Source: a virus (Duplodnaviria > Caudoviricetes). From it: a stretch of DNA of 64,000 bases. The stretch is from positions 1 to 64,000 of IMG/VR virus record IMGVR_UViG_3300021167_000098; one strand, written 5' to 3'. Shown here piece after piece: positions 1 to 64,000 of the stretch. The position numbers and the translations under genes were made by a program. The notes below the pieces were generated by a model. That model was not told the DNA's origin. It saw only the letters and a list, made by a program, of their open reading frames with translations, and did not search any database. How positions within the stretch are numbered: the first letter of the stretch is position 1; each line of letters begins with the position of its first letter.

Positions 1-192
1 ACAATTGTAAGTATAGCAACAGGATCATGTCAGTGTTTTAAAGATTGTGATTGTGCAGCCGATAAAGGTAAGCGTACAGAAAAAATCAAAATATGGTACA
101 GAAACATAAAATTTGACGATACAGGCAAATGCTTTTATAGTGAACCGCATACACCTATTATTGAATCACTGCCAAGCGCACCAATATTATGA
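1..192 (+). CDS. 3' end of a hypothetical protein (partial, Cys-containing)
   Basis: Frame 1 open from the window edge to TGA at 190-192 (TIVSIATGSCQCFKDCDC...PIL*); not in the ORF track. Confidence 0.55.
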   Translation, partial: TIVSIATGSCQCFKDCDCAADKGKRTEKIKIWYRNIKFDDTGKCFYSEPHTPIIESLPSAPIL

Positions 193-250
193 ATATGATG
201 TAATTAAACTTAGAGATTATTTAAATAATGTAATAAATACAATAAAATAA

Positions 251-565
251 ATGGAAAAAGTAATAAGAGATGGTAAAGTAGCAATACTTTATTCACCAGG
301 ATTTGGAGCTGGTTGGTATTCATGGAATACTGATCATAAAGAACTAATATTCCATCCAAAATTAGTTGAACTTGTAGAAGCTGGAAGAGAAAAAGAAATA
401 AATGAGGAATTTGTTAAAGATCTTCTTGGAATAGAACATATATATACTGGTGGAGCAAGTGATTTAGAAATAATATGGCTTGAAGAAGGAACTGCTTTTA
501 CAATATCAGAATATGATGGAAGTGAAAGTGTAGAAACAATAGATGATTTAACAATAGTAGCATAA
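251..565 (+). CDS. conserved hypothetical phage protein
   Basis: 104 aa ORF, A-rich leader; VAILYSPGFGAGW and EYDGSE motifs typical of a small phage protein family. Confidence 0.8.
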   Translation: MEKVIRDGKVAILYSPGFGAGWYSWNTDHKELIFHPKLVELVEAGREKEINEEFVKDLLGIEHIYTGGASDLEIIWLEEGTAFTISEYDGSESVETIDDLTIVA

Positions 566-598
566 TTTTTTAATTTATAACCAATAAAATTTATAAGC

Positions 599-775
599 AT
601 GAGTAACATTGATAGTAATTTGATAGCAGAGAATGAGTGGGGATATAGTTTTGATGATTATTGGGAATTAAAAGACCAAGAGATGAGGGAAAGGATGGAA
701 GCCTTTGAAGAAGTAAGAGAAATAACAGGAAAACAAATAGTGGAAATAGATTACAGTGAGATAGAGATTTTCTAA
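599..775 (+). CDS. small acidic hypothetical protein (58 aa)
   Basis: ATG 599 to TAA 773-775 (MSNIDSNLIAENEWG...IEIF*); fills the gap between co-oriented genes; not in the ORF track. Confidence 0.65.
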   Translation: MSNIDSNLIAENEWGYSFDDYWELKDQEMRERMEAFEEVREITGKQIVEIDYSEIEIF

Positions 776-789
776 TTTCAAAAGTCAAT

Positions 790-1185
790 ATGACAAAAAC
801 AAGAAGTTCTATTGGGAAGAACAATAGAAAGAAAGGTCAACTTTTAGAACAACAAGTAGCTAGGGATATGAGAGATATAGGATACACATTTGCTAAGACA
901 TCTAGGCAAGCATCTAAATTACTGGATAATTGTCAAGTTGATTTAGCATTTATTCCTTATAACGTGCAGACAAAAAATGGTTATAATTCAAACCGCCCCA
1001 AACCAGATATTATATTTTCTGAAATGGGGTTATTGTTGAAACAAAATTTTCCATTAAATGATCCACAACATAATTATCCAAAGATACTAATACATAAATT
1101 ACCAGAAAAAGGAACGTTTGCAACAATAACATATGATTTTTTATTAACTTTGTTAAAAATAAAATTTGATTATGAGCAAAAGTGA
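790..1185 (+). CDS. PD-(D/E)XK nuclease, Holliday junction resolvase-like
   Basis: N-terminal NRKKG..LE..V motif, ..D..VDL and QTK catalytic pattern. Confidence 0.7.
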   Translation: MTKTRSSIGKNNRKKGQLLEQQVARDMRDIGYTFAKTSRQASKLLDNCQVDLAFIPYNVQTKNGYNSNRPKPDIIFSEMGLLLKQNFPLNDPQHNYPKILIHKLPEKGTFATITYDFLLTLLKIKFDYEQK

Positions 1186-2143
1186 TAGAGTAAAAGCATA
1201 TTTTAAGAATCCAGCATTATCTCAATCTGAGATAAAGGCTATATTAAAAGGACCACATCTGGTAAAAATAGTTGAAAATAACCCTAATTATTTTGAAGAA
1301 AGTGAAGCAATGCTGATAGGATCATTAGTAGATGATATGTTTACTTATGACTTACCAGAATTAATGGAACATTATCATGTAGGAGGAATTGAAAAGAAAC
1401 CTTCTGATACAATGGTGTCCATAATAAGAAAAGTATATGATTATAGAATTAGTGACATATTATCTGATAATGTTGAAAATATTTTAATCTTTGCTAGAGA
1501 ACATGGATATGGAAATGGAGGATATAAAGATGATAGAATTGTAAATGACGTAATGAAAAATCTTGAATACTGGAATGAACTTCTATTAATAGGTAATAAA
1601 ACATTGGTATCAACTAATGAATATAACTTAGCATGTAAGATCAATAACAGTATCAGAGAACATGAATATACTAAAGAAATATTTGATAATCCTCATAAGT
1701 TTCAAGTAGATTTATATTTTAAAACAGATGAATTTGAATGTAAAGCATTATTAGACTTATTAGTTTATGATGCTAAAAGAAATGCAATATGTCCATTTGA
1801 CTTTAAAATCACTGGATATAATACACTCTTTAACATACCATTCAATAAATTTAAGTATGGAGTTCAAGCTGAATGGTACACTAATGCAATTTATGCAAAT
1901 AGAGACCATATAGCCAATTTATTTGGTATTCCTAATACATTTACAGTAGATGATTTTAAATTCATTGTAGAGTCTTATTCTAACCCTGGAATGCCTCTAA
2001 TATATGAACTTAAATTAGAGACTATAGTAGATGCTCAGTTAATGATTAGAGAGGGTTTAGATTTATACAAATGGCATAAAACAAATGACATATGGCATAC
2101 ATCTAAAGACATCTATAATTCAAAAGGGAGGTTATCAATATGA
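1166..2143 (+). CDS. PD-(D/E)XK exonuclease (RecE/exonuclease VIII-like)
   Basis: LSQSEIK, GSLVD, KALLD..., DFK, YGVQAEWY motifs. Confidence 0.75.
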   Translation: MIMSKSDRVKAYFKNPALSQSEIKAILKGPHLVKIVENNPNYFEESEAMLIGSLVDDMFTYDLPELMEHYHVGGIEKKPSDTMVSIIRKVYDYRISDILSDNVENILIFAREHGYGNGGYKDDRIVNDVMKNLEYWNELLLIGNKTLVSTNEYNLACKINNSIREHEYTKEIFDNPHKFQVDLYFKTDEFECKALLDLLVYDAKRNAICPFDFKITGYNTLFNIPFNKFKYGVQAEWYTNAIYANRDHIANLFGIPNTFTVDDFKFIVESYSNPGMPLIYELKLETIVDAQLMIREGLDLYKWHKTNDIWHTSKDIYNSKGRLSI

Positions 2144-2700
2144 GTATTGGAAACAGAACTTTAAAATACTTAGGAATAAGTATGCAGACATTACCTGAAA
2201 TTCAGGAATGTTTAAAGGTAATCCTTGATAAGAAACCAAAGGATTACATGGGAATATATATTAATGATTCACAATACATAGCTGTAGATGAATCAGATAA
2301 CTATTTATTTTTAAAGGTATCAGAGAAAGCATGTGATTATATTGTATCTAAAGCAGAAGAATTTGTAATTGATTATTACAAAGATATTGATGGTATTAAT
2401 ATGATTATTGTTGTTGAACCAAAGATTGGAAATCCAGAATGGAAAAAGAATTTTGCTAATGGGCATTACTCTAAGATTTATGATGCAGACCAGCTGTATA
2501 AATTTAAATTAGATGGTGATACTCCTTTTCAAGTAAGCAGAAATGCAGTTCTAAAGAAAAAAGAAGAATATTGGGATGAATTTAAACAAATTTTAGATAA
2601 AGAATTTGGAGGAGTAAGGATGGATGAGGAGTATGATGGTAGAGAATTAGATTTACCTCCAAGATTAAGTGAAGAAATTTTAAACTATAAACCAATGTAA
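2140..2700 (+). CDS. hypothetical protein
   Basis: 186 aa ORF, ATGA overlap with the upstream gene. Confidence 0.75.
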   Translation: MSIGNRTLKYLGISMQTLPEIQECLKVILDKKPKDYMGIYINDSQYIAVDESDNYLFLKVSEKACDYIVSKAEEFVIDYYKDIDGINMIIVVEPKIGNPEWKKNFANGHYSKIYDADQLYKFKLDGDTPFQVSRNAVLKKKEEYWDEFKQILDKEFGGVRMDEEYDGRELDLPPRLSEEILNYKPM

Positions 2701-2703
2701 CAA

Positions 2704-3225
2704 ATGGGATTAGACATGTATTTGAGGAGGAAAGTTTATGTGGGTGCTAATTATGAGCACAATAAAGTTGAAATAGACATTAGTATCAAAAAAGATGGAA
2801 AAGAACTTAAAATAAATAAAGGTAGGATTACTTATATTGAAGAAGAAGCTGCATATTGGAGGAAGTCAAATCAAATCCATCAATGGTTTGTAACTAATGT
2901 TCAAGATGGAGAAGATAATTGTTCTTCTTATTATGTATCAAATGAACAAATAAAAGATCTTATTGATACTTGTAAAAAAGTTAGAGATTCATTAGTTAGT
3001 TCAGAAACTAAAGAAATTGAAATAGATGAATATGGAAGAAAAGATAAAGTAACAATATTTGTAAATACAGATGTTGCTGAAAATTTATTACCTTCTCAAT
3101 CTGGATTTTTCTTTGGTTCTACACATTATGATCAGTGGTATTTAAATGATATAGAACATACAATTGAACAGTTAGAAAGTCTTGATTTGGAAGAATCAGA
3201 ATATGAATATCAAGCAAGCTGGTAA
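2704..3225 (+). CDS. conserved hypothetical phage protein (MGLDMYL family)
   Basis: MGLDMYL start, YWRK.NQIH.WF, LP.QSGFFFG, YQASW end. Confidence 0.8.
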   Translation: MGLDMYLRRKVYVGANYEHNKVEIDISIKKDGKELKINKGRITYIEEEAAYWRKSNQIHQWFVTNVQDGEDNCSSYYVSNEQIKDLIDTCKKVRDSLVSSETKEIEIDEYGRKDKVTIFVNTDVAENLLPSQSGFFFGSTHYDQWYLNDIEHTIEQLESLDLEESEYEYQASW

Positions 3226-3226
3226 T

Positions 3227-3403
3227 ATGGAAAAAGAAATAAAAAAGTGTGAAAAATGTGGATGGAGAGGATATGAAGATGAATTACAAGTTAATCCAGT
3301 ATCATTAGATGGAGGAGAAGATGTAACATTTATTAAAGTATGTCCTAAATGTAATGATGAAGATTATTTAATAGATCCTTGGGAAGATGATTCAGAAGGT
3401 TAA
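3227..3403 (+). CDS. small zinc-ribbon protein
   Basis: CEKC...CPKC; ATG at 3227 directly after the upstream stop is preferred to the TTG at 3182. Confidence 0.7.
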   Translation: MEKEIKKCEKCGWRGYEDELQVNPVSLDGGEDVTFIKVCPKCNDEDYLIDPWEDDSEG

Positions 3404-3596
3404 TATAGATGATTTAATTCATGACTTAGCAGTTAATGAATTAATGGGAGAAATGGATGACTTCTTCCATGAGGAGTTTACTCTTTATATAAATGGAGAT
3501 TCTGATATTAAAGAAATTAAACCAGAATATGAAGATTTATATCATAATTATCTTAGAAAGTATAGAGAGATAGTTCAAAAAAATGTAATAAAATAA
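3387..3596 (+). CDS. hypothetical protein
   Basis: 69 aa ORF in operon context. Confidence 0.65.
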   Translation: MIQKVNIDDLIHDLAVNELMGEMDDFFHEEFTLYINGDSDIKEIKPEYEDLYHNYLRKYREIVQKNVIK

Positions 3597-3616
3597 TAGA
3601 ATAAAATAAATTAAAA

Positions 3617-4003
3617 ATGAAAAGAAGATTAGTAGTTATCTTCTTCTTGTGCTTATACTCCTTAGTGGGTATGGCACAGGAAGTTAAGATATATCCAGAA
3701 AGAACAGTTTATTACAAGTCAGGAATAAATAATGAATTAGTATGGGTAAGTGAAGAAAATTATATAAAAGAATTAACTTGGTTTCAATACAATGAAACTT
3801 ATATTAGTTTAAATTTCTATATTGGAGAATATAGATATACATATTTTTTTGATTATGAATATTCTGAAACAAAGAATTTTGATGAGGAAATACAGTACTG
3901 GCGTAGTGCTGTTAATAATGCATTAATGGTAGTGGAAGATAGTACAATTACTATTTACAGTTTTAGAGATTCCTGGGCAGTGGTTTTCCACATTATTGAG
4001 TAA
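3617..4003 (+). CDS. putative secreted protein
   Basis: MKRR + hydrophobic stretch + GMA/Q signal-peptide-like cleavage site. Confidence 0.65.
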   Translation: MKRRLVVIFFLCLYSLVGMAQEVKIYPERTVYYKSGINNELVWVSEENYIKELTWFQYNETYISLNFYIGEYRYTYFFDYEYSETKNFDEEIQYWRSAVNNALMVVEDSTITIYSFRDSWAVVFHIIE

Positions 4004-4006
4004 TAT

Positions 4007-5863
4007 ATGAGTACTTATGAGGTTTATGATTTAGAAACCTACAGAAATCAATTTCTCTATTGTTGTATGGATTTGCTTGACCAGAAGATACAAATCTTTG
4101 AAGTCAGTAATGAAATAGATGATAGAGAATTGATTTTTGATCATTTAAAATTAATTACACATCAGATTGGATATAATAATAAAGAGTTTGATTATCCAGT
4201 AATAGATTATATACTTCAGAATAAATCCAAATTATTATTAGTTAAGCCAGAAGACTTTGCATGGATGATACATGAAAGAGCTAATGAAATTATCCAAAAT
4301 AATGAATTCTTTAGAGGAAGACCAAAGATTAAGCAATTAGATTTATATAAACTAAATCACTTTGATAGATTTAAAATCTCTTTAAAGTATTGTGGATTTG
4401 GTCTAAGAATGCCAGTATTACAAGATTTACCAGTAAGTCATGATGCTTTATTGACATCTGATCAGATGGCTACTATGAGAACTTATAACATTAATGATGT
4501 AGAAACCACTTATGCACTCTATCTTAAATCTAAACCTCTGATTGAAATGAGAAATAGATCAACACAAGATTTAGGTATTGATTGTAGTTCTATGTCTAAT
4601 ACAGCAGTTGCAAGAAATACTTTTATTCAGAAGTATTGTCAATTATCTGGTATGAATAAATATGAGTTAAAAGACTTATCTACACATCATACTGTACTTA
4701 GATTAAGAGATGTTATAGATAAGAAAGTTAGTTTTAAAACTCCAAAATATCAGAAATTATTAGAAGATTTAATGAAGGATGAAACTAACATTGTTTATGA
4801 TAAATTTGAATATAAGTTTACTTGTAATACTATAGTTTGTGATATTAAAAAAGGTGGTTTACACTCTCTTCATAATCCTGGATATTTTACTAATAAAGAG
4901 ATGTATCTTGATGATGAAGATTTTAGTTCTTACTATCCATACTTAATTTTATCTTTAGGTATTTGTCCTGCACATCTTGATCCTGTCTATTTCCTTAAAT
5001 TAATGAGAGAAATAGTAGAAGCTAAGATGAATTATCAGAAAGCTGGAGATAAAATAGGTACAATGAATGCTAAGATTTCAGCAAATAGTGTATTTGGATT
5101 ACTATCTTCTGATGGAAGTCCTATTAAAGACCTTAAATGTCTTTACCAAACAACCATTAATGGAGAATTATTCCTACTTATGTTATGTGAACAACTGGAA
5201 ATGATTGAAGGTGTTCAACTAAAGTATCAAAATACTGATGGTGTTATGATACAATATGGTGAAAAAGCTAAGAATCAAGCCAAGAAAGTAATTGAAGACT
5301 TTGCAATATTCATTAATATTCCTTTAGAATCAGTTCCTATGAAAGCTATTTATCTGGAGAGTGTATCTTCTTATATTGCTATTAAAGAAAATGGTGAAGT
5401 TAAAAGAAAAGGTAGTTTTGCTAAGATAGGAGATAAGACATTGAAGGATGATTCATCAGCTAATATTGTAGCTATAGCATTAGAAGAGTATTTTGTTAAT
5501 GGAACTCCAGTTAAACAAACTGTTGAGAATCATAATGATATATTTGACTTTTATATTGGAGTTAAGAAGTTTGAAAATCAGACTTATATGAACTCACAAC
5601 TTATTATGGGAGATAATTATGAAACACTTTATCATGATAAGGTACTTAGATTTTATGTAACAACATCTAGTTCAGTTATAACCAAACTGTATGATTCTGG
5701 TAAAAGAGAGTCTGTTATTAAAGGTTATAATACACAAGTAGCTCAGGTTCATGAAGATATGCCTATGAAAGACTATAAAATCAACTATAAATATTACATA
5801 AACCAAGCCAATAAAATTATTGACAAAATATTTTTATGTGATTCAGAGATAAATTTTGAATAA
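4007..5863 (+). CDS. family B DNA polymerase with 3'-5' exonuclease domain
   Basis: Exo motifs YDLET, GYNNKEFD, YNINDV; Pol motifs DFSSYYP, KISANSVFG, NTDG. Confidence 0.93.
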   Translation: MSTYEVYDLETYRNQFLYCCMDLLDQKIQIFEVSNEIDDRELIFDHLKLITHQIGYNNKEFDYPVIDYILQNKSKLLLVKPEDFAWMIHERANEIIQNNEFFRGRPKIKQLDLYKLNHFDRFKISLKYCGFGLRMPVLQDLPVSHDALLTSDQMATMRTYNINDVETTYALYLKSKPLIEMRNRSTQDLGIDCSSMSNTAVARNTFIQKYCQLSGMNKYELKDLSTHHTVLRLRDVIDKKVSFKTPKYQKLLEDLMKDETNIVYDKFEYKFTCNTIVCDIKKGGLHSLHNPGYFTNKEMYLDDEDFSSYYPYLILSLGICPAHLDPVYFLKLMREIVEAKMNYQKAGDKIGTMNAKISANSVFGLLSSDGSPIKDLKCLYQTTINGELFLLMLCEQLEMIEGVQLKYQNTDGVMIQYGEKAKNQAKKVIEDFAIFINIPLESVPMKAIYLESVSSYIAIKENGEVKRKGSFAKIGDKTLKDDSSANIVAIALEEYFVNGTPVKQTVENHNDIFDFYIGVKKFENQTYMNSQLIMGDNYETLYHDKVLRFYVTTSSSVITKLYDSGKRESVIKGYNTQVAQVHEDMPMKDYKINYKYYINQANKIIDKIFLCDSEINFE

Positions 5864-5869
5864 TACTCT

Positions 5870-5877
5870 TATATTTG
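5870..5877 (+). promoter_or_regulatory. putative Bacteroidota sigma-A -7 promoter element (TAnnTTTG)
   Basis: TATATTTG in the short intergenic gap, 16 nt before the ATG at 5894; no well-spaced -33 TTTG seen. Confidence 0.5.
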
Positions 5878-5893
5878 TGGAAAAATATAAACA

Positions 5894-6385
5894 ATGAGTA
5901 AATTTAATTTTTTAGATGGTGACATCAATTCTGACATGGTTAGACAAGTAATGGATGTATATAACTCACATGAGCCAGAATATGTCTTTTATTTAGATTC
6001 CCCAGGTGGTGAATCATGTAATGGTAGGGTTATTAATGATCTTTTTGACATGCATAAAGATTGTACAACACTAATTGCTAGTGGATCAATATCATCAATG
6101 GCATTAATAATCTTTTTCCAAGCTAAATGTCATAAAATACTAATGCCACAAACAGTTGGATTAGCACATAAAACAATGGTATATACTACTTTTAATAGTA
6201 GTGGACCAACACAAGTATATGATAAAATGGTTTATGAAGGACTTGTAAATGCAGATAAGAATAATTATGAGTTATATAAGAACATTGGATTTAATAAGAA
6301 AGAACTAGCAGATTTTGAAAAAGGAATTGATGTTTTATTACCATATGAAAGAATGAAAGAATTATTAAAAAAGAATAAAAAATAA
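5894..6385 (+). CDS. ClpP-like serine protease
   Basis: FYLDSPGG, SSMA (Ser), LAH (His), GID (Asp) in ClpP order. Confidence 0.75.
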   Translation: MSKFNFLDGDINSDMVRQVMDVYNSHEPEYVFYLDSPGGESCNGRVINDLFDMHKDCTTLIASGSISSMALIIFFQAKCHKILMPQTVGLAHKTMVYTTFNSSGPTQVYDKMVYEGLVNADKNNYELYKNIGFNKKELADFEKGIDVLLPYERMKELLKKNKK

Positions 6386-6386
6386 A

Positions 6387-6935
6387 ATGAAATTAAGTGA
6401 ATATCAATTAGCAGCTATTAGAACAATGGCTGAAAAAGACAATAAACGTGACAACTTAATCCATATGGAGGCTGGTGTTATTGGAGAAATTGGAGAATTA
6501 GTAGATTGTTTTAAGAAAACATTTGCTTATGGTAAGGAATTTGATAAAGTAAATGCAGGAGAAGAGATTGCTGATGCAATGTGGTATTTAGCTAATACAG
6601 CCAATATACAAGGAATCTATCTAAAAGATGAAGTTATTAATCAATATGAGAAAGTATTTGATTTTGATTTAGCATTTGAATTTTCAAGAAGAGCAATATC
6701 TCAAATAGATATGGTATATACTCAATATAATCCATCTGAGGCAAGTATTAACTACTTTATATATAGATTAGTTATTATTGCTGATTATTTACAGATAGAT
6801 TTTGAAGAGATATTAGAATCAAATATCAATAAATTAAAACATAGATTTCCTGATAAGTTCTCTAGTGAGAAAGCATTGAATAGAGACTTAGAAGGAGAAA
6901 GAAAAATATTAGAAGGGGAAACAATTAAAATTTAA
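6387..6935 (+). CDS. MazG-like nucleotide pyrophosphohydrolase
   Basis: GEIGELVD, EEIADAMWY, NINKLKHRFP motifs. Confidence 0.85.
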   Translation: MKLSEYQLAAIRTMAEKDNKRDNLIHMEAGVIGEIGELVDCFKKTFAYGKEFDKVNAGEEIADAMWYLANTANIQGIYLKDEVINQYEKVFDFDLAFEFSRRAISQIDMVYTQYNPSEASINYFIYRLVIIADYLQIDFEEILESNINKLKHRFPDKFSSEKALNRDLEGERKILEGETIKI

Positions 6936-6939
6936 ATAA

Positions 6940-8244
6940 ATGTTTATATTAAGCAAAGACAATTCAGAAAATTATAATGCAAGAGTATTTAAGTTAGATG
7001 CACCAGAAGTACATCCTAATGCAGATAAACTTCAAATATTCAGATTAAATCACCAACAGGTGATTACTAACCTGGATTACACAAAGGGAGAATTAGTAGT
7101 ATTCTTTCCAATAGGATGTTGTATTAATACAGACCTTGTAAGTTTCTTTAATGGTTTCTCTGATTCTTCTATGAATGCAGATAAAGTTACTAAAGGTTTC
7201 TTTGAGAAGAAAGGAAGAGTGAGGGCTATACGGCTCAGGGGTGAGAAAGTAGAAGGATTTATACTTCCAGCACAAGTAGTAATGGATTTCTTAAAGATCA
7301 ATTTACCTCCAATAGAAGGTACTATATTTGATTCTTATGGAGATATTATACTTTGTAAGAAATATGTAGCACCTAGTAAAAATAGTGGAACTAACTTAGG
7401 AGGAAGCAATAAGAAAAGAGAAAGATCATTAAAAGACATGATGATTGAAGGACAATTCAAATTCCATGTTAAAACTCCTAATCTTAAAAATACTACTAAA
7501 CAGTTAATGGGTTATAAAGACAGAAATGTATCTGTAACTTATAAAGTTCATGGAACTTCTGCTATATTTAGTAATGTATTAGTACAAAGAGTTTTAAGCT
7601 GGTATGAAAAGGTTTTAATCTATTTTGGTGTAAGTGTACCAACTACTGAATATAAGCCTGTATATGCCTCAAGACAAGTCATTAAAGGTACTGTTGATAA
7701 TGAATTACAAAAAGAAGGTTTCTATAAAACTAATGTTTGGAAAGAGACTTTTGATAGAATAATGGATAAAGGTGGAATACCTGAAGGTTATACTATCTAT
7801 GGAGAAATTGTTGGATTTACATCTGATAATGGCTACATACAAGGTAAATATGATTATGGATGTGCTGAGAAAGAAAGTAAACTTTTAGTTTATAGAGTTA
7901 CTCAAACTAATCCTGAAGGAAAAGTAATTGAATTAACCTGGGCACAGATTAAACAATTCTGTAGAAAGTATGATCTTGAGTTTGTACCTGAATTTTATGA
8001 AGGTAATTTAGGATTATTCTTGAAAAAGAACAAGATTACTAGTGAAGTTAAGTTAATTGAGAAGTTAACAGATTTATACAATCTTGAAGATAATTGCTAT
8101 ATGTGCAAGAACCCTGTACCAACAGAAGGAATAGTAATTAAAGTAGATGATTTAGATGAATGTTTAGTATTCAAATTAAAATCATTTGCTTTCTTACAAC
8201 TAGAAAATACTTTAGAAGAAGCAACTATTGAAGATTTAAATTAA
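6940..8244 (+). CDS. ATP-dependent RNA ligase (DRB0094/Rnl2-like) with N-terminal tRNA-binding OB-like domain
   Basis: HPNADKL...RLRG OB-fold motifs; KVHGT motif I, YGEIVG, EGIVIK, FKLKS. Confidence 0.88.
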   Translation: MFILSKDNSENYNARVFKLDAPEVHPNADKLQIFRLNHQQVITNLDYTKGELVVFFPIGCCINTDLVSFFNGFSDSSMNADKVTKGFFEKKGRVRAIRLRGEKVEGFILPAQVVMDFLKINLPPIEGTIFDSYGDIILCKKYVAPSKNSGTNLGGSNKKRERSLKDMMIEGQFKFHVKTPNLKNTTKQLMGYKDRNVSVTYKVHGTSAIFSNVLVQRVLSWYEKVLIYFGVSVPTTEYKPVYASRQVIKGTVDNELQKEGFYKTNVWKETFDRIMDKGGIPEGYTIYGEIVGFTSDNGYIQGKYDYGCAEKESKLLVYRVTQTNPEGKVIELTWAQIKQFCRKYDLEFVPEFYEGNLGLFLKKNKITSEVKLIEKLTDLYNLEDNCYMCKNPVPTEGIVIKVDDLDECLVFKLKSFAFLQLENTLEEATIEDLN

Positions 8245-8268
8245 GTTGTAGTTTAATAAGTGTGTTTT

Positions 8269-8296
8269 AAGGGAGGTGCTTTTGCCTCCCTTTTTT
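8269..8296 (+). terminator. intrinsic terminator
   Basis: gggagg-tgcttttg-cctccc hairpin followed by a T tract. Confidence 0.8.
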
Positions 8297-8317
8297 ATTA
8301 ACATAAAATAAAGAAAT

Positions 8318-8809
8318 ATGAGTAAAACAATAACAATTCTTGTTGCTAAATCTGGATCAGGTAAATCAACATATGCTAATCGGATTGTAATATCTAATCC
8401 ATGGACATTTATTATTAATAGAGATTCAATAAGAAGAGCTATTGTAGGAAACTTAGATAATTACTATGAAAGAGATAACATCAATGGATTAGAAATGATA
8501 GTTAATAATATAGAAGATGCATTATTTGAGAATTATGCTGAAAGAAATTATTCTATTATTATTGATAATACAAATCTAAAACAGAAGTTTGTTAAGAAAT
8601 GGATTGATTTAGCTAGATATTATCATTACAATGTAAGATTTAAGATATTTGATCTTCCTGCTGAAATATGTAAGGAAAGAGTAATGGAAAGAGATTTTGC
8701 TGGTAGAACAACACCACAATTAGTTGAATATATAGATATTCAAGATAAACAATTTCATTCTATTGTAGAATGGATTAATAAAAATTATAAAGATAAAATA
8801 TTAGAATAA
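8318..8809 (+). CDS. polynucleotide 5'-kinase (T4 PseT kinase-like P-loop)
   Basis: AKSGSGKST Walker A, INRDSIR, IIIDNTNL, CKERVMERD lid. Confidence 0.88.
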   Translation: MSKTITILVAKSGSGKSTYANRIVISNPWTFIINRDSIRRAIVGNLDNYYERDNINGLEMIVNNIEDALFENYAERNYSIIIDNTNLKQKFVKKWIDLARYYHYNVRFKIFDLPAEICKERVMERDFAGRTTPQLVEYIDIQDKQFHSIVEWINKNYKDKILE

Positions 8810-9489
8810 TGGAGAAGCAACAAGTTTGGCTATCAAGTGATTGGCACGGATTTCATAAAAATATTTGTAAAGGTTCATCTTCCTGGGATAGTAATAGAAA
8901 TGATAATAATGGTCAATCTTGTAGAGACTTTAAAGATGAATTTGAAATGACAGATGTGTTAATTGATACAATTAATAAATATGTTAAAGAAAATGATATT
9001 ATATATTTTCTGGGAGATTTTACCTTCGGGGGCTTAGATAAAATATATAAATTTAGAAAGAGAATAAACTGTAAAACAATACATTTCTTCTATGGCAACC
9101 ATGACCATCACATTGAAAATAATAGATTTATATTAGATGATAATGGAGATAAGATACAAATAGATAATCATGGAAATTTCTTAAGAACTCAAGATCTTTT
9201 TGCATCTGTTCAATATGTTGGAGAAATTAAAGTAAATGGAATTACTGTGTTTTGTTCGCACTATGCTCATAGATGTTGGAACAAGTCTCACAAAGGCAGA
9301 CCACATGCATATGGACATTCACATAATTCATTAGAATATGAAGAATGGGGCAAGAGCCTTGACGTAGGAATTGATTCTGCTTTTGCTAGATTTGGAGAAT
9401 ATAGACCATTTAATTTTAATGAATTTATGGAAATTGTAAACAAGAGAGATGTTAAAATTATAGATCATCATCAGTCACATACAAACTAA
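8809..9489 (+). CDS. calcineurin-like metallophosphoesterase
   Basis: SDWH, LGDF, GNHD, SHY, GHSH, DVGID. Confidence 0.9.
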   Translation: MEKQQVWLSSDWHGFHKNICKGSSSWDSNRNDNNGQSCRDFKDEFEMTDVLIDTINKYVKENDIIYFLGDFTFGGLDKIYKFRKRINCKTIHFFYGNHDHHIENNRFILDDNGDKIQIDNHGNFLRTQDLFASVQYVGEIKVNGITVFCSHYAHRCWNKSHKGRPHAYGHSHNSLEYEEWGKSLDVGIDSAFARFGEYRPFNFNEFMEIVNKRDVKIIDHHQSHTN

Positions 9490-9494
9490 ACAAT

Positions 9495-10781
9495 ATGAAA
9501 GAATTTAAAGATATAAATGGACATGAATTAGTAGATGGTAAATGGTATTGTGGAATAACTGGAATTGAATTTACTAAATTTAAAAAGTTAAATTCAGAAG
9601 GTAGTAATATTCATTTTTATGAATACATAACAAATGGTAGGCATGATAATGGTGGTAGTGGTAGACATGGTTCATTTTATGGTTTTTTTGATAAAATGTA
9701 TCCAGCTAATTATGATGATTATTCTAAGTATTTACCAAAAGGACATCTTGATTTAAAACCAAAAGAATTAAAAGATAATTTAAAAGTAGGTACATGGTAT
9801 TTTCATGGAATATTAGATAATAATAAACCTAGTTATTTAGGGAAGTTTCTTAGAATAGATGATCAAAATCAATTTCAAGCTTCTGAATATACTTTTAGTA
9901 GTGGGTCTAGTTATCATACTGATTTTATTAAAAATCGTTGGACAACTTGTTTATGGAAAGATAATCTAAGAGAAGCTACTCAAGAAGAATTAAATTCTAT
10001 ACTTCCAGAAGGACATCCTGATAGATCAGATAATATTCCTGAAGCTAAATTTAAAGTAGGAGATATTGTTGATTTAAATAGTGCTTATCTGCTCTCTAAT
10101 GGAGGAACATCAGAAAGTTATCCCTTACAAGGTGTTTTTGATTTAAAATGTTTAGCTAGAAGTAAAAAAGCTAAAATACGCAAAGTCTTTTATAATAAAG
10201 AACATCAAAGATATTGGTATGATACTGATTATTGCAGTAATCATGTATTAGAAGGACCTGAAATTACATTACATGGAGAAGTTGTTGCATCAGGAACATT
10301 ACCAGAATTAACAGAAGATAATATAAGAGATTATCATGGTTATGAAATAGAGTTTGAATATCTTAATAAATATACTGGAAAATTAAGTATTGAACAAGGA
10401 AGAATATTTCTTTTAGAAAATGAACATGGACATAATAATGGACATAAATTATTTAGAGATGAATATAAATATAGTGTTGTACTTGATATATCAAATAGTA
10501 ATATCAAACAACATAAGATTAAATTAATCAAATTTGATAAATTTATTCCTTCTTATTATACACCAACACCTGAATTATATTCTGCAATAAAAGATGAAGA
10601 GATTAGATTACACAAAGTACCTAACTCAAACATACAGATAAGAACAATTAATATACCAACAGTTGAAATACAAAGAGTTGATTTAAAACAACAAAATCAA
10701 TTAAGAATACAAATACCAGAGGTTAAACCTCAAAGCATCCAAAGAGTAATAATTAATAACAAACATTTAAAATTAAATTAA
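9495..10781 (+). CDS. hypothetical protein with tandem ~85-aa repeats
   Basis: 428 aa; two units G[KT]WY...KF...EY...LP[KE]GH[LP]D. Confidence 0.75.
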   Translation: MKEFKDINGHELVDGKWYCGITGIEFTKFKKLNSEGSNIHFYEYITNGRHDNGGSGRHGSFYGFFDKMYPANYDDYSKYLPKGHLDLKPKELKDNLKVGTWYFHGILDNNKPSYLGKFLRIDDQNQFQASEYTFSSGSSYHTDFIKNRWTTCLWKDNLREATQEELNSILPEGHPDRSDNIPEAKFKVGDIVDLNSAYLLSNGGTSESYPLQGVFDLKCLARSKKAKIRKVFYNKEHQRYWYDTDYCSNHVLEGPEITLHGEVVASGTLPELTEDNIRDYHGYEIEFEYLNKYTGKLSIEQGRIFLLENEHGHNNGHKLFRDEYKYSVVLDISNSNIKQHKIKLIKFDKFIPSYYTPTPELYSAIKDEEIRLHKVPNSNIQIRTINIPTVEIQRVDLKQQNQLRIQIPEVKPQSIQRVIINNKHLKLN

Positions 10782-10783
10782 AC

Positions 10784-11161
10784 ATGGCTAAGGCTAAAAC
10801 AACAAACAACACGTACAGAGGATTAGTAACAAGATCAAAAGAAGAGATTGATGGAGATCAGTTAGAAATTAACATTCAACATGCAGAGAATGATTTAGAA
10901 ATTGGCATAAATAATATTTATGGTCAAGTAATAACTGCTGAGGGTAATCTTAAGAAGAACAGAAGTAAGATAACAAGAGCTGAACAATCTTTAAATGATG
11001 CTAAAGCTGCTTTTCCACTAAATGTTCAAAACATCTTAGATAGAAGAACAGAGTTGTTACAAGAAAGAGCTAATATTGAAGCTGAAGAAGCTAGATTAAC
11101 AGCTATTAAGGAAACTCATCAATATCTTTTAGATTTGAAAACAGAGTTGTTCCCTTCATAA
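10784..11161 (+). CDS. coiled-coil hypothetical protein
   Basis: 125 aa heptad-rich ORF. Confidence 0.75.
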   Translation: MAKAKTTNNTYRGLVTRSKEEIDGDQLEINIQHAENDLEIGINNIYGQVITAEGNLKKNRSKITRAEQSLNDAKAAFPLNVQNILDRRTELLQERANIEAEEARLTAIKETHQYLLDLKTELFPS

Positions 11162-11188
11162 AAACTTGTTTTTTATGTTAATAATTGT

Positions 11189-11221
11189 AGAAAGGATACT
11201 GTCATGGTATCCTTTCTTTTT
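11189..11221 (+). terminator. intrinsic terminator
   Basis: agaaaggatac-tgtcatg-gtatcctttct hairpin plus T tract. Confidence 0.8.
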
Positions 11222-11235
11222 AAAAAGAAAATATT

Positions 11236-11451
11236 ATGAATGATAGACATATTTATGAAGGTTGGACAGTACAATCATTTATTGATGAATTAGAACCACA
11301 ATTCAATATGATAAATCAAAACTCCAGTTGGCAGAAAGGATTTGAATCATATGATGATTTAAAAAAATGGTGTAAAGATAACCAACCTTATTATAAGAAA
11401 CATATACCAGAAGTATATAACCATTTTAAGAAGAAAGTAAAGTTATTATGA
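11236..11451 (+). CDS. hypothetical protein
   Basis: 71 aa ORF, ATGA overlap with the next gene. Confidence 0.7.
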   Translation: MNDRHIYEGWTVQSFIDELEPQFNMINQNSSWQKGFESYDDLKKWCKDNQPYYKKHIPEVYNHFKKKVKLL

Positions 11452-12170
11452 GTTATAAAACATACCTTACAGGAGGTGCGGTAAGGGATCAATTACTAGG
11501 ATTAAAGTCTAAAGACTTAGATTATGTATTTGTTTTTGATAATCCAAAACAATTTACATCAGCAGAAGAAGCATTTCAAGAAATGGAAAGAATAATAATA
11601 GCAGATGGAGGAGAAATATATTTATCAACTCCAGATTGTTATACTATTAGATATAAGGATGGTGTTACAGGAGAAGCTAAAGATATAGTACTTGCAAGAA
11701 AAGAAACTTCTTATATTCCAGGCACAAGAAAACCAGTTGTAGAACTTGGTACATTGTGGGATGACCAGGTTAGAAGAGATTTTACTTTAAATAGTATGGC
11801 TATGGATAAGAATGGTAAAATAGTAGACCCTTTTAATGGACAAGATCATTTAAATCAAAAAATATTATATACTCCATTGGATGCTGATATAACCTTTAAT
11901 GATGACCCATTAAGATGCTTACGTGGAATTAGATTTTCTATTACAAAAGATTTTAGAATGTGTTCTGATATATTGGAAGTTATTCATACCTTTGATTATG
12001 AAAGTAAGTTTTCTGTAGTTTCAGAAGAAAGAATAAGAGAAGAATTATATAAGTGTTTCAAACATGATACTTATAAAACATTAACATTATTAGCTTCTTT
12101 TCCCAAGTTAGAGAATTATATATTTACTAAAACAAATCTTTGGTTAATGCCAACATTAAAAGAAAAATAA
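11448..12170 (+). CDS. cca: class II tRNA nucleotidyltransferase (CCA-adding/poly(A) polymerase family)
   Basis: GGAVRD, KDLD, DQVRRDFTLN, DPFNG, FNDDPLRCLRGIRF, VSEERIREEL. Confidence 0.9.
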   Translation: MSYKTYLTGGAVRDQLLGLKSKDLDYVFVFDNPKQFTSAEEAFQEMERIIIADGGEIYLSTPDCYTIRYKDGVTGEAKDIVLARKETSYIPGTRKPVVELGTLWDDQVRRDFTLNSMAMDKNGKIVDPFNGQDHLNQKILYTPLDADITFNDDPLRCLRGIRFSITKDFRMCSDILEVIHTFDYESKFSVVSEERIREELYKCFKHDTYKTLTLLASFPKLENYIFTKTNLWLMPTLKEK

Positions 12171-12469
12171 TGAATAAAGTAAGGACATTAAAAGAACTTC
12201 TTGATAAGTTACTTAATGAAGCAAAAACTACTCCTTATGATGGTATTTGTAGGTTAATGTATGAATTATACCACAAAAACATGGATGAATATAAGATAAT
12301 AGCAGATTTAATTGTAGATGCTGATCCAAATCATTCTAAACTTAAAATTGAAATTCCAGATAAATTCAAACATATTCCATATAAAGATTATTACTTTCCA
12401 AAAGGAGATTGGGTAATAAGAATTGAATACTTAGAATGGTTAATTAGTAACTTAGATAAATTAAAATAA
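12170..12469 (+). CDS. hypothetical protein
   Basis: ATG at 12170 in a TAATG overlap is preferred to the TTG at 12140. Confidence 0.65.
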   Translation: MNKVRTLKELLDKLLNEAKTTPYDGICRLMYELYHKNMDEYKIIADLIVDADPNHSKLKIEIPDKFKHIPYKDYYFPKGDWVIRIEYLEWLISNLDKLK

Positions 12470-12726
12470 TGCAAGAAACAGAAGACATAGAACACATTGA
12501 GGAAGTTGTAGAAACTCCTAAACCTCCAACCAGACAGGAAATTAAAGATACTAATAGATTTAGTAGAATGCACTTTAGAGTAAGTAATTATCTATATTTA
12601 AACCAAAGATCCTTTCAAGAAGAATATATATTAATATATAATAAAGAAAGTAAATTATCAAGAGTTGAAAGAGATTATGTAATACATGTAGTTGAACAAT
12701 CAATGCAGTTAAATGAAGAGGAATGA
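12469..12726 (+). CDS. hypothetical protein
   Basis: 85 aa, TAATG coupling. Confidence 0.7.
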   Translation: MQETEDIEHIEEVVETPKPPTRQEIKDTNRFSRMHFRVSNYLYLNQRSFQEEYILIYNKESKLSRVERDYVIHVVEQSMQLNEEE

Positions 12727-12971
12727 ATACAGATGATAATTTAACATTTGAAGAGTTTCTATATAAACTACCAACACAAGTTCTTACTTATGAACTAAAA
12801 GATGAGATATTAGATCAGTTTCAAATAGAATTAGATAGTTTGGAAAGATTTGAGTTAATAGATATGTTAGCAATGACTTATGAAAATCTTGTTAATAAGC
12901 ATAAGTTTGAATACTTAATAAGTAAGATAGATGATTATAGTTTAGAACAATTAAAAGAGAAATTAGGATGA
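12723..12971 (+). CDS. hypothetical acidic protein
   Basis: 82 aa, ATGA coupling. Confidence 0.7.
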   Translation: MNTDDNLTFEEFLYKLPTQVLTYELKDEILDQFQIELDSLERFELIDMLAMTYENLVNKHKFEYLISKIDDYSLEQLKEKLG

Positions 12972-14050
12972 TTGATTTATTAAGAACTCAAAAGGGAAGT
13001 ACTGTTTATGGTACTACAGTACCAAACAGTGATATAGATTACTTTGGTTTATATAAATATCCAGTTGATACTTATTTAGGAATGAATCATGATAGACAAA
13101 TAGACATTAGTGCAGATGATGTGTCTATGGAGATAGGAAGATATTGTCAACTTTTATTGAAGGGCAGTCCAGTACAAATAGAAACATTATTTACACCAGA
13201 GAAATACTTTCTATTCAAAGATAAATCTTTAGATATATTGTTTGATAATAAGAACATGTTTTTAACCAAGAAATTAAAAAACAGTTATACTGGATTTATA
13301 CATTCTCAGTTATCTAAAGCTAAGAACATTACCAAAAGATTAGATTGGGAACAGAATGAAGTAGAAAGAAAAGATGTATTAGATTTTTGCACTGTATTAG
13401 GAGCAAATGGTAAAACTAAAAGATTTAAGGAATTCTTTGGCAATAGTTATAATAGTTACATAGAATTTAAAGATTTTATGAATGATAAAAGTAAAATACC
13501 TACTATTACTCATATAACACATCAACATTTAGGATTAGCTAAAGCTGATGCTATGGATACTTACACTATGTATTGGTTAAAAGAAGGTGGAGGTGGAATA
13601 GTAGATGATAATTCTAATGATGTACAATTAAGAAGTATTCCTAAAGATGCTCCTTTTATGTGCTATCTTCATGTTAATTTAAATGCTTATAGCCAACATT
13701 GTAAAAAATATAAAGACTATACATCCTGGTTAGCTAATAGAAATCCTGAAAGATATCAAGCTATTAAAGATACTGGTTCTATTGTAGATCTTAAATTCTT
13801 CTATCATACTATTAGATTACTTAATACAACAGTAGAGATATTTGCAGATAATGAATTGGTGGTTGATAGAAGAGGTAGAGATGCTGATTATTTAATTAAA
13901 ATCAGAGAAGGTAAAGTATCATTAGAGGAATTAAATGAAAAAGCTGAAAAAGGATTACTTTTAATAGAAGAATTATATCAGAAATCAACACTTCCAGAAG
14001 AAGTAGATTACAATCTGGTAGATGAACTCTGTAAGAAATTAAGAGGATGA
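12968..14050 (+). CDS. pol-beta-like nucleotidyltransferase (RlaP/YcgL/T4 NrdC.11-like)
   Basis: GSTVYGT...SDIDY.G, E....QLLLKGSP..IE.LF, K...HTIRLL, LIKIREG. Confidence 0.85.
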   Translation: MIDLLRTQKGSTVYGTTVPNSDIDYFGLYKYPVDTYLGMNHDRQIDISADDVSMEIGRYCQLLLKGSPVQIETLFTPEKYFLFKDKSLDILFDNKNMFLTKKLKNSYTGFIHSQLSKAKNITKRLDWEQNEVERKDVLDFCTVLGANGKTKRFKEFFGNSYNSYIEFKDFMNDKSKIPTITHITHQHLGLAKADAMDTYTMYWLKEGGGGIVDDNSNDVQLRSIPKDAPFMCYLHVNLNAYSQHCKKYKDYTSWLANRNPERYQAIKDTGSIVDLKFFYHTIRLLNTTVEIFADNELVVDRRGRDADYLIKIREGKVSLEELNEKAEKGLLLIEELYQKSTLPEEVDYNLVDELCKKLRG

Positions 14051-14214
14051 AAAAGTTGTATCAATATGTTGTCTACTGGACCAATAATAAAGAAATTAGA
14101 AAATGGAAATGTTGTGAATCAGAAGAAAAAGCATTGAGATTACAAATGATATTAGAAAAACAAGGAATTGTTTCATTTATTGCTAAAGATATAAAACAAT
14201 ATTATGGACATTAA
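14047..14214 (+). CDS. small hypothetical protein (55 aa)
   Basis: ATGA overlap at 14047, TAA 14212-14214; not in the ORF track. Confidence 0.6.
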   Translation: MKKLYQYVVYWTNNKEIRKWKCCESEEKALRLQMILEKQGIVSFIAKDIKQYYGH

Positions 14215-14223
14215 AACATTAAA

Positions 14224-15267
14224 ATGACAACATTATATAAAATAGATTCAAAAGGAAAGAAAAGATTTCTTACCATATCTACTGAAGGTTCTGATTTAAT
14301 ACAGGAATCTGGATTAATAGATGGTAAATCAATTACTCATAGAAAAACTTGTAGTGGTAAAAATATTGGTAAGTCTAATGAAACTTCTCCTGCAAGACAG
14401 GCTATATCAGAAATGGAATCTAAGATTACTGAGAAATTAACTGAAGGATATTCTAGAACATTAGAAGAATTAATTACTAATGATACTGTATTACCAATGT
14501 TAGCAAAAGAGTATAATAAAGAAAAGAAAAAAGTAGATTGGAATACAGCATATGTGCAAAGGAAATATGATGGAATGAGGTGTTTAAAGACAGGAGATAG
14601 AATGATCTCAAGAACTAATAAAGTTATTGATACAGTCCCTCATATTATGAGTTTATTACCTGGATTATTAAATACTTTTGATGGAGAACTTTATGCTCAT
14701 GGATTAAATTTCCAGGAGAATATGAGATTAATTAAGAAGTACAGACCTGGACAAACAGAAGCTATTAAATATCATGTATATGATTTAGTAATTCCTAATA
14801 TGTCATTTTCTCAGAGATATGCATTATTACAACTTGCAGCTAAAGATATTGAACATATTGAAATAGTAGAAACATTTAAGGTTAATTCTGAAAAAGAGTT
14901 AATACAATATCATCAACAGTTTTTAGCTGAAGGTTTTGAAGGAACAATGCTTAGATGGGGAACTGAAGGTTATAAAATAAATGGAAGAAGTTCTAACTTA
15001 CTTAAATACAAAGACTTCCAAGATATACAATTAGTTATTGAGGATATTGAACCAGCTGAATCAAGACCTGAATGGGGAGTACCTGTATTCTCTATTAATG
15101 GTAAGAAGTTTAGAGCTGGAATGAAGTTCTCACATGAAGAAAGAAAAGAAATATTAACTAACAAACAAGACTATATTGGAACTATGGCAGAAATCAGATA
15201 TTTTGAGAAATCAGAAGATGGTATTCCCCGTTTTCCCGTGATGGTAGGTATAAGACTAGATTCATGA
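14224..15267 (+). CDS. ATP-dependent DNA ligase with WGR-like N-terminal domain
   Basis: PMLA, KYDG, DGELY, EGTMLR, LLKYK, PRFP. Confidence 0.93.
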   Translation: MTTLYKIDSKGKKRFLTISTEGSDLIQESGLIDGKSITHRKTCSGKNIGKSNETSPARQAISEMESKITEKLTEGYSRTLEELITNDTVLPMLAKEYNKEKKKVDWNTAYVQRKYDGMRCLKTGDRMISRTNKVIDTVPHIMSLLPGLLNTFDGELYAHGLNFQENMRLIKKYRPGQTEAIKYHVYDLVIPNMSFSQRYALLQLAAKDIEHIEIVETFKVNSEKELIQYHQQFLAEGFEGTMLRWGTEGYKINGRSSNLLKYKDFQDIQLVIEDIEPAESRPEWGVPVFSINGKKFRAGMKFSHEERKEILTNKQDYIGTMAEIRYFEKSEDGIPRFPVMVGIRLDS

Positions 15268-15587
15268 TACAAACATTTGAATTAAATAGTAAAGTAATAT
15301 TAATATCTGGTATAGATCCAGTAATAGAATACTTTGTACTTAAATTTGATAAACCAAATAGTTTATGGTATAAAGTAGCTAATGGTGAAATATCCATTAC
15401 TACTTTACCAGAAGGTCAATGGAAAATAATAGATAGATTAAGAAACTTAGATGTATCCACTGATGAAAAGTTTCAAAGAATAGAAGCTTTCAGAAAGAAA
15501 GTAAAAGAACTAACTAAATTAATGAATGAACCAACAGTGGAAAATGTAATTAAATTTGAAAATTTACTAATAATGGAAAAGAAATGA
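15264..15587 (+). CDS. hypothetical protein
   Basis: 107 aa, ATGA coupling. Confidence 0.7.
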   Translation: MIQTFELNSKVILISGIDPVIEYFVLKFDKPNSLWYKVANGEISITTLPEGQWKIIDRLRNLDVSTDEKFQRIEAFRKKVKELTKLMNEPTVENVIKFENLLIMEKK

Positions 15588-15979
15588 ATATAAAAACACA
15601 TATTAAAGCTTTATTAAGTACAATATTTGCTATATTTTTAATACATTGTATCTATATTACATTAACTGAAAAGTTTGTTAAAAAATATGATGATTGTGGT
15701 ATAATTAAATCTAAATCTAATGATGAAGTAGTTATAAAATATGGAACAAGAACAGAATTATATTTAAATGTACAGTTTGAAAAGACTGGATTTAAGTCTG
15801 TTAATGTTGAACCAACTACTTATTTTTCAAAAACAGTTGGACAAGAAGTATGTTTTGAGTTAAATGCTAATGAAAGTGCAGCTACTAGTATTAAATGGTT
15901 AATAGGAATAATAACATTAATAATAATTGGAATAGGAATACTTATGTTCTTTATTGACTGGTTATTTGAATTTGATTAA
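15584..15979 (+). CDS. putative membrane protein
   Basis: Hydrophobic helices at both termini. Confidence 0.7.
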   Translation: MNIKTHIKALLSTIFAIFLIHCIYITLTEKFVKKYDDCGIIKSKSNDEVVIKYGTRTELYLNVQFEKTGFKSVNVEPTTYFSKTVGQEVCFELNANESAATSIKWLIGIITLIIIGIGILMFFIDWLFEFD

Positions 15980-15989
15980 AATATAAAAT

Positions 15990-16907
15990 ATGATATTAGG
16001 AATAAGTGGAAAGATAGGTAGTGGGAAAGATACAGTAGGTAAAATAATACAATATTTAACACATACATCTGTTAAAGAACACAATTTAACTTATGATGAA
16101 TTTATAAATCTTGGTTTTGAAGAAGATGCATTTGACTGGAAAATAAAGAAGTTTGCTGACAAGCTTAAAGACATTGTATGTTTATTAATAGGATGTACAA
16201 GAGAGCAGCTTGAAGATAGAGAGTTTAAAGAAACTCCATTAGGACCTGAATGGGTTATTAATAGAGTTAAGATTGGAGTTAAAGGAGATAAATTTGGTAT
16301 AAAAGGATTTCATAATACTCATACATTAGAAAAGATATTTTTATCTATTGAAGAAGCTCAGGATTTTGTTAAAGAATTTTATGATAAATCTTTTTCAAGA
16401 GAACAGGAACAAATGACTCCAAGATTAATGATGCAATTACTTGGTACTGAAGCAGGTAGACAAATAATACATCCTAATATCTGGGTCAATGCTTTAATGG
16501 CTGATTATAAAGGACTTCCTGCTACAATTATAGATAAGGAATGTCCAAGACAAGGTATTTATGATGTAACAGAAGAAGATGAACTGATTTATGGAACAAT
16601 AGGTAATTTATATCCTAATTGGATTATCACAGATTGCAGATTTCCTAATGAACTTAAAGCAATTAAAGATAAAGGAGGAATAACAATAAGAGTTAATAGG
16701 CCTTATGAAATAGTAGATAATACAATAAAAGATGGTAGATTTACAGCTATTCCTTTAACTGATGCTCAAATGTTTAGTGAAACACATCCATCAGAAACAA
16801 GTCTAGATTCAGCTGAATTTGATTATACTATTTGGAATAATGAAGGAATACCAGAATTAATAGAAGAAGTTAAATTGATTTTACAAAAAGAAAAAATAAT
16901 TATATGA
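15990..16907 (+). CDS. deoxynucleoside monophosphate kinase (T4 gp1-like)
   Basis: GKIGSGKDT, FADKLK, TPRLMMQLLGTE.GR, ITDCRFPNE, HPSE. Confidence 0.9.
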   Translation: MILGISGKIGSGKDTVGKIIQYLTHTSVKEHNLTYDEFINLGFEEDAFDWKIKKFADKLKDIVCLLIGCTREQLEDREFKETPLGPEWVINRVKIGVKGDKFGIKGFHNTHTLEKIFLSIEEAQDFVKEFYDKSFSREQEQMTPRLMMQLLGTEAGRQIIHPNIWVNALMADYKGLPATIIDKECPRQGIYDVTEEDELIYGTIGNLYPNWIITDCRFPNELKAIKDKGGITIRVNRPYEIVDNTIKDGRFTAIPLTDAQMFSETHPSETSLDSAEFDYTIWNNEGIPELIEEVKLILQKEKIII

Positions 16908-17506
16908 TAATACAATATGATGATTGGAAGGAAAAATATATTCCTATTGAAAATGAATTAGTTGATGATTCTCCTTATAGTAAAACAATGTTTGAAACCT
17001 ATGGGAAAGAAATTGAATTTGTATTAACATACAAACATGAAAATATCTGGACATTAATAGATGGAGATCAAAATAATTCATGGATTGTACCTGGTTATCA
17101 TATGGTTAATATTTTAGGATATTTCATTACTAAAACTCCTTGGACAGATGAAGACATATTAGTGAATGATAATGAGCTAATTAATGTTAATAAATGTTCT
17201 AAGATAGGACTTGATTTTATAAGAGAGCATTTAAATATACATGAAACTTCTATAAAAGAGAGTTTTAGACTGTCACAAAAAGCAATTGCTTTCTATTTAG
17301 CTGAATATGCAGATGATGGAGGAATGCATGGTAATATTACCACTCATGACCTAGAATCTATTATCACAGAATATATAGAAGACACATTGAAAATTGAACA
17401 AGATGTTTTCAGTGATGCTTTAGCTGACTTTATTTCTTCACCAAAAGTAACAGATGAAATATATAATCATACTGATCCTCCTTTTACTACCATTACTATT
17501 AAATAA
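16904..17506 (+). CDS. hypothetical protein
   Basis: 200 aa; FETYG...IWTL.DGD...G...VN..GYFIT phage-type N-terminal domain. Confidence 0.7.
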   Translation: MIIQYDDWKEKYIPIENELVDDSPYSKTMFETYGKEIEFVLTYKHENIWTLIDGDQNNSWIVPGYHMVNILGYFITKTPWTDEDILVNDNELINVNKCSKIGLDFIREHLNIHETSIKESFRLSQKAIAFYLAEYADDGGMHGNITTHDLESIITEYIEDTLKIEQDVFSDALADFISSPKVTDEIYNHTDPPFTTITIK

Positions 17507-17864
17507 TGCAAATAGTCAAATAATAGTTATTTTACCTTCAGAAGTTAAAATAAAGCTGTTAGCAAGACTATTGGAGTCTGAATGTTCTATCTGTCCAGTA
17601 TCAGAGAAAAAGCTTGTAGGAGCTACTGTATTGAATAGAATAGGACATTCAGATTTTCCTGATAATATGCAAGATGTAATTAATCAACCTAATCAATATG
17701 CTTTAAAGAAGATTAAACCTTCTAGTGAATCATTAAGAGTTGCTACTCAATTACTTATAAATAATTATAGAAATAAGAAAGTATTATACTTTTATAAACC
17801 AGGACATGGATTTAAAAGAAAAAATATATTAATCAAAACAAAATATCATCATTATGCAACATGA
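17454..17864 (+). CDS. SleB/Hydrolase_2-family cell wall hydrolase with signal peptide
   Basis: LLARLLESE, VGATVLNR...FPD....VINQPNQY, LYFY; N-terminal hydrophobic segment. Confidence 0.82.
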   Translation: MKYIIILILLLLPLLLNNANSQIIVILPSEVKIKLLARLLESECSICPVSEKKLVGATVLNRIGHSDFPDNMQDVINQPNQYALKKIKPSSESLRVATQLLINNYRNKKVLYFYKPGHGFKRKNILIKTKYHHYAT

Positions 17865-18016
17865 TTATGAAAGATAATAAATTAAAACATAAGAACAAGA
17901 CAAGAATGATGAATCCTAATGGCGGTTATAAAAGACAGCAAGAAGAGCATAAGCTTGAAAAACATAAGGAAAAGTATAAATTCAATAAAAATAAGATAGA
18001 AGATGAAGAAGAATGA
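17861..18016 (+). CDS. small charged hypothetical protein (51 aa)
   Basis: ATGA overlap at 17861, TGA 18014-18016; not in the ORF track. Confidence 0.5.
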   Translation: MIMKDNKLKHKNKTRMMNPNGGYKRQQEEHKLEKHKEKYKFNKNKIEDEEE

Positions 18017-18290
18017 GTATCAAATATGGGTTGGTTACTATCATATGGGGCAAGGTTCATCACCTTCAACAGAACCAATGCTATTAGCTAATGAAGTAGC
18101 TGTAGATTTCAAAACAGCTTGTATAAAGTATGAACTAAAAAGTAAATTGGAAAGAATAGAAGAAGGTGAAAAATTAGGTAATTTAAATAACCAGGATTAT
18201 CCTTGGTGGTTTAATGAAAACTTAATCTCTAATAGTTGGTGGGGAAAATATTATCAAACAAAAGAAGAAGCTCAAGCTTCATTTAAATAA
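18003..18290 (+). CDS. hypothetical protein
   Basis: 95 aa ORF in operon context. Confidence 0.7.
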   Translation: MKKNEYQIWVGYYHMGQGSSPSTEPMLLANEVAVDFKTACIKYELKSKLERIEEGEKLGNLNNQDYPWWFNENLISNSWWGKYYQTKEEAQASFK

Positions 18291-18295
18291 ATAAA

Positions 18296-18562
18296 ATGAA
18301 AAATAGTGAAGAATTAGCAGAAGAATATTATGATGAAATGGCTAATCATTTACATTGTGTAAAAGATCTTGCTAAATTGTTAAGAGATTTTGCTACATAT
18401 CATGTAACTGAAGCTTTAAAAATAGTTATTGATAGAGTTGAAATAGACTCTGATAGTGGTAGTTATTATAGTAGAGAATTACAAGAAGCAATAAGAAATA
18501 GGACTGTTTGGGTTCCAGCAAATTCAATAACTAATGCTTATCCACTAACAAATATAGAATAA
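18296..18562 (+). CDS. hypothetical protein
   Basis: 88 aa ORF in operon context. Confidence 0.7.
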   Translation: MKNSEELAEEYYDEMANHLHCVKDLAKLLRDFATYHVTEALKIVIDRVEIDSDSGSYYSRELQEAIRNRTVWVPANSITNAYPLTNIE

Positions 18563-19236
18563 TGAAGACATTTCTCATCTCTGATACACATAATTATCAT
18601 AGACAAGTTATAATTCCAGAAGGTACAGAATGTATAATACATTCAGGTGATAGTACTAATTGGTATGATTGGGTTAGAAATCAACCAGAATTTGAAGATT
18701 TCTTAGATTGGTTTACTAACATTGATGTTAAATATAAAGTATTAATTCCTGGTAATCATGATGCCTGGGCAACTAAAACATATAATGTAGATAAAGTAAG
18801 AGAAAGAGGTATTATATTTAATGAGCATGGTTATGAAGTAGTAAATGGAAAATTAATGTTTCTTAGTGCTTATACTCCTACATTTGGAGATTGGCATTTT
18901 ATGAAAGCAAGGCATAAAATAAGTGATTGTTGGGAAGAACTAGATCAAGGTATTGAAGTATTAGTAACACATGGGCCTCCTTATTCCATATTAGATTTAT
19001 CTTATAATAGAGCTAATCAATTAGAGTTTTGTGGAGATAAATCCTTACTTAGAAAAATCCAGAAAACAAATCCTAAAATTCATACATTTGGACATATCCA
19101 CTCAATGGATGGAATTAATAATTATGGTATGAGAACAATATCAGAAATTAATACAATATTCTATAACTCATCTATGGTTCATGATAATAATATGGAAGCA
19201 GGAATAATGAATAAAGGACATATAATAAATATATAA
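18562..19236 (+). CDS. calcineurin-like metallophosphoesterase
   Basis: SDTH, HSGD, GNHD, THGPP, FGHIH. Confidence 0.9.
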   Translation: MKTFLISDTHNYHRQVIIPEGTECIIHSGDSTNWYDWVRNQPEFEDFLDWFTNIDVKYKVLIPGNHDAWATKTYNVDKVRERGIIFNEHGYEVVNGKLMFLSAYTPTFGDWHFMKARHKISDCWEELDQGIEVLVTHGPPYSILDLSYNRANQLEFCGDKSLLRKIQKTNPKIHTFGHIHSMDGINNYGMRTISEINTIFYNSSMVHDNNMEAGIMNKGHIINI

Positions 19237-19238
19237 AA

Positions 19239-19883
19239 ATGAAAGTAGAATTATTATCTCATTTTGGAGATGATTTAATGGTTGCTAATTGTGCAAGAGT
19301 TAGTTATGGGAAAAGTAAAATTAAATTAGATGAAAAAGATTCTAAATTAATTAAATATTTAGTTGAACATAAACATACAGCACCTTTTAGACATCCACAA
19401 TTACAATTTAGAATAACTTGTCCTATATATGTAGAAAGGCAATTGTTTAAACATCAAGTAGGAATGTCAGCTAATAGCATTAGTGGAAGATATGTTGATT
19501 TTAGTGATAGTTATACTACTATTTCAGAATGGAGAAAACAGTCTATAAATAGTAAACAAGGAAGTGATGGAGTATTAAATCCTTTTGAACAAGATATGGC
19601 TAATAAAATACAAGAGGATGTAATTAATTATTGTAAATTTAGATATGATCAACTAATAGAACTTGGTGTATCTAAAGAACAAGCTAGATCTGTTTTACCT
19701 TTAAACCTAAATACAACATTTATATGGACTGGTAGTATCTTATCTTTTATTCATTTATTTAATTTAAGACTAAAACCAGATGCTCAAGCAGAGACAAGAA
19801 ATGTTGCAATGTTAATGTTAGATTGTATTAAGTCTATTGAAGGTAATTCATTTAAAAATACATTAGAAGCTTTTGGAATATGA
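19239..19883 (+). CDS. thyX: FAD-dependent thymidylate synthase
   Basis: ARVSY, H.APF.H, RQLFKH....NSISGRY, EQARSVLP, LRL..DAQAETR. Confidence 0.95.
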   Translation: MKVELLSHFGDDLMVANCARVSYGKSKIKLDEKDSKLIKYLVEHKHTAPFRHPQLQFRITCPIYVERQLFKHQVGMSANSISGRYVDFSDSYTTISEWRKQSINSKQGSDGVLNPFEQDMANKIQEDVINYCKFRYDQLIELGVSKEQARSVLPLNLNTTFIWTGSILSFIHLFNLRLKPDAQAETRNVAMLMLDCIKSIEGNSFKNTLEAFGI

Positions 19884-20119
19884 ATAATAGAAGTTTAAGC
19901 AGAGATGCAGATAAAATTAAATCTAGTGTTGAAGATGTTATAGATAATTTAATATTGGAAATAGAAGAATTAGAAGGTAAAGTAGATGAATTATCAGAGA
20001 CATTAGAAGAAACTAGAGAGTCTTATGAAAGACAAATTGAAAATTTAACAGAAGAAATACAAGATTTACAAGAAAAAGTAAATCAAAATAATTCTGATAA
20101 TTATAGAAGAAATGATTAA
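19880..20119 (+). CDS. acidic coiled-coil hypothetical protein
   Basis: 79 aa, heptad pattern. Confidence 0.7.
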   Translation: MNNRSLSRDADKIKSSVEDVIDNLILEIEELEGKVDELSETLEETRESYERQIENLTEEIQDLQEKVNQNNSDNYRRND

Positions 20120-20354
20120 TTATAAAATAATCAATGATTCAATTGCATATTATAATGACAATATGGTAGAATATATAGCACCATCTTTATTTTGTTCTTG
20201 GTTTGGATTAATTCAGATTCAAGTTAGATGTGAACCATTAACAAGAAAAATGAGTAAGAAAGAATTTAACTTCTTTAGAAATTTAACTACTGATAGTAAA
20301 GAAGAGAATTTTGGAATACTTAACAATAAACTTGTTTGTATAGACTATGTATAA
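20112..20354 (+). CDS. hypothetical protein
   Basis: 80 aa, last gene before the terminator. Confidence 0.6.
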   Translation: MINYKIINDSIAYYNDNMVEYIAPSLFCSWFGLIQIQVRCEPLTRKMSKKEFNFFRNLTTDSKEENFGILNNKLVCIDYV

Positions 20355-20398
20355 TTAAAAAAAGGAAAGTAAATAAATTTACTTTCCTTTTTTTAATT
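20353..20398. terminator. bidirectional intrinsic terminator between the convergent genome arms
   Basis: Perfect 22-bp inverted repeat aattaaaaaaaggaaagtaaat (20353-20374) / atttactttcctttttttaatt (20377-20398). Confidence 0.88.
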
Positions 20399-20430
20399 TG
20401 TTCATCTCTTTTTTTTATCCGTTGCTATGG

Positions 20431-23400
20431 TTAGTATTGATAGTCTTCATAAAGATCATTTACCATGTTACTATTAGTAACTATTTGTCTGGTAACTGGA
20501 GCTGTTTTTGCCCAATTCTTCATTGTTCTTTCTATATCATCTGCATCTGTATCATTCATTGGATTCATAATATCAGCTGTCTGATAAATAGCTTTCTGAA
20601 AATCTGTTATTATCCTTAATGAAGGTATTGGATTACTGGTAATCTCTTTAAATGTACCTACTGAAGTATAGAACTGAACATCATTTCTTAGTCTATAAAG
20701 TAAATTCATAGTGCCTCCTAATGCCATTTTCTTATATTTATCATCATCTGTCATTGAATTATACAACATTTTTAAAGATATATAAAGCATGTATAAACTA
20801 ATAATCATAACTCCATCAATAGCTAATCTTCTGATATTATAAATATCTCCTTCCTCCATATTCTTGATGTTACTCATAGCATCTGACCATTTACCTATCC
20901 AAGTTCCAGCACCAGAATTATCTTTTAATGCTTTCATCTCTCTATATAATCTAGGTAATGCTCTTATTCTACCTTCTAATCTAGCACCTAATATCTCATC
21001 TTCTCTTGAATGGTTATAAGCAGAGTTTAAACCTTCTGACATCCAGGATGCTTTAAATTGACCTAATGCTCTTCCTAATGCAAATTTATTAGAGAATTTA
21101 GCTGATTTAGTATCAGTGTTACCATGAACTCTTCTACTTAATGCAAGTAGTTTCTGAATCATGTCTATCTGTTTATCTTTATTCCATTCAGGTACTTGAG
21201 TCTCATCTATTGTTCCATCTTCTTTAACTAAAGACCATAATGATTTAGGTCCATTAATTGTTTCTATTTGATCATGCATTAATGATCCAATAATAAGCTG
21301 TCCTTTCATAAAGAAGTCAGAAGATCTCATCCACATAAACATTTTATCATAAGATACTCTTTGTCCTTTACCATAGTTGGCTTCCATAATATCAAAGATT
21401 AAGTTATTCTTTTCCAAGAAGTTAACTATCTTTTCTCTCTTTTTATTCTTACCACCTTTGCCCCAAGTTAAGAAGTTATTAGTTGTAGATAACATTTCTT
21501 TAAGTGCTGCACTACATTCCTTAACATTAAGAAATTGTCCAACAAGTGCTTCCTTATAATTAGAAAGAACTCCAAAGTTTAAGTTAGTTATAGGAGATAC
21601 AAATGATAAACCCATGGTTTTTAATTGTGTTACTTCTATTCCCCAATCTATAAATTTACTGAAAGAACTTCTCTTACCATCTAAATCTTTATATTCTTTT
21701 TTATAATTATTGTATGAATTAATAACATCCCAGGCTTGTTGTATTTCTTCAGCTCTGGTTGTAGGATCAGCAGCATCACTTAATTCTTCTCCTCTATCTA
21801 ATTTCTCAATATATCCTCTATACATTGGTTCTATAGCCATAGCTTTTTCTTTAATCTCTCTGGCTTTCTTTTTCTTATCAGAAGTTAATCCAAATACATC
21901 TTTATTTTCAAAGACATTATCCCCCCAAAAATCATTCTTATTAGCTTGATCTGGATCAGCTCTATACATATTATATACACCAGCTTCTACAGCATAGTTG
22001 GTTACTTTTTTAGTTGTACTAAGTCCTACATTCTTATATCCACTATTAGTAGATTCTTTAGCTTGATTAACCATATATAATTGTAACTCAGCAGCATCAG
22101 CTATTTCATTACTAAATCTAAAGGATTCTACTTGTGTTATTAATAACTGCATAGTTTTCTTTAAATCAAGAGTATAAGAAGTTTCAATCTCTTTTATTCT
22201 TTTCTGATAAATGTTTCTATCTTGAGGACTAATGGTTGGATCTTCAAGTAATGCTTCTAAGTTTAATCTTTCTTTATCTACATCTAAAAATCTCTCATAA
22301 CTAATTTGTTTTAATGGATTACCTAATTCATCTACTTGGTTAATATGTTCAAAATTATGTTGAACTGCTACTGCATCAACAATAGCAGTATTAGTTTTTA
22401 ATCCACTAATTCCATTATTCATAAATGATTCCCAAGCTGTAGCTTGCATTTTAACAAAGAAATCTACACCTACTTCTTTACTTGCATCTGGAGGAAACAG
22501 CCTTACTGCTTCTTTCATATACTCAGTCATGAAGTTATATAGATTTAATAAATTTTCATTAGCTAGAACTTCTTTAAATTGATTATCATAATGCTCAGGT
22601 TTACTTGGAGCATAAGCTGGTAATCTATCAAAATCTCTTGTTTTAGATATTAATTCAGCTATTTCTGGATCAATATTAGCTTCATTATGAATAGAATCAT
22701 AATACCAAAATGGATTATTTGCATATTCCCATTCATCCATAGCTGTTTTAAATGCTTCATCATCTCCAATATGTTTTTCTTCAAGATATAATCTCCATTC
22801 AGTTTGATCTTTGTAATATCTATTTACTCTATTCTCTCCAGTTTTAATTCTTGATTCAGCATAGTGATCATTACCAACAGCTGCTTTAAATTCATCTATT
22901 ATTCTTTGTCTTTCCTCTGGAGTAGTTCCAGACATAAATGCTGCTGGATTTAAAGTAATTGTATTCTCTTTATACCAGGTAGTTCTAGCTTCTTTAGCTT
23001 TCTTAATACCTTTATTAAATGCATAATAAACAATCTCTGGTTCATTAAGTGCTGGGTCTAAAGCTGCTTCTCTTGCAGCATCTATTGTTGCATCAATATA
23101 TTCTTTATTTAATTTAGAAGATAAGTACATTAAATCTTTAGCATCTTTAAATGCATCTGCTCTTCCTCCACTAACTGCTTGTAATACAAGTTTAGTTAAC
23201 TGTTCTTTAGTAGCAGGATCAAAGAATAATTTAACTTGTTCTCCAACTTTCTTTCTAGCATCATAAAACTCATCATTAACTTCATAGATAAAATGATTTC
23301 TCATTGTTCTACCTTTGGCATCTTTCTTAAATAACTTGTCAAAATCTAAATTGGATAGCTTCTCAAATAATTTATTTGACTCATCTACTTTTCTCTTAAC

Positions 23401-26271
23401 TTCAAGTTCTTTCTCAATACCCATTCTTTCAATCTGATATCCAATATATCTGATCATCTTATTCCTACTCTGTTTAATATCCAGAATATTTAATAAGAGA
23501 CCATCTTCATCTAATTGTTTAATATCATCAGAAGATAAGTTATATTTAGTCTTACTGGATTGTTCTTTCATATAATCTACAATCCTGTTATATACAGCTA
23601 ATTTTAATGTATTAGCTCTATTCTCAAGTAATCCTATTTCAGCTGATACATTGTCTACTTCAACAAACTGTCTAAAATCTTTCCACATCTCAGCACTAGA
23701 TAGAATGTTTCTAAGTTGTGCAGGACTAAGATTATCTTTATCCATTGCTTCTTCAGAGTCTGTTAAACTCTCTTCAGCTAGTAACTGAAGTATTTCAATC
23801 TTTTCATCAGTTGTGTCTGCTTGTTTATATTTATCTATCTCTGACTGATAAAGATCAATCTTCTCTTGTATCTTAAATTTATTAAGAGAAGGATTATTTT
23901 TAAGTAGTTTTAATCTATTTATTAAAGATTTAAATCTAGCTATTACCTGAGCATCATCTCCTCTTTCTTTACTTACTTTAGGTACAGTAGCAATTGAATC
24001 ATAGTCTTCTTCATAAGCTAATGCATCACCAGCATTAGGTTTAAATTCATATGCTGGTTTAGGTTTATTAGCTTCTCTTAATCTAATACCAGTATTAACA
24101 CCTTCTAAATTAACTTCATTCCAAGTATTACCATATTCATCAGTAATTTGTGGTACTTTAGGTTTAATACTTTCTTTTACAAACTCTTTAAATCCTTCTA
24201 TATCTTGTTTAGAACCTAATTCATGTAAATTTTTTGATGTCGTAGCATATACATTACCTGATTCTTTTGTTCTACCTTTATCTACACCTTTTAATACCAA
24301 ATCTTGTAGTTCATTTTTTACATATTCGGTATTCATTTCTCCAACATTTTTAACACTACTTGTGTTAATTAAAAATGTATTTACTATTTCTTTTCCACTT
24401 TTAGATATAAACCCTTTGTCAAATGCATATTCCTTTGCATAACTTAGTTTATCAGTAAAAAACCCTCTTGTCTGAAAATTAGTTCTTCCTTTTTCACTAC
24501 CTCTGTAAACAATTGTATTGTTTGGGAAAATAGTATCAAGATATTTAGAATATAGTTGTTGAGCTTGTTGTTTTTGTTGTGGGGTTATTTGAGCTTCTAA
24601 ATTAACACTATAGGTAGATTCTAAAAATCTATCAAAATTACTCTCTAAAAAATCTAAATCTGTTTTAGCTATACCTAAGAATTTAGCAATTAGATGTTTA
24701 AGCTCTTGCCATAGGGTAGTTTCTTTTAATTTATTTCTAAAATCTGGATTAGTCATCGACATAGTTAGAAATTCATCCAAGTTAGTAAGTCCATAAAACT
24801 TAAATTGTCTATCTGCTACAAATTCATAATCTTCTTCAGATACATTTTCTCTATTACTTTTTATTTCTTGTTGTATTTCAAGATATTTTTTAAAGTCAGA
24901 TTTACTATCTTTAATTTCTTCATTATATAGCTTGTAAGCTAGATTTTCGATATTTCTTATAAATTCATTTCTTTCAAGAGATGTAGTGGCTTTTTTAGTA
25001 AGAGCATGAACTATTTCATGTAAAATAGTTTGCTCAAGCATAAATTCAGCATTATACCCTTTTATATTGCTTCTTTTTATAATTCTGTCTATATTTATAT
25101 TTATAGAATTTGTAGATAAAATGTAATTTCCATTTACAGACAGATTGTTATTTTCTATAAGGTTTACTTCTTTTAGTTCTTTAATTTTAAGAAAAGTATC
25201 AGCTAACCTTTTATAATTTGGATTTTTTGTATTGTTAGAAATAGATTTTAATAATGAATCTGTACTTTCAAAATTATACTTAGATTTTACATCTTGATAA
25301 AAAATATCTTTCTCTTTTTTATAATCTGTTTTTTCAGTAAACCCAGCAGCTTCATATATTTGAGAAGCTAATTCAGGATTAGAATCAAATAGTTCTTGTA
25401 CTCCTTCTTTAACTTCTTGATTTATAATTTCTTTTTTTGAATTATTACTAACAAACTCTTTAAATCCTTCAATATCTTTTTTAGAACCTAATATATGGAT
25501 TTGTTCTGGTTCAATAACTAAATATTCATTTAAACTTATTACTCCATCATTAACTTTGTTATTTCTTTGTTTTATATAAGCATTTTGTTTGTTTTCAGAT
25601 AACTTGTCTATATTATCTTCTAATACAATAGGATTTTTTATATTTATTAAAACTGTATGTAAAGTTGGAGCACTACCGTTTTCTGTATAACTTCTTGCCC
25701 ATTCTTTATCAGATGTAAATGTAATACCTTCTCCTAATGAGGGAGATATTCCTTTTTTTATAGGATAGTTCTCAGGAGTTCCTCTATAAACAATCTCCTT
25801 TACTTTACTATCTGGAAATATAGTATCTAAATAATCTGAATATTGTTGTTGTGTACCTATCTTAGATAATTCAGAGTTTTCTTTAAATATATTATCTACT
25901 CCTTCTTTTACAGCAATGGAATCAAAATCACCTTGTTCATCTCTTTTTTTTACCTGTTCTCCTTTGATCTTGGAAAGGCTATCAGCATTATAACTAATAA
26001 CTAATGATCTTACAGTAGGAGAATTGTATCTGTATGATATAGGAATACCTATCTTATCTACCAGACTACTCTTGATATCCATCATAAAATTAGCAATATT
26101 ACTCTCTGGATTAATTGGTTCTACAATTAAATGAGTAGTGGCATAATCAGTAGTATGATAGCTGGTATTTACAGAAAGAGTTACACCATTATTTATGGCT
26201 AATTCTTTCATTTTATCTGATCTTAATAAAGATTCAATATTCTTTATATTTTGTTTATCACAATGTTGCAT
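20431..26271 (-). CDS. large virion ejection (polyvalent) protein with two ART-like modules and a zincin metallopeptidase
   Basis: 1946 aa; YRG...FT...A..Y ART-PolyVal-like units; HEIVH...EF zincin; position after the vRNAP gene as in crAss-like phages. Confidence 0.8.
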   Translation of the reverse strand: MQHCDKQNIKNIESLLRSDKMKELAINNGVTLSVNTSYHTTDYATTHLIVEPINPESNIANFMMDIKSSLVDKIGIPISYRYNSPTVRSLVISYNADSLSKIKGEQVKKRDEQGDFDSIAVKEGVDNIFKENSELSKIGTQQQYSDYLDTIFPDSKVKEIVYRGTPENYPIKKGISPSLGEGITFTSDKEWARSYTENGSAPTLHTVLINIKNPIVLEDNIDKLSENKQNAYIKQRNNKVNDGVISLNEYLVIEPEQIHILGSKKDIEGFKEFVSNNSKKEIINQEVKEGVQELFDSNPELASQIYEAAGFTEKTDYKKEKDIFYQDVKSKYNFESTDSLLKSISNNTKNPNYKRLADTFLKIKELKEVNLIENNNLSVNGNYILSTNSININIDRIIKRSNIKGYNAEFMLEQTILHEIVHALTKKATTSLERNEFIRNIENLAYKLYNEEIKDSKSDFKKYLEIQQEIKSNRENVSEEDYEFVADRQFKFYGLTNLDEFLTMSMTNPDFRNKLKETTLWQELKHLIAKFLGIAKTDLDFLESNFDRFLESTYSVNLEAQITPQQKQQAQQLYSKYLDTIFPNNTIVYRGSEKGRTNFQTRGFFTDKLSYAKEYAFDKGFISKSGKEIVNTFLINTSSVKNVGEMNTEYVKNELQDLVLKGVDKGRTKESGNVYATTSKNLHELGSKQDIEGFKEFVKESIKPKVPQITDEYGNTWNEVNLEGVNTGIRLREANKPKPAYEFKPNAGDALAYEEDYDSIATVPKVSKERGDDAQVIARFKSLINRLKLLKNNPSLNKFKIQEKIDLYQSEIDKYKQADTTDEKIEILQLLAEESLTDSEEAMDKDNLSPAQLRNILSSAEMWKDFRQFVEVDNVSAEIGLLENRANTLKLAVYNRIVDYMKEQSSKTKYNLSSDDIKQLDEDGLLLNILDIKQSRNKMIRYIGYQIERMGIEKELEVKRKVDESNKLFEKLSNLDFDKLFKKDAKGRTMRNHFIYEVNDEFYDARKKVGEQVKLFFDPATKEQLTKLVLQAVSGGRADAFKDAKDLMYLSSKLNKEYIDATIDAAREAALDPALNEPEIVYYAFNKGIKKAKEARTTWYKENTITLNPAAFMSGTTPEERQRIIDEFKAAVGNDHYAESRIKTGENRVNRYYKDQTEWRLYLEEKHIGDDEAFKTAMDEWEYANNPFWYYDSIHNEANIDPEIAELISKTRDFDRLPAYAPSKPEHYDNQFKEVLANENLLNLYNFMTEYMKEAVRLFPPDASKEVGVDFFVKMQATAWESFMNNGISGLKTNTAIVDAVAVQHNFEHINQVDELGNPLKQISYERFLDVDKERLNLEALLEDPTISPQDRNIYQKRIKEIETSYTLDLKKTMQLLITQVESFRFSNEIADAAELQLYMVNQAKESTNSGYKNVGLSTTKKVTNYAVEAGVYNMYRADPDQANKNDFWGDNVFENKDVFGLTSDKKKKAREIKEKAMAIEPMYRGYIEKLDRGEELSDAADPTTRAEEIQQAWDVINSYNNYKKEYKDLDGKRSSFSKFIDWGIEVTQLKTMGLSFVSPITNLNFGVLSNYKEALVGQFLNVKECSAALKEMLSTTNNFLTWGKGGKNKKREKIVNFLEKNNLIFDIMEANYGKGQRVSYDKMFMWMRSSDFFMKGQLIIGSLMHDQIETINGPKSLWSLVKEDGTIDETQVPEWNKDKQIDMIQKLLALSRRVHGNTDTKSAKFSNKFALGRALGQFKASWMSEGLNSAYNHSREDEILGARLEGRIRALPRLYREMKALKDNSGAGTWIGKWSDAMSNIKNMEEGDIYNIRRLAIDGVMIISLYMLYISLKMLYNSMTDDDKYKKMALGGTMNLLYRLRNDVQFYTSVGTFKEITSNPIPSLRIITDFQKAIYQTADIMNPMNDTDADDIERTMKNWAKTAPVTRQIVTNSNMVNDLYEDYQY
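24179..25492 (-). repeat. 42-bp direct repeat pair (24179-24220 and 25451-25492) encoding LGSK[QK]DIEGFKEFV
   Basis: 40/42 nt identical by direct comparison. Confidence 0.9.
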
Positions 26272-26274
26272 TAT

Positions 26275-28029
26275 TTATTCTTTAATTTGATTTACAGCAG
26301 CTGCTCCAACTACTCCAGGTAATAATTTTATTAGTGCTCTTTTAGTTTCTTGTGAAGTTTCTTTTTTGAAAAATCTATTAAGATCTTGTACATTAATCAA
26401 TTCATCTATTAGTTCATCTGTTGGATATTTAAATTGACCCATAACTTCTTCAATTGTTGCATTCTTTCTGACTAATTTTGCTCTTTTAAGATATTTATCA
26501 ACTAAATTTTTTCTAGCAACCATTAATTCAGAATGTAATTCCATTGGAGATGCTTCCCAAGTTGATACTCCTTTCTTAGGTTCAACCATAGCATCAGCAA
26601 ACAATCTACCTGTTTCTGTATCTTTGTTAGCTGTAAAGTATGGATTTACATCATCTCCATTTTTTGTTAAAATACCACTCCAATCATTTACATGAGAGTT
26701 GTATGTATCTATATTTCTTTTCATACCTAATCCACCAATTTTTTGCATTGAATGCCCAAGTTCATGTGTAGCAATATCACTAATAAGTTCTGGTGAATAT
26801 TGAGCTAAACCTTTATTTCTAAGTGTAATACTTTCATTATGATTTGTGTTCACCCCACCTATTCTGTCTTTATTTTTTAATATATAGTCTCTAGTATCTT
26901 CTGTTAAAGATTTATCTAATTGATTAGTTCTACTTGAGGTTAATATATTATTAGCTTCTTTTACAACTTGGTTATTTTCTAATTGTTCAAGAGGTCCGTT
27001 TTTAATTTGTTTTACTTTTAAAGTGTTATCTGAAATTGTTGGATTATGAAATTTATTATTATTATATAAATCTTCAATTTTTTGTGCTACATCCCCTTTT
27101 AAATTACCATTTTGATCATACACCCATTTATCTACAAAATCTAAACCTTCTTGAAAAGCTTTATCTTGTTTTATTTTAGATATATCTCTTTGCGCTTTTG
27201 TTATAGGAAATATTTCACTAAATGATCTACTCTCTTTAGACATAAGTTCTTTAACTCCAGCTTGTATTCCATTAATATGATCATTAAGAGAACTATTAAA
27301 ATTAGAGGTTTTATTATTTACTTTATTAATAACTCCTTCTAATAAATTTTCTTTTGGTATATTTTTTATAACATCATCAGTGTGTTCTAATACTTCATTA
27401 ATTCCACTCATGGCTTTAGCTCCCTTGGCTATTGGAATATTTAAAGGGTCTAATACAACATCTTGTCCTAATTCAGATCCTAATACTGTACCTACTATTC
27501 CTGCTCCCCCAGGTAAGTTACTAGCTGCATCCATTACTTGATCAAACTTAGTTCCTTTAAGAGCTTTAGAAGGTTGAGTTTCTCTACCATCACTACCTAT
27601 ATAAGTAGCAGCAGCTTGTGGTAAAGATAATGCAGCACCTATACTTTGTCCTATTGCACCCATAAAACTTTCTGCTTTTGGAATATTATTTCCCCACATT
27701 TTGAAGAATCTACCTACAGTTGGTTTAGCAGCATCTTTAATAACAACTTCATCTAATTCAGGAGCTACTAAAGTGTCATTACCTATATCTTCCATAATTA
27801 CAGGTTTCTTTTTACTGGGTGGATCTCCAGGAATTACTGTACCATCTTCAGCATAATCTTTAAGTTGAGGTAATGTTTGAATATATTTGTCTATTTCAGA
27901 ATGTTTACCTAATAATATTCTATTTTTAACCCAATCTCTTTTATTTGCTGGAACAATAGTGTGATCTCCATGTGAATTTTTGAGAATTAATTCCATTCCC
28001 TCACCTTCAATTTTAATACTTTTAAACAT
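26275..28029 (-). CDS. putative ejection protein with C-terminal zincin-like metallopeptidase
   Basis: 584 aa; HELGH (26752-26766) and downstream ELHSE; TAATG-coupled to the vRNAP gene. Confidence 0.72.
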   Translation of the reverse strand: MFKSIKIEGEGMELILKNSHGDHTIVPANKRDWVKNRILLGKHSEIDKYIQTLPQLKDYAEDGTVIPGDPPSKKKPVIMEDIGNDTLVAPELDEVVIKDAAKPTVGRFFKMWGNNIPKAESFMGAIGQSIGAALSLPQAAATYIGSDGRETQPSKALKGTKFDQVMDAASNLPGGAGIVGTVLGSELGQDVVLDPLNIPIAKGAKAMSGINEVLEHTDDVIKNIPKENLLEGVINKVNNKTSNFNSSLNDHINGIQAGVKELMSKESRSFSEIFPITKAQRDISKIKQDKAFQEGLDFVDKWVYDQNGNLKGDVAQKIEDLYNNNKFHNPTISDNTLKVKQIKNGPLEQLENNQVVKEANNILTSSRTNQLDKSLTEDTRDYILKNKDRIGGVNTNHNESITLRNKGLAQYSPELISDIATHELGHSMQKIGGLGMKRNIDTYNSHVNDWSGILTKNGDDVNPYFTANKDTETGRLFADAMVEPKKGVSTWEASPMELHSELMVARKNLVDKYLKRAKLVRKNATIEEVMGQFKYPTDELIDELINVQDLNRFFKKETSQETKRALIKLLPGVVGAAAVNQIKE

Positions 28030-31000
28030 TATTTCTTTTTTGAATCATTTAAATAAATTCTATCATAAATTTCAAAAGGTTTTCCTTGTTCTGGAATAGG
28101 AAATTCTAATGACGGATTTAAATTCCACTTATCATAGTAACTAATATATTCTCCCTTTTCATCCTTACCCTTACTAATTTTAAAGTTTCTAAATACTAAA
28201 TTACTAGGTTCTTGTACTTGTTTGCTTTCACCTTGTTTTAATGTAGTTCCTTCTTTTTTAATAAAATCTACAATTTCAGGATACGATTTACTCACACTTA
28301 AATAATTAGCTTTAGGATCTGTTGAAGTACTTGGCTTATGATTAGAAACCTCAAAAGTATTAAATCTTTGTGGATTTCCAGTATATAATGCCCAAGCATC
28401 ATCAGCTCTTTTAAAATGAGGTTTTGCTTCTTCTTTATAACGAGCCTGTTCTTTAGCTGAAAGTTTTCTAAAATCTTCAGGTTTACCTTTATACGTTATT
28501 GGTAATGGATTCTCTACATTAATATCTCTATTCTTATCTGTAGTAATTAAACCTTTGACACCTTGCATTATTGGAGGCATTATGGAATTATAGGGAGTTA
28601 CATTTTTATAAATTTTATCTCTCACTACTTTATTAACTCCTAACTGTTCATCTAATATTCCAGTTTCCTTTAATTGTTGAGCTGGAGTACCTTTATAATT
28701 AGTATTGTATCTATCTCCATTGTATAAAAATTGTTCATCTCCAGACTTACGAGCTTTAGCATAGGCTGAATCAAAATCTTTTTCATTAGAAAAATCATTT
28801 AATCCTATATTACGAGGATCTAATTTATCTTTAATATTATCTATAATATCTTTTTTAGGTTTAATAGTTTGATTAAATTCTGCTATTGGTCTAACAATAT
28901 TAGTGGACTCAGAAACCATAATATTATCTTTAATCATTCTATCTAATCCTGGAATTTTCTTTTTAGGAGGATTAGTAGGATCTTCTCCATCAGGTATGAT
29001 CATACCATCCTCAGCTTTAGGGATCACTAATCCATATTCAGCTTTAATTTGAGTTTTACCATTATGCATAGTAACTCCATCTTTTCCTATAGATAGATCA
29101 ACTCCTCCTTTGGCATGTGTTGGGTATCCTTTCAAGTCCTTAACTATTTTCCAAGTTCCACCTTTAGTAAAACCTTTAGGTTTCATACCATCAGCAGCCT
29201 TAAATAAACCTCCTCCAGGTCCACATTTTTTTATTTCAAGATCATTAAATATATCTGATGCTTGTGTTTTAATTGATTCAAATGTATCATTTATTAATTT
29301 TGGACTATCTCCTGAATTATCAATTCCCAATTCTAATAATTTAACATCTAAATACTCTTGATGTTGTTTTGGTAACTTAGCTTTTAATCCTCCTTGTCCA
29401 ATTCTATAATCTCCAATTTTTAAAGTTTTAAAATTAGATAAGTCTTTTTTAATCTGATTAATTTCATCATCTATTGTTTGTTTAAACAAATCAAAGTTAG
29501 AATCTGTCCAATTAGTGCCATAAGCACTCATTGTTGATATTGGATAAGCATTATTTAATCCTCTAATAACAGCACTTGTTGGATTATTAATAGATCCAAA
29601 ATGTAATGGTTTATTAGTTTGAGATTTATATTTTTTATAATACCAAGTATTACTGTCAATATTATCAGAAGCTGCATTAGGAGCTGATGTTCTTTGTGCA
29701 TTATCTGTAAATAAATACATTGATTCATTATCTTCAGCAACAGAATTTCTTGTATATCTAGTATTTATTACTTGTATATTAGAAGAATTATTTGATGTAG
29801 ATTCTATATTTACTTTTTCTTGAGGATAAGTATTCTCAAATAAATCTACTATTGCTTGTTGTCCAGCTTCATTTATATTTCTAGTACCAACTCCTGCAAA
29901 CCTTTCTGATAACACTGGAATATCTATTTTAGTTATTGTTCCTTTAGTATATTTATACCATTCTTGTCTTGACTGATCAAAAGCATATACTGGTTTACCC
30001 ATATCATCTGCCATAATCATAGCATAAGCTGTTCCACCTTTAGGTATAACTTTAAATGTTTTCTGACCTATAACCTTCATTCCTTGTTTAGTCTTATCAA
30101 ATACAGTCTCAAATCCTTCAATTATTGCATATACAGAATCTCCAGCTTTAGCTTGTAAGTAATCTCTTCTAACAAGTTTAGCTGAATACCTCTTACCTTT
30201 ATCTTCATTATCTAAACTGATTACTTGTCTTCCAAGATAATTAACTGCTCTTACATATGCTTGTTCAACTTCTTCTGCTTGTACAGGAGTTAACTTATCA
30301 TAAGTCTGAGGAGTATAATCTACTGTTCTTATACCAAACTGTTTACCAACCTTTTTAAACTCTCTATCAGTTCCAGGTGCATCCCCTGAATAAATTACTT
30401 TATCTTGTGTTTTGGATGCCCAGATTGTACTTGTTTTATTCAATTCTACTTCTTTATTATCACTTACAACATTGTAAGATTCAGCTAATGTATGTGCTAA
30501 AACATTATTAGGATTAACTGTAATACCAAATGATTCAAGTATAGTTCTGAATAATCCTTCAAATGCCTCTACAATTCTTTCTAAGAAAGATTTAACTTCT
30601 GGTTTAGATGCCTTAATCTCATTAAGAACAGTCTGGAAGTTATTATCTGACCAAGCCATTGTAACAAACTCCTGAACATTAACTAATCCATAATACTTAG
30701 CTTTCATCTGTGGTGTAATACCAGAGGTAGTTGTATTAATAGATTTGTTATTAGGAGATTCTAATACAAAGTTGATTGTATCCTGCAAAGATAAGATTTT
30801 ATTAGCATTTTTAACTTCATCTTGCTTTAATAAATTCATATAATTTCCAAGAAACTCAGTAAGTTCTTTTTTATTATTCTTTCTAGCAGCCTTTAAAGCA
30901 TCTTTTCTAAGTATATCTAATCTTTTAATTGATATTCTTTGAGCTTCAGTTACAGAATTAGGATCTTTCATGTATCTTTCAACAATAGGATTAAATGCTG

Positions 31001-34000
31001 AATGCCAAGACTCATGTATAATTCCAGATATAATATCTTCTCTATTAGATTTAGAGTTAAATTTATTATCTAAGTTAGGATTAATAACAATTTTATCTTC
31101 AGATGCAATGTATCTACCTGTATTTTTAGCTTCAGTATCTACTGATATTTTAGCAGTAGGAGAAACAATTTGTCTAAGGATGTCTGCAATCTCTGTTTGA
31201 TTACTATTACCATAAGTTTTAATATTCTCTAAAGCATCTGTTAAATCAGTTTCTGACTCAGGTATTAATCTATTAGCCATTTCTTCATTACCCAACTCAT
31301 ATGCATTTACAGAAGAAGTATCTACAAATCCAGTTGATGAATTCATATTTCTACTTTCATATGTTCCAAGTAAAGGAATAGCACTTAATATATATTGTCC
31401 AGTCTTAGGATCTTTATTAGTCTTAAACAACATGGTTGTATCAAACTCTCCATTAACTTCATTCTGAGGATCAGCAAATGTAATATAGTTAAACTTATTA
31501 GGTTCTCTATCTTCATCTAATTCTGTATAGATTGGGTTAGATGTACTACTAAACCAAGCATTCTTCATAGCTGAATTTCTTGCTATCTCATTACCAATAC
31601 TTGTTTTTTCTTCATCAGATAAGCCAGGTTTCTTTAACTCAGATTGTAACTGAAGTATTTTATCCAAATAAGTATTATAGTTTTGTAATTCAATAGTACT
31701 TGTATAAGATCTTCTCATTACTTTCTTAGGAGCAAAGCTAGGATTATGTCTTATGAACTGCTCCATAAAATCAGCATATTTAATATTATCATCCATCATA
31801 TCCATAGTAGCTTTATTAAGATATGCACTAACTACATTAGATTGTTGTACAGATGCAGGAATATACATCATAAAGTTATTAGCTGATTGTATTGGATTGG
31901 TTAAGAAAGAATAAGTAATTAAATCATTACCAAATCTTCTTAATTCCTCATCACTACTATTCAACATTTTAAGTAATGAAACTGTATTCAAGTACTCATC
32001 TTGTCTTTGTGACTTACCAGCAGAATATTTTAATCTTCTTTCTTTATTAATCTTATCATATTCTACTACAATACCTTTTAATAAATAATCTCCAGATGTA
32101 TTCTCTGCTTGATATTTCTTTAATCTATCAAAGATGTTATCATCTCCTTCTTTAAGTCTTGCTCTTTCTGCAACTACATCTCCACTTGAATATATATCAT
32201 TATTAGCAAATATGTAAGTTTTATAGAAATTAAATATATTTCTATAATCTTTTTCATCAAGTGATTTATTCTGTCCTTTAAAGTAATCAGTTACTTTATT
32301 GAATAGATTTCTGTAAGGAAACATTTTACCAAATAAGTTATTGGCAAATATAACTCCTTCTTTCATAGCTACACCATATTCAGAGTCTTCTAATGATTGA
32401 ACATTGTTTAACTTAATACCAAAGTAAGAGGATTCATAATTTCCATCTTGTATTCTGTCCTTAAACATTCTTTCTTTCATCAAAGACTCAATAAATGATT
32501 TACCAATACCTTTAGTTGAACCATCTATTGCCTTTTGTGTACCAGCAACTATCTGACCTACTTCATCTAAAGCTAAGAAACCTAAGAATGCATTAAGTTG
32601 AACTCTATAATATTTATCTAATTGTTCAGGAGTAGCTGAATCCAAATCTAATTTCTTAGCTGAATTAAGTTCAATAACTCCTGGTATAACTATATTTTTA
32701 ATTAACTCCATATGAGAAGGTATCTTAATATATTCATCTGCTTTCTGATGTATTAATTTATAATACTTCTCAATAATAGATGATTTTAATTTACCTTCTG
32801 CATATCTACTGAATTTAGCTTTAGAAAACTGATTAAAACTGGCAGCTTTAGATTCTATAAATTCATGTATAATATCTTGTTCCACTAATGCAACTACATG
32901 GTCATTTGCTACTGATCCTATTCCTGGTGTTCCACCTTCCTGATATCCACCTTTAGAACTATCAGATAACATTAATAATGCATTTGCAGCATTAAATGTA
33001 TCCTCATTTAAATTAAGTGCTCCTAATCTACCATTCTTAGCATTATCTACTGATTCAGACTGAATATTCTGTAAGTTTTTATGTATCCTTCTATCTTCAT
33101 TATCATATTGACTTCTAGCATCATTACCTAAAATATCAAGATTTAATACCTTACCTTTAGATTTAATTTTAATAGATAAGTCTTGTCCTTCCTGAAGTAA
33201 AGTAATACCTTTATTCTGGATCATTGCATTCATTACAATACCATTTGCTTCAATAGCAACACCTTGTTTTCCTGCTCTGTTTTCCAAATATGTATCTCTA
33301 TTAAATTTAGGAGATATTAATCCAGCAGCTTCATTCTTACTAGTTCTCTTTTCAAATTCTAATCTTAAATCATCCATATCTAATGACTCAGCTATTCTTT
33401 CAAACATATTTTCATCTGTAAGAACTTCCCAGTGTAAATCAAAATATTGATTCTGTAAAGATTTAATATCCTGACCAACTATTGAAGTAGGATCAAAATC
33501 TTTAGTTGCTTCATTTAATTCTGAATACAACTGATCTAATTCTTGTTGAATAGCTTTACCTTCAGTTGTATTTGCAAATTTTCTCTTTTCTTCTCCAATT
33601 AACTTTAAGTCACTATCTATATCTTTAACTCTTTGATCTAATTGTTTAAGTTCATATAAGTTTCTATCTATATCAACCTGATCATCAGCAGTTATTTCTG
33701 TTCCCCAATAAGATTGTATTGCATCTTCATACTCTTTAATAGAGTCAGTTGTATCTTGTCTTAATTGTTTAATAGCAGACACTTGTTCAAGAACTCCTTC
33801 TCCAACTAATCTGGTAAGTTCATCAGCTCTTCTCTTTTTAAGTTCATCTATTCTTGGAGTAAATGGATCTGTTAAAACTTTTCTAGCTTTGTATATTGCT
33901 TTAGGATTAGGATCATATTTGCTTATTTGTCCTGTCTTAGAATTAACTACATAGTTCCACATGTAAGTATATAACTTATCCACATCAAAGTCAGAACCCA

Positions 34001-37000
34001 TCTGTACTGAAATCTCAGCAGGAACAACAATAGTATTACCCATATACTCTGGTAAAAAACCAAGTATTCTAATAGGTAACATAGAGTTAGGTCCTTGTCC
34101 TGGAATCCTACCACCAATAAGGTTAAGTAAACTTGGATCTATTTTAGACATATCCAAGTAAGTTCCTGTCTCATCTGTAATAGTATAATCATTTAAATTT
34201 AATTTATTCTGAACTCCATCCTTACCTTTATTAGATAAGAATTGGAAAGGAACATATACTCCAGCTCCTACTATCTTACCATCTTTTTTAGTTATAAATG
34301 GTAAATCCATAGACATATTATGTCCTGGAACAGTAACTATATCTCTTTTAAAATCATCAGGTATTTGATCAGGAGTTATTACACCACTTGCAGATGTTTG
34401 TACATAAGAATGTCCATGGACTTTCTGCAATATAATTCCTGAAACTAATGATGCTAATACAGATTCATACTTCTGAGAAGCAGTATTAAAGAACATAGGG
34501 TCTAACTTACCATCAACTATTCTTAATTGATCAATAACATTTTTACTAAATCCTCTACTAAATGCTTCTTTTTTAAGAAGTTCTACTACTTTATTAAGGT
34601 CTTGAAACTCATATGTCTCACCATCCTCCTGAAGTTTAGCACCAAATCTCTTTAAGAAATCAGCTTTAGCTTCTCTGAACATTGCTTTTTTAACTTCAGC
34701 TTTTCTTCCAAGTACATCTGTTTTATCATGTTGGGCATATCCTTCAGTAAATAGTTTATCCATCTGAGACATAATAAGAATCTTGTTCTTTAATTCATCA
34801 TATGGTATTTCCTGTTGGATAAAGAAACCTTCTCTTGGAAGTTCTACTGGATATAAAGCATCTATATTAGTTATATTTCCTTTAGCATCCCAGACATTAG
34901 CTATTCTTAAAGCTCCTCCTTTATAAGCAGATTCATAAGCAAGTCTATCAATTGGTGTTTCTCTTAATACATCTCCTTCATAAAACATACCTTGTTTTAA
35001 CTTAGCTACTTCAAGTCCTTGAAACAACTGATGTATAATAGGCATAGATGAAGACTTAATATATACTTCAACTTGTGTAGCATAATTAGCTCCTCCAACT
35101 CCATTAGATTTAAACTGAACATTAGATACTTGTACTGGTTTCATCATGCCAAATACAAACTTTAATTCTTCATCTGTAAGTTTATATTGATCAGGTACTT
35201 TCTGATTCCATTTTAATCTATCTTGATATCTTGCTTTAGGTAACATACTCTTATACATATCCATAGTAAGATCTTGAGTACCTTTAGCAAACATAACATG
35301 TAAATGTTCTTCAAAACTTGAATACTCTAATGCATCAGCTACATTTATTTTTCCTCTTCCTTTACCATCCATTCCATACATTCCAGCTAATCTCTCATTA
35401 GCCATAATATCTTTGTTTATAGAAGCTCTATAATTATCTGATATTGCAGCAGAATGATAAGTCTTTTGTGTTTCAGGAGTAAAGGTATCTGTCTTCTCAT
35501 CATATCTGAGAATATCAAAAGAAGGCAATGTACCAGCAGCTAAGTTCTTAGCATTTCTTTTAACTGCATCTATATTAGTAGCATGAATAAAGTTATTTAC
35601 TTCTTCAGAAGTTAAATCAGAAAGTAATTTATTAGATGGACCTTTATAGAAAGATGCAGGATCTCCAGCAACTAATTGATAATATTCAAGTGAAGCAAAA
35701 GTAGAATAATAAATCATCTCTCTTGCAGCTATCTCAACAATCTGAGCATCAGTAAATGTGATTAAAGCATTTAATTTCTCACTAAATACATTCTTACCAT
35801 TACCAATAACTTTAGCTTTCCATTGAGAATCCATTCTTTTAATTCCAATATCATATTTATTCCATAAATCTAATTTGTTTTTAAGCTCTTCATTAAACTT
35901 ATTAGCTGCTAACATACTAACAAATCCAAAATCATTCTTAGGAATAGCAGTATCAAATTTTATTTTACCATTATCCAGATATATAGGATTAGTTTTCTCA
36001 TAGTTATTATCAATAATCTTTTCTATAAATTCATCAATGGTCATATTCCATTTTGTAGATGAAGCATTAGTTTCTCCAGATGCCATCATAACTAAATGTG
36101 CTAAATCTGGTTGATTTAATACTTTAGCATGTTCTTCCTGATTATTCATAAATTGTTTATAGAAAGACTCCTCACTATCTGAATCATATCCAGAGAAGTA
36201 TCTTTCAGAGTAAGTAGGTAAAATATTTTTAATTTCTGCTTCAAAAGAAGTAGAATCATCAAGTGCTGTAATATCTACAAGACTTACTATCTGCTCTTTA
36301 AGTTTTACTTTAGCAATTTGTATATTAGCAGTAGGTAATAAATAAAAATACTTGTATCCATTGTCATATTTAGTGTTTCCTGTTAAACCATCAATAGTCT
36401 TACTATCAGCTATTCCTGTACTAAGTCCATTGAACTGTCTCATCCTTTCAGATTCAATTTCAACAGATTTAACAAGATAAGCAGAGTTGTTAGCTATCTG
36501 ATCTTCAAGGAATGTATTAGATTCTCTATTAGCTGATAGACTTGTCTTAGCAAATAAACTCTTATCTGAGTTAGTTGGTATCTGAGCAAATCTTCTTTTA
36601 TTACCATTGTTTTGTATTCCTCCAAGTTCTTCAGATTCTAATTCAGCAGGTTTTAATTTATTTGATTCTTCAAATATACCTTCTGTTTCTTCTTTTAAAG
36701 CATCCATTAACTCCACATCATAAAGAGAGTCATTAACTAATTCAGATCTTTGTGCAAAAGAAGATGCATTTTCTATATCATAGTTACCTGATTTAATTCT
36801 ATCTACAACATTAGATAATGGATTAGGGATAGTATATGCAAATTTAATATTACCACTTGCACTATAAGCAGATTCAGAATCTATATTACCTCTTTTATAA
36901 GATATAAACTTACCTAAGTTACTTAGATAGTTACCTCCTTCTGTAAATGGATTGTATTTCTCCATAGAGACATAGTTAATAGCTGTCTCTGGATCTTCTC

Positions 37001-40000
37001 CAATAAGCTCTGTCTTAGTAGAAGGTATATTTCCTATATTAGAAAATAATACTCCAATAACACCAGATTTATTATTAAAGACATGACTCATATTATTTCT
37101 TTCCCATCCTTCAGCTATCTTAGCATACTCATATGGATAATCAATAATAGATTTAATCTCATCAGTTACAACATCTATTCCTAATTGATTAAGTAATCCA
37201 GCTATTTGTTCAGCATAAACAGCAGAGTTTGGAACTTCACCATATACTTCTTCAAATTCATAATATTGATTAGTAAGCTCTATATAATCTTCTTTAATCT
37301 TGTTAACTTTATCTGCATTAATTAGATAAGGTTCTGACTCTGAGTTGATTACCATATTGTTATTAGGATCTTCAACTATATCCATAAATGCACTTTGCCA
37401 TTTAGATACCATCATTCTACCTCCACTAACTCTATCAGCATCAATTATATTAGCTGAATATTCTCCTCCTTTAGAGTTCCAAAGCATAATACCAGTCTTA
37501 TTCTTATGCAAATTAAAGACTGTTCTAAATTCATTCTTGGCACTCATATCCCATTTCTCTATATCATCAGCAACTAAATTTAATACTCTAGACTGATTCT
37601 TCTGCTCTCTAAGGAATTTAACTGCTTCTCCTACTGTCATATATGGTTTATTAGCTAAAAGCTGTCTAATCAATCCATATGTGTTCTCAGGATCAAGATA
37701 TCTATCAAATCCCATTTGTGTTTCTCCATCTCTTATTAAAGCAAGTTTAGATTTTAATCTAAAGGATGCTCTATCTCTATCATCTATATCAAAGATAGAA
37801 GTATCATATCTTTCAACAGCTCTACCATTCTCACCAGAGAAATCCAAAGCTTCCATTTCATCTATTGCTAAATTACCTACTTGTTTACCAGTTATTTTAA
37901 GACCCATAGCCTGAACCTTAGCAAATGCTAAACTCTCTAACTTATTGTAATAAGAAGGCATATCCTTTAATATTGGATTAGTTTGGTTAGGAATATATTT
38001 TTCAAAATAATATTTCTTAACACTAGCTAAGTTATCACCTATATTTTTAATAGGAGCACTTTTAGCAGTACCATTAAACCTAGTCATTATTCTAGCTGCA
38101 AAGTCATTAACTAAATCATCTTTTAATGAATCAGTCATACCTGGATAATCAATAGTATATGTATCTAATAATGCTTTATTCTTATCATCATCTACAATAA
38201 TAGATTCATAATCTTCTGTTGCAATAGAGAAATCATCATCAGGTACAGGTTTAGATTTCTCTTCTGTAGCTGAAGTATCAGTATTTGTAAGATTATTTAA
38301 AGCAGCTAATTCAGCATTACTTTCTTGTTCAATCTTTTTACTTAAAGCTCCTTGACCATAAAATGATTTAGCATCATATATTACATAAAATGGTGCAACT
38401 TTAGTATTACCTATAATATGATTACTTACTCGAACACCTTTTACATTTGGGTTAGACTTTTGAAAATCTGTAAATAACTCCATAGCTGCTCCAGGTACTT
38501 CAGATAAAACATCATTAGTATCATGAATCTCAGAAAATATATAACCTTGTTTTTTTAATTCTTCATATACTTCTTTTTCAGTTTTTGAAGCATTTATTTT
38601 AACAAAATCAGCATCATTGACTTCACCTTGTATTGGTTTACCATATCTACTAACTAGAAATGAAGTGGTATTTGATGATGCGTTTAAACCATCACCAAAT
38701 TGACTAACTTGTTTATTCCCTCTTTGAAAATTATTAAAGTTAAAGTCTTTAGTATCGACATTTGTATGATGATACATAGGTTTGACATTTGCTAACCTTT
38801 CTTTCTTTTTTTGTAGTATATCAGCTTTTTGAACTTCTTTATTAGCCTCTTGAGTGGTTGTTCTTCCTAAAGCAGCTAATTCTGCATCATATTTATCATT
38901 GATTTTAAATCTTTCTCCTGCTATAAGCCCTTCATAAGAATCAATTCTATTACCTGTAACTAGCTGCCTTACCCCAGTTCTTTTAATTTCACCTTCTGCT
39001 TGTTTTTTTAATTTATTTAATTCGGATGAGTATCTTTGCTCATTATTATTTAATTCTTCTCGTCTTCTTCTTTCTATATCAGCTTTTTTATCTTGTTCAA
39101 ATTGATTAGATTTAGGTTGTTGTTCTAATGCTTTTAATTCTGCATCATATTTAGCATTGATTTCTTCCAAATATAATTTGGCATTTTCAAAAACTTCTGT
39201 ATATGTTTCCTTAAATTCTTTAGCCCTTTTATAACTATCTTTATTAAGCTTTCCTCCAGGTTCACCTAAGCTAATATTTTCATGTTTTCTAAGACTATTT
39301 ATTAAATGTCCTAAATCATTTACATGAAGTAATTTTTCTACCCATTTTTCTTTAGTTAATTTATTTTTATCTATTTCAGGTAGAAGTTCAACTACATCTT
39401 CTAATTCTTCTTGTCTTCTTCTAGCTATATCTTCAATTATATTAATTGCAGCACCAGGATCTAATCTTAGAGGAGCATCATGTTTCTCTCTTAACCATTC
39501 AGCTTCTCCTTCTTTATATTCAGAAGATTCTTCAATTGCTTTAATATCTGCTTCTGCATTCATAGCTGCATCAAAGTCAGAATTATCCACTATTGAATCC
39601 CCCATTTGTAATCCATAATCAAGATTAAATGTAGCTTGTTCATGGAATATCCATTCTCCATTAGGAGCTTTAGTTGCAAGAATATCAGTAGCTGAATTAT
39701 CAGCAAACATAGCCAAAGGAGATTTAACTACTTTCTGTAAGACTCCTTTGTTTAATTTAATAGTTTCTATGTCAACTTTAGAATTAGTATTAATCTTTAA
39801 TACATTCACCTTAGCATCAGCAATATAAGCTGATATAGCACTCTTGATACTCTCAGTTAATTTATTATCTATTAATGCATCAGGCTTAACAAAATCATTT
39901 TTAGTTGGTTTCTTATTCTTATGTTTGAATACAATTTGTCTTTCACCAGTAGATTTATCTTCACTTAAATCTATATGATCTGCTATTGGTAACTTAGTAT

Positions 40001-43000
40001 CAGAGTTTTCATATTCTTGCCCCCATACAGTATTTAATAACTTCATAGCAGCTTGGCTATCTAGCTTTCTTGTAATAGGTCCTTTAGTTAAATAATCCTC
40101 TATAAAAGCATAAACTAAATCATGATCTACCTTATCTACTTTAACAAGAACTCCCATAGTTACACTATCTTCTAGTGTACTTCTTTTCATAGGAAGAGAA
40201 AGGACATTAAATTTACCTTTCTTCTTACTTTCATATTGTCTTACTTGAACACCAGTATCTTTAAGGAACTTAGAAACTCTTACTAAATTAGTATTAGGAG
40301 TTGTTTCTGTTTCATTAGATACTAATCTTGCTGGTCTTCCTGAATTAATAGACTTAATTTTAGTGCGTGGTCTTGCAATTCCAGCATTAATATCTGCTAT
40401 AACTCTTGATCTGTTCTGATAGAGATTAATTAACTCATCAGTAGCCATATTAAAATCTCTGATAACAGTTTTATCTTCTTTCTTAGCAGTCAACATTCTG
40501 GTAAAAGGATTCTTATCCTTATTGTTCTTAAATGGTGCAGCAATTAATGTAGATATTTTATTATAACTATTACCATTTGCCTTATTAGGATCACTTACAT
40601 ATGCTTGAATAGCTGCAAGAACTTGTAATCCTCTATCATTAAGGATCATATATTTGTTCTCAGCATCTGATTTAGTAGGATCTTCCTCTGAGAATAATCC
40701 TGGAATACTTCCATCAGTTGCAAGAATAGATGCTATAGTAGGAACATATGCTTTATTAACATTCTGTTTATCTCCTTTAATAATTATTTCAATTGGAACA
40801 TCATGTGTATCATAATTACCATCAGTAATTCTAAAATAACCTGGATCACCAACTAAATACTCTTGAGTATCAATTGGCTTTAATGTTCTGGTATTGTTCT
40901 TATTCTTTACTCTACCATTAGTTGATTTAACATACTGTCTTGATAAGTAACTAACAGTTGTAGAAGGAGTAAATAACTTATTCTTTTCCCATTCATCTTC
41001 TATGATAATAGTAGGTTCAACTGGAGGTATAGTAATATCTTCTACAGGTTCAATCTCTTGATCAACTGCTACATTACCTTTAGGTTTCTTGCTTACATTC
41101 TTAGGTTTAGGTTTTGTTTCTATATTAACAATAGGTTCAATATCCCATTCAAATACTGGTGCTTTCATAGGAGAAGTACTTCCTGGTAAGAATCCACCTA
41201 TTGTACCATCCTCTTCTGTTTCTTCAAACTCCTCCTCTTCAAATTCTTCTTCAACAGGAACTTCAGTATGCATGGATTTAAGCATTTCCATTAACTTAGC
41301 AACATACTCTTGTTCAGTAGATGCTTCTACAAATCCTGCCATGAATGCATCTTTAAATCCAGTCTTAGTTACATTACCTTCATCATCTACTTGTGATAAA
41401 TAAGGTAACTCATCTTCTGTTCTACCATTAACTGTATATTGAATTATTGCATCATCATCAACAGATGCAGAATTAATATAAGCATAGTTTGTTTCTCCAT
41501 CTTTATTTTTAAACTTAAAGTATCCATTTCCTCTAACAGCCTCATTCATAAATGGACCTAAAATAAGACTTTCTTTTTGTTTAGTTAATTCTTCAGAAGC
41601 TTTATTTAATGTTTCAATATTCTTTAATTGCTCTAAAGTATGTAACTTAAATTGTAATTGTCTTACTTGACCTAATAAATCATTCTTAGCAGCTGTGTTA
41701 ATTGATTTCTTAGAAGATGCATCTTTCTTACCTACTCCATCAAATCTTGTTTTAGAGTTCACATCTTTAACAGCTCCTTTGATTTCATCAGCAAGTTCTT
41801 CTAACTTATTAGAAGTTATCTTTTCAGCATTCTTAGATATAAAAGTATTTATTCTATCTTTCCAATATCTGTATTGTGCACTATTAAGATAAGTTTCTTC
41901 TTCAGTGTTTTTCTTTTCTGCTCTATCAAGCATTTCTGTTTGATCTCTAACTGCCTGTAACTCAGGGTCATTTAGAAATTCAGCAGCTTTTTCTTTATTT
42001 GTTTTATCAAGAGTTTTTAATTCTTCTTCTCTTATAATAAATTTATCTAATTGTCTAATATCATGAGAGTTCATAGACAATGGATCTTCAGATAGTTTCT
42101 TTTTTCTATCTGTTAGATTTCTATATACAATCTGATCAGCTTCAGATAATCCTATAGGATTAATCTTACCTTCAGATATTTCATCAATACTTCCTAAATC
42201 AACATGATCTGGATTAATAATCTTCTGAGCTTTGTTGTATTCAGCTATCTCATCATTAATTCTTGTTTTAACTGATTCAGATTTCTTATTAACATTCTCA
42301 AATCCTCTTTTAATAATCTTTTTATTCTCTCCAACAAAGAATTTTCTTTCTCCTAACTGAGTATCTTTATGTCTATTCCAACTAGTTTCAATGTCAGTTA
42401 ATCTTTCTAACATTTCCTTAGCCTTAGCTCTGGATTCTGGAGTAACTTCTCCATCTACTAAATTAGCAGCTTGTGGAGTGCCATCAGCTATTTCTTGAAT
42501 ACTTTCTCTAAAGTTAGCAAGAGTTCCTTTCTTTAAATTATCCATTGCTGCCTTAGCAAATAGATTATCTTTAATAAGTTCTTGAGTTACTGTATCATTT
42601 TCAAATACAGCCTTTTCATAAACTTCATGAGCATCTAATAGATTATCAAATTTATTCTTTAATAATTCTTGGTTCTCTGATACTTGAGCTTGTTGTGCTT
42701 CATAATGTCCTTTAAGAGTATTACCTATTTCAGCTTTAATTTGTGCAGCCTGAGTTCTTAATATCTCTTTATTCTCTTCAATTGGTTCAGCTTCTATCTG
42801 TTCATTGATAGCAGTAAGCTGAGCATTTAATCTTTTATAATTCTTATTATCAGCAACTTTACCTGGAATATTACCTATTGCATTTTGAAATCCACCACCA
42901 AAGAAACCCATCATACCTTCAAAGATATTCTGGTCAGTAAATGCATAACCTAATACAGCAAGTGGACCTCCATCAGCTTTATCTTTATCAACAGCTAATT

Positions 43001-44288
43001 TAGTAAAATTTTCATTTCCTTCATGATCTTTATTCTCTCTGATTCTGGATTGATTCATAATATTATCTTCCAATCCTCCTTGAAACATCTCTTCTCCTGC
43101 TTCACCCATAGATAACATAAATGGATTTTTAGATCCATTCCATGCTGCTTTCCATACATCTTTTTTCCATATCATCATCTCTGATGGTTTAGGAAAATAT
43201 CTTGATTTATCAGTAAGGATTTGTGCACCTTTGGTTGGTTTACCAAAGATAGTTTTCATTTCCCACATGTCTTTGACAATCATCAACATGTTCTGATTTC
43301 TCATTTGATCAGCAACAGCAGAAGCTTCTTTTCTAATGTATGCTTCATCTGTCTCACCAGCAGCTCTTAATTCAGCTACTTTCTGATCATAGACTTCCAT
43401 ACCCATTATAGTACCTTCCAATTGGTTTTGGATAAGACCAGCTGGTACACTTTTTGCCCATTCTACTAATGCAGCTCTTTTAGCTGGTTCAGCTATCATA
43501 CCTTCCATCAAAGCACCTGCCTTAGTAGATACTTTAGTTGCCATACTTTCTAGTATTGTACCAGCAGTTCCTTCAGCAGCTAATGCAGCTCTTGCACCAA
43601 TAGATAATAGTTTACCTGCTGCACCTAAACCAAAACTTATAGCTTTACCAGGAATAGCAAACTGTAATCCTGATTCAATAACTCCTTTAACACCTCCCCA
43701 AAACATAGAACTATCCATAGAAAGAGGATTGTTTGGATCTGAATAAACAGGTAATGCCTGATTAACATCAGCTTGTGCAGCAGCAAGATCTTCTTGTAAT
43801 GCAGTCTTTTCCCAATCTCTTGTTAATATGTTTGGTAAATAAGTGAACCCTTCAATACCTTTAATGACTCCATTAAGAGTACCTCCAACTACTGCATTTC
43901 TAGCTTGTTGCCAACCAGATTGTTCTTCAGATGCTTGTTTAGCCCAATCTCCTCCAGCATAAAAAGCAGCTTCATCACCTAATGCAGAATATGTTTTATA
44001 AGGGTCTATACCAAAATCAGTTGTTGCTGTACTATCCTGTCTATTAGCATATTGTGATTTAACATAATCATTTATTTCAGAAAATGATTTACCTGTTGGA
44101 TCATATGGAGGTGCAACTGGATTACCAGCTTTATCTACCATTTGTTTCTCAGGTTTAGGTTGCTTAATAATCTGAGGAGTAGCCATAGGTCTATTAACAG
44201 TTGGTGCTATTAATTGCTTAGACCCAGCAGTAGGTGTTACACCTTTACCTTGATTTTCTGGAGTAATAATTTTTTCTTTATCTGGCAT
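28029..44288 (-). CDS. giant virion-encapsidated DNA-dependent RNA polymerase polyprotein (crAss-like vRNAP)
   Basis: 5419 aa; RIPGQ...GSDFDVDKL catalytic DxDxD (33978-33992), SVDNAK motif; also zincin HESWH, SLOG-like and ART-like domains. Confidence 0.9.
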   Translation of the reverse strand: MPDKEKIITPENQGKGVTPTAGSKQLIAPTVNRPMATPQIIKQPKPEKQMVDKAGNPVAPPYDPTGKSFSEINDYVKSQYANRQDSTATTDFGIDPYKTYSALGDEAAFYAGGDWAKQASEEQSGWQQARNAVVGGTLNGVIKGIEGFTYLPNILTRDWEKTALQEDLAAAQADVNQALPVYSDPNNPLSMDSSMFWGGVKGVIESGLQFAIPGKAISFGLGAAGKLLSIGARAALAAEGTAGTILESMATKVSTKAGALMEGMIAEPAKRAALVEWAKSVPAGLIQNQLEGTIMGMEVYDQKVAELRAAGETDEAYIRKEASAVADQMRNQNMLMIVKDMWEMKTIFGKPTKGAQILTDKSRYFPKPSEMMIWKKDVWKAAWNGSKNPFMLSMGEAGEEMFQGGLEDNIMNQSRIRENKDHEGNENFTKLAVDKDKADGGPLAVLGYAFTDQNIFEGMMGFFGGGFQNAIGNIPGKVADNKNYKRLNAQLTAINEQIEAEPIEENKEILRTQAAQIKAEIGNTLKGHYEAQQAQVSENQELLKNKFDNLLDAHEVYEKAVFENDTVTQELIKDNLFAKAAMDNLKKGTLANFRESIQEIADGTPQAANLVDGEVTPESRAKAKEMLERLTDIETSWNRHKDTQLGERKFFVGENKKIIKRGFENVNKKSESVKTRINDEIAEYNKAQKIINPDHVDLGSIDEISEGKINPIGLSEADQIVYRNLTDRKKKLSEDPLSMNSHDIRQLDKFIIREEELKTLDKTNKEKAAEFLNDPELQAVRDQTEMLDRAEKKNTEEETYLNSAQYRYWKDRINTFISKNAEKITSNKLEELADEIKGAVKDVNSKTRFDGVGKKDASSKKSINTAAKNDLLGQVRQLQFKLHTLEQLKNIETLNKASEELTKQKESLILGPFMNEAVRGNGYFKFKNKDGETNYAYINSASVDDDAIIQYTVNGRTEDELPYLSQVDDEGNVTKTGFKDAFMAGFVEASTEQEYVAKLMEMLKSMHTEVPVEEEFEEEEFEETEEDGTIGGFLPGSTSPMKAPVFEWDIEPIVNIETKPKPKNVSKKPKGNVAVDQEIEPVEDITIPPVEPTIIIEDEWEKNKLFTPSTTVSYLSRQYVKSTNGRVKNKNNTRTLKPIDTQEYLVGDPGYFRITDGNYDTHDVPIEIIIKGDKQNVNKAYVPTIASILATDGSIPGLFSEEDPTKSDAENKYMILNDRGLQVLAAIQAYVSDPNKANGNSYNKISTLIAAPFKNNKDKNPFTRMLTAKKEDKTVIRDFNMATDELINLYQNRSRVIADINAGIARPRTKIKSINSGRPARLVSNETETTPNTNLVRVSKFLKDTGVQVRQYESKKKGKFNVLSLPMKRSTLEDSVTMGVLVKVDKVDHDLVYAFIEDYLTKGPITRKLDSQAAMKLLNTVWGQEYENSDTKLPIADHIDLSEDKSTGERQIVFKHKNKKPTKNDFVKPDALIDNKLTESIKSAISAYIADAKVNVLKINTNSKVDIETIKLNKGVLQKVVKSPLAMFADNSATDILATKAPNGEWIFHEQATFNLDYGLQMGDSIVDNSDFDAAMNAEADIKAIEESSEYKEGEAEWLREKHDAPLRLDPGAAINIIEDIARRRQEELEDVVELLPEIDKNKLTKEKWVEKLLHVNDLGHLINSLRKHENISLGEPGGKLNKDSYKRAKEFKETYTEVFENAKLYLEEINAKYDAELKALEQQPKSNQFEQDKKADIERRRREELNNNEQRYSSELNKLKKQAEGEIKRTGVRQLVTGNRIDSYEGLIAGERFKINDKYDAELAALGRTTTQEANKEVQKADILQKKKERLANVKPMYHHTNVDTKDFNFNNFQRGNKQVSQFGDGLNASSNTTSFLVSRYGKPIQGEVNDADFVKINASKTEKEVYEELKKQGYIFSEIHDTNDVLSEVPGAAMELFTDFQKSNPNVKGVRVSNHIIGNTKVAPFYVIYDAKSFYGQGALSKKIEQESNAELAALNNLTNTDTSATEEKSKPVPDDDFSIATEDYESIIVDDDKNKALLDTYTIDYPGMTDSLKDDLVNDFAARIMTRFNGTAKSAPIKNIGDNLASVKKYYFEKYIPNQTNPILKDMPSYYNKLESLAFAKVQAMGLKITGKQVGNLAIDEMEALDFSGENGRAVERYDTSIFDIDDRDRASFRLKSKLALIRDGETQMGFDRYLDPENTYGLIRQLLANKPYMTVGEAVKFLREQKNQSRVLNLVADDIEKWDMSAKNEFRTVFNLHKNKTGIMLWNSKGGEYSANIIDADRVSGGRMMVSKWQSAFMDIVEDPNNNMVINSESEPYLINADKVNKIKEDYIELTNQYYEFEEVYGEVPNSAVYAEQIAGLLNQLGIDVVTDEIKSIIDYPYEYAKIAEGWERNNMSHVFNNKSGVIGVLFSNIGNIPSTKTELIGEDPETAINYVSMEKYNPFTEGGNYLSNLGKFISYKRGNIDSESAYSASGNIKFAYTIPNPLSNVVDRIKSGNYDIENASSFAQRSELVNDSLYDVELMDALKEETEGIFEESNKLKPAELESEELGGIQNNGNKRRFAQIPTNSDKSLFAKTSLSANRESNTFLEDQIANNSAYLVKSVEIESERMRQFNGLSTGIADSKTIDGLTGNTKYDNGYKYFYLLPTANIQIAKVKLKEQIVSLVDITALDDSTSFEAEIKNILPTYSERYFSGYDSDSEESFYKQFMNNQEEHAKVLNQPDLAHLVMMASGETNASSTKWNMTIDEFIEKIIDNNYEKTNPIYLDNGKIKFDTAIPKNDFGFVSMLAANKFNEELKNKLDLWNKYDIGIKRMDSQWKAKVIGNGKNVFSEKLNALITFTDAQIVEIAAREMIYYSTFASLEYYQLVAGDPASFYKGPSNKLLSDLTSEEVNNFIHATNIDAVKRNAKNLAAGTLPSFDILRYDEKTDTFTPETQKTYHSAAISDNYRASINKDIMANERLAGMYGMDGKGRGKINVADALEYSSFEEHLHVMFAKGTQDLTMDMYKSMLPKARYQDRLKWNQKVPDQYKLTDEELKFVFGMMKPVQVSNVQFKSNGVGGANYATQVEVYIKSSSMPIIHQLFQGLEVAKLKQGMFYEGDVLRETPIDRLAYESAYKGGALRIANVWDAKGNITNIDALYPVELPREGFFIQQEIPYDELKNKILIMSQMDKLFTEGYAQHDKTDVLGRKAEVKKAMFREAKADFLKRFGAKLQEDGETYEFQDLNKVVELLKKEAFSRGFSKNVIDQLRIVDGKLDPMFFNTASQKYESVLASLVSGIILQKVHGHSYVQTSASGVITPDQIPDDFKRDIVTVPGHNMSMDLPFITKKDGKIVGAGVYVPFQFLSNKGKDGVQNKLNLNDYTITDETGTYLDMSKIDPSLLNLIGGRIPGQGPNSMLPIRILGFLPEYMGNTIVVPAEISVQMGSDFDVDKLYTYMWNYVVNSKTGQISKYDPNPKAIYKARKVLTDPFTPRIDELKKRRADELTRLVGEGVLEQVSAIKQLRQDTTDSIKEYEDAIQSYWGTEITADDQVDIDRNLYELKQLDQRVKDIDSDLKLIGEEKRKFANTTEGKAIQQELDQLYSELNEATKDFDPTSIVGQDIKSLQNQYFDLHWEVLTDENMFERIAESLDMDDLRLEFEKRTSKNEAAGLISPKFNRDTYLENRAGKQGVAIEANGIVMNAMIQNKGITLLQEGQDLSIKIKSKGKVLNLDILGNDARSQYDNEDRRIHKNLQNIQSESVDNAKNGRLGALNLNEDTFNAANALLMLSDSSKGGYQEGGTPGIGSVANDHVVALVEQDIIHEFIESKAASFNQFSKAKFSRYAEGKLKSSIIEKYYKLIHQKADEYIKIPSHMELIKNIVIPGVIELNSAKKLDLDSATPEQLDKYYRVQLNAFLGFLALDEVGQIVAGTQKAIDGSTKGIGKSFIESLMKERMFKDRIQDGNYESSYFGIKLNNVQSLEDSEYGVAMKEGVIFANNLFGKMFPYRNLFNKVTDYFKGQNKSLDEKDYRNIFNFYKTYIFANNDIYSSGDVVAERARLKEGDDNIFDRLKKYQAENTSGDYLLKGIVVEYDKINKERRLKYSAGKSQRQDEYLNTVSLLKMLNSSDEELRRFGNDLITYSFLTNPIQSANNFMMYIPASVQQSNVVSAYLNKATMDMMDDNIKYADFMEQFIRHNPSFAPKKVMRRSYTSTIELQNYNTYLDKILQLQSELKKPGLSDEEKTSIGNEIARNSAMKNAWFSSTSNPIYTELDEDREPNKFNYITFADPQNEVNGEFDTTMLFKTNKDPKTGQYILSAIPLLGTYESRNMNSSTGFVDTSSVNAYELGNEEMANRLIPESETDLTDALENIKTYGNSNQTEIADILRQIVSPTAKISVDTEAKNTGRYIASEDKIVINPNLDNKFNSKSNREDIISGIIHESWHSAFNPIVERYMKDPNSVTEAQRISIKRLDILRKDALKAARKNNKKELTEFLGNYMNLLKQDEVKNANKILSLQDTINFVLESPNNKSINTTTSGITPQMKAKYYGLVNVQEFVTMAWSDNNFQTVLNEIKASKPEVKSFLERIVEAFEGLFRTILESFGITVNPNNVLAHTLAESYNVVSDNKEVELNKTSTIWASKTQDKVIYSGDAPGTDREFKKVGKQFGIRTVDYTPQTYDKLTPVQAEEVEQAYVRAVNYLGRQVISLDNEDKGKRYSAKLVRRDYLQAKAGDSVYAIIEGFETVFDKTKQGMKVIGQKTFKVIPKGGTAYAMIMADDMGKPVYAFDQSRQEWYKYTKGTITKIDIPVLSERFAGVGTRNINEAGQQAIVDLFENTYPQEKVNIESTSNNSSNIQVINTRYTRNSVAEDNESMYLFTDNAQRTSAPNAASDNIDSNTWYYKKYKSQTNKPLHFGSINNPTSAVIRGLNNAYPISTMSAYGTNWTDSNFDLFKQTIDDEINQIKKDLSNFKTLKIGDYRIGQGGLKAKLPKQHQEYLDVKLLELGIDNSGDSPKLINDTFESIKTQASDIFNDLEIKKCGPGGGLFKAADGMKPKGFTKGGTWKIVKDLKGYPTHAKGGVDLSIGKDGVTMHNGKTQIKAEYGLVIPKAEDGMIIPDGEDPTNPPKKKIPGLDRMIKDNIMVSESTNIVRPIAEFNQTIKPKKDIIDNIKDKLDPRNIGLNDFSNEKDFDSAYAKARKSGDEQFLYNGDRYNTNYKGTPAQQLKETGILDEQLGVNKVVRDKIYKNVTPYNSIMPPIMQGVKGLITTDKNRDINVENPLPITYKGKPEDFRKLSAKEQARYKEEAKPHFKRADDAWALYTGNPQRFNTFEVSNHKPSTSTDPKANYLSVSKSYPEIVDFIKKEGTTLKQGESKQVQEPSNLVFRNFKISKGKDEKGEYISYYDKWNLNPSLEFPIPEQGKPFEIYDRIYLNDSKKK
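38298..39431 (-). repeat. three tandem in-frame units bounded by (KA)DI.RRR.EEL and IN.KYDAELAAL-type motifs
   Basis: 26/27 nt identity between 38877-38903 and 39135-39161; 19/20 between 38298-38317 and 38868-38887. Confidence 0.88.
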
Positions 44289-44291
44289 TGT

Positions 44292-47200
44292 TTATAGTTG
44301 TATGTGTAGGTGGTTTCCTGAACCATCACTATCACCATGATATATAATTTTTAATGTCTGTCCTGTAGCAGCTACTTTTATTTCTAAAGCTGGTACATTA
44401 CCTGTTGTGCCTTTACCTTTTAAAAGCATCTGTCTTGCAGCTTCTGGATTAGCTGTCATTTTTGCTATTTTATTAATAGCTTCCATTTCCTGTGAAGGAG
44501 TATTAAATTTAAAATCTATTCCTTCTCCATGATTATGTTTACTAGCTCCATCTCCATCTCTTTTAGCTGAGGATACTTGTGGTAGTAAACTATCTAAACC
44601 AGCTTTAACAATTAAATGTTTAGTACTATCTACCATTGTTTTATTAACTCCTGATAGATTAACTCCTGGTTGAAATGCAAAGTTATAGTTTTTTATTCTA
44701 TTATTTACATCTTGTGCCTCTTTTTTATTTTCTCCTTGATAAGATGCTGCCCATGCTCTAGCTGGATACTTTTGCCAATTACCATCTTGTGCATTACCTA
44801 TTCCATGATGATGCATAATATCTATTGCTTGTGCTTCATTAATATTTTTACCATTTTTAGCATAAGCAGCTATTATTTTATTAACATTAGGAAGATATTG
44901 TTTAGGCATTAATACCTTGTCAAAGTATGCATCCTGCATCTCAGGATGATCTTGTATAGCCATATAGGCTTTAATATCCTCATCTGAATATCCTTTAGCT
45001 CCTTCTTTTCTTCCAAGTTCTTTCTTAAAAGCAGCTATTGCTTCAGGAGTATATTTACTTAGATCAACCCCAAATTCTCTCCAGTTCTTAGTAACAAAAG
45101 GAGTTAGTTTATCAAATTGTGATGAAGGTACTAACCCAAAATATCCAAGAGCATTAGTTTCTTTATTTCTTGCTCTTGCAGGATCTTTCTCTCCTCCAGA
45201 TTCAGCCTGTCTAATACCTTCTTTGATACTAGATGACTGTGACTCCAACTTTCCCCCATTACCACCTCCACTAGTACTTTGGTTTGTAGGTTGTGTTTGG
45301 CTAGTTAATGCTATAACTCTAGCAAGGTTTAGTTTATTATCAACTATATTAGTCTCTCCATTATGTACTACTGAATATTGACCTCCACCAATACTTGTAA
45401 TCTGATACTTCTGTCCACCAGCATTATATACAGTTGTTCTACCTTCTTTAAGGTCAACTGATTTAGCTAGTTTAGGAAATAATTGTTCAGCTACTTTTGG
45501 TGCTTCTGGATTATTAGGATCATATAAAAATGTATTTAACATTTCTCTATTAACATTTCTATCTGAAATTAAAGCTGGTTTAGAATCTTTAAAAATTGGT
45601 TTTTTAGTTAATTCATCATATTGTATTTTTCCATCTACTGTTTCTGGTTGTCCAATGGTAGCAGATAATGCATATGTACCTGTATTTGGGTCATAAACTA
45701 CATCCCCAGTAACTACTCTATCATCAGCACTACCTTTATATTTAGTACCATTAGCTAATCTAATTCCACCAACTTGTGAAGCTGCATTAATAGCTTCTTG
45801 TCCTGATTTATTATTATAAGTATTAATTACTGCTGCTACATCTGGATCATCATTATTTACAGAATATGCTGAAATACTACCTCTTGCTGTTTGTATTTCT
45901 GGATGATTTTGCAAATATTTTTCATATGCTGCTTCTTCACCTTGTCTTACAAATTCAATATAGTCATTAAATGCTTTAGGTGATTTTCCTTCTTTAATAG
46001 CATTATCTCTATATTTTTGAATGTATTTAATCTTATCTCCTATATTATCTGGAAGACCCATAAAGAACTTTTCTCCAGTTAATTGATTTCCAATAGCATT
46101 CCAGAATCCTCCTTCTTTAGAACCAAGTTCTTCTTTTAATGCATCTAAATAAACACCTTCTTTTTTAGAAACAAATCCTAATCCATAAGCTATTTGATCT
46201 CCAACAGATCCAACATAATTTTTATATTCTCTTGATTTATAAAATGCATCATTCTTTAATTCTGTATTTTGAGCATCAATAGATTTAATATTATATCCAA
46301 CCTCTTGAACTTCTCTTGCTAAATTATTATAACTATCATTAACTTCTTTTGACCATTTTGTTTTATCTGCCCCAAATTGTTTTTTAATAGTTGCTTGTTG
46401 ATTAGCTATTTCCTTCATTCTTAATAATCCTTCTTTTTTTTGATCATTATTTACACTAATTTGATTAATAGGACTTACCATTAAAGGATTAATTTCTTTT
46501 TGTGTACCAGCCCATAAACCATCATAATTATTAGATGTAGCATTAGGAATATAAGTTATACCATCTGCACCAATCTGAACTGGTGGTTCTGGAGCTTTAG
46601 TTGTACCTGAAGAACCTGAACCAGATCCTGTACCTCCTGGACTATTAGCATTAATATATGAAGCAGAAGGATAATCAGTTACTCTTGCTAATCTACCATC
46701 ATCTGTTAACTCAGCATTATCTTTATATCCTTGCCATTGATTTTCAATCCAAGTTGCCTTATCAAATCCTTGTCTGGATAAATGTATCTTATTAGCTTCC
46801 CAAATACTATCAAGTTCTTGTTTATAAACTGGTTCTGATTTAAGATATTCTCCTTTATAACCATTAGGTAATATAGTTTCAGTAGTTTTATTAATCCTAT
46901 CAATTGATTTTTGATATCTATCTTCATTCCATGGAGTCATTAATGCAGGATTAAAACTATTTAATGGATTATCTCCATCTCCTTTATCAGAATAATATTT
47001 ATTTTGATGTTCTCCCCAAAGCTCAGGATCTAGTTTATCAGCATATTTAGATTGTGTTGCCCATTTAGCTTTGTCTTCTATTACTTCTCTAAACTTAGGG
47101 TTTGTATAAAGATATTGAGATAACTTACTCCAAGCATTAAGAATTGCATTCTCATCATAATTAGGATTAGCTTGTAAAGCATTAATTTCATTAATAAGGG

Positions 47201-47477
47201 GTTGTGCGCCAGCTCTTATTTCATCTAAATATGCTATATGCTTTGGATTCTCTCCCACCATTGCTAATGGACTATTAGGATCTGAAAGCGTCTTATCAAG
47301 ATTACCTTGTATCTTAACTCTATTATTAATCTGATCTTGTTTCCTTCTATATTCAGCAGTAGCTCTCTGTTGTTCTAAACTAAATAAAGTTTTATAATCC
47401 AACTCTTTCTCAACAGTTGGAACAAAATCAATATAAGAAGCTTGAGGCAGTATTGTTACTGGACTTATTTGTTCCAT
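44292..47477 (-). CDS. virion ejection protein with C-terminal lysozyme-like and peptidase M15-like peptidoglycan hydrolase domains
   Basis: AESGG...ARN...ALGYF (transglycosylase-like); SAKR...SKHNHGEGIDF (H-x6-D) and terminal HLH. Confidence 0.78.
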   Translation of the reverse strand: MEQISPVTILPQASYIDFVPTVEKELDYKTLFSLEQQRATAEYRRKQDQINNRVKIQGNLDKTLSDPNSPLAMVGENPKHIAYLDEIRAGAQPLINEINALQANPNYDENAILNAWSKLSQYLYTNPKFREVIEDKAKWATQSKYADKLDPELWGEHQNKYYSDKGDGDNPLNSFNPALMTPWNEDRYQKSIDRINKTTETILPNGYKGEYLKSEPVYKQELDSIWEANKIHLSRQGFDKATWIENQWQGYKDNAELTDDGRLARVTDYPSASYINANSPGGTGSGSGSSGTTKAPEPPVQIGADGITYIPNATSNNYDGLWAGTQKEINPLMVSPINQISVNNDQKKEGLLRMKEIANQQATIKKQFGADKTKWSKEVNDSYNNLAREVQEVGYNIKSIDAQNTELKNDAFYKSREYKNYVGSVGDQIAYGLGFVSKKEGVYLDALKEELGSKEGGFWNAIGNQLTGEKFFMGLPDNIGDKIKYIQKYRDNAIKEGKSPKAFNDYIEFVRQGEEAAYEKYLQNHPEIQTARGSISAYSVNNDDPDVAAVINTYNNKSGQEAINAASQVGGIRLANGTKYKGSADDRVVTGDVVYDPNTGTYALSATIGQPETVDGKIQYDELTKKPIFKDSKPALISDRNVNREMLNTFLYDPNNPEAPKVAEQLFPKLAKSVDLKEGRTTVYNAGGQKYQITSIGGGQYSVVHNGETNIVDNKLNLARVIALTSQTQPTNQSTSGGGNGGKLESQSSSIKEGIRQAESGGEKDPARARNKETNALGYFGLVPSSQFDKLTPFVTKNWREFGVDLSKYTPEAIAAFKKELGRKEGAKGYSDEDIKAYMAIQDHPEMQDAYFDKVLMPKQYLPNVNKIIAAYAKNGKNINEAQAIDIMHHHGIGNAQDGNWQKYPARAWAASYQGENKKEAQDVNNRIKNYNFAFQPGVNLSGVNKTMVDSTKHLIVKAGLDSLLPQVSSAKRDGDGASKHNHGEGIDFKFNTPSQEMEAINKIAKMTANPEAARQMLLKGKGTTGNVPALEIKVAATGQTLKIIYHGDSDGSGNHLHIQL

Positions 47478-47492
47478 ATAATTTTAATTTGT

Positions 47493-49793
47493 TTATTGTG
47501 TGGCTGTTGCAGTAGTTGCACCAAATGATATTGGCATACCTTTTTGTAATTGTCTTAACATCATCATTTGGTTAATTAATGTTGAATATCTGCTTGTTTT
47601 TTCAGATCTATTCTTAGCATTGTAATTAATCCTTTGATTATTTAAGGCAGCTATATTGTTAATTGCATTAGTTCCTATACCAGCAGATTGTCCTACTAAA
47701 TTATTGATAAACTTATTAGTCTCATTCTTAGCATTAACATCCAACATAGCTTGTTGATTCTGTACTTGATTTTTAGCTTGTTGATACTGACTTTCCAAAC
47801 CAAGATTAATTTGAGCTGCTTGTGCTCCTAGTTGACTATTAGCCTCCATTGCTTTACCTCCAGCTGCTGTAATATAGTTCATTGCTTTACTATAATCAGA
47901 TGTATTAGATAAAGCTGCATTAGCAACAGCATTAGTATTCTTATTGTTTTGATAAGCCAAATAATCAAAATATGATTTATCCATTTGTCTAGGTAAATCA
48001 GGAGTTTTTAAATTAGGTGCTTCAACTCTAGGATTTTGTCCTAGTAATCCAGCCATAGCTGTCATTGAACCTCCTAATACTCCACCTACATTAGACATAA
48101 ATGCATTAGTATTATCTCTTGAATTTCTTCTGAAGTCTCTATCTAAACCATTCATTTGATTTTGTGTATATTGGATATACTGATCATACTCATTAACTAC
48201 TGGTTTATTAGGGTTAGATTGTGCTTGTGCTAATGGACTAGTTACTCCTTTATTACTAAAATTAGTAAATACAGGTGCAGGATTAGTATTTTGATTATAT
48301 ATTAAGTTAGGACTGGTAGTATTAATTTGATTTCCCCAATTTACATTATCTGATATATCTCCAGTTGCTGAAGAAGTTTGATTAAATCTTGGATCATCTT
48401 TATATAACCCTTCTGGCACACCTCCTTGAACATCTGGAGTTTGATAAGTGGGAGGAGTTGGAGGAGTATAAGGAGCTACTGGAACTACTGGTTGTGGTGC
48501 AATTCCTTTTGGTCTAACAGTTGCTCTACCATTTCCTGCTCCTCTACCACCAGGTCTATTTGCTCTAGGATCAGTATTAACTGAATTAAACTTTAATCCT
48601 CTTAATAGATCTGAATTATCTATCATAAACTCTGTATTCCTTTGCTCAGGTTTAATATCAGGATAATCTTTTCTTATTGGTCCATCCCAATAATTAGTTT
48701 TTGTTCCTGGAACTACTGGTTGTGCTTGTGGCATTATTTCTTGTTGTCTTGGTCCATATGGAGACTTTCCATAAGCAATAGATGGATTTAATAAACTAGC
48801 ATTAGGCATGAACTGTAACATTCTTTTCCATGGTGGATCTGTCTGACCTCCATAAGCCATTTCCATAGGGTTAATTTCTGTTTTACCACTTTTACCATCT
48901 TCATTTAACTTTATAAGTTCTCCTAATAGTAATGCTCTGGATGCTTTATTAGCATCAGATGTTCTTTGTGCAAAGATATTACCTTTCTGATTATCTCCTA
49001 AATCTGTTGGGTATAGTTTTCTAAGATTGTCTGTAAGTTCTGATAGAGACATTTCATCCTTAGTAAATATATCACTTAATCTAAACTCTTTATATTTAGA
49101 TTTATCTCCACCTTCTTTATATAACAAAGGTTGTAATCCAAGAACTATCTTTTCAGCTTTGGATTTCTTTAACATTATTCTATTGGAAATAACATAAGAG
49201 TCAGCAGGAAGTACATCTGTTATTTCAGATGATTTCATGTCTTTATGTTTCTTAGTGGCTTTAGTATCAAATATACTACCATCTTGAGTAATAATCTTTT
49301 CTTTAACTTCAGTCTGTACAGGTTGAGGCATTTCTCCTCCAACTACACCACCTTGAGGATATTTTCTAGGTTTAACTTTACCACCCATCATAAGTAGTTG
49401 TAAACCTCCACCTCTGTTAACATCTTGCATGGAATTTTGCATATCATTCTGATATGCTAAGTAATCAAGAGATTGATTCTCTGATTGTCTTTGTAAGTTT
49501 CCCATCATAGCTCCTCCTATCCCTAATAAAGATGAGCCAAAACTTCCAGCCATATTAGTAAGTCCAGCTATATTCTTCTGTCCTACTGCTTGTTTCTCTC
49601 TTTGATTATCATACTTATCCATTTTTGAATTAGTATATGGTAATGTTGGAGGAGTTATTGTTGGGTTTGCTTGTTGGTTACTAATAACACCTGGACTATT
49701 AAGAGTAGTTAAGGGTTGAAATCCTTGCATTGACTGCATAGATTGTGCTCTTTGTCCAAGAGTATTTAGTTGATCTATAGATAAATTAAACAT
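47493..49793 (-). CDS. low-complexity virion cargo/ejection protein
   Basis: 766 aa Q/N/P-rich, Gly-rich hydrophobic helices; lies between the muzzle and ejection genes. Confidence 0.68.
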   Translation of the reverse strand: MFNLSIDQLNTLGQRAQSMQSMQGFQPLTTLNSPGVISNQQANPTITPPTLPYTNSKMDKYDNQREKQAVGQKNIAGLTNMAGSFGSSLLGIGGAMMGNLQRQSENQSLDYLAYQNDMQNSMQDVNRGGGLQLLMMGGKVKPRKYPQGGVVGGEMPQPVQTEVKEKIITQDGSIFDTKATKKHKDMKSSEITDVLPADSYVISNRIMLKKSKAEKIVLGLQPLLYKEGGDKSKYKEFRLSDIFTKDEMSLSELTDNLRKLYPTDLGDNQKGNIFAQRTSDANKASRALLLGELIKLNEDGKSGKTEINPMEMAYGGQTDPPWKRMLQFMPNASLLNPSIAYGKSPYGPRQQEIMPQAQPVVPGTKTNYWDGPIRKDYPDIKPEQRNTEFMIDNSDLLRGLKFNSVNTDPRANRPGGRGAGNGRATVRPKGIAPQPVVPVAPYTPPTPPTYQTPDVQGGVPEGLYKDDPRFNQTSSATGDISDNVNWGNQINTTSPNLIYNQNTNPAPVFTNFSNKGVTSPLAQAQSNPNKPVVNEYDQYIQYTQNQMNGLDRDFRRNSRDNTNAFMSNVGGVLGGSMTAMAGLLGQNPRVEAPNLKTPDLPRQMDKSYFDYLAYQNNKNTNAVANAALSNTSDYSKAMNYITAAGGKAMEANSQLGAQAAQINLGLESQYQQAKNQVQNQQAMLDVNAKNETNKFINNLVGQSAGIGTNAINNIAALNNQRINYNAKNRSEKTSRYSTLINQMMMLRQLQKGMPISFGATTATATQ

Positions 49794-49861
49794 ATATATT
49801 TAAATTAAACACTTAGTTGTCTAATGTTTAATAAACATATAAGCTGTCCTAATAGTTTCTT

Positions 49862-52800
49862 TTACATGGATTTATCACCAAATACTCCTAATGACCTTTT
49901 ACAGATCAATTCATAGTTTGTATCCTCTGCATTATCTAATACAAATCTGGAAACAATATATTTATCATATAGTGCTTTATGCTTCATTTGTTTAGAGATG
50001 TTAGCAGTATTTAATTGAATCTTATCTTGCTCATCCTTAATGAATAAAGGAACTTCTGTATTAATAGAGTAATCAGCTATGTCAGAATATCTCCAGTTTC
50101 TACCTTGTTTAGACATAATCATAGTATCTGAATTTTCAACCATAGCTCCTTTGATAGTATTCTTCTTAGGATTAGACACTAAATCCATTATTCTTGTAGC
50201 TTGATTAGAATTATAAAAGAATCCTTTATTAAATCCTAATTCTAAATCCTGAGCATAAGTCCTTGTCTTCTCATTAAATAGATTAGCTTCTGTATCTAAC
50301 ATTGTATATTCATGTTGATAAGAATTAAATCCATCAATAACAGATGAGTATTCAATAATAAATGGATAGTATTTACCAAAATAAGTTTGATATTTCTTAC
50401 CTACATTGTATTGCCATATTTTACTATCTAATGGAGAATAAATATTAAATCTATCAAACATATAAAGATGTGGTGTGTAACTATGTTCACTTAACCATTT
50501 CTTTTCCATAGGATCATAAGAGTATGTCCATGACTTATCAATACAAGTTTCTCCATTAAACATTACTTTACCATCTGGAGAAGGTAAGAAATCTCTTTTA
50601 GTTATTAATAATCTTTCATTCTTATAATCATATCCTATTGCATATCCAATACCTTCATCAGATTTCTGATCTACATTTGCAAATCCTGGTCTTGCTTTAA
50701 GATATTCAAATTTAAGATTCTCTTTCATGAATTGTCTTACACCATAATTAGATATTTCTTCTGGCGCACCTCCATTAAAATTATAGATTCTTCCTGCTTC
50801 TTCATCAATAAATATAAATCCAAGTGCTGTATTAATAGAACCATTAGGATATTTAATACCTGCATAACCTTCAAGAACTCCATCAGCAATAGGAATAGCT
50901 GCATTAATATAATCTCCTTTACCTAATTCTAAAGTAGCATCTCCAAATTCTAATGTTGATGTACCTACTTGTAAGTCTAATATCATATCTGTACATGCAG
51001 CAAACATTTTCTGTCCTCTGATGATCATAGTTGTTATCTTACCATACTTAGAAGTTATATCCAACATGTTATTAACCTTGAAATTTCTCCAAGCATCATT
51101 AGCTGCTCCTATAATCTGAGGATTAGAATAGATAATTTTATTAGAAGGTTCAGCTACACAAAGACATGTATTATAATTAATAGGTGCTCCATAGCTAGGA
51201 TTTAATTCATTCTGAGAACTATAATTCCAGTTATATCTATTGAAGTTATCATGGAAATCTTTCTTAAATCCATCTCCAGGTCCACCTTGCTTATCATTAA
51301 AACATTGTTTAATACCCAAGAACTGTAAAAGATAAGGGGAAGCAAATGTTTTAAGAGCTATATATAAGAGTATTACAAAGACTATAGTTATAATTAATAA
51401 TACAATTTGTATAATAATTGATAATAATGCACCAGCTATACCTCCACCACCATGTATATAACCTCCTAATTGAAGTAATATATATAATGGAAATATAATC
51501 TTGATGGCAAAGATTACAAATGTAATCCATATTCTTTGATATAGAGATATTTCTGGAAACTCCATATAAAACATGTTCAAGTACTTATCTTTCCAAGCTA
51601 CATTGCCATGAAAACTAGAATCTAAATCATATCCTTTTGTATCAAAATAGTTTATTTCTTTATCTTGTTCTTTACCTTTTATCCTTAATGGAACTGCAAC
51701 ATCTGATTCTACCCAAGTAATAATCTCTGTTTTCTGAACTCCTGGATAATATACTTTCTTATCCTTAGCTGGATTACCATCAAAGATAGTCTTACCATCC
51801 CAATATCCTCCTCCTTTATCTGCTGGATCACCATCAGGATCATTATTAAATCCTCTAAGTCCAGAACCATTTCTTGGATCAACTTTAATAGTTAAACCAG
51901 CAACTGGAATATTAGCACATAAACCTAATGCCCATGCTAGTTTAGCACCAGTCATGTTTTCAACTAACTTCTTAATTTTACTAGTTCCCCCTTGTGCCTT
52001 ACCACCTCTTTTTCCTGGACCTGTTTCTGGTGCATTTTGAGCAGCATCTGCTGCTTCAGAGAATGTAAGTGGATCTTCTATAAGAACATTATCTCCAACT
52101 AAATTAGATATGTAACTAGATTTAGTAAATGAATATGGAGTTATATAAGTATCTCCACATGCTCCTGTAATAGAACCATTAATTAAATCTTGCCATGTAC
52201 CTTCTATTCCTGTTGGAATATAAGCAGCAGATTCTAATCTACCATATTGTCTTTTATTTTCTCTTACTATACCACCATATAAAGCAGCTGCATTATAAAT
52301 AGGACCTTCAAAGAACTTAACATTACCCAAAAATGAACCATCTCTGGTTTGATCCTTAGCTAAATTACCTCCTTGTCCATTGTATTCTCCAGTTATGAAA
52401 GGATCTATTCCCTTACCTAGTTTGTAAAAATCATCTAATTGTATAAACACACATGCTTCAGAATCTTTATTACTAAATGGTAATGTGAAGTTTGGACCTT
52501 TTTTAAGTACTTTATCAGCACCTACATAAGATACATCTTTAATACATCTTATTGCCCTGTCTTCTCCTGAAGTTTTCTCAGGAAGTTTAAATTTATTTAA
52601 ATGTACAGCAGCTCTATATCCCTTCTGTCCAATTTTAGGAACATTTAATCCATTTCCTTTAGTAAGTATTTGTGCAATACCACCAATAGAATGTAATTCA
52701 GGAGTGCCTGGCTGATCACCTGATGCATATAATCCATGTCTCCAACCTTTACCATAATGCTCTTGATCTACTATAAATTTAGAACCTAATATATATGGTT

Positions 52801-55327
52801 TAGAAAATGCAGTTGTTGGACTATGAAATGTATATCCAGCAGTTTCTGACAAATAACCAGCATGTACTTTATTAGTAGTAGAGTTTATATGTCTATTAAA
52901 TAACTCTAATGATGATACACCATTAGATGGATATAATTTCTTAGTTCCATAATCATCTCCTTCAAATGTAGGTAATAATAATCCTTTAGCTAAAATTGTT
53001 TTATTAGATTCATCTCTCTTAATCATTACAATAGAGAATGGATTAGTTCCACATAAAGGTTTAGGAGTATCTTTAGGAGCTTCAATACCAGTTAAGTTTA
53101 ATCCAATTACATCTACATAACCTCTGTCTAACTCATCATTACCAGTTTCCTGTATATTAGTTACACCAGTCATGTATGAAATAAAGAATGGAATTTTCTC
53201 TGCTGTTGGAACTCTAAATTGTCTTATTCTTTCTCCAGCTAGTTCTTCTCCAAACATTAACTTTCCATCACACTTTAAAGTAGTTGGATAAGTTTCTTTA
53301 CTTTCAGAGTAACCAAACTGACCTGTCATTACAACTAAAGGAATACAATCTATAACTGTACATCCATCCTCATCATAAATAGGTTGACATGGTACATTAG
53401 AATCATGATCATTATTCTCTGCTCCTGGATCTGTTGGATCACCTTTTTTTGGAACACATATTTTAGGTGGAGTTGTTTCACCATAATTTCTACATCTTCC
53501 TGGATGTATATCATCTGGATATTCTGGGTCTCCTTCTTCTAATTCAACACAAACACAAGGTTCTTTACATCCTCCAACTCCAGGCTTACAAAATGTATTG
53601 CCTGAATCACATGCTTTCCAAGTTGGATCATCTATGCAATCACAACCTTCTGGACATTTTCCATCTTCACATAATTGTCCTATACATAAGGGATTACTTC
53701 TTGTACCTAATTCACCACTTATATCATCTCCTTGTCCACCAGAGTTATTAGATCCTTCATATTCAATATCTATTGTTCCTGGATTACCATCTCCATTTCC
53801 TGGAGGTGTTACAACAACAGGAGTTACTACTGGATCTGGATTACCTGTGTTTTCTGTAGCATCTACAGTTGGTCCATCACAACAATCTCCTCCAGCTATA
53901 TTGTCTAATAGATCTTCTTCATCTTGCAGATCTTTTTCAGCATCCTTATTTATTTCCTTAATTAAATCTTCTCCTTCTTTCTTAGCATCTTCTCCCCATT
54001 CATCCACTGTTTTAAAAGGTTCTTTAATAGGAATGTGATTTTTATATACTTTCTCAGATGCAGCAGATTCCTGGTATGGATCTCCATAACCAGCATGTGT
54101 CATTTCTATAATAGAAGTATCTTTAATCTCCCAAGCTTCTCTAGGACAATCAGAACACTTATCATCTACTATTGCAGCATCAGATGCTGATTTGGGTCTA
54201 TTAATTAATGGAAATACTACTGACTTTGTACCATCACAGTAATTCCATTCTATACCAAACATATAATTCTCACCTCTTAATAAGGTAGGATATTTATAAG
54301 CATCTTCTACTCTTACTCTTCTAACTGCAAATCCAACTTTTATTTTATTTGCAGTCTCCTGATAATCTAAATTCCAATGATTATCAACATCATAAAGGAT
54401 AAGTCTATTATCTTTTTGAATAAGTCCTTTACCACTAATCCAATAATCTTCTTTCTTTTGAATTTCCTGAATAGTTAAATCTCTGATTTCATCATTAGGG
54501 CCTCTGTAATCAAGATTAATTCCATTTGAGTTATAAGGTTGTTTATCATAAATAAGATGCACAGTGGTCTTATAATCAATAGTTTTGATTATTGCAACAT
54601 CAATGAAATTATAATTCTGAGAAAGTCCACTTAACTGTATAGAAACATATTGATCAGATATTTCCCCAGCTTTATTATCACCTCCAAATATCTTTGCATG
54701 TTGTGAGATTTTAAACCAGTTTGTGTAATTACTATCTTCATCAGTAAGTCTTACAGCTACTTGATAAATACCATTAGGTACACCATATCCACCATTCTCA
54801 ATATTGTTTAATTTAACTTTTGGAGCACAATTACATTTAAATAATCTTAACTTATCACAAGTCTTATTATTCTTTAAATCAGCCTCATCTATATTAAGAT
54901 ATCTATATATTCTATTGTTTGACCAATAAAGAACTATTTCATTACAAGGTTGAATCCTCTTAACTTCAATTCCAATCCATTCTTCAAATCCAAATTCCAG
55001 TTTACAAGAATGTTCTGTATCATTGAAGTAAGTTTTATAACTACATTCATCTGTATTAATAGCACCTATTTCTGAGTTAGTACCATTAAAAGAAAAGATT
55101 ACAAACTCATTCCTCTCAGGAATTTGAGTATAACCTCTCATTTTATAACCATCTGGAAGACTGGCACATAATTCTGTACCTTTTTCATTAGAGTAACCAA
55201 ACTTATTATATCTATCTGTTTGTTTAACTCCATTCAATACATAAGACAGAGTATTCTTAGGAGCTAAAGATGGATGTGCATCCATCCATAAGTTCTCAAA
55301 TATATTTTCACTCTGCTTCTTTTCCAT
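49862..55327 (-). CDS. tail stabilization/muzzle protein (P22 gp10-like, crAss type)
   Basis: 1821 aa; SNEKG, NRLIL, RGENYMFGI, GYDYKNERLLITKRD, SWTYSY....WLSEHSY.P motifs; position after the ring genes. Confidence 0.8.
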   Translation of the reverse strand: MEKKQSENIFENLWMDAHPSLAPKNTLSYVLNGVKQTDRYNKFGYSNEKGTELCASLPDGYKMRGYTQIPERNEFVIFSFNGTNSEIGAINTDECSYKTYFNDTEHSCKLEFGFEEWIGIEVKRIQPCNEIVLYWSNNRIYRYLNIDEADLKNNKTCDKLRLFKCNCAPKVKLNNIENGGYGVPNGIYQVAVRLTDEDSNYTNWFKISQHAKIFGGDNKAGEISDQYVSIQLSGLSQNYNFIDVAIIKTIDYKTTVHLIYDKQPYNSNGINLDYRGPNDEIRDLTIQEIQKKEDYWISGKGLIQKDNRLILYDVDNHWNLDYQETANKIKVGFAVRRVRVEDAYKYPTLLRGENYMFGIEWNYCDGTKSVVFPLINRPKSASDAAIVDDKCSDCPREAWEIKDTSIIEMTHAGYGDPYQESAASEKVYKNHIPIKEPFKTVDEWGEDAKKEGEDLIKEINKDAEKDLQDEEDLLDNIAGGDCCDGPTVDATENTGNPDPVVTPVVVTPPGNGDGNPGTIDIEYEGSNNSGGQGDDISGELGTRSNPLCIGQLCEDGKCPEGCDCIDDPTWKACDSGNTFCKPGVGGCKEPCVCVELEEGDPEYPDDIHPGRCRNYGETTPPKICVPKKGDPTDPGAENNDHDSNVPCQPIYDEDGCTVIDCIPLVVMTGQFGYSESKETYPTTLKCDGKLMFGEELAGERIRQFRVPTAEKIPFFISYMTGVTNIQETGNDELDRGYVDVIGLNLTGIEAPKDTPKPLCGTNPFSIVMIKRDESNKTILAKGLLLPTFEGDDYGTKKLYPSNGVSSLELFNRHINSTTNKVHAGYLSETAGYTFHSPTTAFSKPYILGSKFIVDQEHYGKGWRHGLYASGDQPGTPELHSIGGIAQILTKGNGLNVPKIGQKGYRAAVHLNKFKLPEKTSGEDRAIRCIKDVSYVGADKVLKKGPNFTLPFSNKDSEACVFIQLDDFYKLGKGIDPFITGEYNGQGGNLAKDQTRDGSFLGNVKFFEGPIYNAAALYGGIVRENKRQYGRLESAAYIPTGIEGTWQDLINGSITGACGDTYITPYSFTKSSYISNLVGDNVLIEDPLTFSEAADAAQNAPETGPGKRGGKAQGGTSKIKKLVENMTGAKLAWALGLCANIPVAGLTIKVDPRNGSGLRGFNNDPDGDPADKGGGYWDGKTIFDGNPAKDKKVYYPGVQKTEIITWVESDVAVPLRIKGKEQDKEINYFDTKGYDLDSSFHGNVAWKDKYLNMFYMEFPEISLYQRIWITFVIFAIKIIFPLYILLQLGGYIHGGGGIAGALLSIIIQIVLLIITIVFVILLYIALKTFASPYLLQFLGIKQCFNDKQGGPGDGFKKDFHDNFNRYNWNYSSQNELNPSYGAPINYNTCLCVAEPSNKIIYSNPQIIGAANDAWRNFKVNNMLDITSKYGKITTMIIRGQKMFAACTDMILDLQVGTSTLEFGDATLELGKGDYINAAIPIADGVLEGYAGIKYPNGSINTALGFIFIDEEAGRIYNFNGGAPEEISNYGVRQFMKENLKFEYLKARPGFANVDQKSDEGIGYAIGYDYKNERLLITKRDFLPSPDGKVMFNGETCIDKSWTYSYDPMEKKWLSEHSYTPHLYMFDRFNIYSPLDSKIWQYNVGKKYQTYFGKYYPFIIEYSSVIDGFNSYQHEYTMLDTEANLFNEKTRTYAQDLELGFNKGFFYNSNQATRIMDLVSNPKKNTIKGAMVENSDTMIMSKQGRNWRYSDIADYSINTEVPLFIKDEQDKIQLNTANISKQMKHKALYDKYIVSRFVLDNAEDTNYELICKRSLGVFGDKSM

Positions 55328-55328
55328 A

Positions 55329-55970
55329 TTATAATTTAATTAAAGGATAAGTTGCTCCTATCCCAACATAATAATCAAGTCTGTTAGCAGCAAGACTATA
55401 TCCTACTCCTATTTGTGGACCAATAACTATGTTATATCTCTTGCTAGGTTTCATATAAGTTTTTAAAACTCCTATGTCACTACTTGGATTAAATGAATAT
55501 ACATCTACTTCCAATCTTGGTTTAAATATTCCTTTCTCTCTTACTTCAACAACATAATCTGATTGTACATCTATATCTAACTTAATAGAATCTGGTTGAG
55601 TTCTGGATATAAATCCTTTCATCCAAGCAGTATTAATATATGTACTATCTTTAAATGTACCTTCCAATTTAGTAGAAGTGGACATAAAAGTAGCTGACTC
55701 AGTTCTATTATCTATTGCTTTCTGTAAAGCAATAATTCCTGGATCATCTGATTTTATGTTCTTAAATGTCTTTGCATCAGTCTCTACCACACCTGTTGTA
55801 AAAGTTTTAGTGCCATCCTTATGTATCAAAACAGAAATTGAGTCATTTAAGTTAATTAATGACTCAGAATATTCTTTACTTTTATCACATTGTTTTAACC
55901 ATAGAGATCCTACAACCAGTATAATGATGATATATATTACATCTCTATACTTTGTAAGGTTTATATTCAT
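55329..55970 (-). CDS. membrane-anchored protein, possible spanin-like lysis accessory
   Basis: N-terminal TM followed by LKQC; C-terminal amphipathic beta hairpin IGPQIGVGY...YVGIGATY. Confidence 0.55.
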   Translation of the reverse strand: MNINLTKYRDVIYIIIILVVGSLWLKQCDKSKEYSESLINLNDSISVLIHKDGTKTFTTGVVETDAKTFKNIKSDDPGIIALQKAIDNRTESATFMSTSTKLEGTFKDSTYINTAWMKGFISRTQPDSIKLDIDVQSDYVVEVREKGIFKPRLEVDVYSFNPSSDIGVLKTYMKPSKRYNIVIGPQIGVGYSLAANRLDYYVGIGATYPLIKL

Positions 55971-56922
55971 CTGGTTTATATCTATTTAAATTTGTCTGAC
56001 TATGATAGTTTGGTATCATTTTAGTCCAATGATTCTTAATAAATGCCTCAAACTCATCAGGTGAAGGGAATTCTAATTGTGCTCTTGCAATCTTAATATC
56101 TCTATCAGCAGCTTGTGTCATATCCCCCCAAAAAGCTCTATCTCCTTGAGTTTTAGTTTTAGTATATTCTTGTAATGCCATTCTTTCAAGCATATAAGAT
56201 ACTACAGCTCTATAAGCTACTGGATGATCAGGAATCATAAGATATCCATTATCATCAACTGGTTCAGATCTATATGAAAGAATAAGTTCTCCTTTCTTAA
56301 AAGAAGTTTCTATTCTACCTCCTTGAACCATATATTCATCTCTGCAAGATAATTCAGGTAAATCACAATCTTCATTTGTTTGACTTTTCAATAAATGAAA
56401 ATTATTAGTTGAATAAGGTAATATTTGGAATCTTTGAATAGCTTCTGGACATTTCTTAGTAGCTGTACTAAATTCACCATTATAGTGTCTTGTTCCTTCA
56501 TACTGTAATCCAGGATGTGCATCTCTCCAATTACCATCAGCAGTAACTACTACAGCAGCTATTGCACAATCACATGGACCTGACATATGACATTTAGGAC
56601 ATTCTTTTGTTATTCTAAGTTTACAACCTGAACCATAACAATCTTGTGTCCATTCAATTATTTCTTCTCTAGTGCATGTAGCATTAGGTTCTTTAGTATA
56701 TAATACCTGTTCTACTGCCTTAAATCCTTTAGGAGTATTAGCATGATAGTTTTCTACTGGAAGAACAGCTATCCTAAGATCCATAATAGATCCAGTAGAT
56801 ATCTTCTCAATACCATCATTAGCAGCTGATAACAACATAGTTCTATTAATCTCCCCATACTGTGGAGCTAGTTTAAGATACTCTGTTAGAACTGATTCTA
56901 TATTACTAAAAGTTAAATTCAT
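55945..56922 (-). CDS. tail tubular/ring protein (crAss-like)
   Basis: I.TSFKKG.LILSY...PVDD.GY.MIPD motif; position upstream of the muzzle gene. Confidence 0.7.
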   Translation of the reverse strand: MNLTFSNIESVLTEYLKLAPQYGEINRTMLLSAANDGIEKISTGSIMDLRIAVLPVENYHANTPKGFKAVEQVLYTKEPNATCTREEIIEWTQDCYGSGCKLRITKECPKCHMSGPCDCAIAAVVVTADGNWRDAHPGLQYEGTRHYNGEFSTATKKCPEAIQRFQILPYSTNNFHLLKSQTNEDCDLPELSCRDEYMVQGGRIETSFKKGELILSYRSEPVDDNGYLMIPDHPVAYRAVVSYMLERMALQEYTKTKTQGDRAFWGDMTQAADRDIKIARAQLEFPSPDEFEAFIKNHWTKMIPNYHSQTNLNRYKPDEYKPYKV

Positions 56923-57353
56923 AACATCCCAACAGTTTTGTAATCTTTATTGTTCCTTGCGCAATCTTTAATCCATTGTGCCAATCCTCTTGATCCTATT
57001 TCTCTTTTTATTTCATCCCTGATAGGTTTAAAATAATAGATATTCTTATTTTTAAATATTGCATTTTTCTTAGACCACTTATAACTAAAAGACTTATTAA
57101 AAGTATGAAAGTTCTTATAAGATGTTTTAACTCCAGTCTTATTAAATGTTCCAAAATCCATCACTCTTTTTGAGGTTTCCCTCATAGCTATGTATATAGT
57201 TCCTAAAGCATATGGTAACTGACAGATATAAGGTTCTCTTATAATAGCCTGTGATAACTTCCATAGAAATAATTTACATACTTCTAAATAAACTTTAGGT
57301 TCACAATGCTCATATTTCTTACTAAAATCTTTTATTGTAATTGTCTTACTCAT
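56919..57353 (-). CDS. IHF/HU-like DNA-binding protein (crAss type)
   Basis: Basic 144 aa; LP..LG.I.I motif, W.K...FKP.R; conserved position among tail genes. Confidence 0.65.
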   Translation of the reverse strand: MSKTITIKDFSKKYEHCEPKVYLEVCKLFLWKLSQAIIREPYICQLPYALGTIYIAMRETSKRVMDFGTFNKTGVKTSYKNFHTFNKSFSYKWSKKNAIFKNKNIYYFKPIRDEIKREIGSRGLAQWIKDCARNNKDYKTVGML

Positions 57354-58051
57354 GGTCTCTTAGCTGAATCAGGTTCTTCATTATTAAATAATTCAGGTTG
57401 AGCAGTAGATTTAACTTTGATTAGTTTATCAAATACCATCTCATAAAGAATAGGTAACAACTCATCATCTATTACAAACTCTCTATCTAATGGATCACAA
57501 ATATGTACTGGCTTTCCACAATTAGGAAATGCAAGAACTTCAAGATTATCAACAGGTATTAATGTAGCTGATACTACTTCCTTATCATTATCTGAATAAA
57601 TATATAAGTATGCTACTTCTCCAAATGATTTAATTGTGTAATATGGTTTAATTCTTTCTGCTGGGAATCTACTATTTAATCTATCCTCAAACTCATCCCA
57701 TCTTAAATATTCATAAGTTTTATTACCTAATATAGATGTAACTGATTGATATGCTCCAGTGATATCATTAGGAATTGGAACTTTAGATCTTTGAAATGTG
57801 CATCCACTAGCTGGAATACATGGACATTCACTCATGTCTATCTTCTCTAACTCAATACATTTTAAAGTCATGTATGTAGATCTGGAAATAGGAATCTTTT
57901 TATTCTTCTTATCCCAAAGCAATCTAACTTTATACATTTTAAGATAATAATAAACTAGTCTATGTGACCATTCTTTATCTTGAGATAATTTACCTTGTTT
58001 CTCAGAAACCATCTCCATCCATCCATTTATTACATCTCTATTAGTTCTCAT
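57350..58051 (-). CDS. tail ring/adaptor protein (crAss-like)
   Basis: LKCIELEKID..ECPC...C...RS..PIP, YLYI, CDPLD.EF.ID motifs. Confidence 0.65.
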   Translation of the reverse strand: MRTNRDVINGWMEMVSEKQGKLSQDKEWSHRLVYYYLKMYKVRLLWDKKNKKIPISRSTYMTLKCIELEKIDMSECPCIPASGCTFQRSKVPIPNDITGAYQSVTSILGNKTYEYLRWDEFEDRLNSRFPAERIKPYYTIKSFGEVAYLYIYSDNDKEVVSATLIPVDNLEVLAFPNCGKPVHICDPLDREFVIDDELLPILYEMVFDKLIKVKSTAQPELFNNEEPDSAKRP

Positions 58052-58053
58052 GA

Positions 58054-58314
58054 TTAATATATTTTAATAACCTGATCTTGCTTATTGAAAACAAACATTA
58101 AGTTATATTTATTTCTTATTTCTGAAACTACATAATTTATATAATTATTATAGTCCAATCCTCCAAGTTTAAGTTGGAATTGTATTTTTAACATAAAGTG
58201 TTCAAACCAATTATATGTCTGTTTATCCAAATTAGAATGTTCAAGATACTCCATATATAGAATACCTTGAACATTATTATCTTTAAACATTTGAACTAGT
58301 GCATCTCTATTCAA
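58054..58314 (-). CDS. hypothetical protein
   Basis: 86 aa ORF in operon context. Confidence 0.65.
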   Translation of the reverse strand: MNRDALVQMFKDNNVQGILYMEYLEHSNLDKQTYNWFEHFMLKIQFQLKLGGLDYNNYINYVVSEIRNKYNLMFVFNKQDQVIKIY

Positions 58315-59506
58315 AATATACTTCTTTTTTAATTACTTCTCTTTTGTTCTCTTCAATTATATCATATGCTACTCCAGGTCTATTAGGACCAAAGTTAGTA
58401 TGTATCCATTCAGTGCCTCCAAAGAAGGATAGAGTTGATTTATATCTTATCTTATATCCTTGTTGATCAGATAGTTGATGTAAATCTCCCTTAACTAAAT
58501 GTATAAAGTCTCCTTTAAGTTTCTTAGCATCAATATATCTTTGTAAATATAATTCTGTCTTAGTATCCATAACTAAAGGTAATCCATTCTTCATATGCTT
58601 TTCATCTTTACCATGAGTTAACATGTAAGCATGTCTACCATAAGTAAAATGTGTAATAAAGTCAGCAGTAATATAAGTCTGAATCTCTGGATATTTAGCA
58701 TTTAAGTAAATTTCCAAAGCTCTCTGAGCTGTATAACCAAAGCTACCATCATGATTAGCATTAGATAATGCAATGAAACTCAAATTATTAGTTATATTTA
58801 AACTAACTATTGTATCTATAAACTCTTTAAAACATCTGAAATAAACATCAAATTGTTCTCTATTTCCCATGTTTTGATCTAATGTATGTCCTCCTCTGGT
58901 TGTATTTTTATTATAACCATCTAAAGAATCACCCATATCATTGATAACAAGTCTATCAAAAGGACCATATACTTGATAGTCCAACCATAATTCTTGTACC
59001 AATCTTTGAAATCTTGCTTTGACAACTTCCTCATTATAAACATTTTGTGACATTAATGTTCCTCCTACTGCACCAATATGAATATCAGAGATAGGTAACA
59101 TAATGCATCTCTTAGTATCTAATTGATGTTTCACTAGTGTTAATGTTTGAATGCCAGAAACAGCATTCTTAAAGCTATCCAATAATTGTTTTTGAGTATC
59201 TTCTGCTATTACAGAATCATCAACTTCATATGAATGTAGTGTTTCCACAATACCTCCTTTTCTTTGAACTTCCCAGGCTTTCTTTAATTTAAGATTCTGG
59301 TATGGTCCACTAGGTTGTGGTTTAAGTGTTTCTCTTTTCCATAGAGTTCTAATAGTATCACCTAAAGAATTATTGTAATCTTGTGAGTCTTTGGGATACT
59401 TAGAATTTACAGAAATTTCAAATCTTTTAGCTAGATCAACCCAAGTTTCAGAATCTAGTTTTCCATTGTTCTTTTTTAAGTGATCAATCAGTTCAGATTT
59501 ACCCAT
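58307..59506 (-). CDS. calcineurin-like phosphoesterase/nuclease (DNA pol II small subunit-like)
   Basis: SDIHIG, GDSLDG, NHD, THG, GDLH. Confidence 0.82.
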   Translation of the reverse strand: MGKSELIDHLKKNNGKLDSETWVDLAKRFEISVNSKYPKDSQDYNNSLGDTIRTLWKRETLKPQPSGPYQNLKLKKAWEVQRKGGIVETLHSYEVDDSVIAEDTQKQLLDSFKNAVSGIQTLTLVKHQLDTKRCIMLPISDIHIGAVGGTLMSQNVYNEEVVKARFQRLVQELWLDYQVYGPFDRLVINDMGDSLDGYNKNTTRGGHTLDQNMGNREQFDVYFRCFKEFIDTIVSLNITNNLSFIALSNANHDGSFGYTAQRALEIYLNAKYPEIQTYITADFITHFTYGRHAYMLTHGKDEKHMKNGLPLVMDTKTELYLQRYIDAKKLKGDFIHLVKGDLHQLSDQQGYKIRYKSTLSFFGGTEWIHTNFGPNRPGVAYDIIEENKREVIKKEVYFE

Positions 59507-59537
59507 AATATATTTTATTTGATTTATAATAATGTAC

Positions 59538-59575
59538 TGTAATCATATGTGATTACATAAAGAAATGTAAAGATA
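59538..59575 (-). promoter_or_regulatory. putative promoter (-7-like TATCTTTA) followed by an 8-bp-arm palindrome
   Basis: Minus-strand TATCTTTACA at 59575-59566; tgtaatca-tatg-tgattaca at 59538-59557. Confidence 0.4.
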
Positions 59576-59621
59576 ATAATTATTTCTAACAAAATTGATA
59601 GAATTTCAATAATTATTTCTT

Positions 59622-60332
59622 TCATCTGGCTTTCAGCTCAGTTATTTCTGCTTTAAGGTTACCAATTTCTCTAGTAGCATTGTTTAATGCTGAAATAATC
59701 AGAGTATTGGCTTCAGTTTGGTTGTATTCTTCTTTGGTATTACCAGCATCATTGATATCAAAAGTAGAATTAAAATTACCTGTACCTGTACTGTCAATAA
59801 CAACTCTTTTTATAAGTTCTATATTACCACAAGTAGTGGTTAAAAATACTTTAAATGTTGCTGTAGCTGGAAATCTATCTACTGGAACTGATACACCACC
59901 TACTTCTTTCTTAGAATCAAGTATATTAACTGGTCCATAAGTTGCTTTACCAACAATAAGGGTATTAACACCAATATTACTAGCAATAGAAGGTAAATTT
60001 TGTAAGGTTTCATTAAGGTCATAAGTCAGTTCTATACCATTAATACCAGGCTTAATAGAGTATTTAAAGTTTCTATTTACTATTTCTGAAGAGCATGGAG
60101 ATACTTTACCTGTAAGATTAAGAAGAGTTCCTGAAACTTTAACTTCATCAGTTGTCTTACCTATATTTTGTACTGGAGTTGTAGCCTTAACTAATTGTTT
60201 AATTAATTGAGTTACAACAGTTTTCATAGAGGTATTATTCTCTATACCAAAATCAGGAAAATCCCCTCCAGTCCACACTGATGCAGAATCTGGAGAGGGA
60301 TTAATATTTTTATTACAATCTTTACAATTCAT
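59622..60332 (-). CDS. hypothetical (probably structural) protein
   Basis: 236 aa; N-terminal CKDC, C-terminal coiled coil; downstream of the fibre gene. Confidence 0.65.
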   Translation of the reverse strand: MNCKDCNKNINPSPDSASVWTGGDFPDFGIENNTSMKTVVTQLIKQLVKATTPVQNIGKTTDEVKVSGTLLNLTGKVSPCSSEIVNRNFKYSIKPGINGIELTYDLNETLQNLPSIASNIGVNTLIVGKATYGPVNILDSKKEVGGVSVPVDRFPATATFKVFLTTTCGNIELIKRVVIDSTGTGNFNSTFDINDAGNTKEEYNQTEANTLIISALNNATREIGNLKAEITELKAR

Positions 60333-60334
60333 TA

Positions 60335-63300
60335 TTATGTATTAAGTAGTCCAAAATTAGTTGATCCTTTTCCTGTAATAACACTATCTTTATGAGTTAT
60401 TGTATCACAAGTATCAACATTACCAAATCTTGCTACTCCACTTAATCTAAAGCAATAAGGAGCATTATTAAGTTTAAGAACATTTCCAGCAACAGTTAAA
60501 TACATTGTATTATATGGTGATGGCATTGATGCTAACCTAACATTAGCTGAAGCTACTACATCTGCTAAAGATGCAAGAATAGTTCTACTATTGTTAGGAC
60601 CATTAAATTCAGCATCTGCTATAACTTGAGAAGCACAACCAGAAGTATTTTTAATAAAATATTCTTGTGTTCCATTTGCAACAGTTCCTGGAATAGCATC
60701 TGGAGCTAAGTTAGATGGATCACCTGGATTAATTGTATTATTACTCCAAATATAAGCTGCTGGTAATCCACATTTACTATCAGCTGTATCAATATTACCA
60801 ATTGTTAAATCAGTAAGCATTGCATACTCTTTAGCAGCAAAAGATACATCTGGATCATCTAAATCTATTGAATTATTTGGATTAACTCCATTACAACATG
60901 TACCTGGAGTTAATGTAATAACTACTGTATCTACTGCACTTGTACATGGTCCAGCTCCATCAGGATCATTAACTGTAAGAGTTAATGTGACAGTACCAGC
61001 AGCAATATCAGAAACTGAAGGAGTATAAGTAGTAACTGCAAGTAGTGGATTTCCAAAAGTTCCACTTCCAGAAGTAGTCCATAATAATCCATTTGTATCA
61101 AATGATACAATACCATTTAAATTAATTGGAGTCACACCTGAAGAAGTTTGATCTATTCCTGCATTTGCTGTAGGCTGTGTAGTACAAGCACAAGCTTGTT
61201 TAATTATTTGTTTTTGTGTTGTATAAGCACAACCAAATTCATTTATTCCAGTTGCTGTAACAATCAATCCACTAGTCACATCAGCCATAGTTAATGTAAT
61301 AGCTGGAGTTATTGTTGGGAATGTTAGACCACCAGAATAATTTCCTGGATTAACTAAATTCCAAGTTAATTTTCCAGAAGGAAAAGGAAAACTAGAAATT
61401 AATGTTAATTGTGTTATATTATTACAAACAAGTAATGATTCTCCACTTTCTGTAACTCCATTAGAATTAGCTGATATAATACCAAATGGTGTAGGACTAT
61501 TTACAGTAACTACTAATGTATTTGAATTAACAACACATCCTTCTGCATCTGTTATTTTAAGATAATATTCAGTTGTATTTGCTGGAGTAGTATTTAATGT
61601 TGTTCCTGTTCCAGCAGTAATTCCTGCTCTATACCATTGATATTGGTAAGGTGCAACACCTCCTGTTACTACAGCTGATAAAGTAGTACTTCCTCCATTA
61701 CATATTGCTGCTGGAGAAGCTGAGATAGTAACTAGTACATCACAACCACAAGAATCAACAGGAATAGTTTTAGTTATTACACAAGAACCTGATCCATAAG
61801 TTACTACAATAGAACCTATACCAGATGCAACAGCTAGTGTGCTAGTAGGAGAACCTCCATTATAAACTACATTTTGATTAAATGTAAATGTTCTTGTTGT
61901 AGATGTTCCATTACAAGATTCTGTCCAAGTAAGTTCTCCTGGTCCAGGAGTAACTGTTATATTTACTGGAGATGTATTAGTATTATTTATACAAGTTCCT
62001 AAAGATATACCTCCTAAATAATAAGAAGTACTAACTGTAGGATTAACAACCAATGTTGATGGGATAGTTACTTCTTGAAGAACTACTCCATTCTGATATA
62101 AATTAGCTGTTGCTCCATTAGATCCTCCAAAAGTTAATGTTACTGCTTCTCCACTACATATTGCATTATCACTTGCTGTAATAGTAGCAGTTGGTAGGGT
62201 TATTAAAGTTGCAGTAACAGTAGTGTTAATAGTTGATATACAACCATTTAATGCTACAGAAACTAACTTAACTACTTTAGTAGAAGTTGTATTTATTACA
62301 AATGGACTTCCAAGAACTTTAGTCTTATTAACTCCATCTTCTATATATGTTACAGTAGCACCTTGAGTACCAGTGATTGTTATCTGTCCTGTTTGACCAG
62401 TACAGAAATCACCAGCTGTTATAGATGCTTCTGGATTAATATCACAATTACATTCTTTATATGTCTTCTTAGCTTTACAACCATCAGAGAATATAAATGT
62501 AATTTCAGTAGATAATCCTTTAGTTAAATATAAAGTAAACACCCCTCCCACTAAAGTAAATGAATTAGCTCCAGTTACATTTTGTATTGTAAATCCACCT
62601 TGATTAGCATTAACCTTAACAGTATATTCATTACCTATTAAAGAACAATCAATTGTATCAACAATAGTTCTAGGAGTAAGAGGATTAATAGGAATTTTAA
62701 TATTACATTTATTCCCATGATTCATTCTTATTTCAGCAGTCTTAATCTCTTCATCATTTAATGTATAGAAGAAGTTATTACTAAACATTGGTTCAGTAGT
62801 ATATCTGTCATTACCACTAGCTGATGTATCATATACAACCATTCCTCCAACTTGAGCATTATGCACAAAGGACTTGAATAGTTTACCATTTATCCATAAT
62901 TGATAAACAGTTTGAACTGCATCAGGAATAGTATATCCTGCTTTTTGATGTGGTCTAATATCCTGATTAACATCACATGGAACAAAAGGACCTTTAAGTT
63001 TAATACCTGTATGACAACCATTTAACTCAGAACCTATTGTTTTAGGGTTACAGAAGTAAACATCATCTAAACCAGCATCTTCTACACAACCACAATCTGT
63101 TTTAACTAACCAGTTATATCCAGACCATAATTCTCCTTCTTGTCCAACTAGTGGATATTTACCTTTAGGATCTATTTGACCTAAACCAAATAATGTATCA
63201 GTATATTTACCTCCTTGTAATGGAAGATAAAGACTTCTGAATTTATCTGTTGAATCAAATGCAGCATCTTTGGTTTTATACCAAGTTAATCTTGGATTTC

Positions 63301-64000
63301 TCTTAGCATCAGTTATTATTGGAGTAATTTTATCTACAATATTAAGATTGCCAGAAGTTAATTGAGCATTAGTTGTAAATATATAAGGATTTACAGCTTT
63401 AGGAGCTTTATAAACACAAGTGTTAGCAAATGTAAAATCAGATGTTTGTTCTATATAATATTCATATGATGTTACAATATCTGTAGTTTGAGAATTAGAT
63501 GACCCAACTAAAATACTACCTATTGCAATATGAGTATATCCAATTCCAAAATCTGAATTTTCTAATGTAAAACTATCTTCTCCAGCTACATTAACAGAGG
63601 TTGACCATTTAGTTTCTCCATTACTGATAAATGCACCAGTGGTAGTATTGACTTTTTTATGTTTTCTTATTTGAGTAACTTTAATATTGCCAGATAATGG
63701 TAAATCATTGTCTGCTATAAGATCACTTGTTGTATCTCCAAGTTTAGGAGAATTTGGTCCTGTTCCTTTTCTTAATTCTAATTTTGTTATAATTCTAACT
63801 TCATTGGGAGCATCTGAATATATTATTCCATGTACTCTTGAAAATATAGATAATGCTGAACAAGAACAAGGCTCTTTAAGAATAAGTTCTGCTTTAAGAT
63901 CACAAGATTCATCTACTTTTTTAAGTGTAAGAGTATCTTTACAGTCATTATCTGGATCATCTCCACAAGTACCTGAAATACACTTACATCCTGGATGATT
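60335..64000 (-). CDS. large Cys-rich tail fibre/adhesin-like protein with Ig-like (PKD/SprB-type) repeats, 5'-partial
   Basis: The reading frame of the 843-aa ORF has no stop from 62866 to the window edge, giving >1200 aa; repeats such as ICNGGSTTLSA...GG.APYQYQW and PTANAG.DQ. Confidence 0.8.
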   Translation of the reverse strand, partial: NHPGCKCISGTCGDDPDNDCKDTLTLKKVDESCDLKAELILKEPCSCSALSIFSRVHGIIYSDAPNEVRIITKLELRKGTGPNSPKLGDTTSDLIADNDLPLSGNIKVTQIRKHKKVNTTTGAFISNGETKWSTSVNVAGEDSFTLENSDFGIGYTHIAIGSILVGSSNSQTTDIVTSYEYYIEQTSDFTFANTCVYKAPKAVNPYIFTTNAQLTSGNLNIVDKITPIITDAKRNPRLTWYKTKDAAFDSTDKFRSLYLPLQGGKYTDTLFGLGQIDPKGKYPLVGQEGELWSGYNWLVKTDCGCVEDAGLDDVYFCNPKTIGSELNGCHTGIKLKGPFVPCDVNQDIRPHQKAGYTIPDAVQTVYQLWINGKLFKSFVHNAQVGGMVVYDTSASGNDRYTTEPMFSNNFFYTLNDEEIKTAEIRMNHGNKCNIKIPINPLTPRTIVDTIDCSLIGNEYTVKVNANQGGFTIQNVTGANSFTLVGGVFTLYLTKGLSTEITFIFSDGCKAKKTYKECNCDINPEASITAGDFCTGQTGQITITGTQGATVTYIEDGVNKTKVLGSPFVINTTSTKVVKLVSVALNGCISTINTTVTATLITLPTATITASDNAICSGEAVTLTFGGSNGATANLYQNGVVLQEVTIPSTLVVNPTVSTSYYLGGISLGTCINNTNTSPVNITVTPGPGELTWTESCNGTSTTRTFTFNQNVVYNGGSPTSTLAVASGIGSIVVTYGSGSCVITKTIPVDSCGCDVLVTISASPAAICNGGSTTLSAVVTGGVAPYQYQWYRAGITAGTGTTLNTTPANTTEYYLKITDAEGCVVNSNTLVVTVNSPTPFGIISANSNGVTESGESLLVCNNITQLTLISSFPFPSGKLTWNLVNPGNYSGGLTFPTITPAITLTMADVTSGLIVTATGINEFGCAYTTQKQIIKQACACTTQPTANAGIDQTSSGVTPINLNGIVSFDTNGLLWTTSGSGTFGNPLLAVTTYTPSVSDIAAGTVTLTLTVNDPDGAGPCTSAVDTVVITLTPGTCCNGVNPNNSIDLDDPDVSFAAKEYAMLTDLTIGNIDTADSKCGLPAAYIWSNNTINPGDPSNLAPDAIPGTVANGTQEYFIKNTSGCASQVIADAEFNGPNNSRTILASLADVVASANVRLASMPSPYNTMYLTVAGNVLKLNNAPYCFRLSGVARFGNVDTCDTITHKDSVITGKGSTNFGLLNT

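Follow-up and report, generated by a model that had tools for sequence, protein, structure and literature searches.

We describe a 1946-aa protein of a crAss-like phage that carries an array of exchangeable domains set in units, each delimited by three short conserved segments, here called brackets A, B and C. It is probably a polyvalent virion protein, packed in the particle and injected, and we consider it likely that its effectors are shuffled through recombination at the brackets. Of all phage weapons, polyvalent proteins are believed to arrive in the host first. Here their turnover was caught in the act: whole-slot events separate phages of 99 to 99.9% identity, a 404-nt ART cassette is common, at 98% identity, to lineages with very different dinucleotide signatures, and the units of exchange are each marked by short conserved brackets.

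A conserved carrier among virion genes

The gene (positions 20431 to 26271, minus strand, as are all features given below) was found in the window, i.e., the whole stretch of 64,000 nt that was analyzed, which comes from a 94.5-kb viral record. It follows the gene of a 5419-aa giant protein as the last of the large genes, a place matched in Crassvirales cr55_1, and the gene order around it is retained in the contigs of its orthologues. Its ORF codes for a predicted polyvalent virion protein of the cargo or ejection type, with several effector-type domains in one polypeptide (two ART-like units and an HExxH domain) encoded by a phage gene among virion or late genes. Relatives carry further domains, including NADAR, LysM, AAA_33, helicase and others.

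The carrier starts with a conserved head, the N-terminal domain (residues 1 to 119, beginning with MQHCDKQNIK; 25915 to 26271), which had no match in Pfam or PHROG. It is 56% and 41% identical to the N termini of P0129 and P0127, respectively, and its DNA is 93% identical to the beginning of another gene in contig L002. Comparison with relatives delimited a linker of ~36 aa (24058 to 24165) from the cargo array to a conserved body (residues 739 to 1946, beginning with PAYEFKPN; 20431 to 24057). The linker is present in a diverged version in P0122 and is missing from P0123, P0124 and P0126. The body is 98 to 99% identical in five proteins and 43 to 51% identical in three more; sequence searches of solved structures found none related to it.

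According to the available text of Bayfield et al. (2023, Nature; PMC10172136), mass spectrometry of ΦcrAss001 virions detected large proteins (gp45-gp50) whose genes adjoin those of the RNA polymerase, and these proteins are proposed to be ejected before the DNA; arrays of variable enzymatic cargo are not discussed there. The protein studied here is likewise large, and its gene lies next to those of the virion RNA polymerase, where the late block ends. Its body has weak similarity to named Crassvirales (tblastn matches to cr55_1, cr1_1 and cr4_1 of 22 to 25% over about 350 to 400 aa), which established no one-to-one orthologue in ΦcrAss001. We infer packaging and delivery from the synteny with the ΦcrAss001 cargo genes and from a structural match to a pre-ejectosome protein presented below.

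Two units with a common order of parts

Two units occupy residues 120 to 702. Each follows the order bracket A (VKEGV..F..NPEL), slot 1, bracket B (QQ.YS.YLDTIFP), ART core (slot 2) and bracket C (IHILGSK.DIEGFKEFV). In unit 1, VKEGV starts at residue 121, YS.YLDTIFP at 144, IVYRG at 160 and GSK.DIEGFKEF at 262; in unit 2, the equivalent positions are 287, 574, 587 and 686. A first-pass annotation of the DNA had described this two-unit scaffold, and every motif, the HEIVH sequence and the repeats were found where it had placed them.

In unit 1, bracket A (VKEGVDNIFKENSEL..IG; 25834 to 25914; HMM E value of 6e-14) forms two short helices, and bracket B (QQQYSDYLDTIFP; 25804 to 25866; 6e-14) is joined directly onto it, so that slot 1 is empty. 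Bracket C of this unit (EQIHILGSKKDIEGFKEFV; 25438 to 25506; 8e-16) corresponds to the last strand and a helix. Unit 2 comprises bracket A (VKEGVQELFDSNPELASQIYEA; 25348 to 25416; 6e-12), bracket B with a pre-B extension (ITPQQKQQAQQLYSKYLDTIFP; 24514 to 24588; 3e-12) and bracket C (NLHELGSKQDIEGFKEFV; 24166 to 24234; 7e-13).

The A, B and C HMMs had no match in the window beyond this gene. They matched 122 to 125 of 132 pooled proteins, arranged as ABC or ABCABC, with a single ABC unit in 90/125 proteins and a gap of at most 7 aa between C and the next A in 20 of 32 cases. Mean pairwise identity was 60% for A, 77% for B plus strand 1, 70% for C and 23% for the core, with the conservation of the flanks inflated by the gathering of homologue pools via bracket or ART similarity.

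An AlphaFold model of unit 1 (pLDDT of 90.4, pTM of 0.84) placed all these elements with confidence: bracket A as helices 11-17 and 19-24 (pLDDT of about 95), bracket B as helix 27-37, and bracket C as strand 144-146 and helix 150-160 (pLDDT of 94 to 98), the latter helix lying outside all structural matches to the ART fold. By this model, a single extended ART-PolyVal fold includes all three brackets as integral elements. The Pfam ART-PolyVal model (PF18760) seems to begin past brackets A and B, the best-conserved parts of the unit. The first-pass annotation had opposed to its cassette proposal the view that the motifs are integral to one ART domain of invariant architecture; the former half of that view is true, and the latter was not borne out by the comparisons below.

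Divergent ART cores in slot 2

ART core 1 (residues 157 to 256; 25504 to 25803) was detected with a family-derived HMM at an E value of 5e-19, and ART core 2 (24235 to 24513) with the family HMM at 3e-6. The two segments, which had been called highly diverged, share 35% identity over 139 aa (E value of 2e-11). Against PF18760, ART1 scored below threshold (20.7 bits for a 31.2-bit cutoff, E value of 8e-4, residues 161 to 252), and the search with ART2 gave no match. Both units are 35 to 57% identical to units of PF18760-carrying proteins; judging by these threshold-passing relatives and the family-derived HMM, ART1 and ART2 are clearly divergent homologues of ART-PolyVal. The extended ART-PolyVal profile is widespread, with 4918 cluster representatives.

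With the model of unit 1, Foldseek gave as its best match a pre-ejectosome protein of cyanophage A4 (E value of 5.6e-5), and also PARP1 (4e-4). VIA aligned about 104 to 123 residues with many PARP chains at moderate Z scores of 7.5 to 8.1. As modeled, then, unit 1 has a PARP-like ADP-ribosyltransferase fold, like ART-PolyVal (Tox-ART-HYD2 clade), to whose units both are homologous.

The active site of ART-PolyVal is composed of a His on strand 1, a Tyr on strand 2 and an Asp on strand 5, as given in the available text of Iyer et al. (2017, J Bacteriol; PMC5512222). Both units have the strand-5 Asp, but unlike the family configuration H-Y-D, ART1 has R-T-D (R163, T184 and D242) and ART2 has R-F-D at the catalytic positions. 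Among 69 relatives, the strand-1 column holds His in 61 and Arg in 7, the strand-2 column Tyr in 39, Phe in 15 and Thr in 1, and the third column Asp in 62. Lacking the family His and Tyr, the predicted cores may be inactive or of changed activity.

Across units, slot 2 held a divergent ART core in 230/234 cases, a share inflated by the same pooling, and rarely a P-loop kinase. Slot 2 behaves as a site of allelic replacement of one domain type, and slot 1 is the true multi-family insertion site.

Slot 1 and a putative zincin

In unit 2, slot 1 is bounded by ELASQIYEAAGF (residue 300) and ITPQQKQQAQQ (residue 562) and holds about 250 aa, at a point where unit 1 has merely SKIGTQ, as had been noted at first pass. 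The filling is a 258-aa putative zincin metallopeptidase (24574 to 25347) with an HExxH motif, HEIVH, at residue 418 (25006 to 25020). The two His and the Glu are invariant across seven homologues, as are downstream acidic residues. The putative assignment rests on this motif and on sub-threshold Pfam matches to SprT-like (16.9 bits, E value of 0.006) and Tox-MPTase3 (15.7 bits, E value of 0.018). Comparison with solved structures gave nothing significant, and the model of the region was poor (pLDDT of 32 to 70). Among stand-alone proteins of 141 to 452 aa, the domain was found in one fragment and otherwise not at all.

A profile search with the scaffold motifs and a catalogue of slot contents across genomes, both proposed with the initial annotation, showed slot 1 to be filled in 62/149 pooled units (26 BLAST clusters) and in 50/118 IMG/VR units (31 clusters). 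Overall, about 40% of ~250 units are filled, with about 30 unrelated domain families, mostly without a Pfam match; P-loop, GNAT-like and many unknown domains occur in relatives. The putative zincin belongs to the commonest slot-1 cluster (18/62). The claim of two variable slots holds in full for slot 1, which is multi-family, and in a narrower sense for slot 2, which is almost always a divergent ART core.

What conserves the brackets

The DNA of bracket C is 40/42 nt identical between the units (24179 to 24220 and 25451 to 25492), and 12/12 nt are shared at bracket A (25399 to 25410 and 25897 to 25908). The former identity, singled out in the first-pass annotation, is real but only slightly above what protein constraint and codon bias produce: 12 of 14 shared codons are identical for 8.4 expected (P = 0.03). 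Codon identity in the A and B motifs showed no excess over expectation. Bracket DNA conservation is thus almost fully explained by protein constraint and codon bias, and the brackets may merely be where recombination can occur rather than be selected for recombination. In unrelated contigs, bracket DNA was the sole matching DNA, with islands of 78 to 85% nt identity at bracket A of unit 2.

We think it rather unlikely, yet plausible enough to be weighed, that the brackets are kept for protein function, as cleavage sites for the zincin or a prohead protease or as packaging or ejection signals, and that exchange is a passive by-product. Their conservation is threefold that of the catalytic core, synonymous sites show no clear excess, bracket C also occurs after an AAA_33 kinase in P0124 and P0126, and several cargo proteins begin with a C-like strand-turn-helix. 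Processing of polyvalent proteins by their own zincin domains has been proposed, according to the available text of Iyer et al. (PMC5512222). In the model, however, helices A and B and element C fold confidently as part of the unit, which would be unusual at a protease site. This alternative overlaps with shuffling at the brackets, from which it differs only on the reason for bracket conservation.

The gene has exactly five CG dinucleotides, for 114 expected from base composition, and all five, as had been noticed, are in slot contents: 25677 in ART1, 24948 and 24757 in the putative zincin, and 24327 and 24241 in ART2. The whole window has 49 for 1403 expected, and five CGs in 1437 nt has a probability of 0.005 at the window rate.

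Swaps between near-identical relatives

We return to the shuffling of effectors, on which comparisons with relatives bear directly. The five proteins with 98 to 99% identical bodies have N-terminal regions of 37 aa, 230 aa or about 1000 aa (AAA_33), unrelated to this cargo. Cargo can also be absent altogether: a 43%-identical orthologue carries none, and in P0129 the body directly follows the N-domain with no array between.

In L002, ART1 and the putative zincin are encoded in a different gene at 99.4% nt identity. Identity to L002 ends just past VKEGV, at about nt 25896, and returns, at 99.4%, at LDTIFP, at about nt 25842; between these points, slot 1, which is empty in unit 1, is filled in L002 by 342 aa containing two P-loops. 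The match breaks again at 24536 within YS.YLD, between L and D, and ART2 is replaced there by a 90-aa C-terminal domain. The body DNA is 99.6% identical to L002 from 24057 onwards. Contigs L004 and L005 are 99.9% identical over >11 kb and differ only in 410 versus 350 nt from IVYHGS to EQIHILGSK, i.e., in the ART core of slot 2 alone.

The 404-nt ART2 cassette is 98.3% identical to the otherwise unrelated contig L191, at positions 24581 to 24178 only; the ratio of observed to expected CG is 0.70 in L191 versus 0.035 in the window. ART2 is 89% identical at the amino acid level in L111, where slot 1 is empty. Its core is 99% identical in P0003 and 81 to 87% identical in P0004-P0009, with unrelated slot-1 fillings, four of them unrelated to one another in P0004-P0009. 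All breakpoints but one are in brackets or within a few bases of them, a result that is partly circular, since tracts of identity delimited with BLAST will, by their construction, tend to stop within conserved motifs. Near-isogenic relatives thus differ by whole-slot replacement at the scaffold motifs, as predicted from the sequence of this gene.

All relatives compared are metagenome assemblies, and the mosaics might be chimeras created by assemblers jumping between co-occurring phages at repeated brackets; in-frame joins would then be automatic, as the junctions lie in repeated, conserved sequence, and no second, independent assembly of the exact 1946-aa arrangement was found among the relatives. 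We judge this improbable. Bracket identity between cassettes is 80 to 95% over 36 to 95 nt only, too short and imperfect for long k-mers in our judgment, and the contig name of a relative (k141_) points to 141 as the final k. Variant cargo occurs with one body in several independent sources (Logan, JGI, ENA), several variants have two to four member sequences, and L004 and L005 come from separate samples and are collinear over >11 kb on either side.

About as improbable is ordinary tandem duplication, with one ART-PolyVal domain copied once, a zincin that happens to lie between, and old divergence and gene-level rearrangement rather than cassette dynamics, for although the brackets are integral to one fold, A-B-ART-C is the standard form and A-zincin-B-ART-C recurs, conserved down to 27% identity, the clean whole-slot replacements between pairs of 99.4 to 99.9% identity (L002, L004/L005), the ART2 cassette shared with L191 and the occurrence of ART2 with slot 1 empty or with at least five different fillings largely refute it.

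A model for effector turnover

We therefore favor shuffling of effectors at the brackets, which probably proceeds as follows. The carrier, made of the N-domain and the 1200-aa body, would be borne in the capsid and ejected along with the DNA, with an array of host-directed effectors spliced between its two parts. The array is built of extended ART-PolyVal units, in which conservation is much higher in the A/B helices and the C strand-helix than in the catalytic core. Strong codon bias and conserved brackets result in islands of 40 to 90 nt with 80 to 95% nt identity between otherwise unrelated phages, and crossing over in these islands by homologous recombination between co-infecting phages would swap the core enclosed by B and C for another ART core, or rarely for a kinase. 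Similarly, the A-B helix loop would gain, lose or exchange a nested domain, here the putative zincin. The outcome would be a fast turnover of injected effectors with a constant delivery vehicle.

More tentatively, the brackets could be a modular scaffold dedicated to plugging effectors in and out, conserved for that use and comparable to an integron at the level of proteins, with one site in a surface loop and one replacing the ART core; this is possible, but we lean against it. If it is true, the ~30 unannotated slot-1 families represent a large, so far unused reservoir of enzymes for host takeover or anti-defense, harvestable between brackets.

In the available text of Iyer et al. (PMC5512222), phage-type polyvalent proteins are giant multi-domain proteins encoded with virion genes and predicted to be packaged and injected, with ART-PolyVal units, sometimes several, beside an HExxH peptidase-like domain in widely varying architectures; the 1946-aa protein resembles them in all these respects. 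That text raises "recombinational variability" as a possibility for kinase cassettes only, and a term-based search of it returned no mention of linkers, shuffling or crAss-like phages. The three brackets, the insertion loop in the N-terminal helices, the ~30 filling families and the recent swaps at 99% identity appear to be new relative to it.

Polymorphic toxin systems (Zhang et al. 2012, Biol Direct; PMC3482391) similarly combine a constant delivery part, a short conserved junction and variable effectors exchanged by recombination at that junction, which serves as a handle for new effector domains. In contrast to theirs, the variable parts here are internal, bracketed on both sides and in one case nested, rather than C-terminal tips, and the vehicle is a phage particle rather than a secretion system. 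Inspection of the ORF list revealed neither an immunity gene nor a silent spare cassette next to the 1946-aa gene. The comparison is an analogy of mechanism, not of membership.

The brackets provide a search rule, in that whatever sits between A and B is a candidate injected effector in abundant crAss-like and other uncultured phages. They also raise a structural question, as the flanking helices of the enzyme domain exceed its catalytic core threefold in conservation.

The last of the large genes carries two units with common brackets

The window belongs to a 94.5-kb viral record (G+C, 27 to 33%), and its layout resembles that of crAss-like phages. A minus-strand block of very large genes, coding for proteins of 1821, 766, 1061, 5419, 584 and 1946 aa, has opposite its end a plus-strand block, which in relatives encodes thymidylate synthase, a metallophosphatase and DNA ligase. 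Among the large genes, the 1946-aa one (20431-26271, minus strand) comes last. Protein searches matched it among named phages to the Crassvirales cr55_1, cr1_1 and cr4_1 and to no others, all weakly; there, the matching gene is likewise the last large one, behind a giant protein of approximately 4550 aa. At the nucleotide level the gene matched no named phage, PHROGs gave no family for the protein or its 584-aa neighbor, and no solved-structure relative of its body was found by sequence.

The first-pass annotation had described two modules with a shared scaffold in this gene, and its coordinates all proved correct. The two units (residues 120-278 and 286-702) have three motifs in common, hereafter called brackets: A (VKEGV..F..NPEL), B (QQ.YS.YLDTIFP, then IVYRG) and C (IHILGSK.DIEGFKEFV). 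Between A and B (slot 1), unit 2 holds a 258-aa segment with the sequence HEIVH (25006-25020), whereas unit 1 has a turn alone. Between B and C (slot 2) lie the ART cores, ART1 and ART2, which are 35% identical (E 2e-11). The two units agree at 40 of 42 nt in C (24179-24220 and 25451-25492) and share 12 nt in A (25399-25410 and 25897-25908). Exactly five CG dinucleotides occur in the gene (24241, 24327, 24757, 24948 and 25677), where 114 are expected, all within slot contents. An empty site is also found: the homologous protein P0129, whose body is 43% identical, joins the same N-domain straight to the body.

The brackets belong to an extended ART unit

A search with residues 100-720 returned 501 large proteins (1070 to 3400 aa), many of which combine Pfam ART-PolyVal with NADAR, LysM, kinase, helicase, nuclease or AlkB-type domains. 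This is the class of polyvalent proteins, phage multidomain effectors presumed to be packaged and injected (Iyer et al. 2017, PMC5512222). With small HMMs of A, B and C, matches were obtained in 122 to 125 of the 132 proteins pooled; their order was nearly always A-B-C or a repeat of it, and C was separated from the following A by no more than 7 residues in 20 of the 32 cases. These models had no match elsewhere in the window.

The AlphaFold model of unit 1, built with 69 homologues, had a pLDDT of 90.4 and a pTM of 0.84. In it, bracket A consists of two short helices (11-17 and 19-24), bracket B of a helix (27-37) running into strand 1, and bracket C of the last strand (144-146) and a helix (150-160). 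Structurally, the model was closest to the pre-ejectosome protein of cyanophage A4 and to ART domains of the PARP type; these matches end at residue 149, which leaves the C helix outside the canonical ART core. The Pfam ART-PolyVal model, judged by position, appears to begin after B. Searched against 1.84 billion proteins, a whole-unit profile matched 4918 cluster representatives, of which 759 had E <= 1e-30; the majority of the 4918 span the unit end to end, indicating that the brackets are integral to a widespread extended ART-PolyVal unit. Mean pairwise identity over 81 units was 60% for A, 77% for B with strand 1, 70% for C and 23% for the core, the flank values being inflated by ascertainment bias; on these alignments the brackets are the best-conserved parts of the unit.

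The annotation had opposed to its cassette reading the alternative that the motifs are integral parts of one ART domain with invariant architecture. The brackets are indeed integral, but the architecture is not invariant, since relatives differ by whole slots.

Slot 1 accepts many families and slot 2 mostly ART cores

Among 149 pooled units, slot 1 was empty in 87 and filled in 62, with inserts of 109 to 737 aa forming 26 BLAST-distinct clusters; the 118 unique units from IMG/VR loci comprised 68 empty and 50 filled ones (31 clusters). The HExxH domain of this gene, P-loop domains and a weakly GNAT-like family were the commonest fillings. Most have no Pfam match, and a Pfam search with 20 representatives gave almost nothing above noise, with a subthreshold GNAT/FR47 hint for the largest cluster alone. 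An ART core occupies slot 2 in 230 of 234 units; its place is taken by a P-loop kinase in contigs L015 and L020 and, judged by bracket C, also in proteins P0124 and P0126. Thus, of the two variable slots proposed, slot 1 is a real multifamily insertion site, located in the predicted interhelix turn, and slot 2 represents mostly allelic replacement of fast-diverging ART cores.

The active site of the ART-PolyVal family is given as His-Tyr-Asp (PMC5512222). The putative active-site positions are Arg-Thr-Asp in ART1 and Arg-Phe-Asp in ART2, and Arg occupies the family His position in 7 of 69 relatives. The slot-1 filling of unit 2 is a putative zincin, as suggested by an HExxH motif invariant among seven homologues and by subthreshold Pfam matches to SprT-like and Tox-MPTase3. 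A profile search of this filling against solved structures gave no significant match, and a search for stand-alone forms yielded one fragment. The AlphaFold model of unit 2 had a mean pLDDT of 66, with values of 32 to 70 in the zincin part, too poor to judge the fold.

Close relatives differ by whole slots

Searching with the body (residues 720-1946) identified five proteins 98 to 99% identical in the body, with N-terminal regions unrelated to that of the window. These regions span 37 aa in P0122, 230 aa in P0123 and approximately 1000 aa with AAA_33 kinase domains in P0124/P0126. In P0127, whose body is 51% identical, approximately 950 aa of different cargo separate the N-domain from the body. 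The surrounding gene order is conserved for these proteins.

From 24057 to 14431, contig L002 matches the window at 99.6% identity; it carries 26288-25862 (93%) and 25849-24536 (99.4%) in another gene that lies two genes upstream, P0130 (1029 aa). In unit 1 of P0130, a stretch of 342 aa containing two P-loop motifs separates A from B, near-perfect identity to the window stopping just past VKEGV and restarting at LDTIFP. In its unit 2, identity spans the zincin and ends inside B at YS.YL|D (nt 24536), past which a 90-aa C-terminal domain replaces ART2. Contigs L004 and L005, from different samples, share 99.9% identity across more than 11 kb apart from one segment of 410 versus 350 nt, located exactly between IVYHGS and EQIHILGSK. 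The stretch 24581-24178, from before B through C, is 98.3% identical to contig L191, the remainder of which matches the window in two short bracket tracts (42 and 52 nt) and no more. The ART2 core recurs at 89% aa identity in L111, where slot 1 is empty, and at 81 to 87% in P0004-P0009, with four unrelated slot-1 fillings. ART2 acts as a mobile cassette, and in every case the exchanged units are whole slots. Among unrelated contigs, nucleotide matches are confined to bracket-coding DNA (78 to 94% over 36 to 95 nt).

Other motifs were observed. Alternative cargo openings of the form M[AS]C.I.Y.G.KY[ST]..EF (L004:2201-2270; L002:6001-6060; N termini of P0122-P0124, P0126 and P0128) resemble bracket C (strand, turn, helix) at the extreme N terminus, and BLAST aligns them with its GFKEFV part. 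A further conserved linker, SLNKPNTNPILQGNQ, can succeed bracket B instead of ART strand 1 (L002:3435-3735; L015:6880-7000; end of L122). It is followed by a P-loop kinase or by a C-terminal domain of approximately 90 aa (KGG.WK..KDLKGYPTH..GGVDL), which also terminates the 665-aa protein of L004/L005. In L101:2384-2927, a related ART unit runs into stop codons just inside bracket C and may be a frameshifted or decayed copy.

A proposed model for slot exchange

The protein would serve as a carrier that delivers an exchangeable array of effectors. As the bracket protein sequence is strongly conserved and codon bias is strong, the brackets would form islands of nucleotide homology in which genomes of coinfecting phages could cross over, moving whole slots. 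We infer recombination at the brackets from the positions of the junctions, the precision of which is limited because BLAST tract ends gravitate to conserved motifs. The data do not establish selection of the brackets for recombination; demands of folding, processing or packaging may explain their conservation instead. Nucleotide-level selection on the brackets was dropped as a demonstrated feature because the excess of synonymous identity was only marginal in C (P = 0.03), with none in A or B. Mutagenesis by a diversity-generating retroelement was rejected, as the differences are whole-segment replacements rather than scattered substitutions.

GIY-YIG homing endonuclease genes lie between or directly before large cargo genes in close relatives (L003:183-827; L004:1524-2204 and 4198-4923; L005:577-1257 and 3191-3916), one of them overlapping the beginning of the P0126 gene. 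The ORF list of the window shows no obvious counterpart there. We speculate that such nucleases could make the breaks that initiate exchanges and promote local mosaicism.

All comparisons are between metagenome assemblies, and the exact arrangement of the window has no second assembly; several cargo variants were recovered independently, and we judge the bracket repeats too short and imperfect to mislead long-k-mer assemblers. Polyvalent proteins as a class, the ART-PolyVal family and the concept that ARTs are injected have all been published before. As far as a term search of the 2017 paper (PMC5512222) goes, linkers, shuffling and crAss-like phages are not mentioned in it, and recombinational variability is raised there as a possibility, for kinase cassettes. 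The present analysis adds an explicit grammar of the brackets, the nested loop for insertions with the wide range of its fillings, and several swaps between near-isogenic phages.

CG depletion and neighboring cargo genes

The whole window contains 49 CG dinucleotides against 1403 expected (observed/expected, 0.035), the exceptions clustering at 1-2000, 8001-12000, 24001-26000, 28001-30000 and 38001-40000. Depletion is also seen in many related phage loci (median, 0.25; several below 0.05); L191, at 0.70, is not depleted like the window.

The last ~400 aa of the 5419-aa protein (28001-29257) show 96% nucleotide identity to the C-terminal part of a separate protein of 665 or 645 aa in L004/L005, and the giant gene of L002 stops at a point equivalent to 29224; cargo genes thus fuse or split between close relatives. 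The 584-aa neighbor (26275-28029, minus strand), without a Pfam or PHROG family, has its own HELGH motif near the C terminus, and its N terminus resembles that of the 753-aa L002 protein P0131 (HELSH), the middles of the two being different.

Follow-up and report, generated by a model that had tools for sequence, protein, structure and literature searches.

The carrier polyprotein and its cassette array

The DNA under consideration (the window, i.e. the whole stretch of 64,000 nucleotides that was analysed, within a 94.5-kb genome record) is that of an uncultured crAss-like phage of wastewater and aquatic habitats. An open reading frame on the minus strand (28029..44288, from the ORF list and its translation) encodes a protein of 5419 residues, here called the carrier, which by homology is a Crassvirales-type virion RNA polymerase polyprotein. 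The catalytic motif GSDFDVDK at residues 3431-3438 (GSDFDVDKLY, 3431-3440; DFDVD encoded by nucleotides 33978-33992) includes the DxDxD (DFDxD) metal-binding motif of two-barrel RNA polymerases, also found in seven of the eight relatives' genes that were inspected as DNA. With residues 2031-3900 as the query, tblastn matched 125 phage records (best E 9e-24, 24-27% identity), among them virion proteins of crAss-like, Bacteroides, Flavobacterium FpV4-type and Cellulophaga phages. In crassviruses the polymerase-associated proteins are carried in the capsid and partly unfold upon ejection (PMC10172136), and by analogy with crAss001 and phi14:2 (PMC10172136) the carrier would also be packaged in the virion and ejected.

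The only match of the whole polyprotein to Pfam and PHROGs is a sub-threshold DUF7831 near the C-terminus. Its homologues exhibit NADAR, ART-PolyVal, PIF1-type helicase, SprT-like, DUF7831 and AAA_33 domains, the content differing among relatives. The carrier thus has the makings of a polyvalent protein, that is, several unrelated effector-type domains in an architecture that varies between relatives, here a predicted ADP-ribosyltransferase (ART)-fold domain and other inserts. A zincin-like HESWH motif is also present in the carrier sequence, and a ClpP-like fragment adjoins the gene of one relative.

Residues 1620-1997 of the carrier consist of three in-frame units, each of which leads from an opener helix (O, consensus KKADIERRRQEEL, also written [IL]EAKKADIE[RK]RRQEEL) to a closer helix (C, consensus INAKYDAELAALE, also written KINAKYDAEL[AK]ALE). 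The initial annotation of this DNA had read the three openers as DIARRRQEEL, KADIERRRREEL and KADILQKKKERL, and the three closers as INAKYDAELKAL, INDKYDAELAAL and IEQESNAELAAL; all six are in frame at the positions given below, and a repeat search recovers openers and closers as two families of direct repeats with three copies each. Its statement that the closers are nearly identical as DNA also holds, with 26/27 nucleotides shared by C1 and C2 and 19/20 by C2 and C3 as read from the sequences, and the three enclosed cargoes (80, 49 and 153 residues), described as unrelated, gave no BLAST similarity to one another.

Following the minus strand, O1 (DIARRRQEEL, 39402..39431; HMM score 15.6 bits) is fused to the conserved upstream region where the latter ends, and a cargo replacement with respect to a related locus, L002, has its left breakpoint here. 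Cargo 1 (39162..39401, minus strand, 80 residues) is an orphan, with no homologue among 183 collected proteins, and its model is helical with low confidence (pLDDT 33-42). The canonical C1 (INAKYDAELKAL, 39126..39161, minus strand; 31.3 bits; helical in the model, pLDDT 79-90) is followed by linker 1 (EQQPKSNQFEQDK, 39087..39125, minus strand), which is polar and contains proline, and by O2 (KADIERRRREEL, 39051..39086, minus strand; 25.2 bits). The CGA codon of O2 at 39061 is CAA, for the consensus Gln, in nearly all other contigs (C>T at 39061 in 4/4 sequencing runs). Cargo 2 (38904..39050, minus strand, 49 residues), the family of which is also present in P0009, P0030, P0085 and P0169, prolongs O2 and C2 as two long helices (129-172 and 184-234 in the numbering of the model) with a low-confidence break between them. 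C2 (INDKYDAELAAL, 38868..38903, minus strand; 26.1 bits) is the right breakpoint with respect to L002 and is connected by linker 2 (GRTTTQEANKEVQ, 38829..38867, minus strand, read from the sequence) to O3 (KADILQKKKERL, 38793..38828, minus strand), a degenerate bracket that moves together with cargo 3. The latter (38334..38792, minus strand, 153 residues, three CG dinucleotides) is predicted to be an alpha/beta domain with an ADP-ribosyltransferase fold, and C3 (IEQESNAELAAL, 38298..38333, minus strand), also degenerate, closes the array (junction profile E 1.2e-5; helical in the model, 382-410). O3 and C3 score below the HMM threshold that was used, and they are taken as brackets because the orthologous domains in P0007, P0026 and other proteins have canonical ones.

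Distribution and syntax of the brackets

The motif HMMs match solely this array within the 64-kb window, as does the junction profile within the 94.5-kb genome record. Searched against 1.84 billion proteins (cut-off E<=1e-3), the same junction profile, A1, found 275 representatives of protein clusters. Since the matches in the genome are confined to the array and so many clusters are found elsewhere, the bracket pattern lies far beyond chance. The pairing of the two motifs in other proteins, on which the initial annotation had staked its proposal, is borne out by these clusters, in which the order is nearly always O and then C: in 172 motif-bearing proteins the adjacent transitions are OC in 176 cases, CO in 53, CC in 14 and OO in 11, with exactly one O followed by one C in 97 of the proteins. 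The O-to-C gap spans 9-403 residues (median 84) and includes 'empty' units with a loop of 9-25 residues; between C and the next O the median is 10 residues. The 162 inserts of at least 30 residues fall into 98 unrelated families (BLAST clusters). Across 130-146 distinct copies of the brackets, residues D, I, R, Y, A, E and L never vary. Thr, Pro, Gln and Ser are visibly abundant in the C-to-O linkers of 35 junctions of relatives, and measurement of the outer flanks (30 residues beyond the first O or the last C of each protein) revealed enrichment in Thr, Pro, Gln and Glu and depletion of hydrophobic residues. In all 29 proteins that also contain the polymerase motif the brackets lie 1280-3600 residues upstream of it.

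Searches of Pfam and PHROGs with the whole polyprotein and with each unit returned no model for a bracket or a cargo. Pfam analysis of 13 other bracket-bearing proteins yielded one NUDIX domain and one weak ART-PolyVal match only, and the cargo families stay unannotated, because neither match falls between a bracket pair detected by the HMMs. By tblastn, none of 50,697 GenBank phage records matched this region or the five-unit array of another locus, L005, and literature searches found no mention of the motif strings KYDAEL and ERRRQEEL and nothing relevant on modularity or hypervariability of the crAss RNA polymerase. On these sequence comparisons the paired bracket helices delimit modules throughout the lineage, around some 100 unrelated inserts of 9-400 residues, and the cassette array appears specific to an uncultured environmental lineage.

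Exchange between related phages

The DNA of L002 (protein P0003) is 99.4% identical to that of the window down to position 39400, the end of O1, and 99.3% identical from position 38904, the start of C2; between 39400 and 38904 the cargoes of L002 are unrelated to those found in units 1-2 of the window. In four runs from four studies (wastewater and aquatic) contigs span both flanks, and none covers cargo 1 of the window. Given that a hole in contig cover alone proves nothing, only a contig that bridges the gap was counted as evidence, and an 86-kb contig of run X1 carries 403 other letters between 39162 and 39410. The bins that contain brackets have a depth of 3-6 times that of the flanks, and many contigs of the four runs stop at the bracket edges. 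The same breakpoints recur in independent data (JGI L002, Logan X1 and X3).

For unit 3, the block 38830-38285 is 97-98.5% identical as DNA in L001 and L004, and in L003, where a block of approximately 1.36 kb has undergone tandem triplication, three copies of the unit are present with about 94% identity. The polymerase cores of L003 and L004 are only approximately 25% identical as proteins, while the carrier of L001 was compared at the flanks only.

The expectation that relatives would differ in the identity and number of their cargoes, with breakpoints in the brackets, is therefore supported by L002, by the 86-kb contig of X1 and by the copies in L003. It does not extend to the third cargo as a variable insert: its domain is found in 27/29 relatives, mostly without brackets. 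Since nearly all recovered relatives have the domain, and usually without brackets, brackets are not required for it. As far as the aligned sequences go, the brackets are sites where near-identical phages differ in cargo, and where very different phages share a near-identical cassette. The comparative data are mostly metagenome assemblies from short reads, and repeats of approximately 30 nt could in principle yield chimeric joins that mimic in-frame swaps in units 1-2; such an origin is unlikely for unit 3, because its brackets are degenerate and nearly unique.

Conservation of the bracket DNA

Codon counts for the C copies of 40 loci were compared with gene-wide usage. Ile is encoded by ATC in 35/45 cases (gene-wide 8%, P 4e-29), Leu by CTA in 27/45 (gene-wide 9%, P 2e-17) and Ala by GCA in 35/45 (gene-wide 34%); in the O copies Ile is ATA in 25/26 cases and Ala is GCT in 26/26. 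Equally conserved peptides, such as GSDFDxDK and PFYVIYD, exhibit ordinary synonymous variation. The proposal that the brackets act as recombination handles is strengthened by these values, in that the DNA is conserved beyond the needs of the protein, with rare codons kept, as would fit its use as a homology tract. The rare codons held in common could instead stem from recent common descent of all brackets, with no selection for recombination.

The initial annotation had also listed CG dinucleotides at 38431, 38681, 38756, 39023 and 39061 and none in the adjoining region of lower coordinates, and the count agrees, with zero CG between 28814 and 38430. The whole window contains 49 CG per 64 kb (observed/expected approx. 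0.04), so that approximately 0.87 would be expected in 1134 nt at the window rate, and the five observed correspond to a Poisson P of approximately 0.0025. With 3-4 CG per 541 nt of the cassette in each host genome versus 0.77 per kb in this window, it is supported that the cassette block is CG-rich relative to its genome.

Predicted structures of the brackets and of cargo 3

In the AlphaFold model the brackets are helical, and two-helix hairpins can be superposed on residues 80-176 (C1, the loop and O2) with Z 11 and an rmsd of 2.5 Å over 97 residues; the C2-linker-O3 segment is drawn as a single helix with lower confidence. Helix-helix contacts were read from the solved folds that superpose on the model. 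The initial suggestion that the O and C helices of a unit form an antiparallel stalk was not upheld by the model, the sole confident hairpin being that of C1 with O2 across the linker. Prediction of a complex between the O2 and C2 segments scored 0.15 (mark 0.34), which speaks neither for nor against their pairing, and covariation of O and C within units (R/K after DIE versus K/A after AEL) did not reach significance (odds ratio 3.6, P 0.065), with few junction pairs for comparison.

A recognizable enzymatic fold is found in one of the three cargoes only. Cargo 3, modelled with a pLDDT of 89 and a pTM of 0.83, matched in VIA the toxin ParT (Z 7.5, rmsd 3.2 Å, 120 residues), NatT, MbcT, RES toxins, diphtheria toxin and PARPs, and nearly all of the top 50 matches are chains of the ART superfamily. 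As the Z values are middling, the assignment leans on the consistency of the list. Foldseek returned PARPs (E 0.02-0.3) and a chain of the cyanophage A4 ejectosome, and ART-PolyVal is represented in the top ESM Atlas cluster (TM 0.67/0.68 over 138 residues). At the level of sequence no ART family was found in Pfam at E<=10, and a profile of cargo 3 gave only chance matches, none of them relevant, among the PDB sequences. The third cargo, initially noted as ADP-ribosyltransferase-like, is thus predicted to adopt the split beta-sheet ART fold, and would be closest to ART-PolyVal. Conserved candidates for an NAD-binding and catalytic triad (H-Y-E or R-S-E), from sequence alone, are in the right order: the His of YHHT, the Ser-rich NASS and the invariant Glu of QGE. 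The site that would align with the catalytic Glu of PARPs, by our own reading, is Phe in PFYVIYD.

Interpretation of the array

The best explanation of these observations, to which a probability of roughly 60% is assigned, is that the N-terminal half of the injected polymerase polyprotein contains an array of three in-frame domain cassettes with the brackets as exchange points. The bracket sequences of 33-36 nt would serve as portable homology tracts, by which co-infecting phages may exchange, duplicate or delete domains with the reading frame kept. The O and C helices of one unit would probably clasp as an alpha-hairpin, and each insert would be a self-contained bead that unfolds and refolds alone while the polyprotein threads through the tail. 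The inserts themselves most likely serve host takeover or anti-defence, as accessory domains that enter together with the polymerase. A cassette-exchange architecture within polyvalent injected phage proteins is, on this evidence, real and apparently undescribed. Phages are known to inject multi-domain 'polyvalent' proteins, and for the assembly and renewal of the domain repertoires of such giants a concrete, testable rule is offered here, namely that a two-helix bracket, conserved at the codon level, marks the sites of in-frame domain exchange. If true, the rule would account for how quickly the counter-defence functions injected by an abundant order of phages turn over. The bracket would also be a simple sequence handle with which to catalogue small injected domains, approximately 100 or more families that almost all lack annotation and are candidates for anti-defence or host takeover, and laboratory phage-bacterium systems could borrow its natural design to plug foreign domains into a carrier delivered by the phage.

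A bolder form of the proposal is a dedicated in-frame exchange system, the protein-coding counterpart of an integron platform. The brackets would then be nucleotide-conserved sites of recombination, which a phage recombinase or the polypurine tract of the opener possibly promotes; the helices would form a universal clasp for any domain, and environmental crAss-like phages would draw on and reshuffle one shared stock of injected effector or anti-defence domains, more than 100 in number. This broader formulation is put forward tentatively, as clearly less likely than not.

The brackets might, however, be mainly a signal at the protein level, read by a partner (the capsid interior, the portal, the packaged DNA or an ejection chaperone) or used as processing sites for a protease or zincin, with recombination being incidental. 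The invariance of residues (RRR, Y-D-x-E) around any cargo would be explained in this way, the conservation of amino acids exceeds what a plain structural hairpin needs, and the arrays occupy a consistent position upstream of the polymerase core; the HESWH motif of the carrier, the ClpP-like fragment beside the gene of one relative and the modelled pairing of C1 with O2 rather than of unit-internal helices can be counted in the same direction. Such a signal leaves unexplained why rare synonymous codons are kept when other invariant peptides of the same genes vary freely; a cleavage signal needs no two distinct motifs in a fixed order, and no partner has been identified. The tblastn search of the 50,697 GenBank phage records indicates that brackets are absent from cultured crAss-like phages, and are therefore not essential for packaging or ejection order-wide. 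On balance a signal function as the main role of the brackets is considered unlikely.

Less probable still is a selfish nature of the units, by which each bracket-cargo-bracket would be a mobile in-frame insertion that spreads among giant phage genes because a permissive linker region tolerates it, with no benefit for the phage, in the way that Rickettsia palindromic elements sit inside coding genes. The uniformity of bracket DNA across very divergent carriers does resemble recent spread, and 'empty' short-loop units, the many orphan cargoes without fold or family and the triplication in L003 would fit. Neither a transposase nor a homing nuclease accompanies the units, however, and they come with no terminal inverted repeats; by inspection O DNA is not complementary to C DNA, and one cargo at least is well folded and enzyme-like. 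That approximately 100 cargo families are kept open and in frame speaks for selection acting on the cargo.

Ordinary coiled-coil or linker segments combined with swaps due to metagenome mis-assembly at short repeats are very improbable and largely refuted already. In favour of this reading, short-read assemblies supply most of the DNA, breaks of Logan contigs at the brackets are visible, and strong codon bias in AT-rich genomes inflates the DNA identity of copies of one peptide. Against it, the two motifs are strictly ordered in 172 proteins that come from many independent sources and assemblies, the retention of rare codons far exceeds codon bias, the brackets of unit 3 are too unlike the others to mislead an assembler, and identical breakpoints are found in JGI L002, Logan X1 and X3. 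Three other candidates were considered and rejected. For an RNA hairpin between the coding sequences of O and C, inspection finds the closer not complementary to the purine-rich run of the opener. An intein is at odds with borders that follow ...EEL and precede (K)IN... and with no conserved nucleophile in 132-146 distinct bracket copies. As for an integron, the units are in frame within one ORF and inspection of the bracket DNA reveals no attC-like imperfect inverted repeat.

Relation to known systems

The predicted fold of cargo 3 resembles ART-PolyVal (PF18760) and the RES/ParT-type ADP-ribosyltransferases; it differs from PF18760 in having no sequence-level match even at E<=10. The polyvalent proteins of phages and conjugative elements were described by Iyer, Burroughs, Anand, de Souza and Aravind in 2017 (PMC5512222). 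Like the carrier, they are very large virion-delivered proteins with a core enzyme and many small accessory domains, including ART-PolyVal, the content of which differs between relatives, with a presumed role in early host takeover or counter-defence. Unlike polyvalent proteins as described, the inserts are here delimited by the same helix pair, conserved at the nucleotide level and coinciding with recombination breakpoints; the text of PMC5512222 describes no conserved two-sided boundary motif and does not contain 'linker', 'coiled' or 'shuffl'. The DFDxD motif and weak homology are shared with the known crAss-like virion RNA polymerases (phi14:2 gp66; crAss001 gp47/gp49/gp50), whereas the bracket array was matched in 0 of 50,697 deposited phage records.

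In polymorphic toxins (CdiA with VENN, Rhs with PxxxxDPxGL, and MuF-toxin fusions) a short conserved peptide and DNA motif borders the variable domain and is a recombination site; there is one motif, the variable domain is C-terminal and an immunity gene is linked. The conserved motif at the border of an exchanged domain is the common trait, but here two motifs flank internal domains, the units are in tandem and there are no immunity genes. The 'integron-like' character initially ascribed to the array holds as an analogy only, with no attC-like site in the bracket DNA and no integrase family found among the eight larger neighbouring ORFs scanned against PHROGs. With integron gene cassettes the array shares exchangeable units, conserved boundaries and a fixed platform; it differs in having no attI/attC and no promoterless separate ORFs, the exchange being in frame within one polypeptide and presumably by homologous recombination.

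The carrier gene and its cassette array

The window consists of AT-rich phage DNA (GC approx. 29%; parent IMG/VR virus record of 94.5 kb, estimated completeness 77%) in which the ORF list and translation identify a giant ORF (28029–44288, minus strand) encoding a virion RNA-polymerase polyprotein of 5419 residues. Its middle part carries the two-barrel polymerase motif GSDFDVDK and shares 24–27% identity with virion proteins of crAss-like, Flavobacterium FpV4-type and Cellulophaga phages. Residues 1620–1997 form an array of three units, each made of an opening helix (O), a cargo and a closing helix (C), all on the minus strand: O1 (39402–39431), cargo 1 (39162–39401) and C1 (39126–39161); O2 (39051–39086), cargo 2 (38904–39050) and C2 (38868–38903); O3 (38793–38828), cargo 3 (38334–38792) and C3 (38298–38333). 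The peptide motifs, coordinates and cargo lengths (80, 49 and 153 aa) reported in the initial annotation, which had proposed a cassette array, were all correct on re-check, as were the DNA identities between closing brackets (26/27 and 19/20) and the positions of the five CG dinucleotides. No similarity among the three cargoes was detected by BLAST, and the array region found no match in Pfam or PHROGs.

We favour, with a probability of about 0.6, the reading of the bracket pair as a module boundary that acts both as a DNA homology tract and as a protein clasp or spacer. At the DNA level, such a short tract would let co-infecting phages exchange, duplicate and lose domains in frame; in the polypeptide, the helical clasp or spacer would isolate each insert. 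The closest published concept is that of polyvalent proteins, for which no boundary motif is described (PMC5512222), and the bracket motif strings had no occurrence in a literature search. Crassvirus polymerase-associated proteins are capsid cargo, which must partially unfold to exit through the tail (PMC10172136).

Distribution and order of the brackets

With residues 1560–2040 as the query, 29 giant proteins (3000–7100 aa) were found, most of them containing the same two peptides. A profile built from six closer–linker–opener junctions matched 275 representatives at E ≤ 1e-3 when 1.84 billion proteins were searched, and separate HMMs for the opener (consensus [IL]EAKKADIE[RK]RRQEEL) and the closer (KINAKYDAEL[AK]ALE) found the motifs in 172/183 collected proteins. 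Exactly one opener followed by one closer was present in 97 proteins and the reverse order in 3, despite the search profile being a C-to-O junction; adjacent motif transitions were OC 176, CO 53, CC 14 and OO 11. O and C are separated by 9–403 aa (median 84) and C and the following O by a short gap (median 10); the 162 inserts of at least 30 aa fall into 98 BLAST clusters. Near-empty units, with an O–C loop of only 9–25 aa, also exist. By eye, Thr, Pro, Gln and Ser are abundant in the C-to-O linkers; in the flanks preceding the first O and following the last C, measurement shows an excess of Thr, Pro, Gln and Glu and a deficit of hydrophobic residues, as expected of flexible spacers separating independently folding modules. 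Every bracket lies 1280–3600 aa upstream of the polymerase motif in all 29 proteins having both, so that the arrays are confined to one zone of the carrier.

Within the window, and within the whole 94.5-kb record, the bracket motif occurs in this array only, and it has no match among 50,697 deposited phage genomes, searched with this region and with a five-unit bracket array from L005. Residues 1938–2050 of a relative's protein (P0005, locus L004) form a domain with a closing bracket, NKINAELKAL, and no recognisable opener; brackets can degenerate or be lost on one side.

Exchange of cargo at the brackets

Across 4400 residues, this carrier and the protein P0003 (locus L002) share 91% identity. 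The L002 DNA is 99.4% identical down to 39400, in the last codons of O1, and 99.3% identity resumes from 38904, at the first codon of C2; in between, only the C1–linker–O2 junction aligns (86%), and both cargoes are unrelated. The converse is seen for the block 38830–38285 (O3, cargo 3, C3), which is 97–98.5% DNA-identical in L001 and L004 and present in three copies of approximately 94% DNA identity in L003, the polymerase cores of L003 and L004 being just approximately 25% identical at the protein level. The apparent swaps at units 1 and 2 are possible assembly chimeras; independent support for cargo replacement is added by contigs from public runs. Between 57 and 70% of the region's 31-mers are present in 20 such runs (11 wastewater, activated-sludge, bioreactor and freshwater studies). 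In four of these runs, from four studies, both flanks are covered by contigs at 95–99% identity, and on an 86-kb contig 403 other letters replace this cargo 1 between 39162 and 39410. Depth at the bracket bins is three- to sixfold that of the flanks (four runs), and many contigs end at the bracket edges 39094, 39117 and 38868.

The giant-gene region of the relative L003 (3371–6760) has three tandem copies, near-identical over 300-nt stretches, of a block of approximately 1.35–1.37 kb that comprises the unit 3 cassette together with another unit; the frame is interrupted, leaving ORFs of 195 and 368 aa. The triplication arose by genuine unequal crossing-over at the brackets or else reflects an error in assembly or in long reads.

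Codon usage and CG composition

Bracket DNA was sampled from the relatives' loci and 45 IMG/VR loci. The closer Ile is the rare ATC in 35/45 copies against 8% gene-wide (P 4e-29) and its Leu the rare CTA in 27/45 against 9% (P 2e-17), both P values being overstated because the copies are not phylogenetically independent; one Ala is GCA in 35/45 copies against 34%. The opener has ATA in 25/26 copies and GCT in 26/26, and a single 33-nt version accounts for 13/29 copies. The invariant peptides GSDFDxDK and PFYVIYD of the same genes, taken as control, vary synonymously as usual. Codon retention relative to this control points to uniformity through frequent recombination or recent spread, or to selection of the brackets as nucleotide sequence, and both explanations fit the brackets as homology tracts.

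CpG avoidance in the window is extreme, with 49 CG dinucleotides in 64 kb, compared with approximately 1350 expected (observed/expected approx. 0.04), and GC dinucleotides are normal, which suggests CG-targeting host restriction or modification pressure; among relatives the ratio ranges from 0.04 to 0.68. The CG contrast between the array and its surroundings, noted from the start, is supported by unit 3, in which 3–4 CG per 541 nt are kept in all genomes that have the cassette; by its composition this cassette looks foreign to the present genome. The CG at 39061 is a substitution private to this lineage, since O2 reads RRRR (CGA) here and the consensus RRRQ (CAA, Gln) in nearly all other contigs from four runs. 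Clusters of CG at 1–2000, 8000–12000, 24000–26000, 28113–28813 and 38431–39061 may mark recently acquired DNA. That at 28113–28813, with six CGs in the last approximately 260 codons (the variable C-terminal tail), is a second compositionally foreign patch of the polyprotein gene.

Structure of the brackets and of cargo 3

In an AlphaFold2 model of residues 1600–2010 (10-row alignment, mean pLDDT 72) all brackets are helical, cargo 3 adopts a confident alpha/beta fold and cargo 1 does not resolve. A structure search matches model residues 80–176, in which C1 and O2 are joined by a turn of five residues, to antiparallel hairpins of two helices (Z 11, rmsd 2.5 Å over 97 residues; also rmsd 1.3 Å over 77), and C2–linker–O3 is one long helix of lower confidence. 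The model therefore supports the proposal of antiparallel helical brackets as to the hairpins, but the modelled pairing joins neighbouring units rather than the O and C of one unit. Evidence for a clasp within the unit is indirect: lone O…C pairs predominate, empty units occur and the linkers on the outside are flexible. It is speculation that both contact types together would build an up-down helical stack with the cargoes at one end. The main rival to the module-boundary reading is that the bracket helices serve primarily as a signal for binding or processing.

A separate model of cargo 3 (pLDDT 89, pTM 0.83) matches almost exclusively ADP-ribosyltransferase folds, making cargo 3 a putative member of this class. 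Matches by VIA were ParT (Z 7.5), NatT, RES toxins, MbcT, diphtheria toxin, PARPs and 6kyf, a chain labelled an anti-CRISPR protein in its deposition; Foldseek returned PARPs and, as best match, residues 1418–1600 of a cyanophage A4 pre-ejectosome chain (PDB 9k3a, chain B). The main text of the A4 pre-ejectosome paper has no word starting 'ADP-ribosyl' or 'transferase'; an ART-like fold in this ejection protein may have escaped notice. The nearest ESM Atlas cluster (TM 0.67/0.68) has ART-PolyVal among its members; at the sequence level neither Pfam nor a profile search of PDB sequences gave a match. The domain occurs in 27/29 relatives, bracketed in only about a third and with plain low-complexity flanks in the others. 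It is therefore a conserved resident of this family of proteins, not a variable insert, and the brackets are separable from the domains that they enclose.

Among the relatives, L003 carries a GIY-YIG/NUMOD3 homing-endonuclease gene (18624–19304) between two giant virion-protein genes, the downstream one having a weak ART-PolyVal match, and L009, an NCBI metagenome-assembled contig, has a ClpP-protease-like fragment (70–354) directly upstream of its bracket-bearing giant gene.
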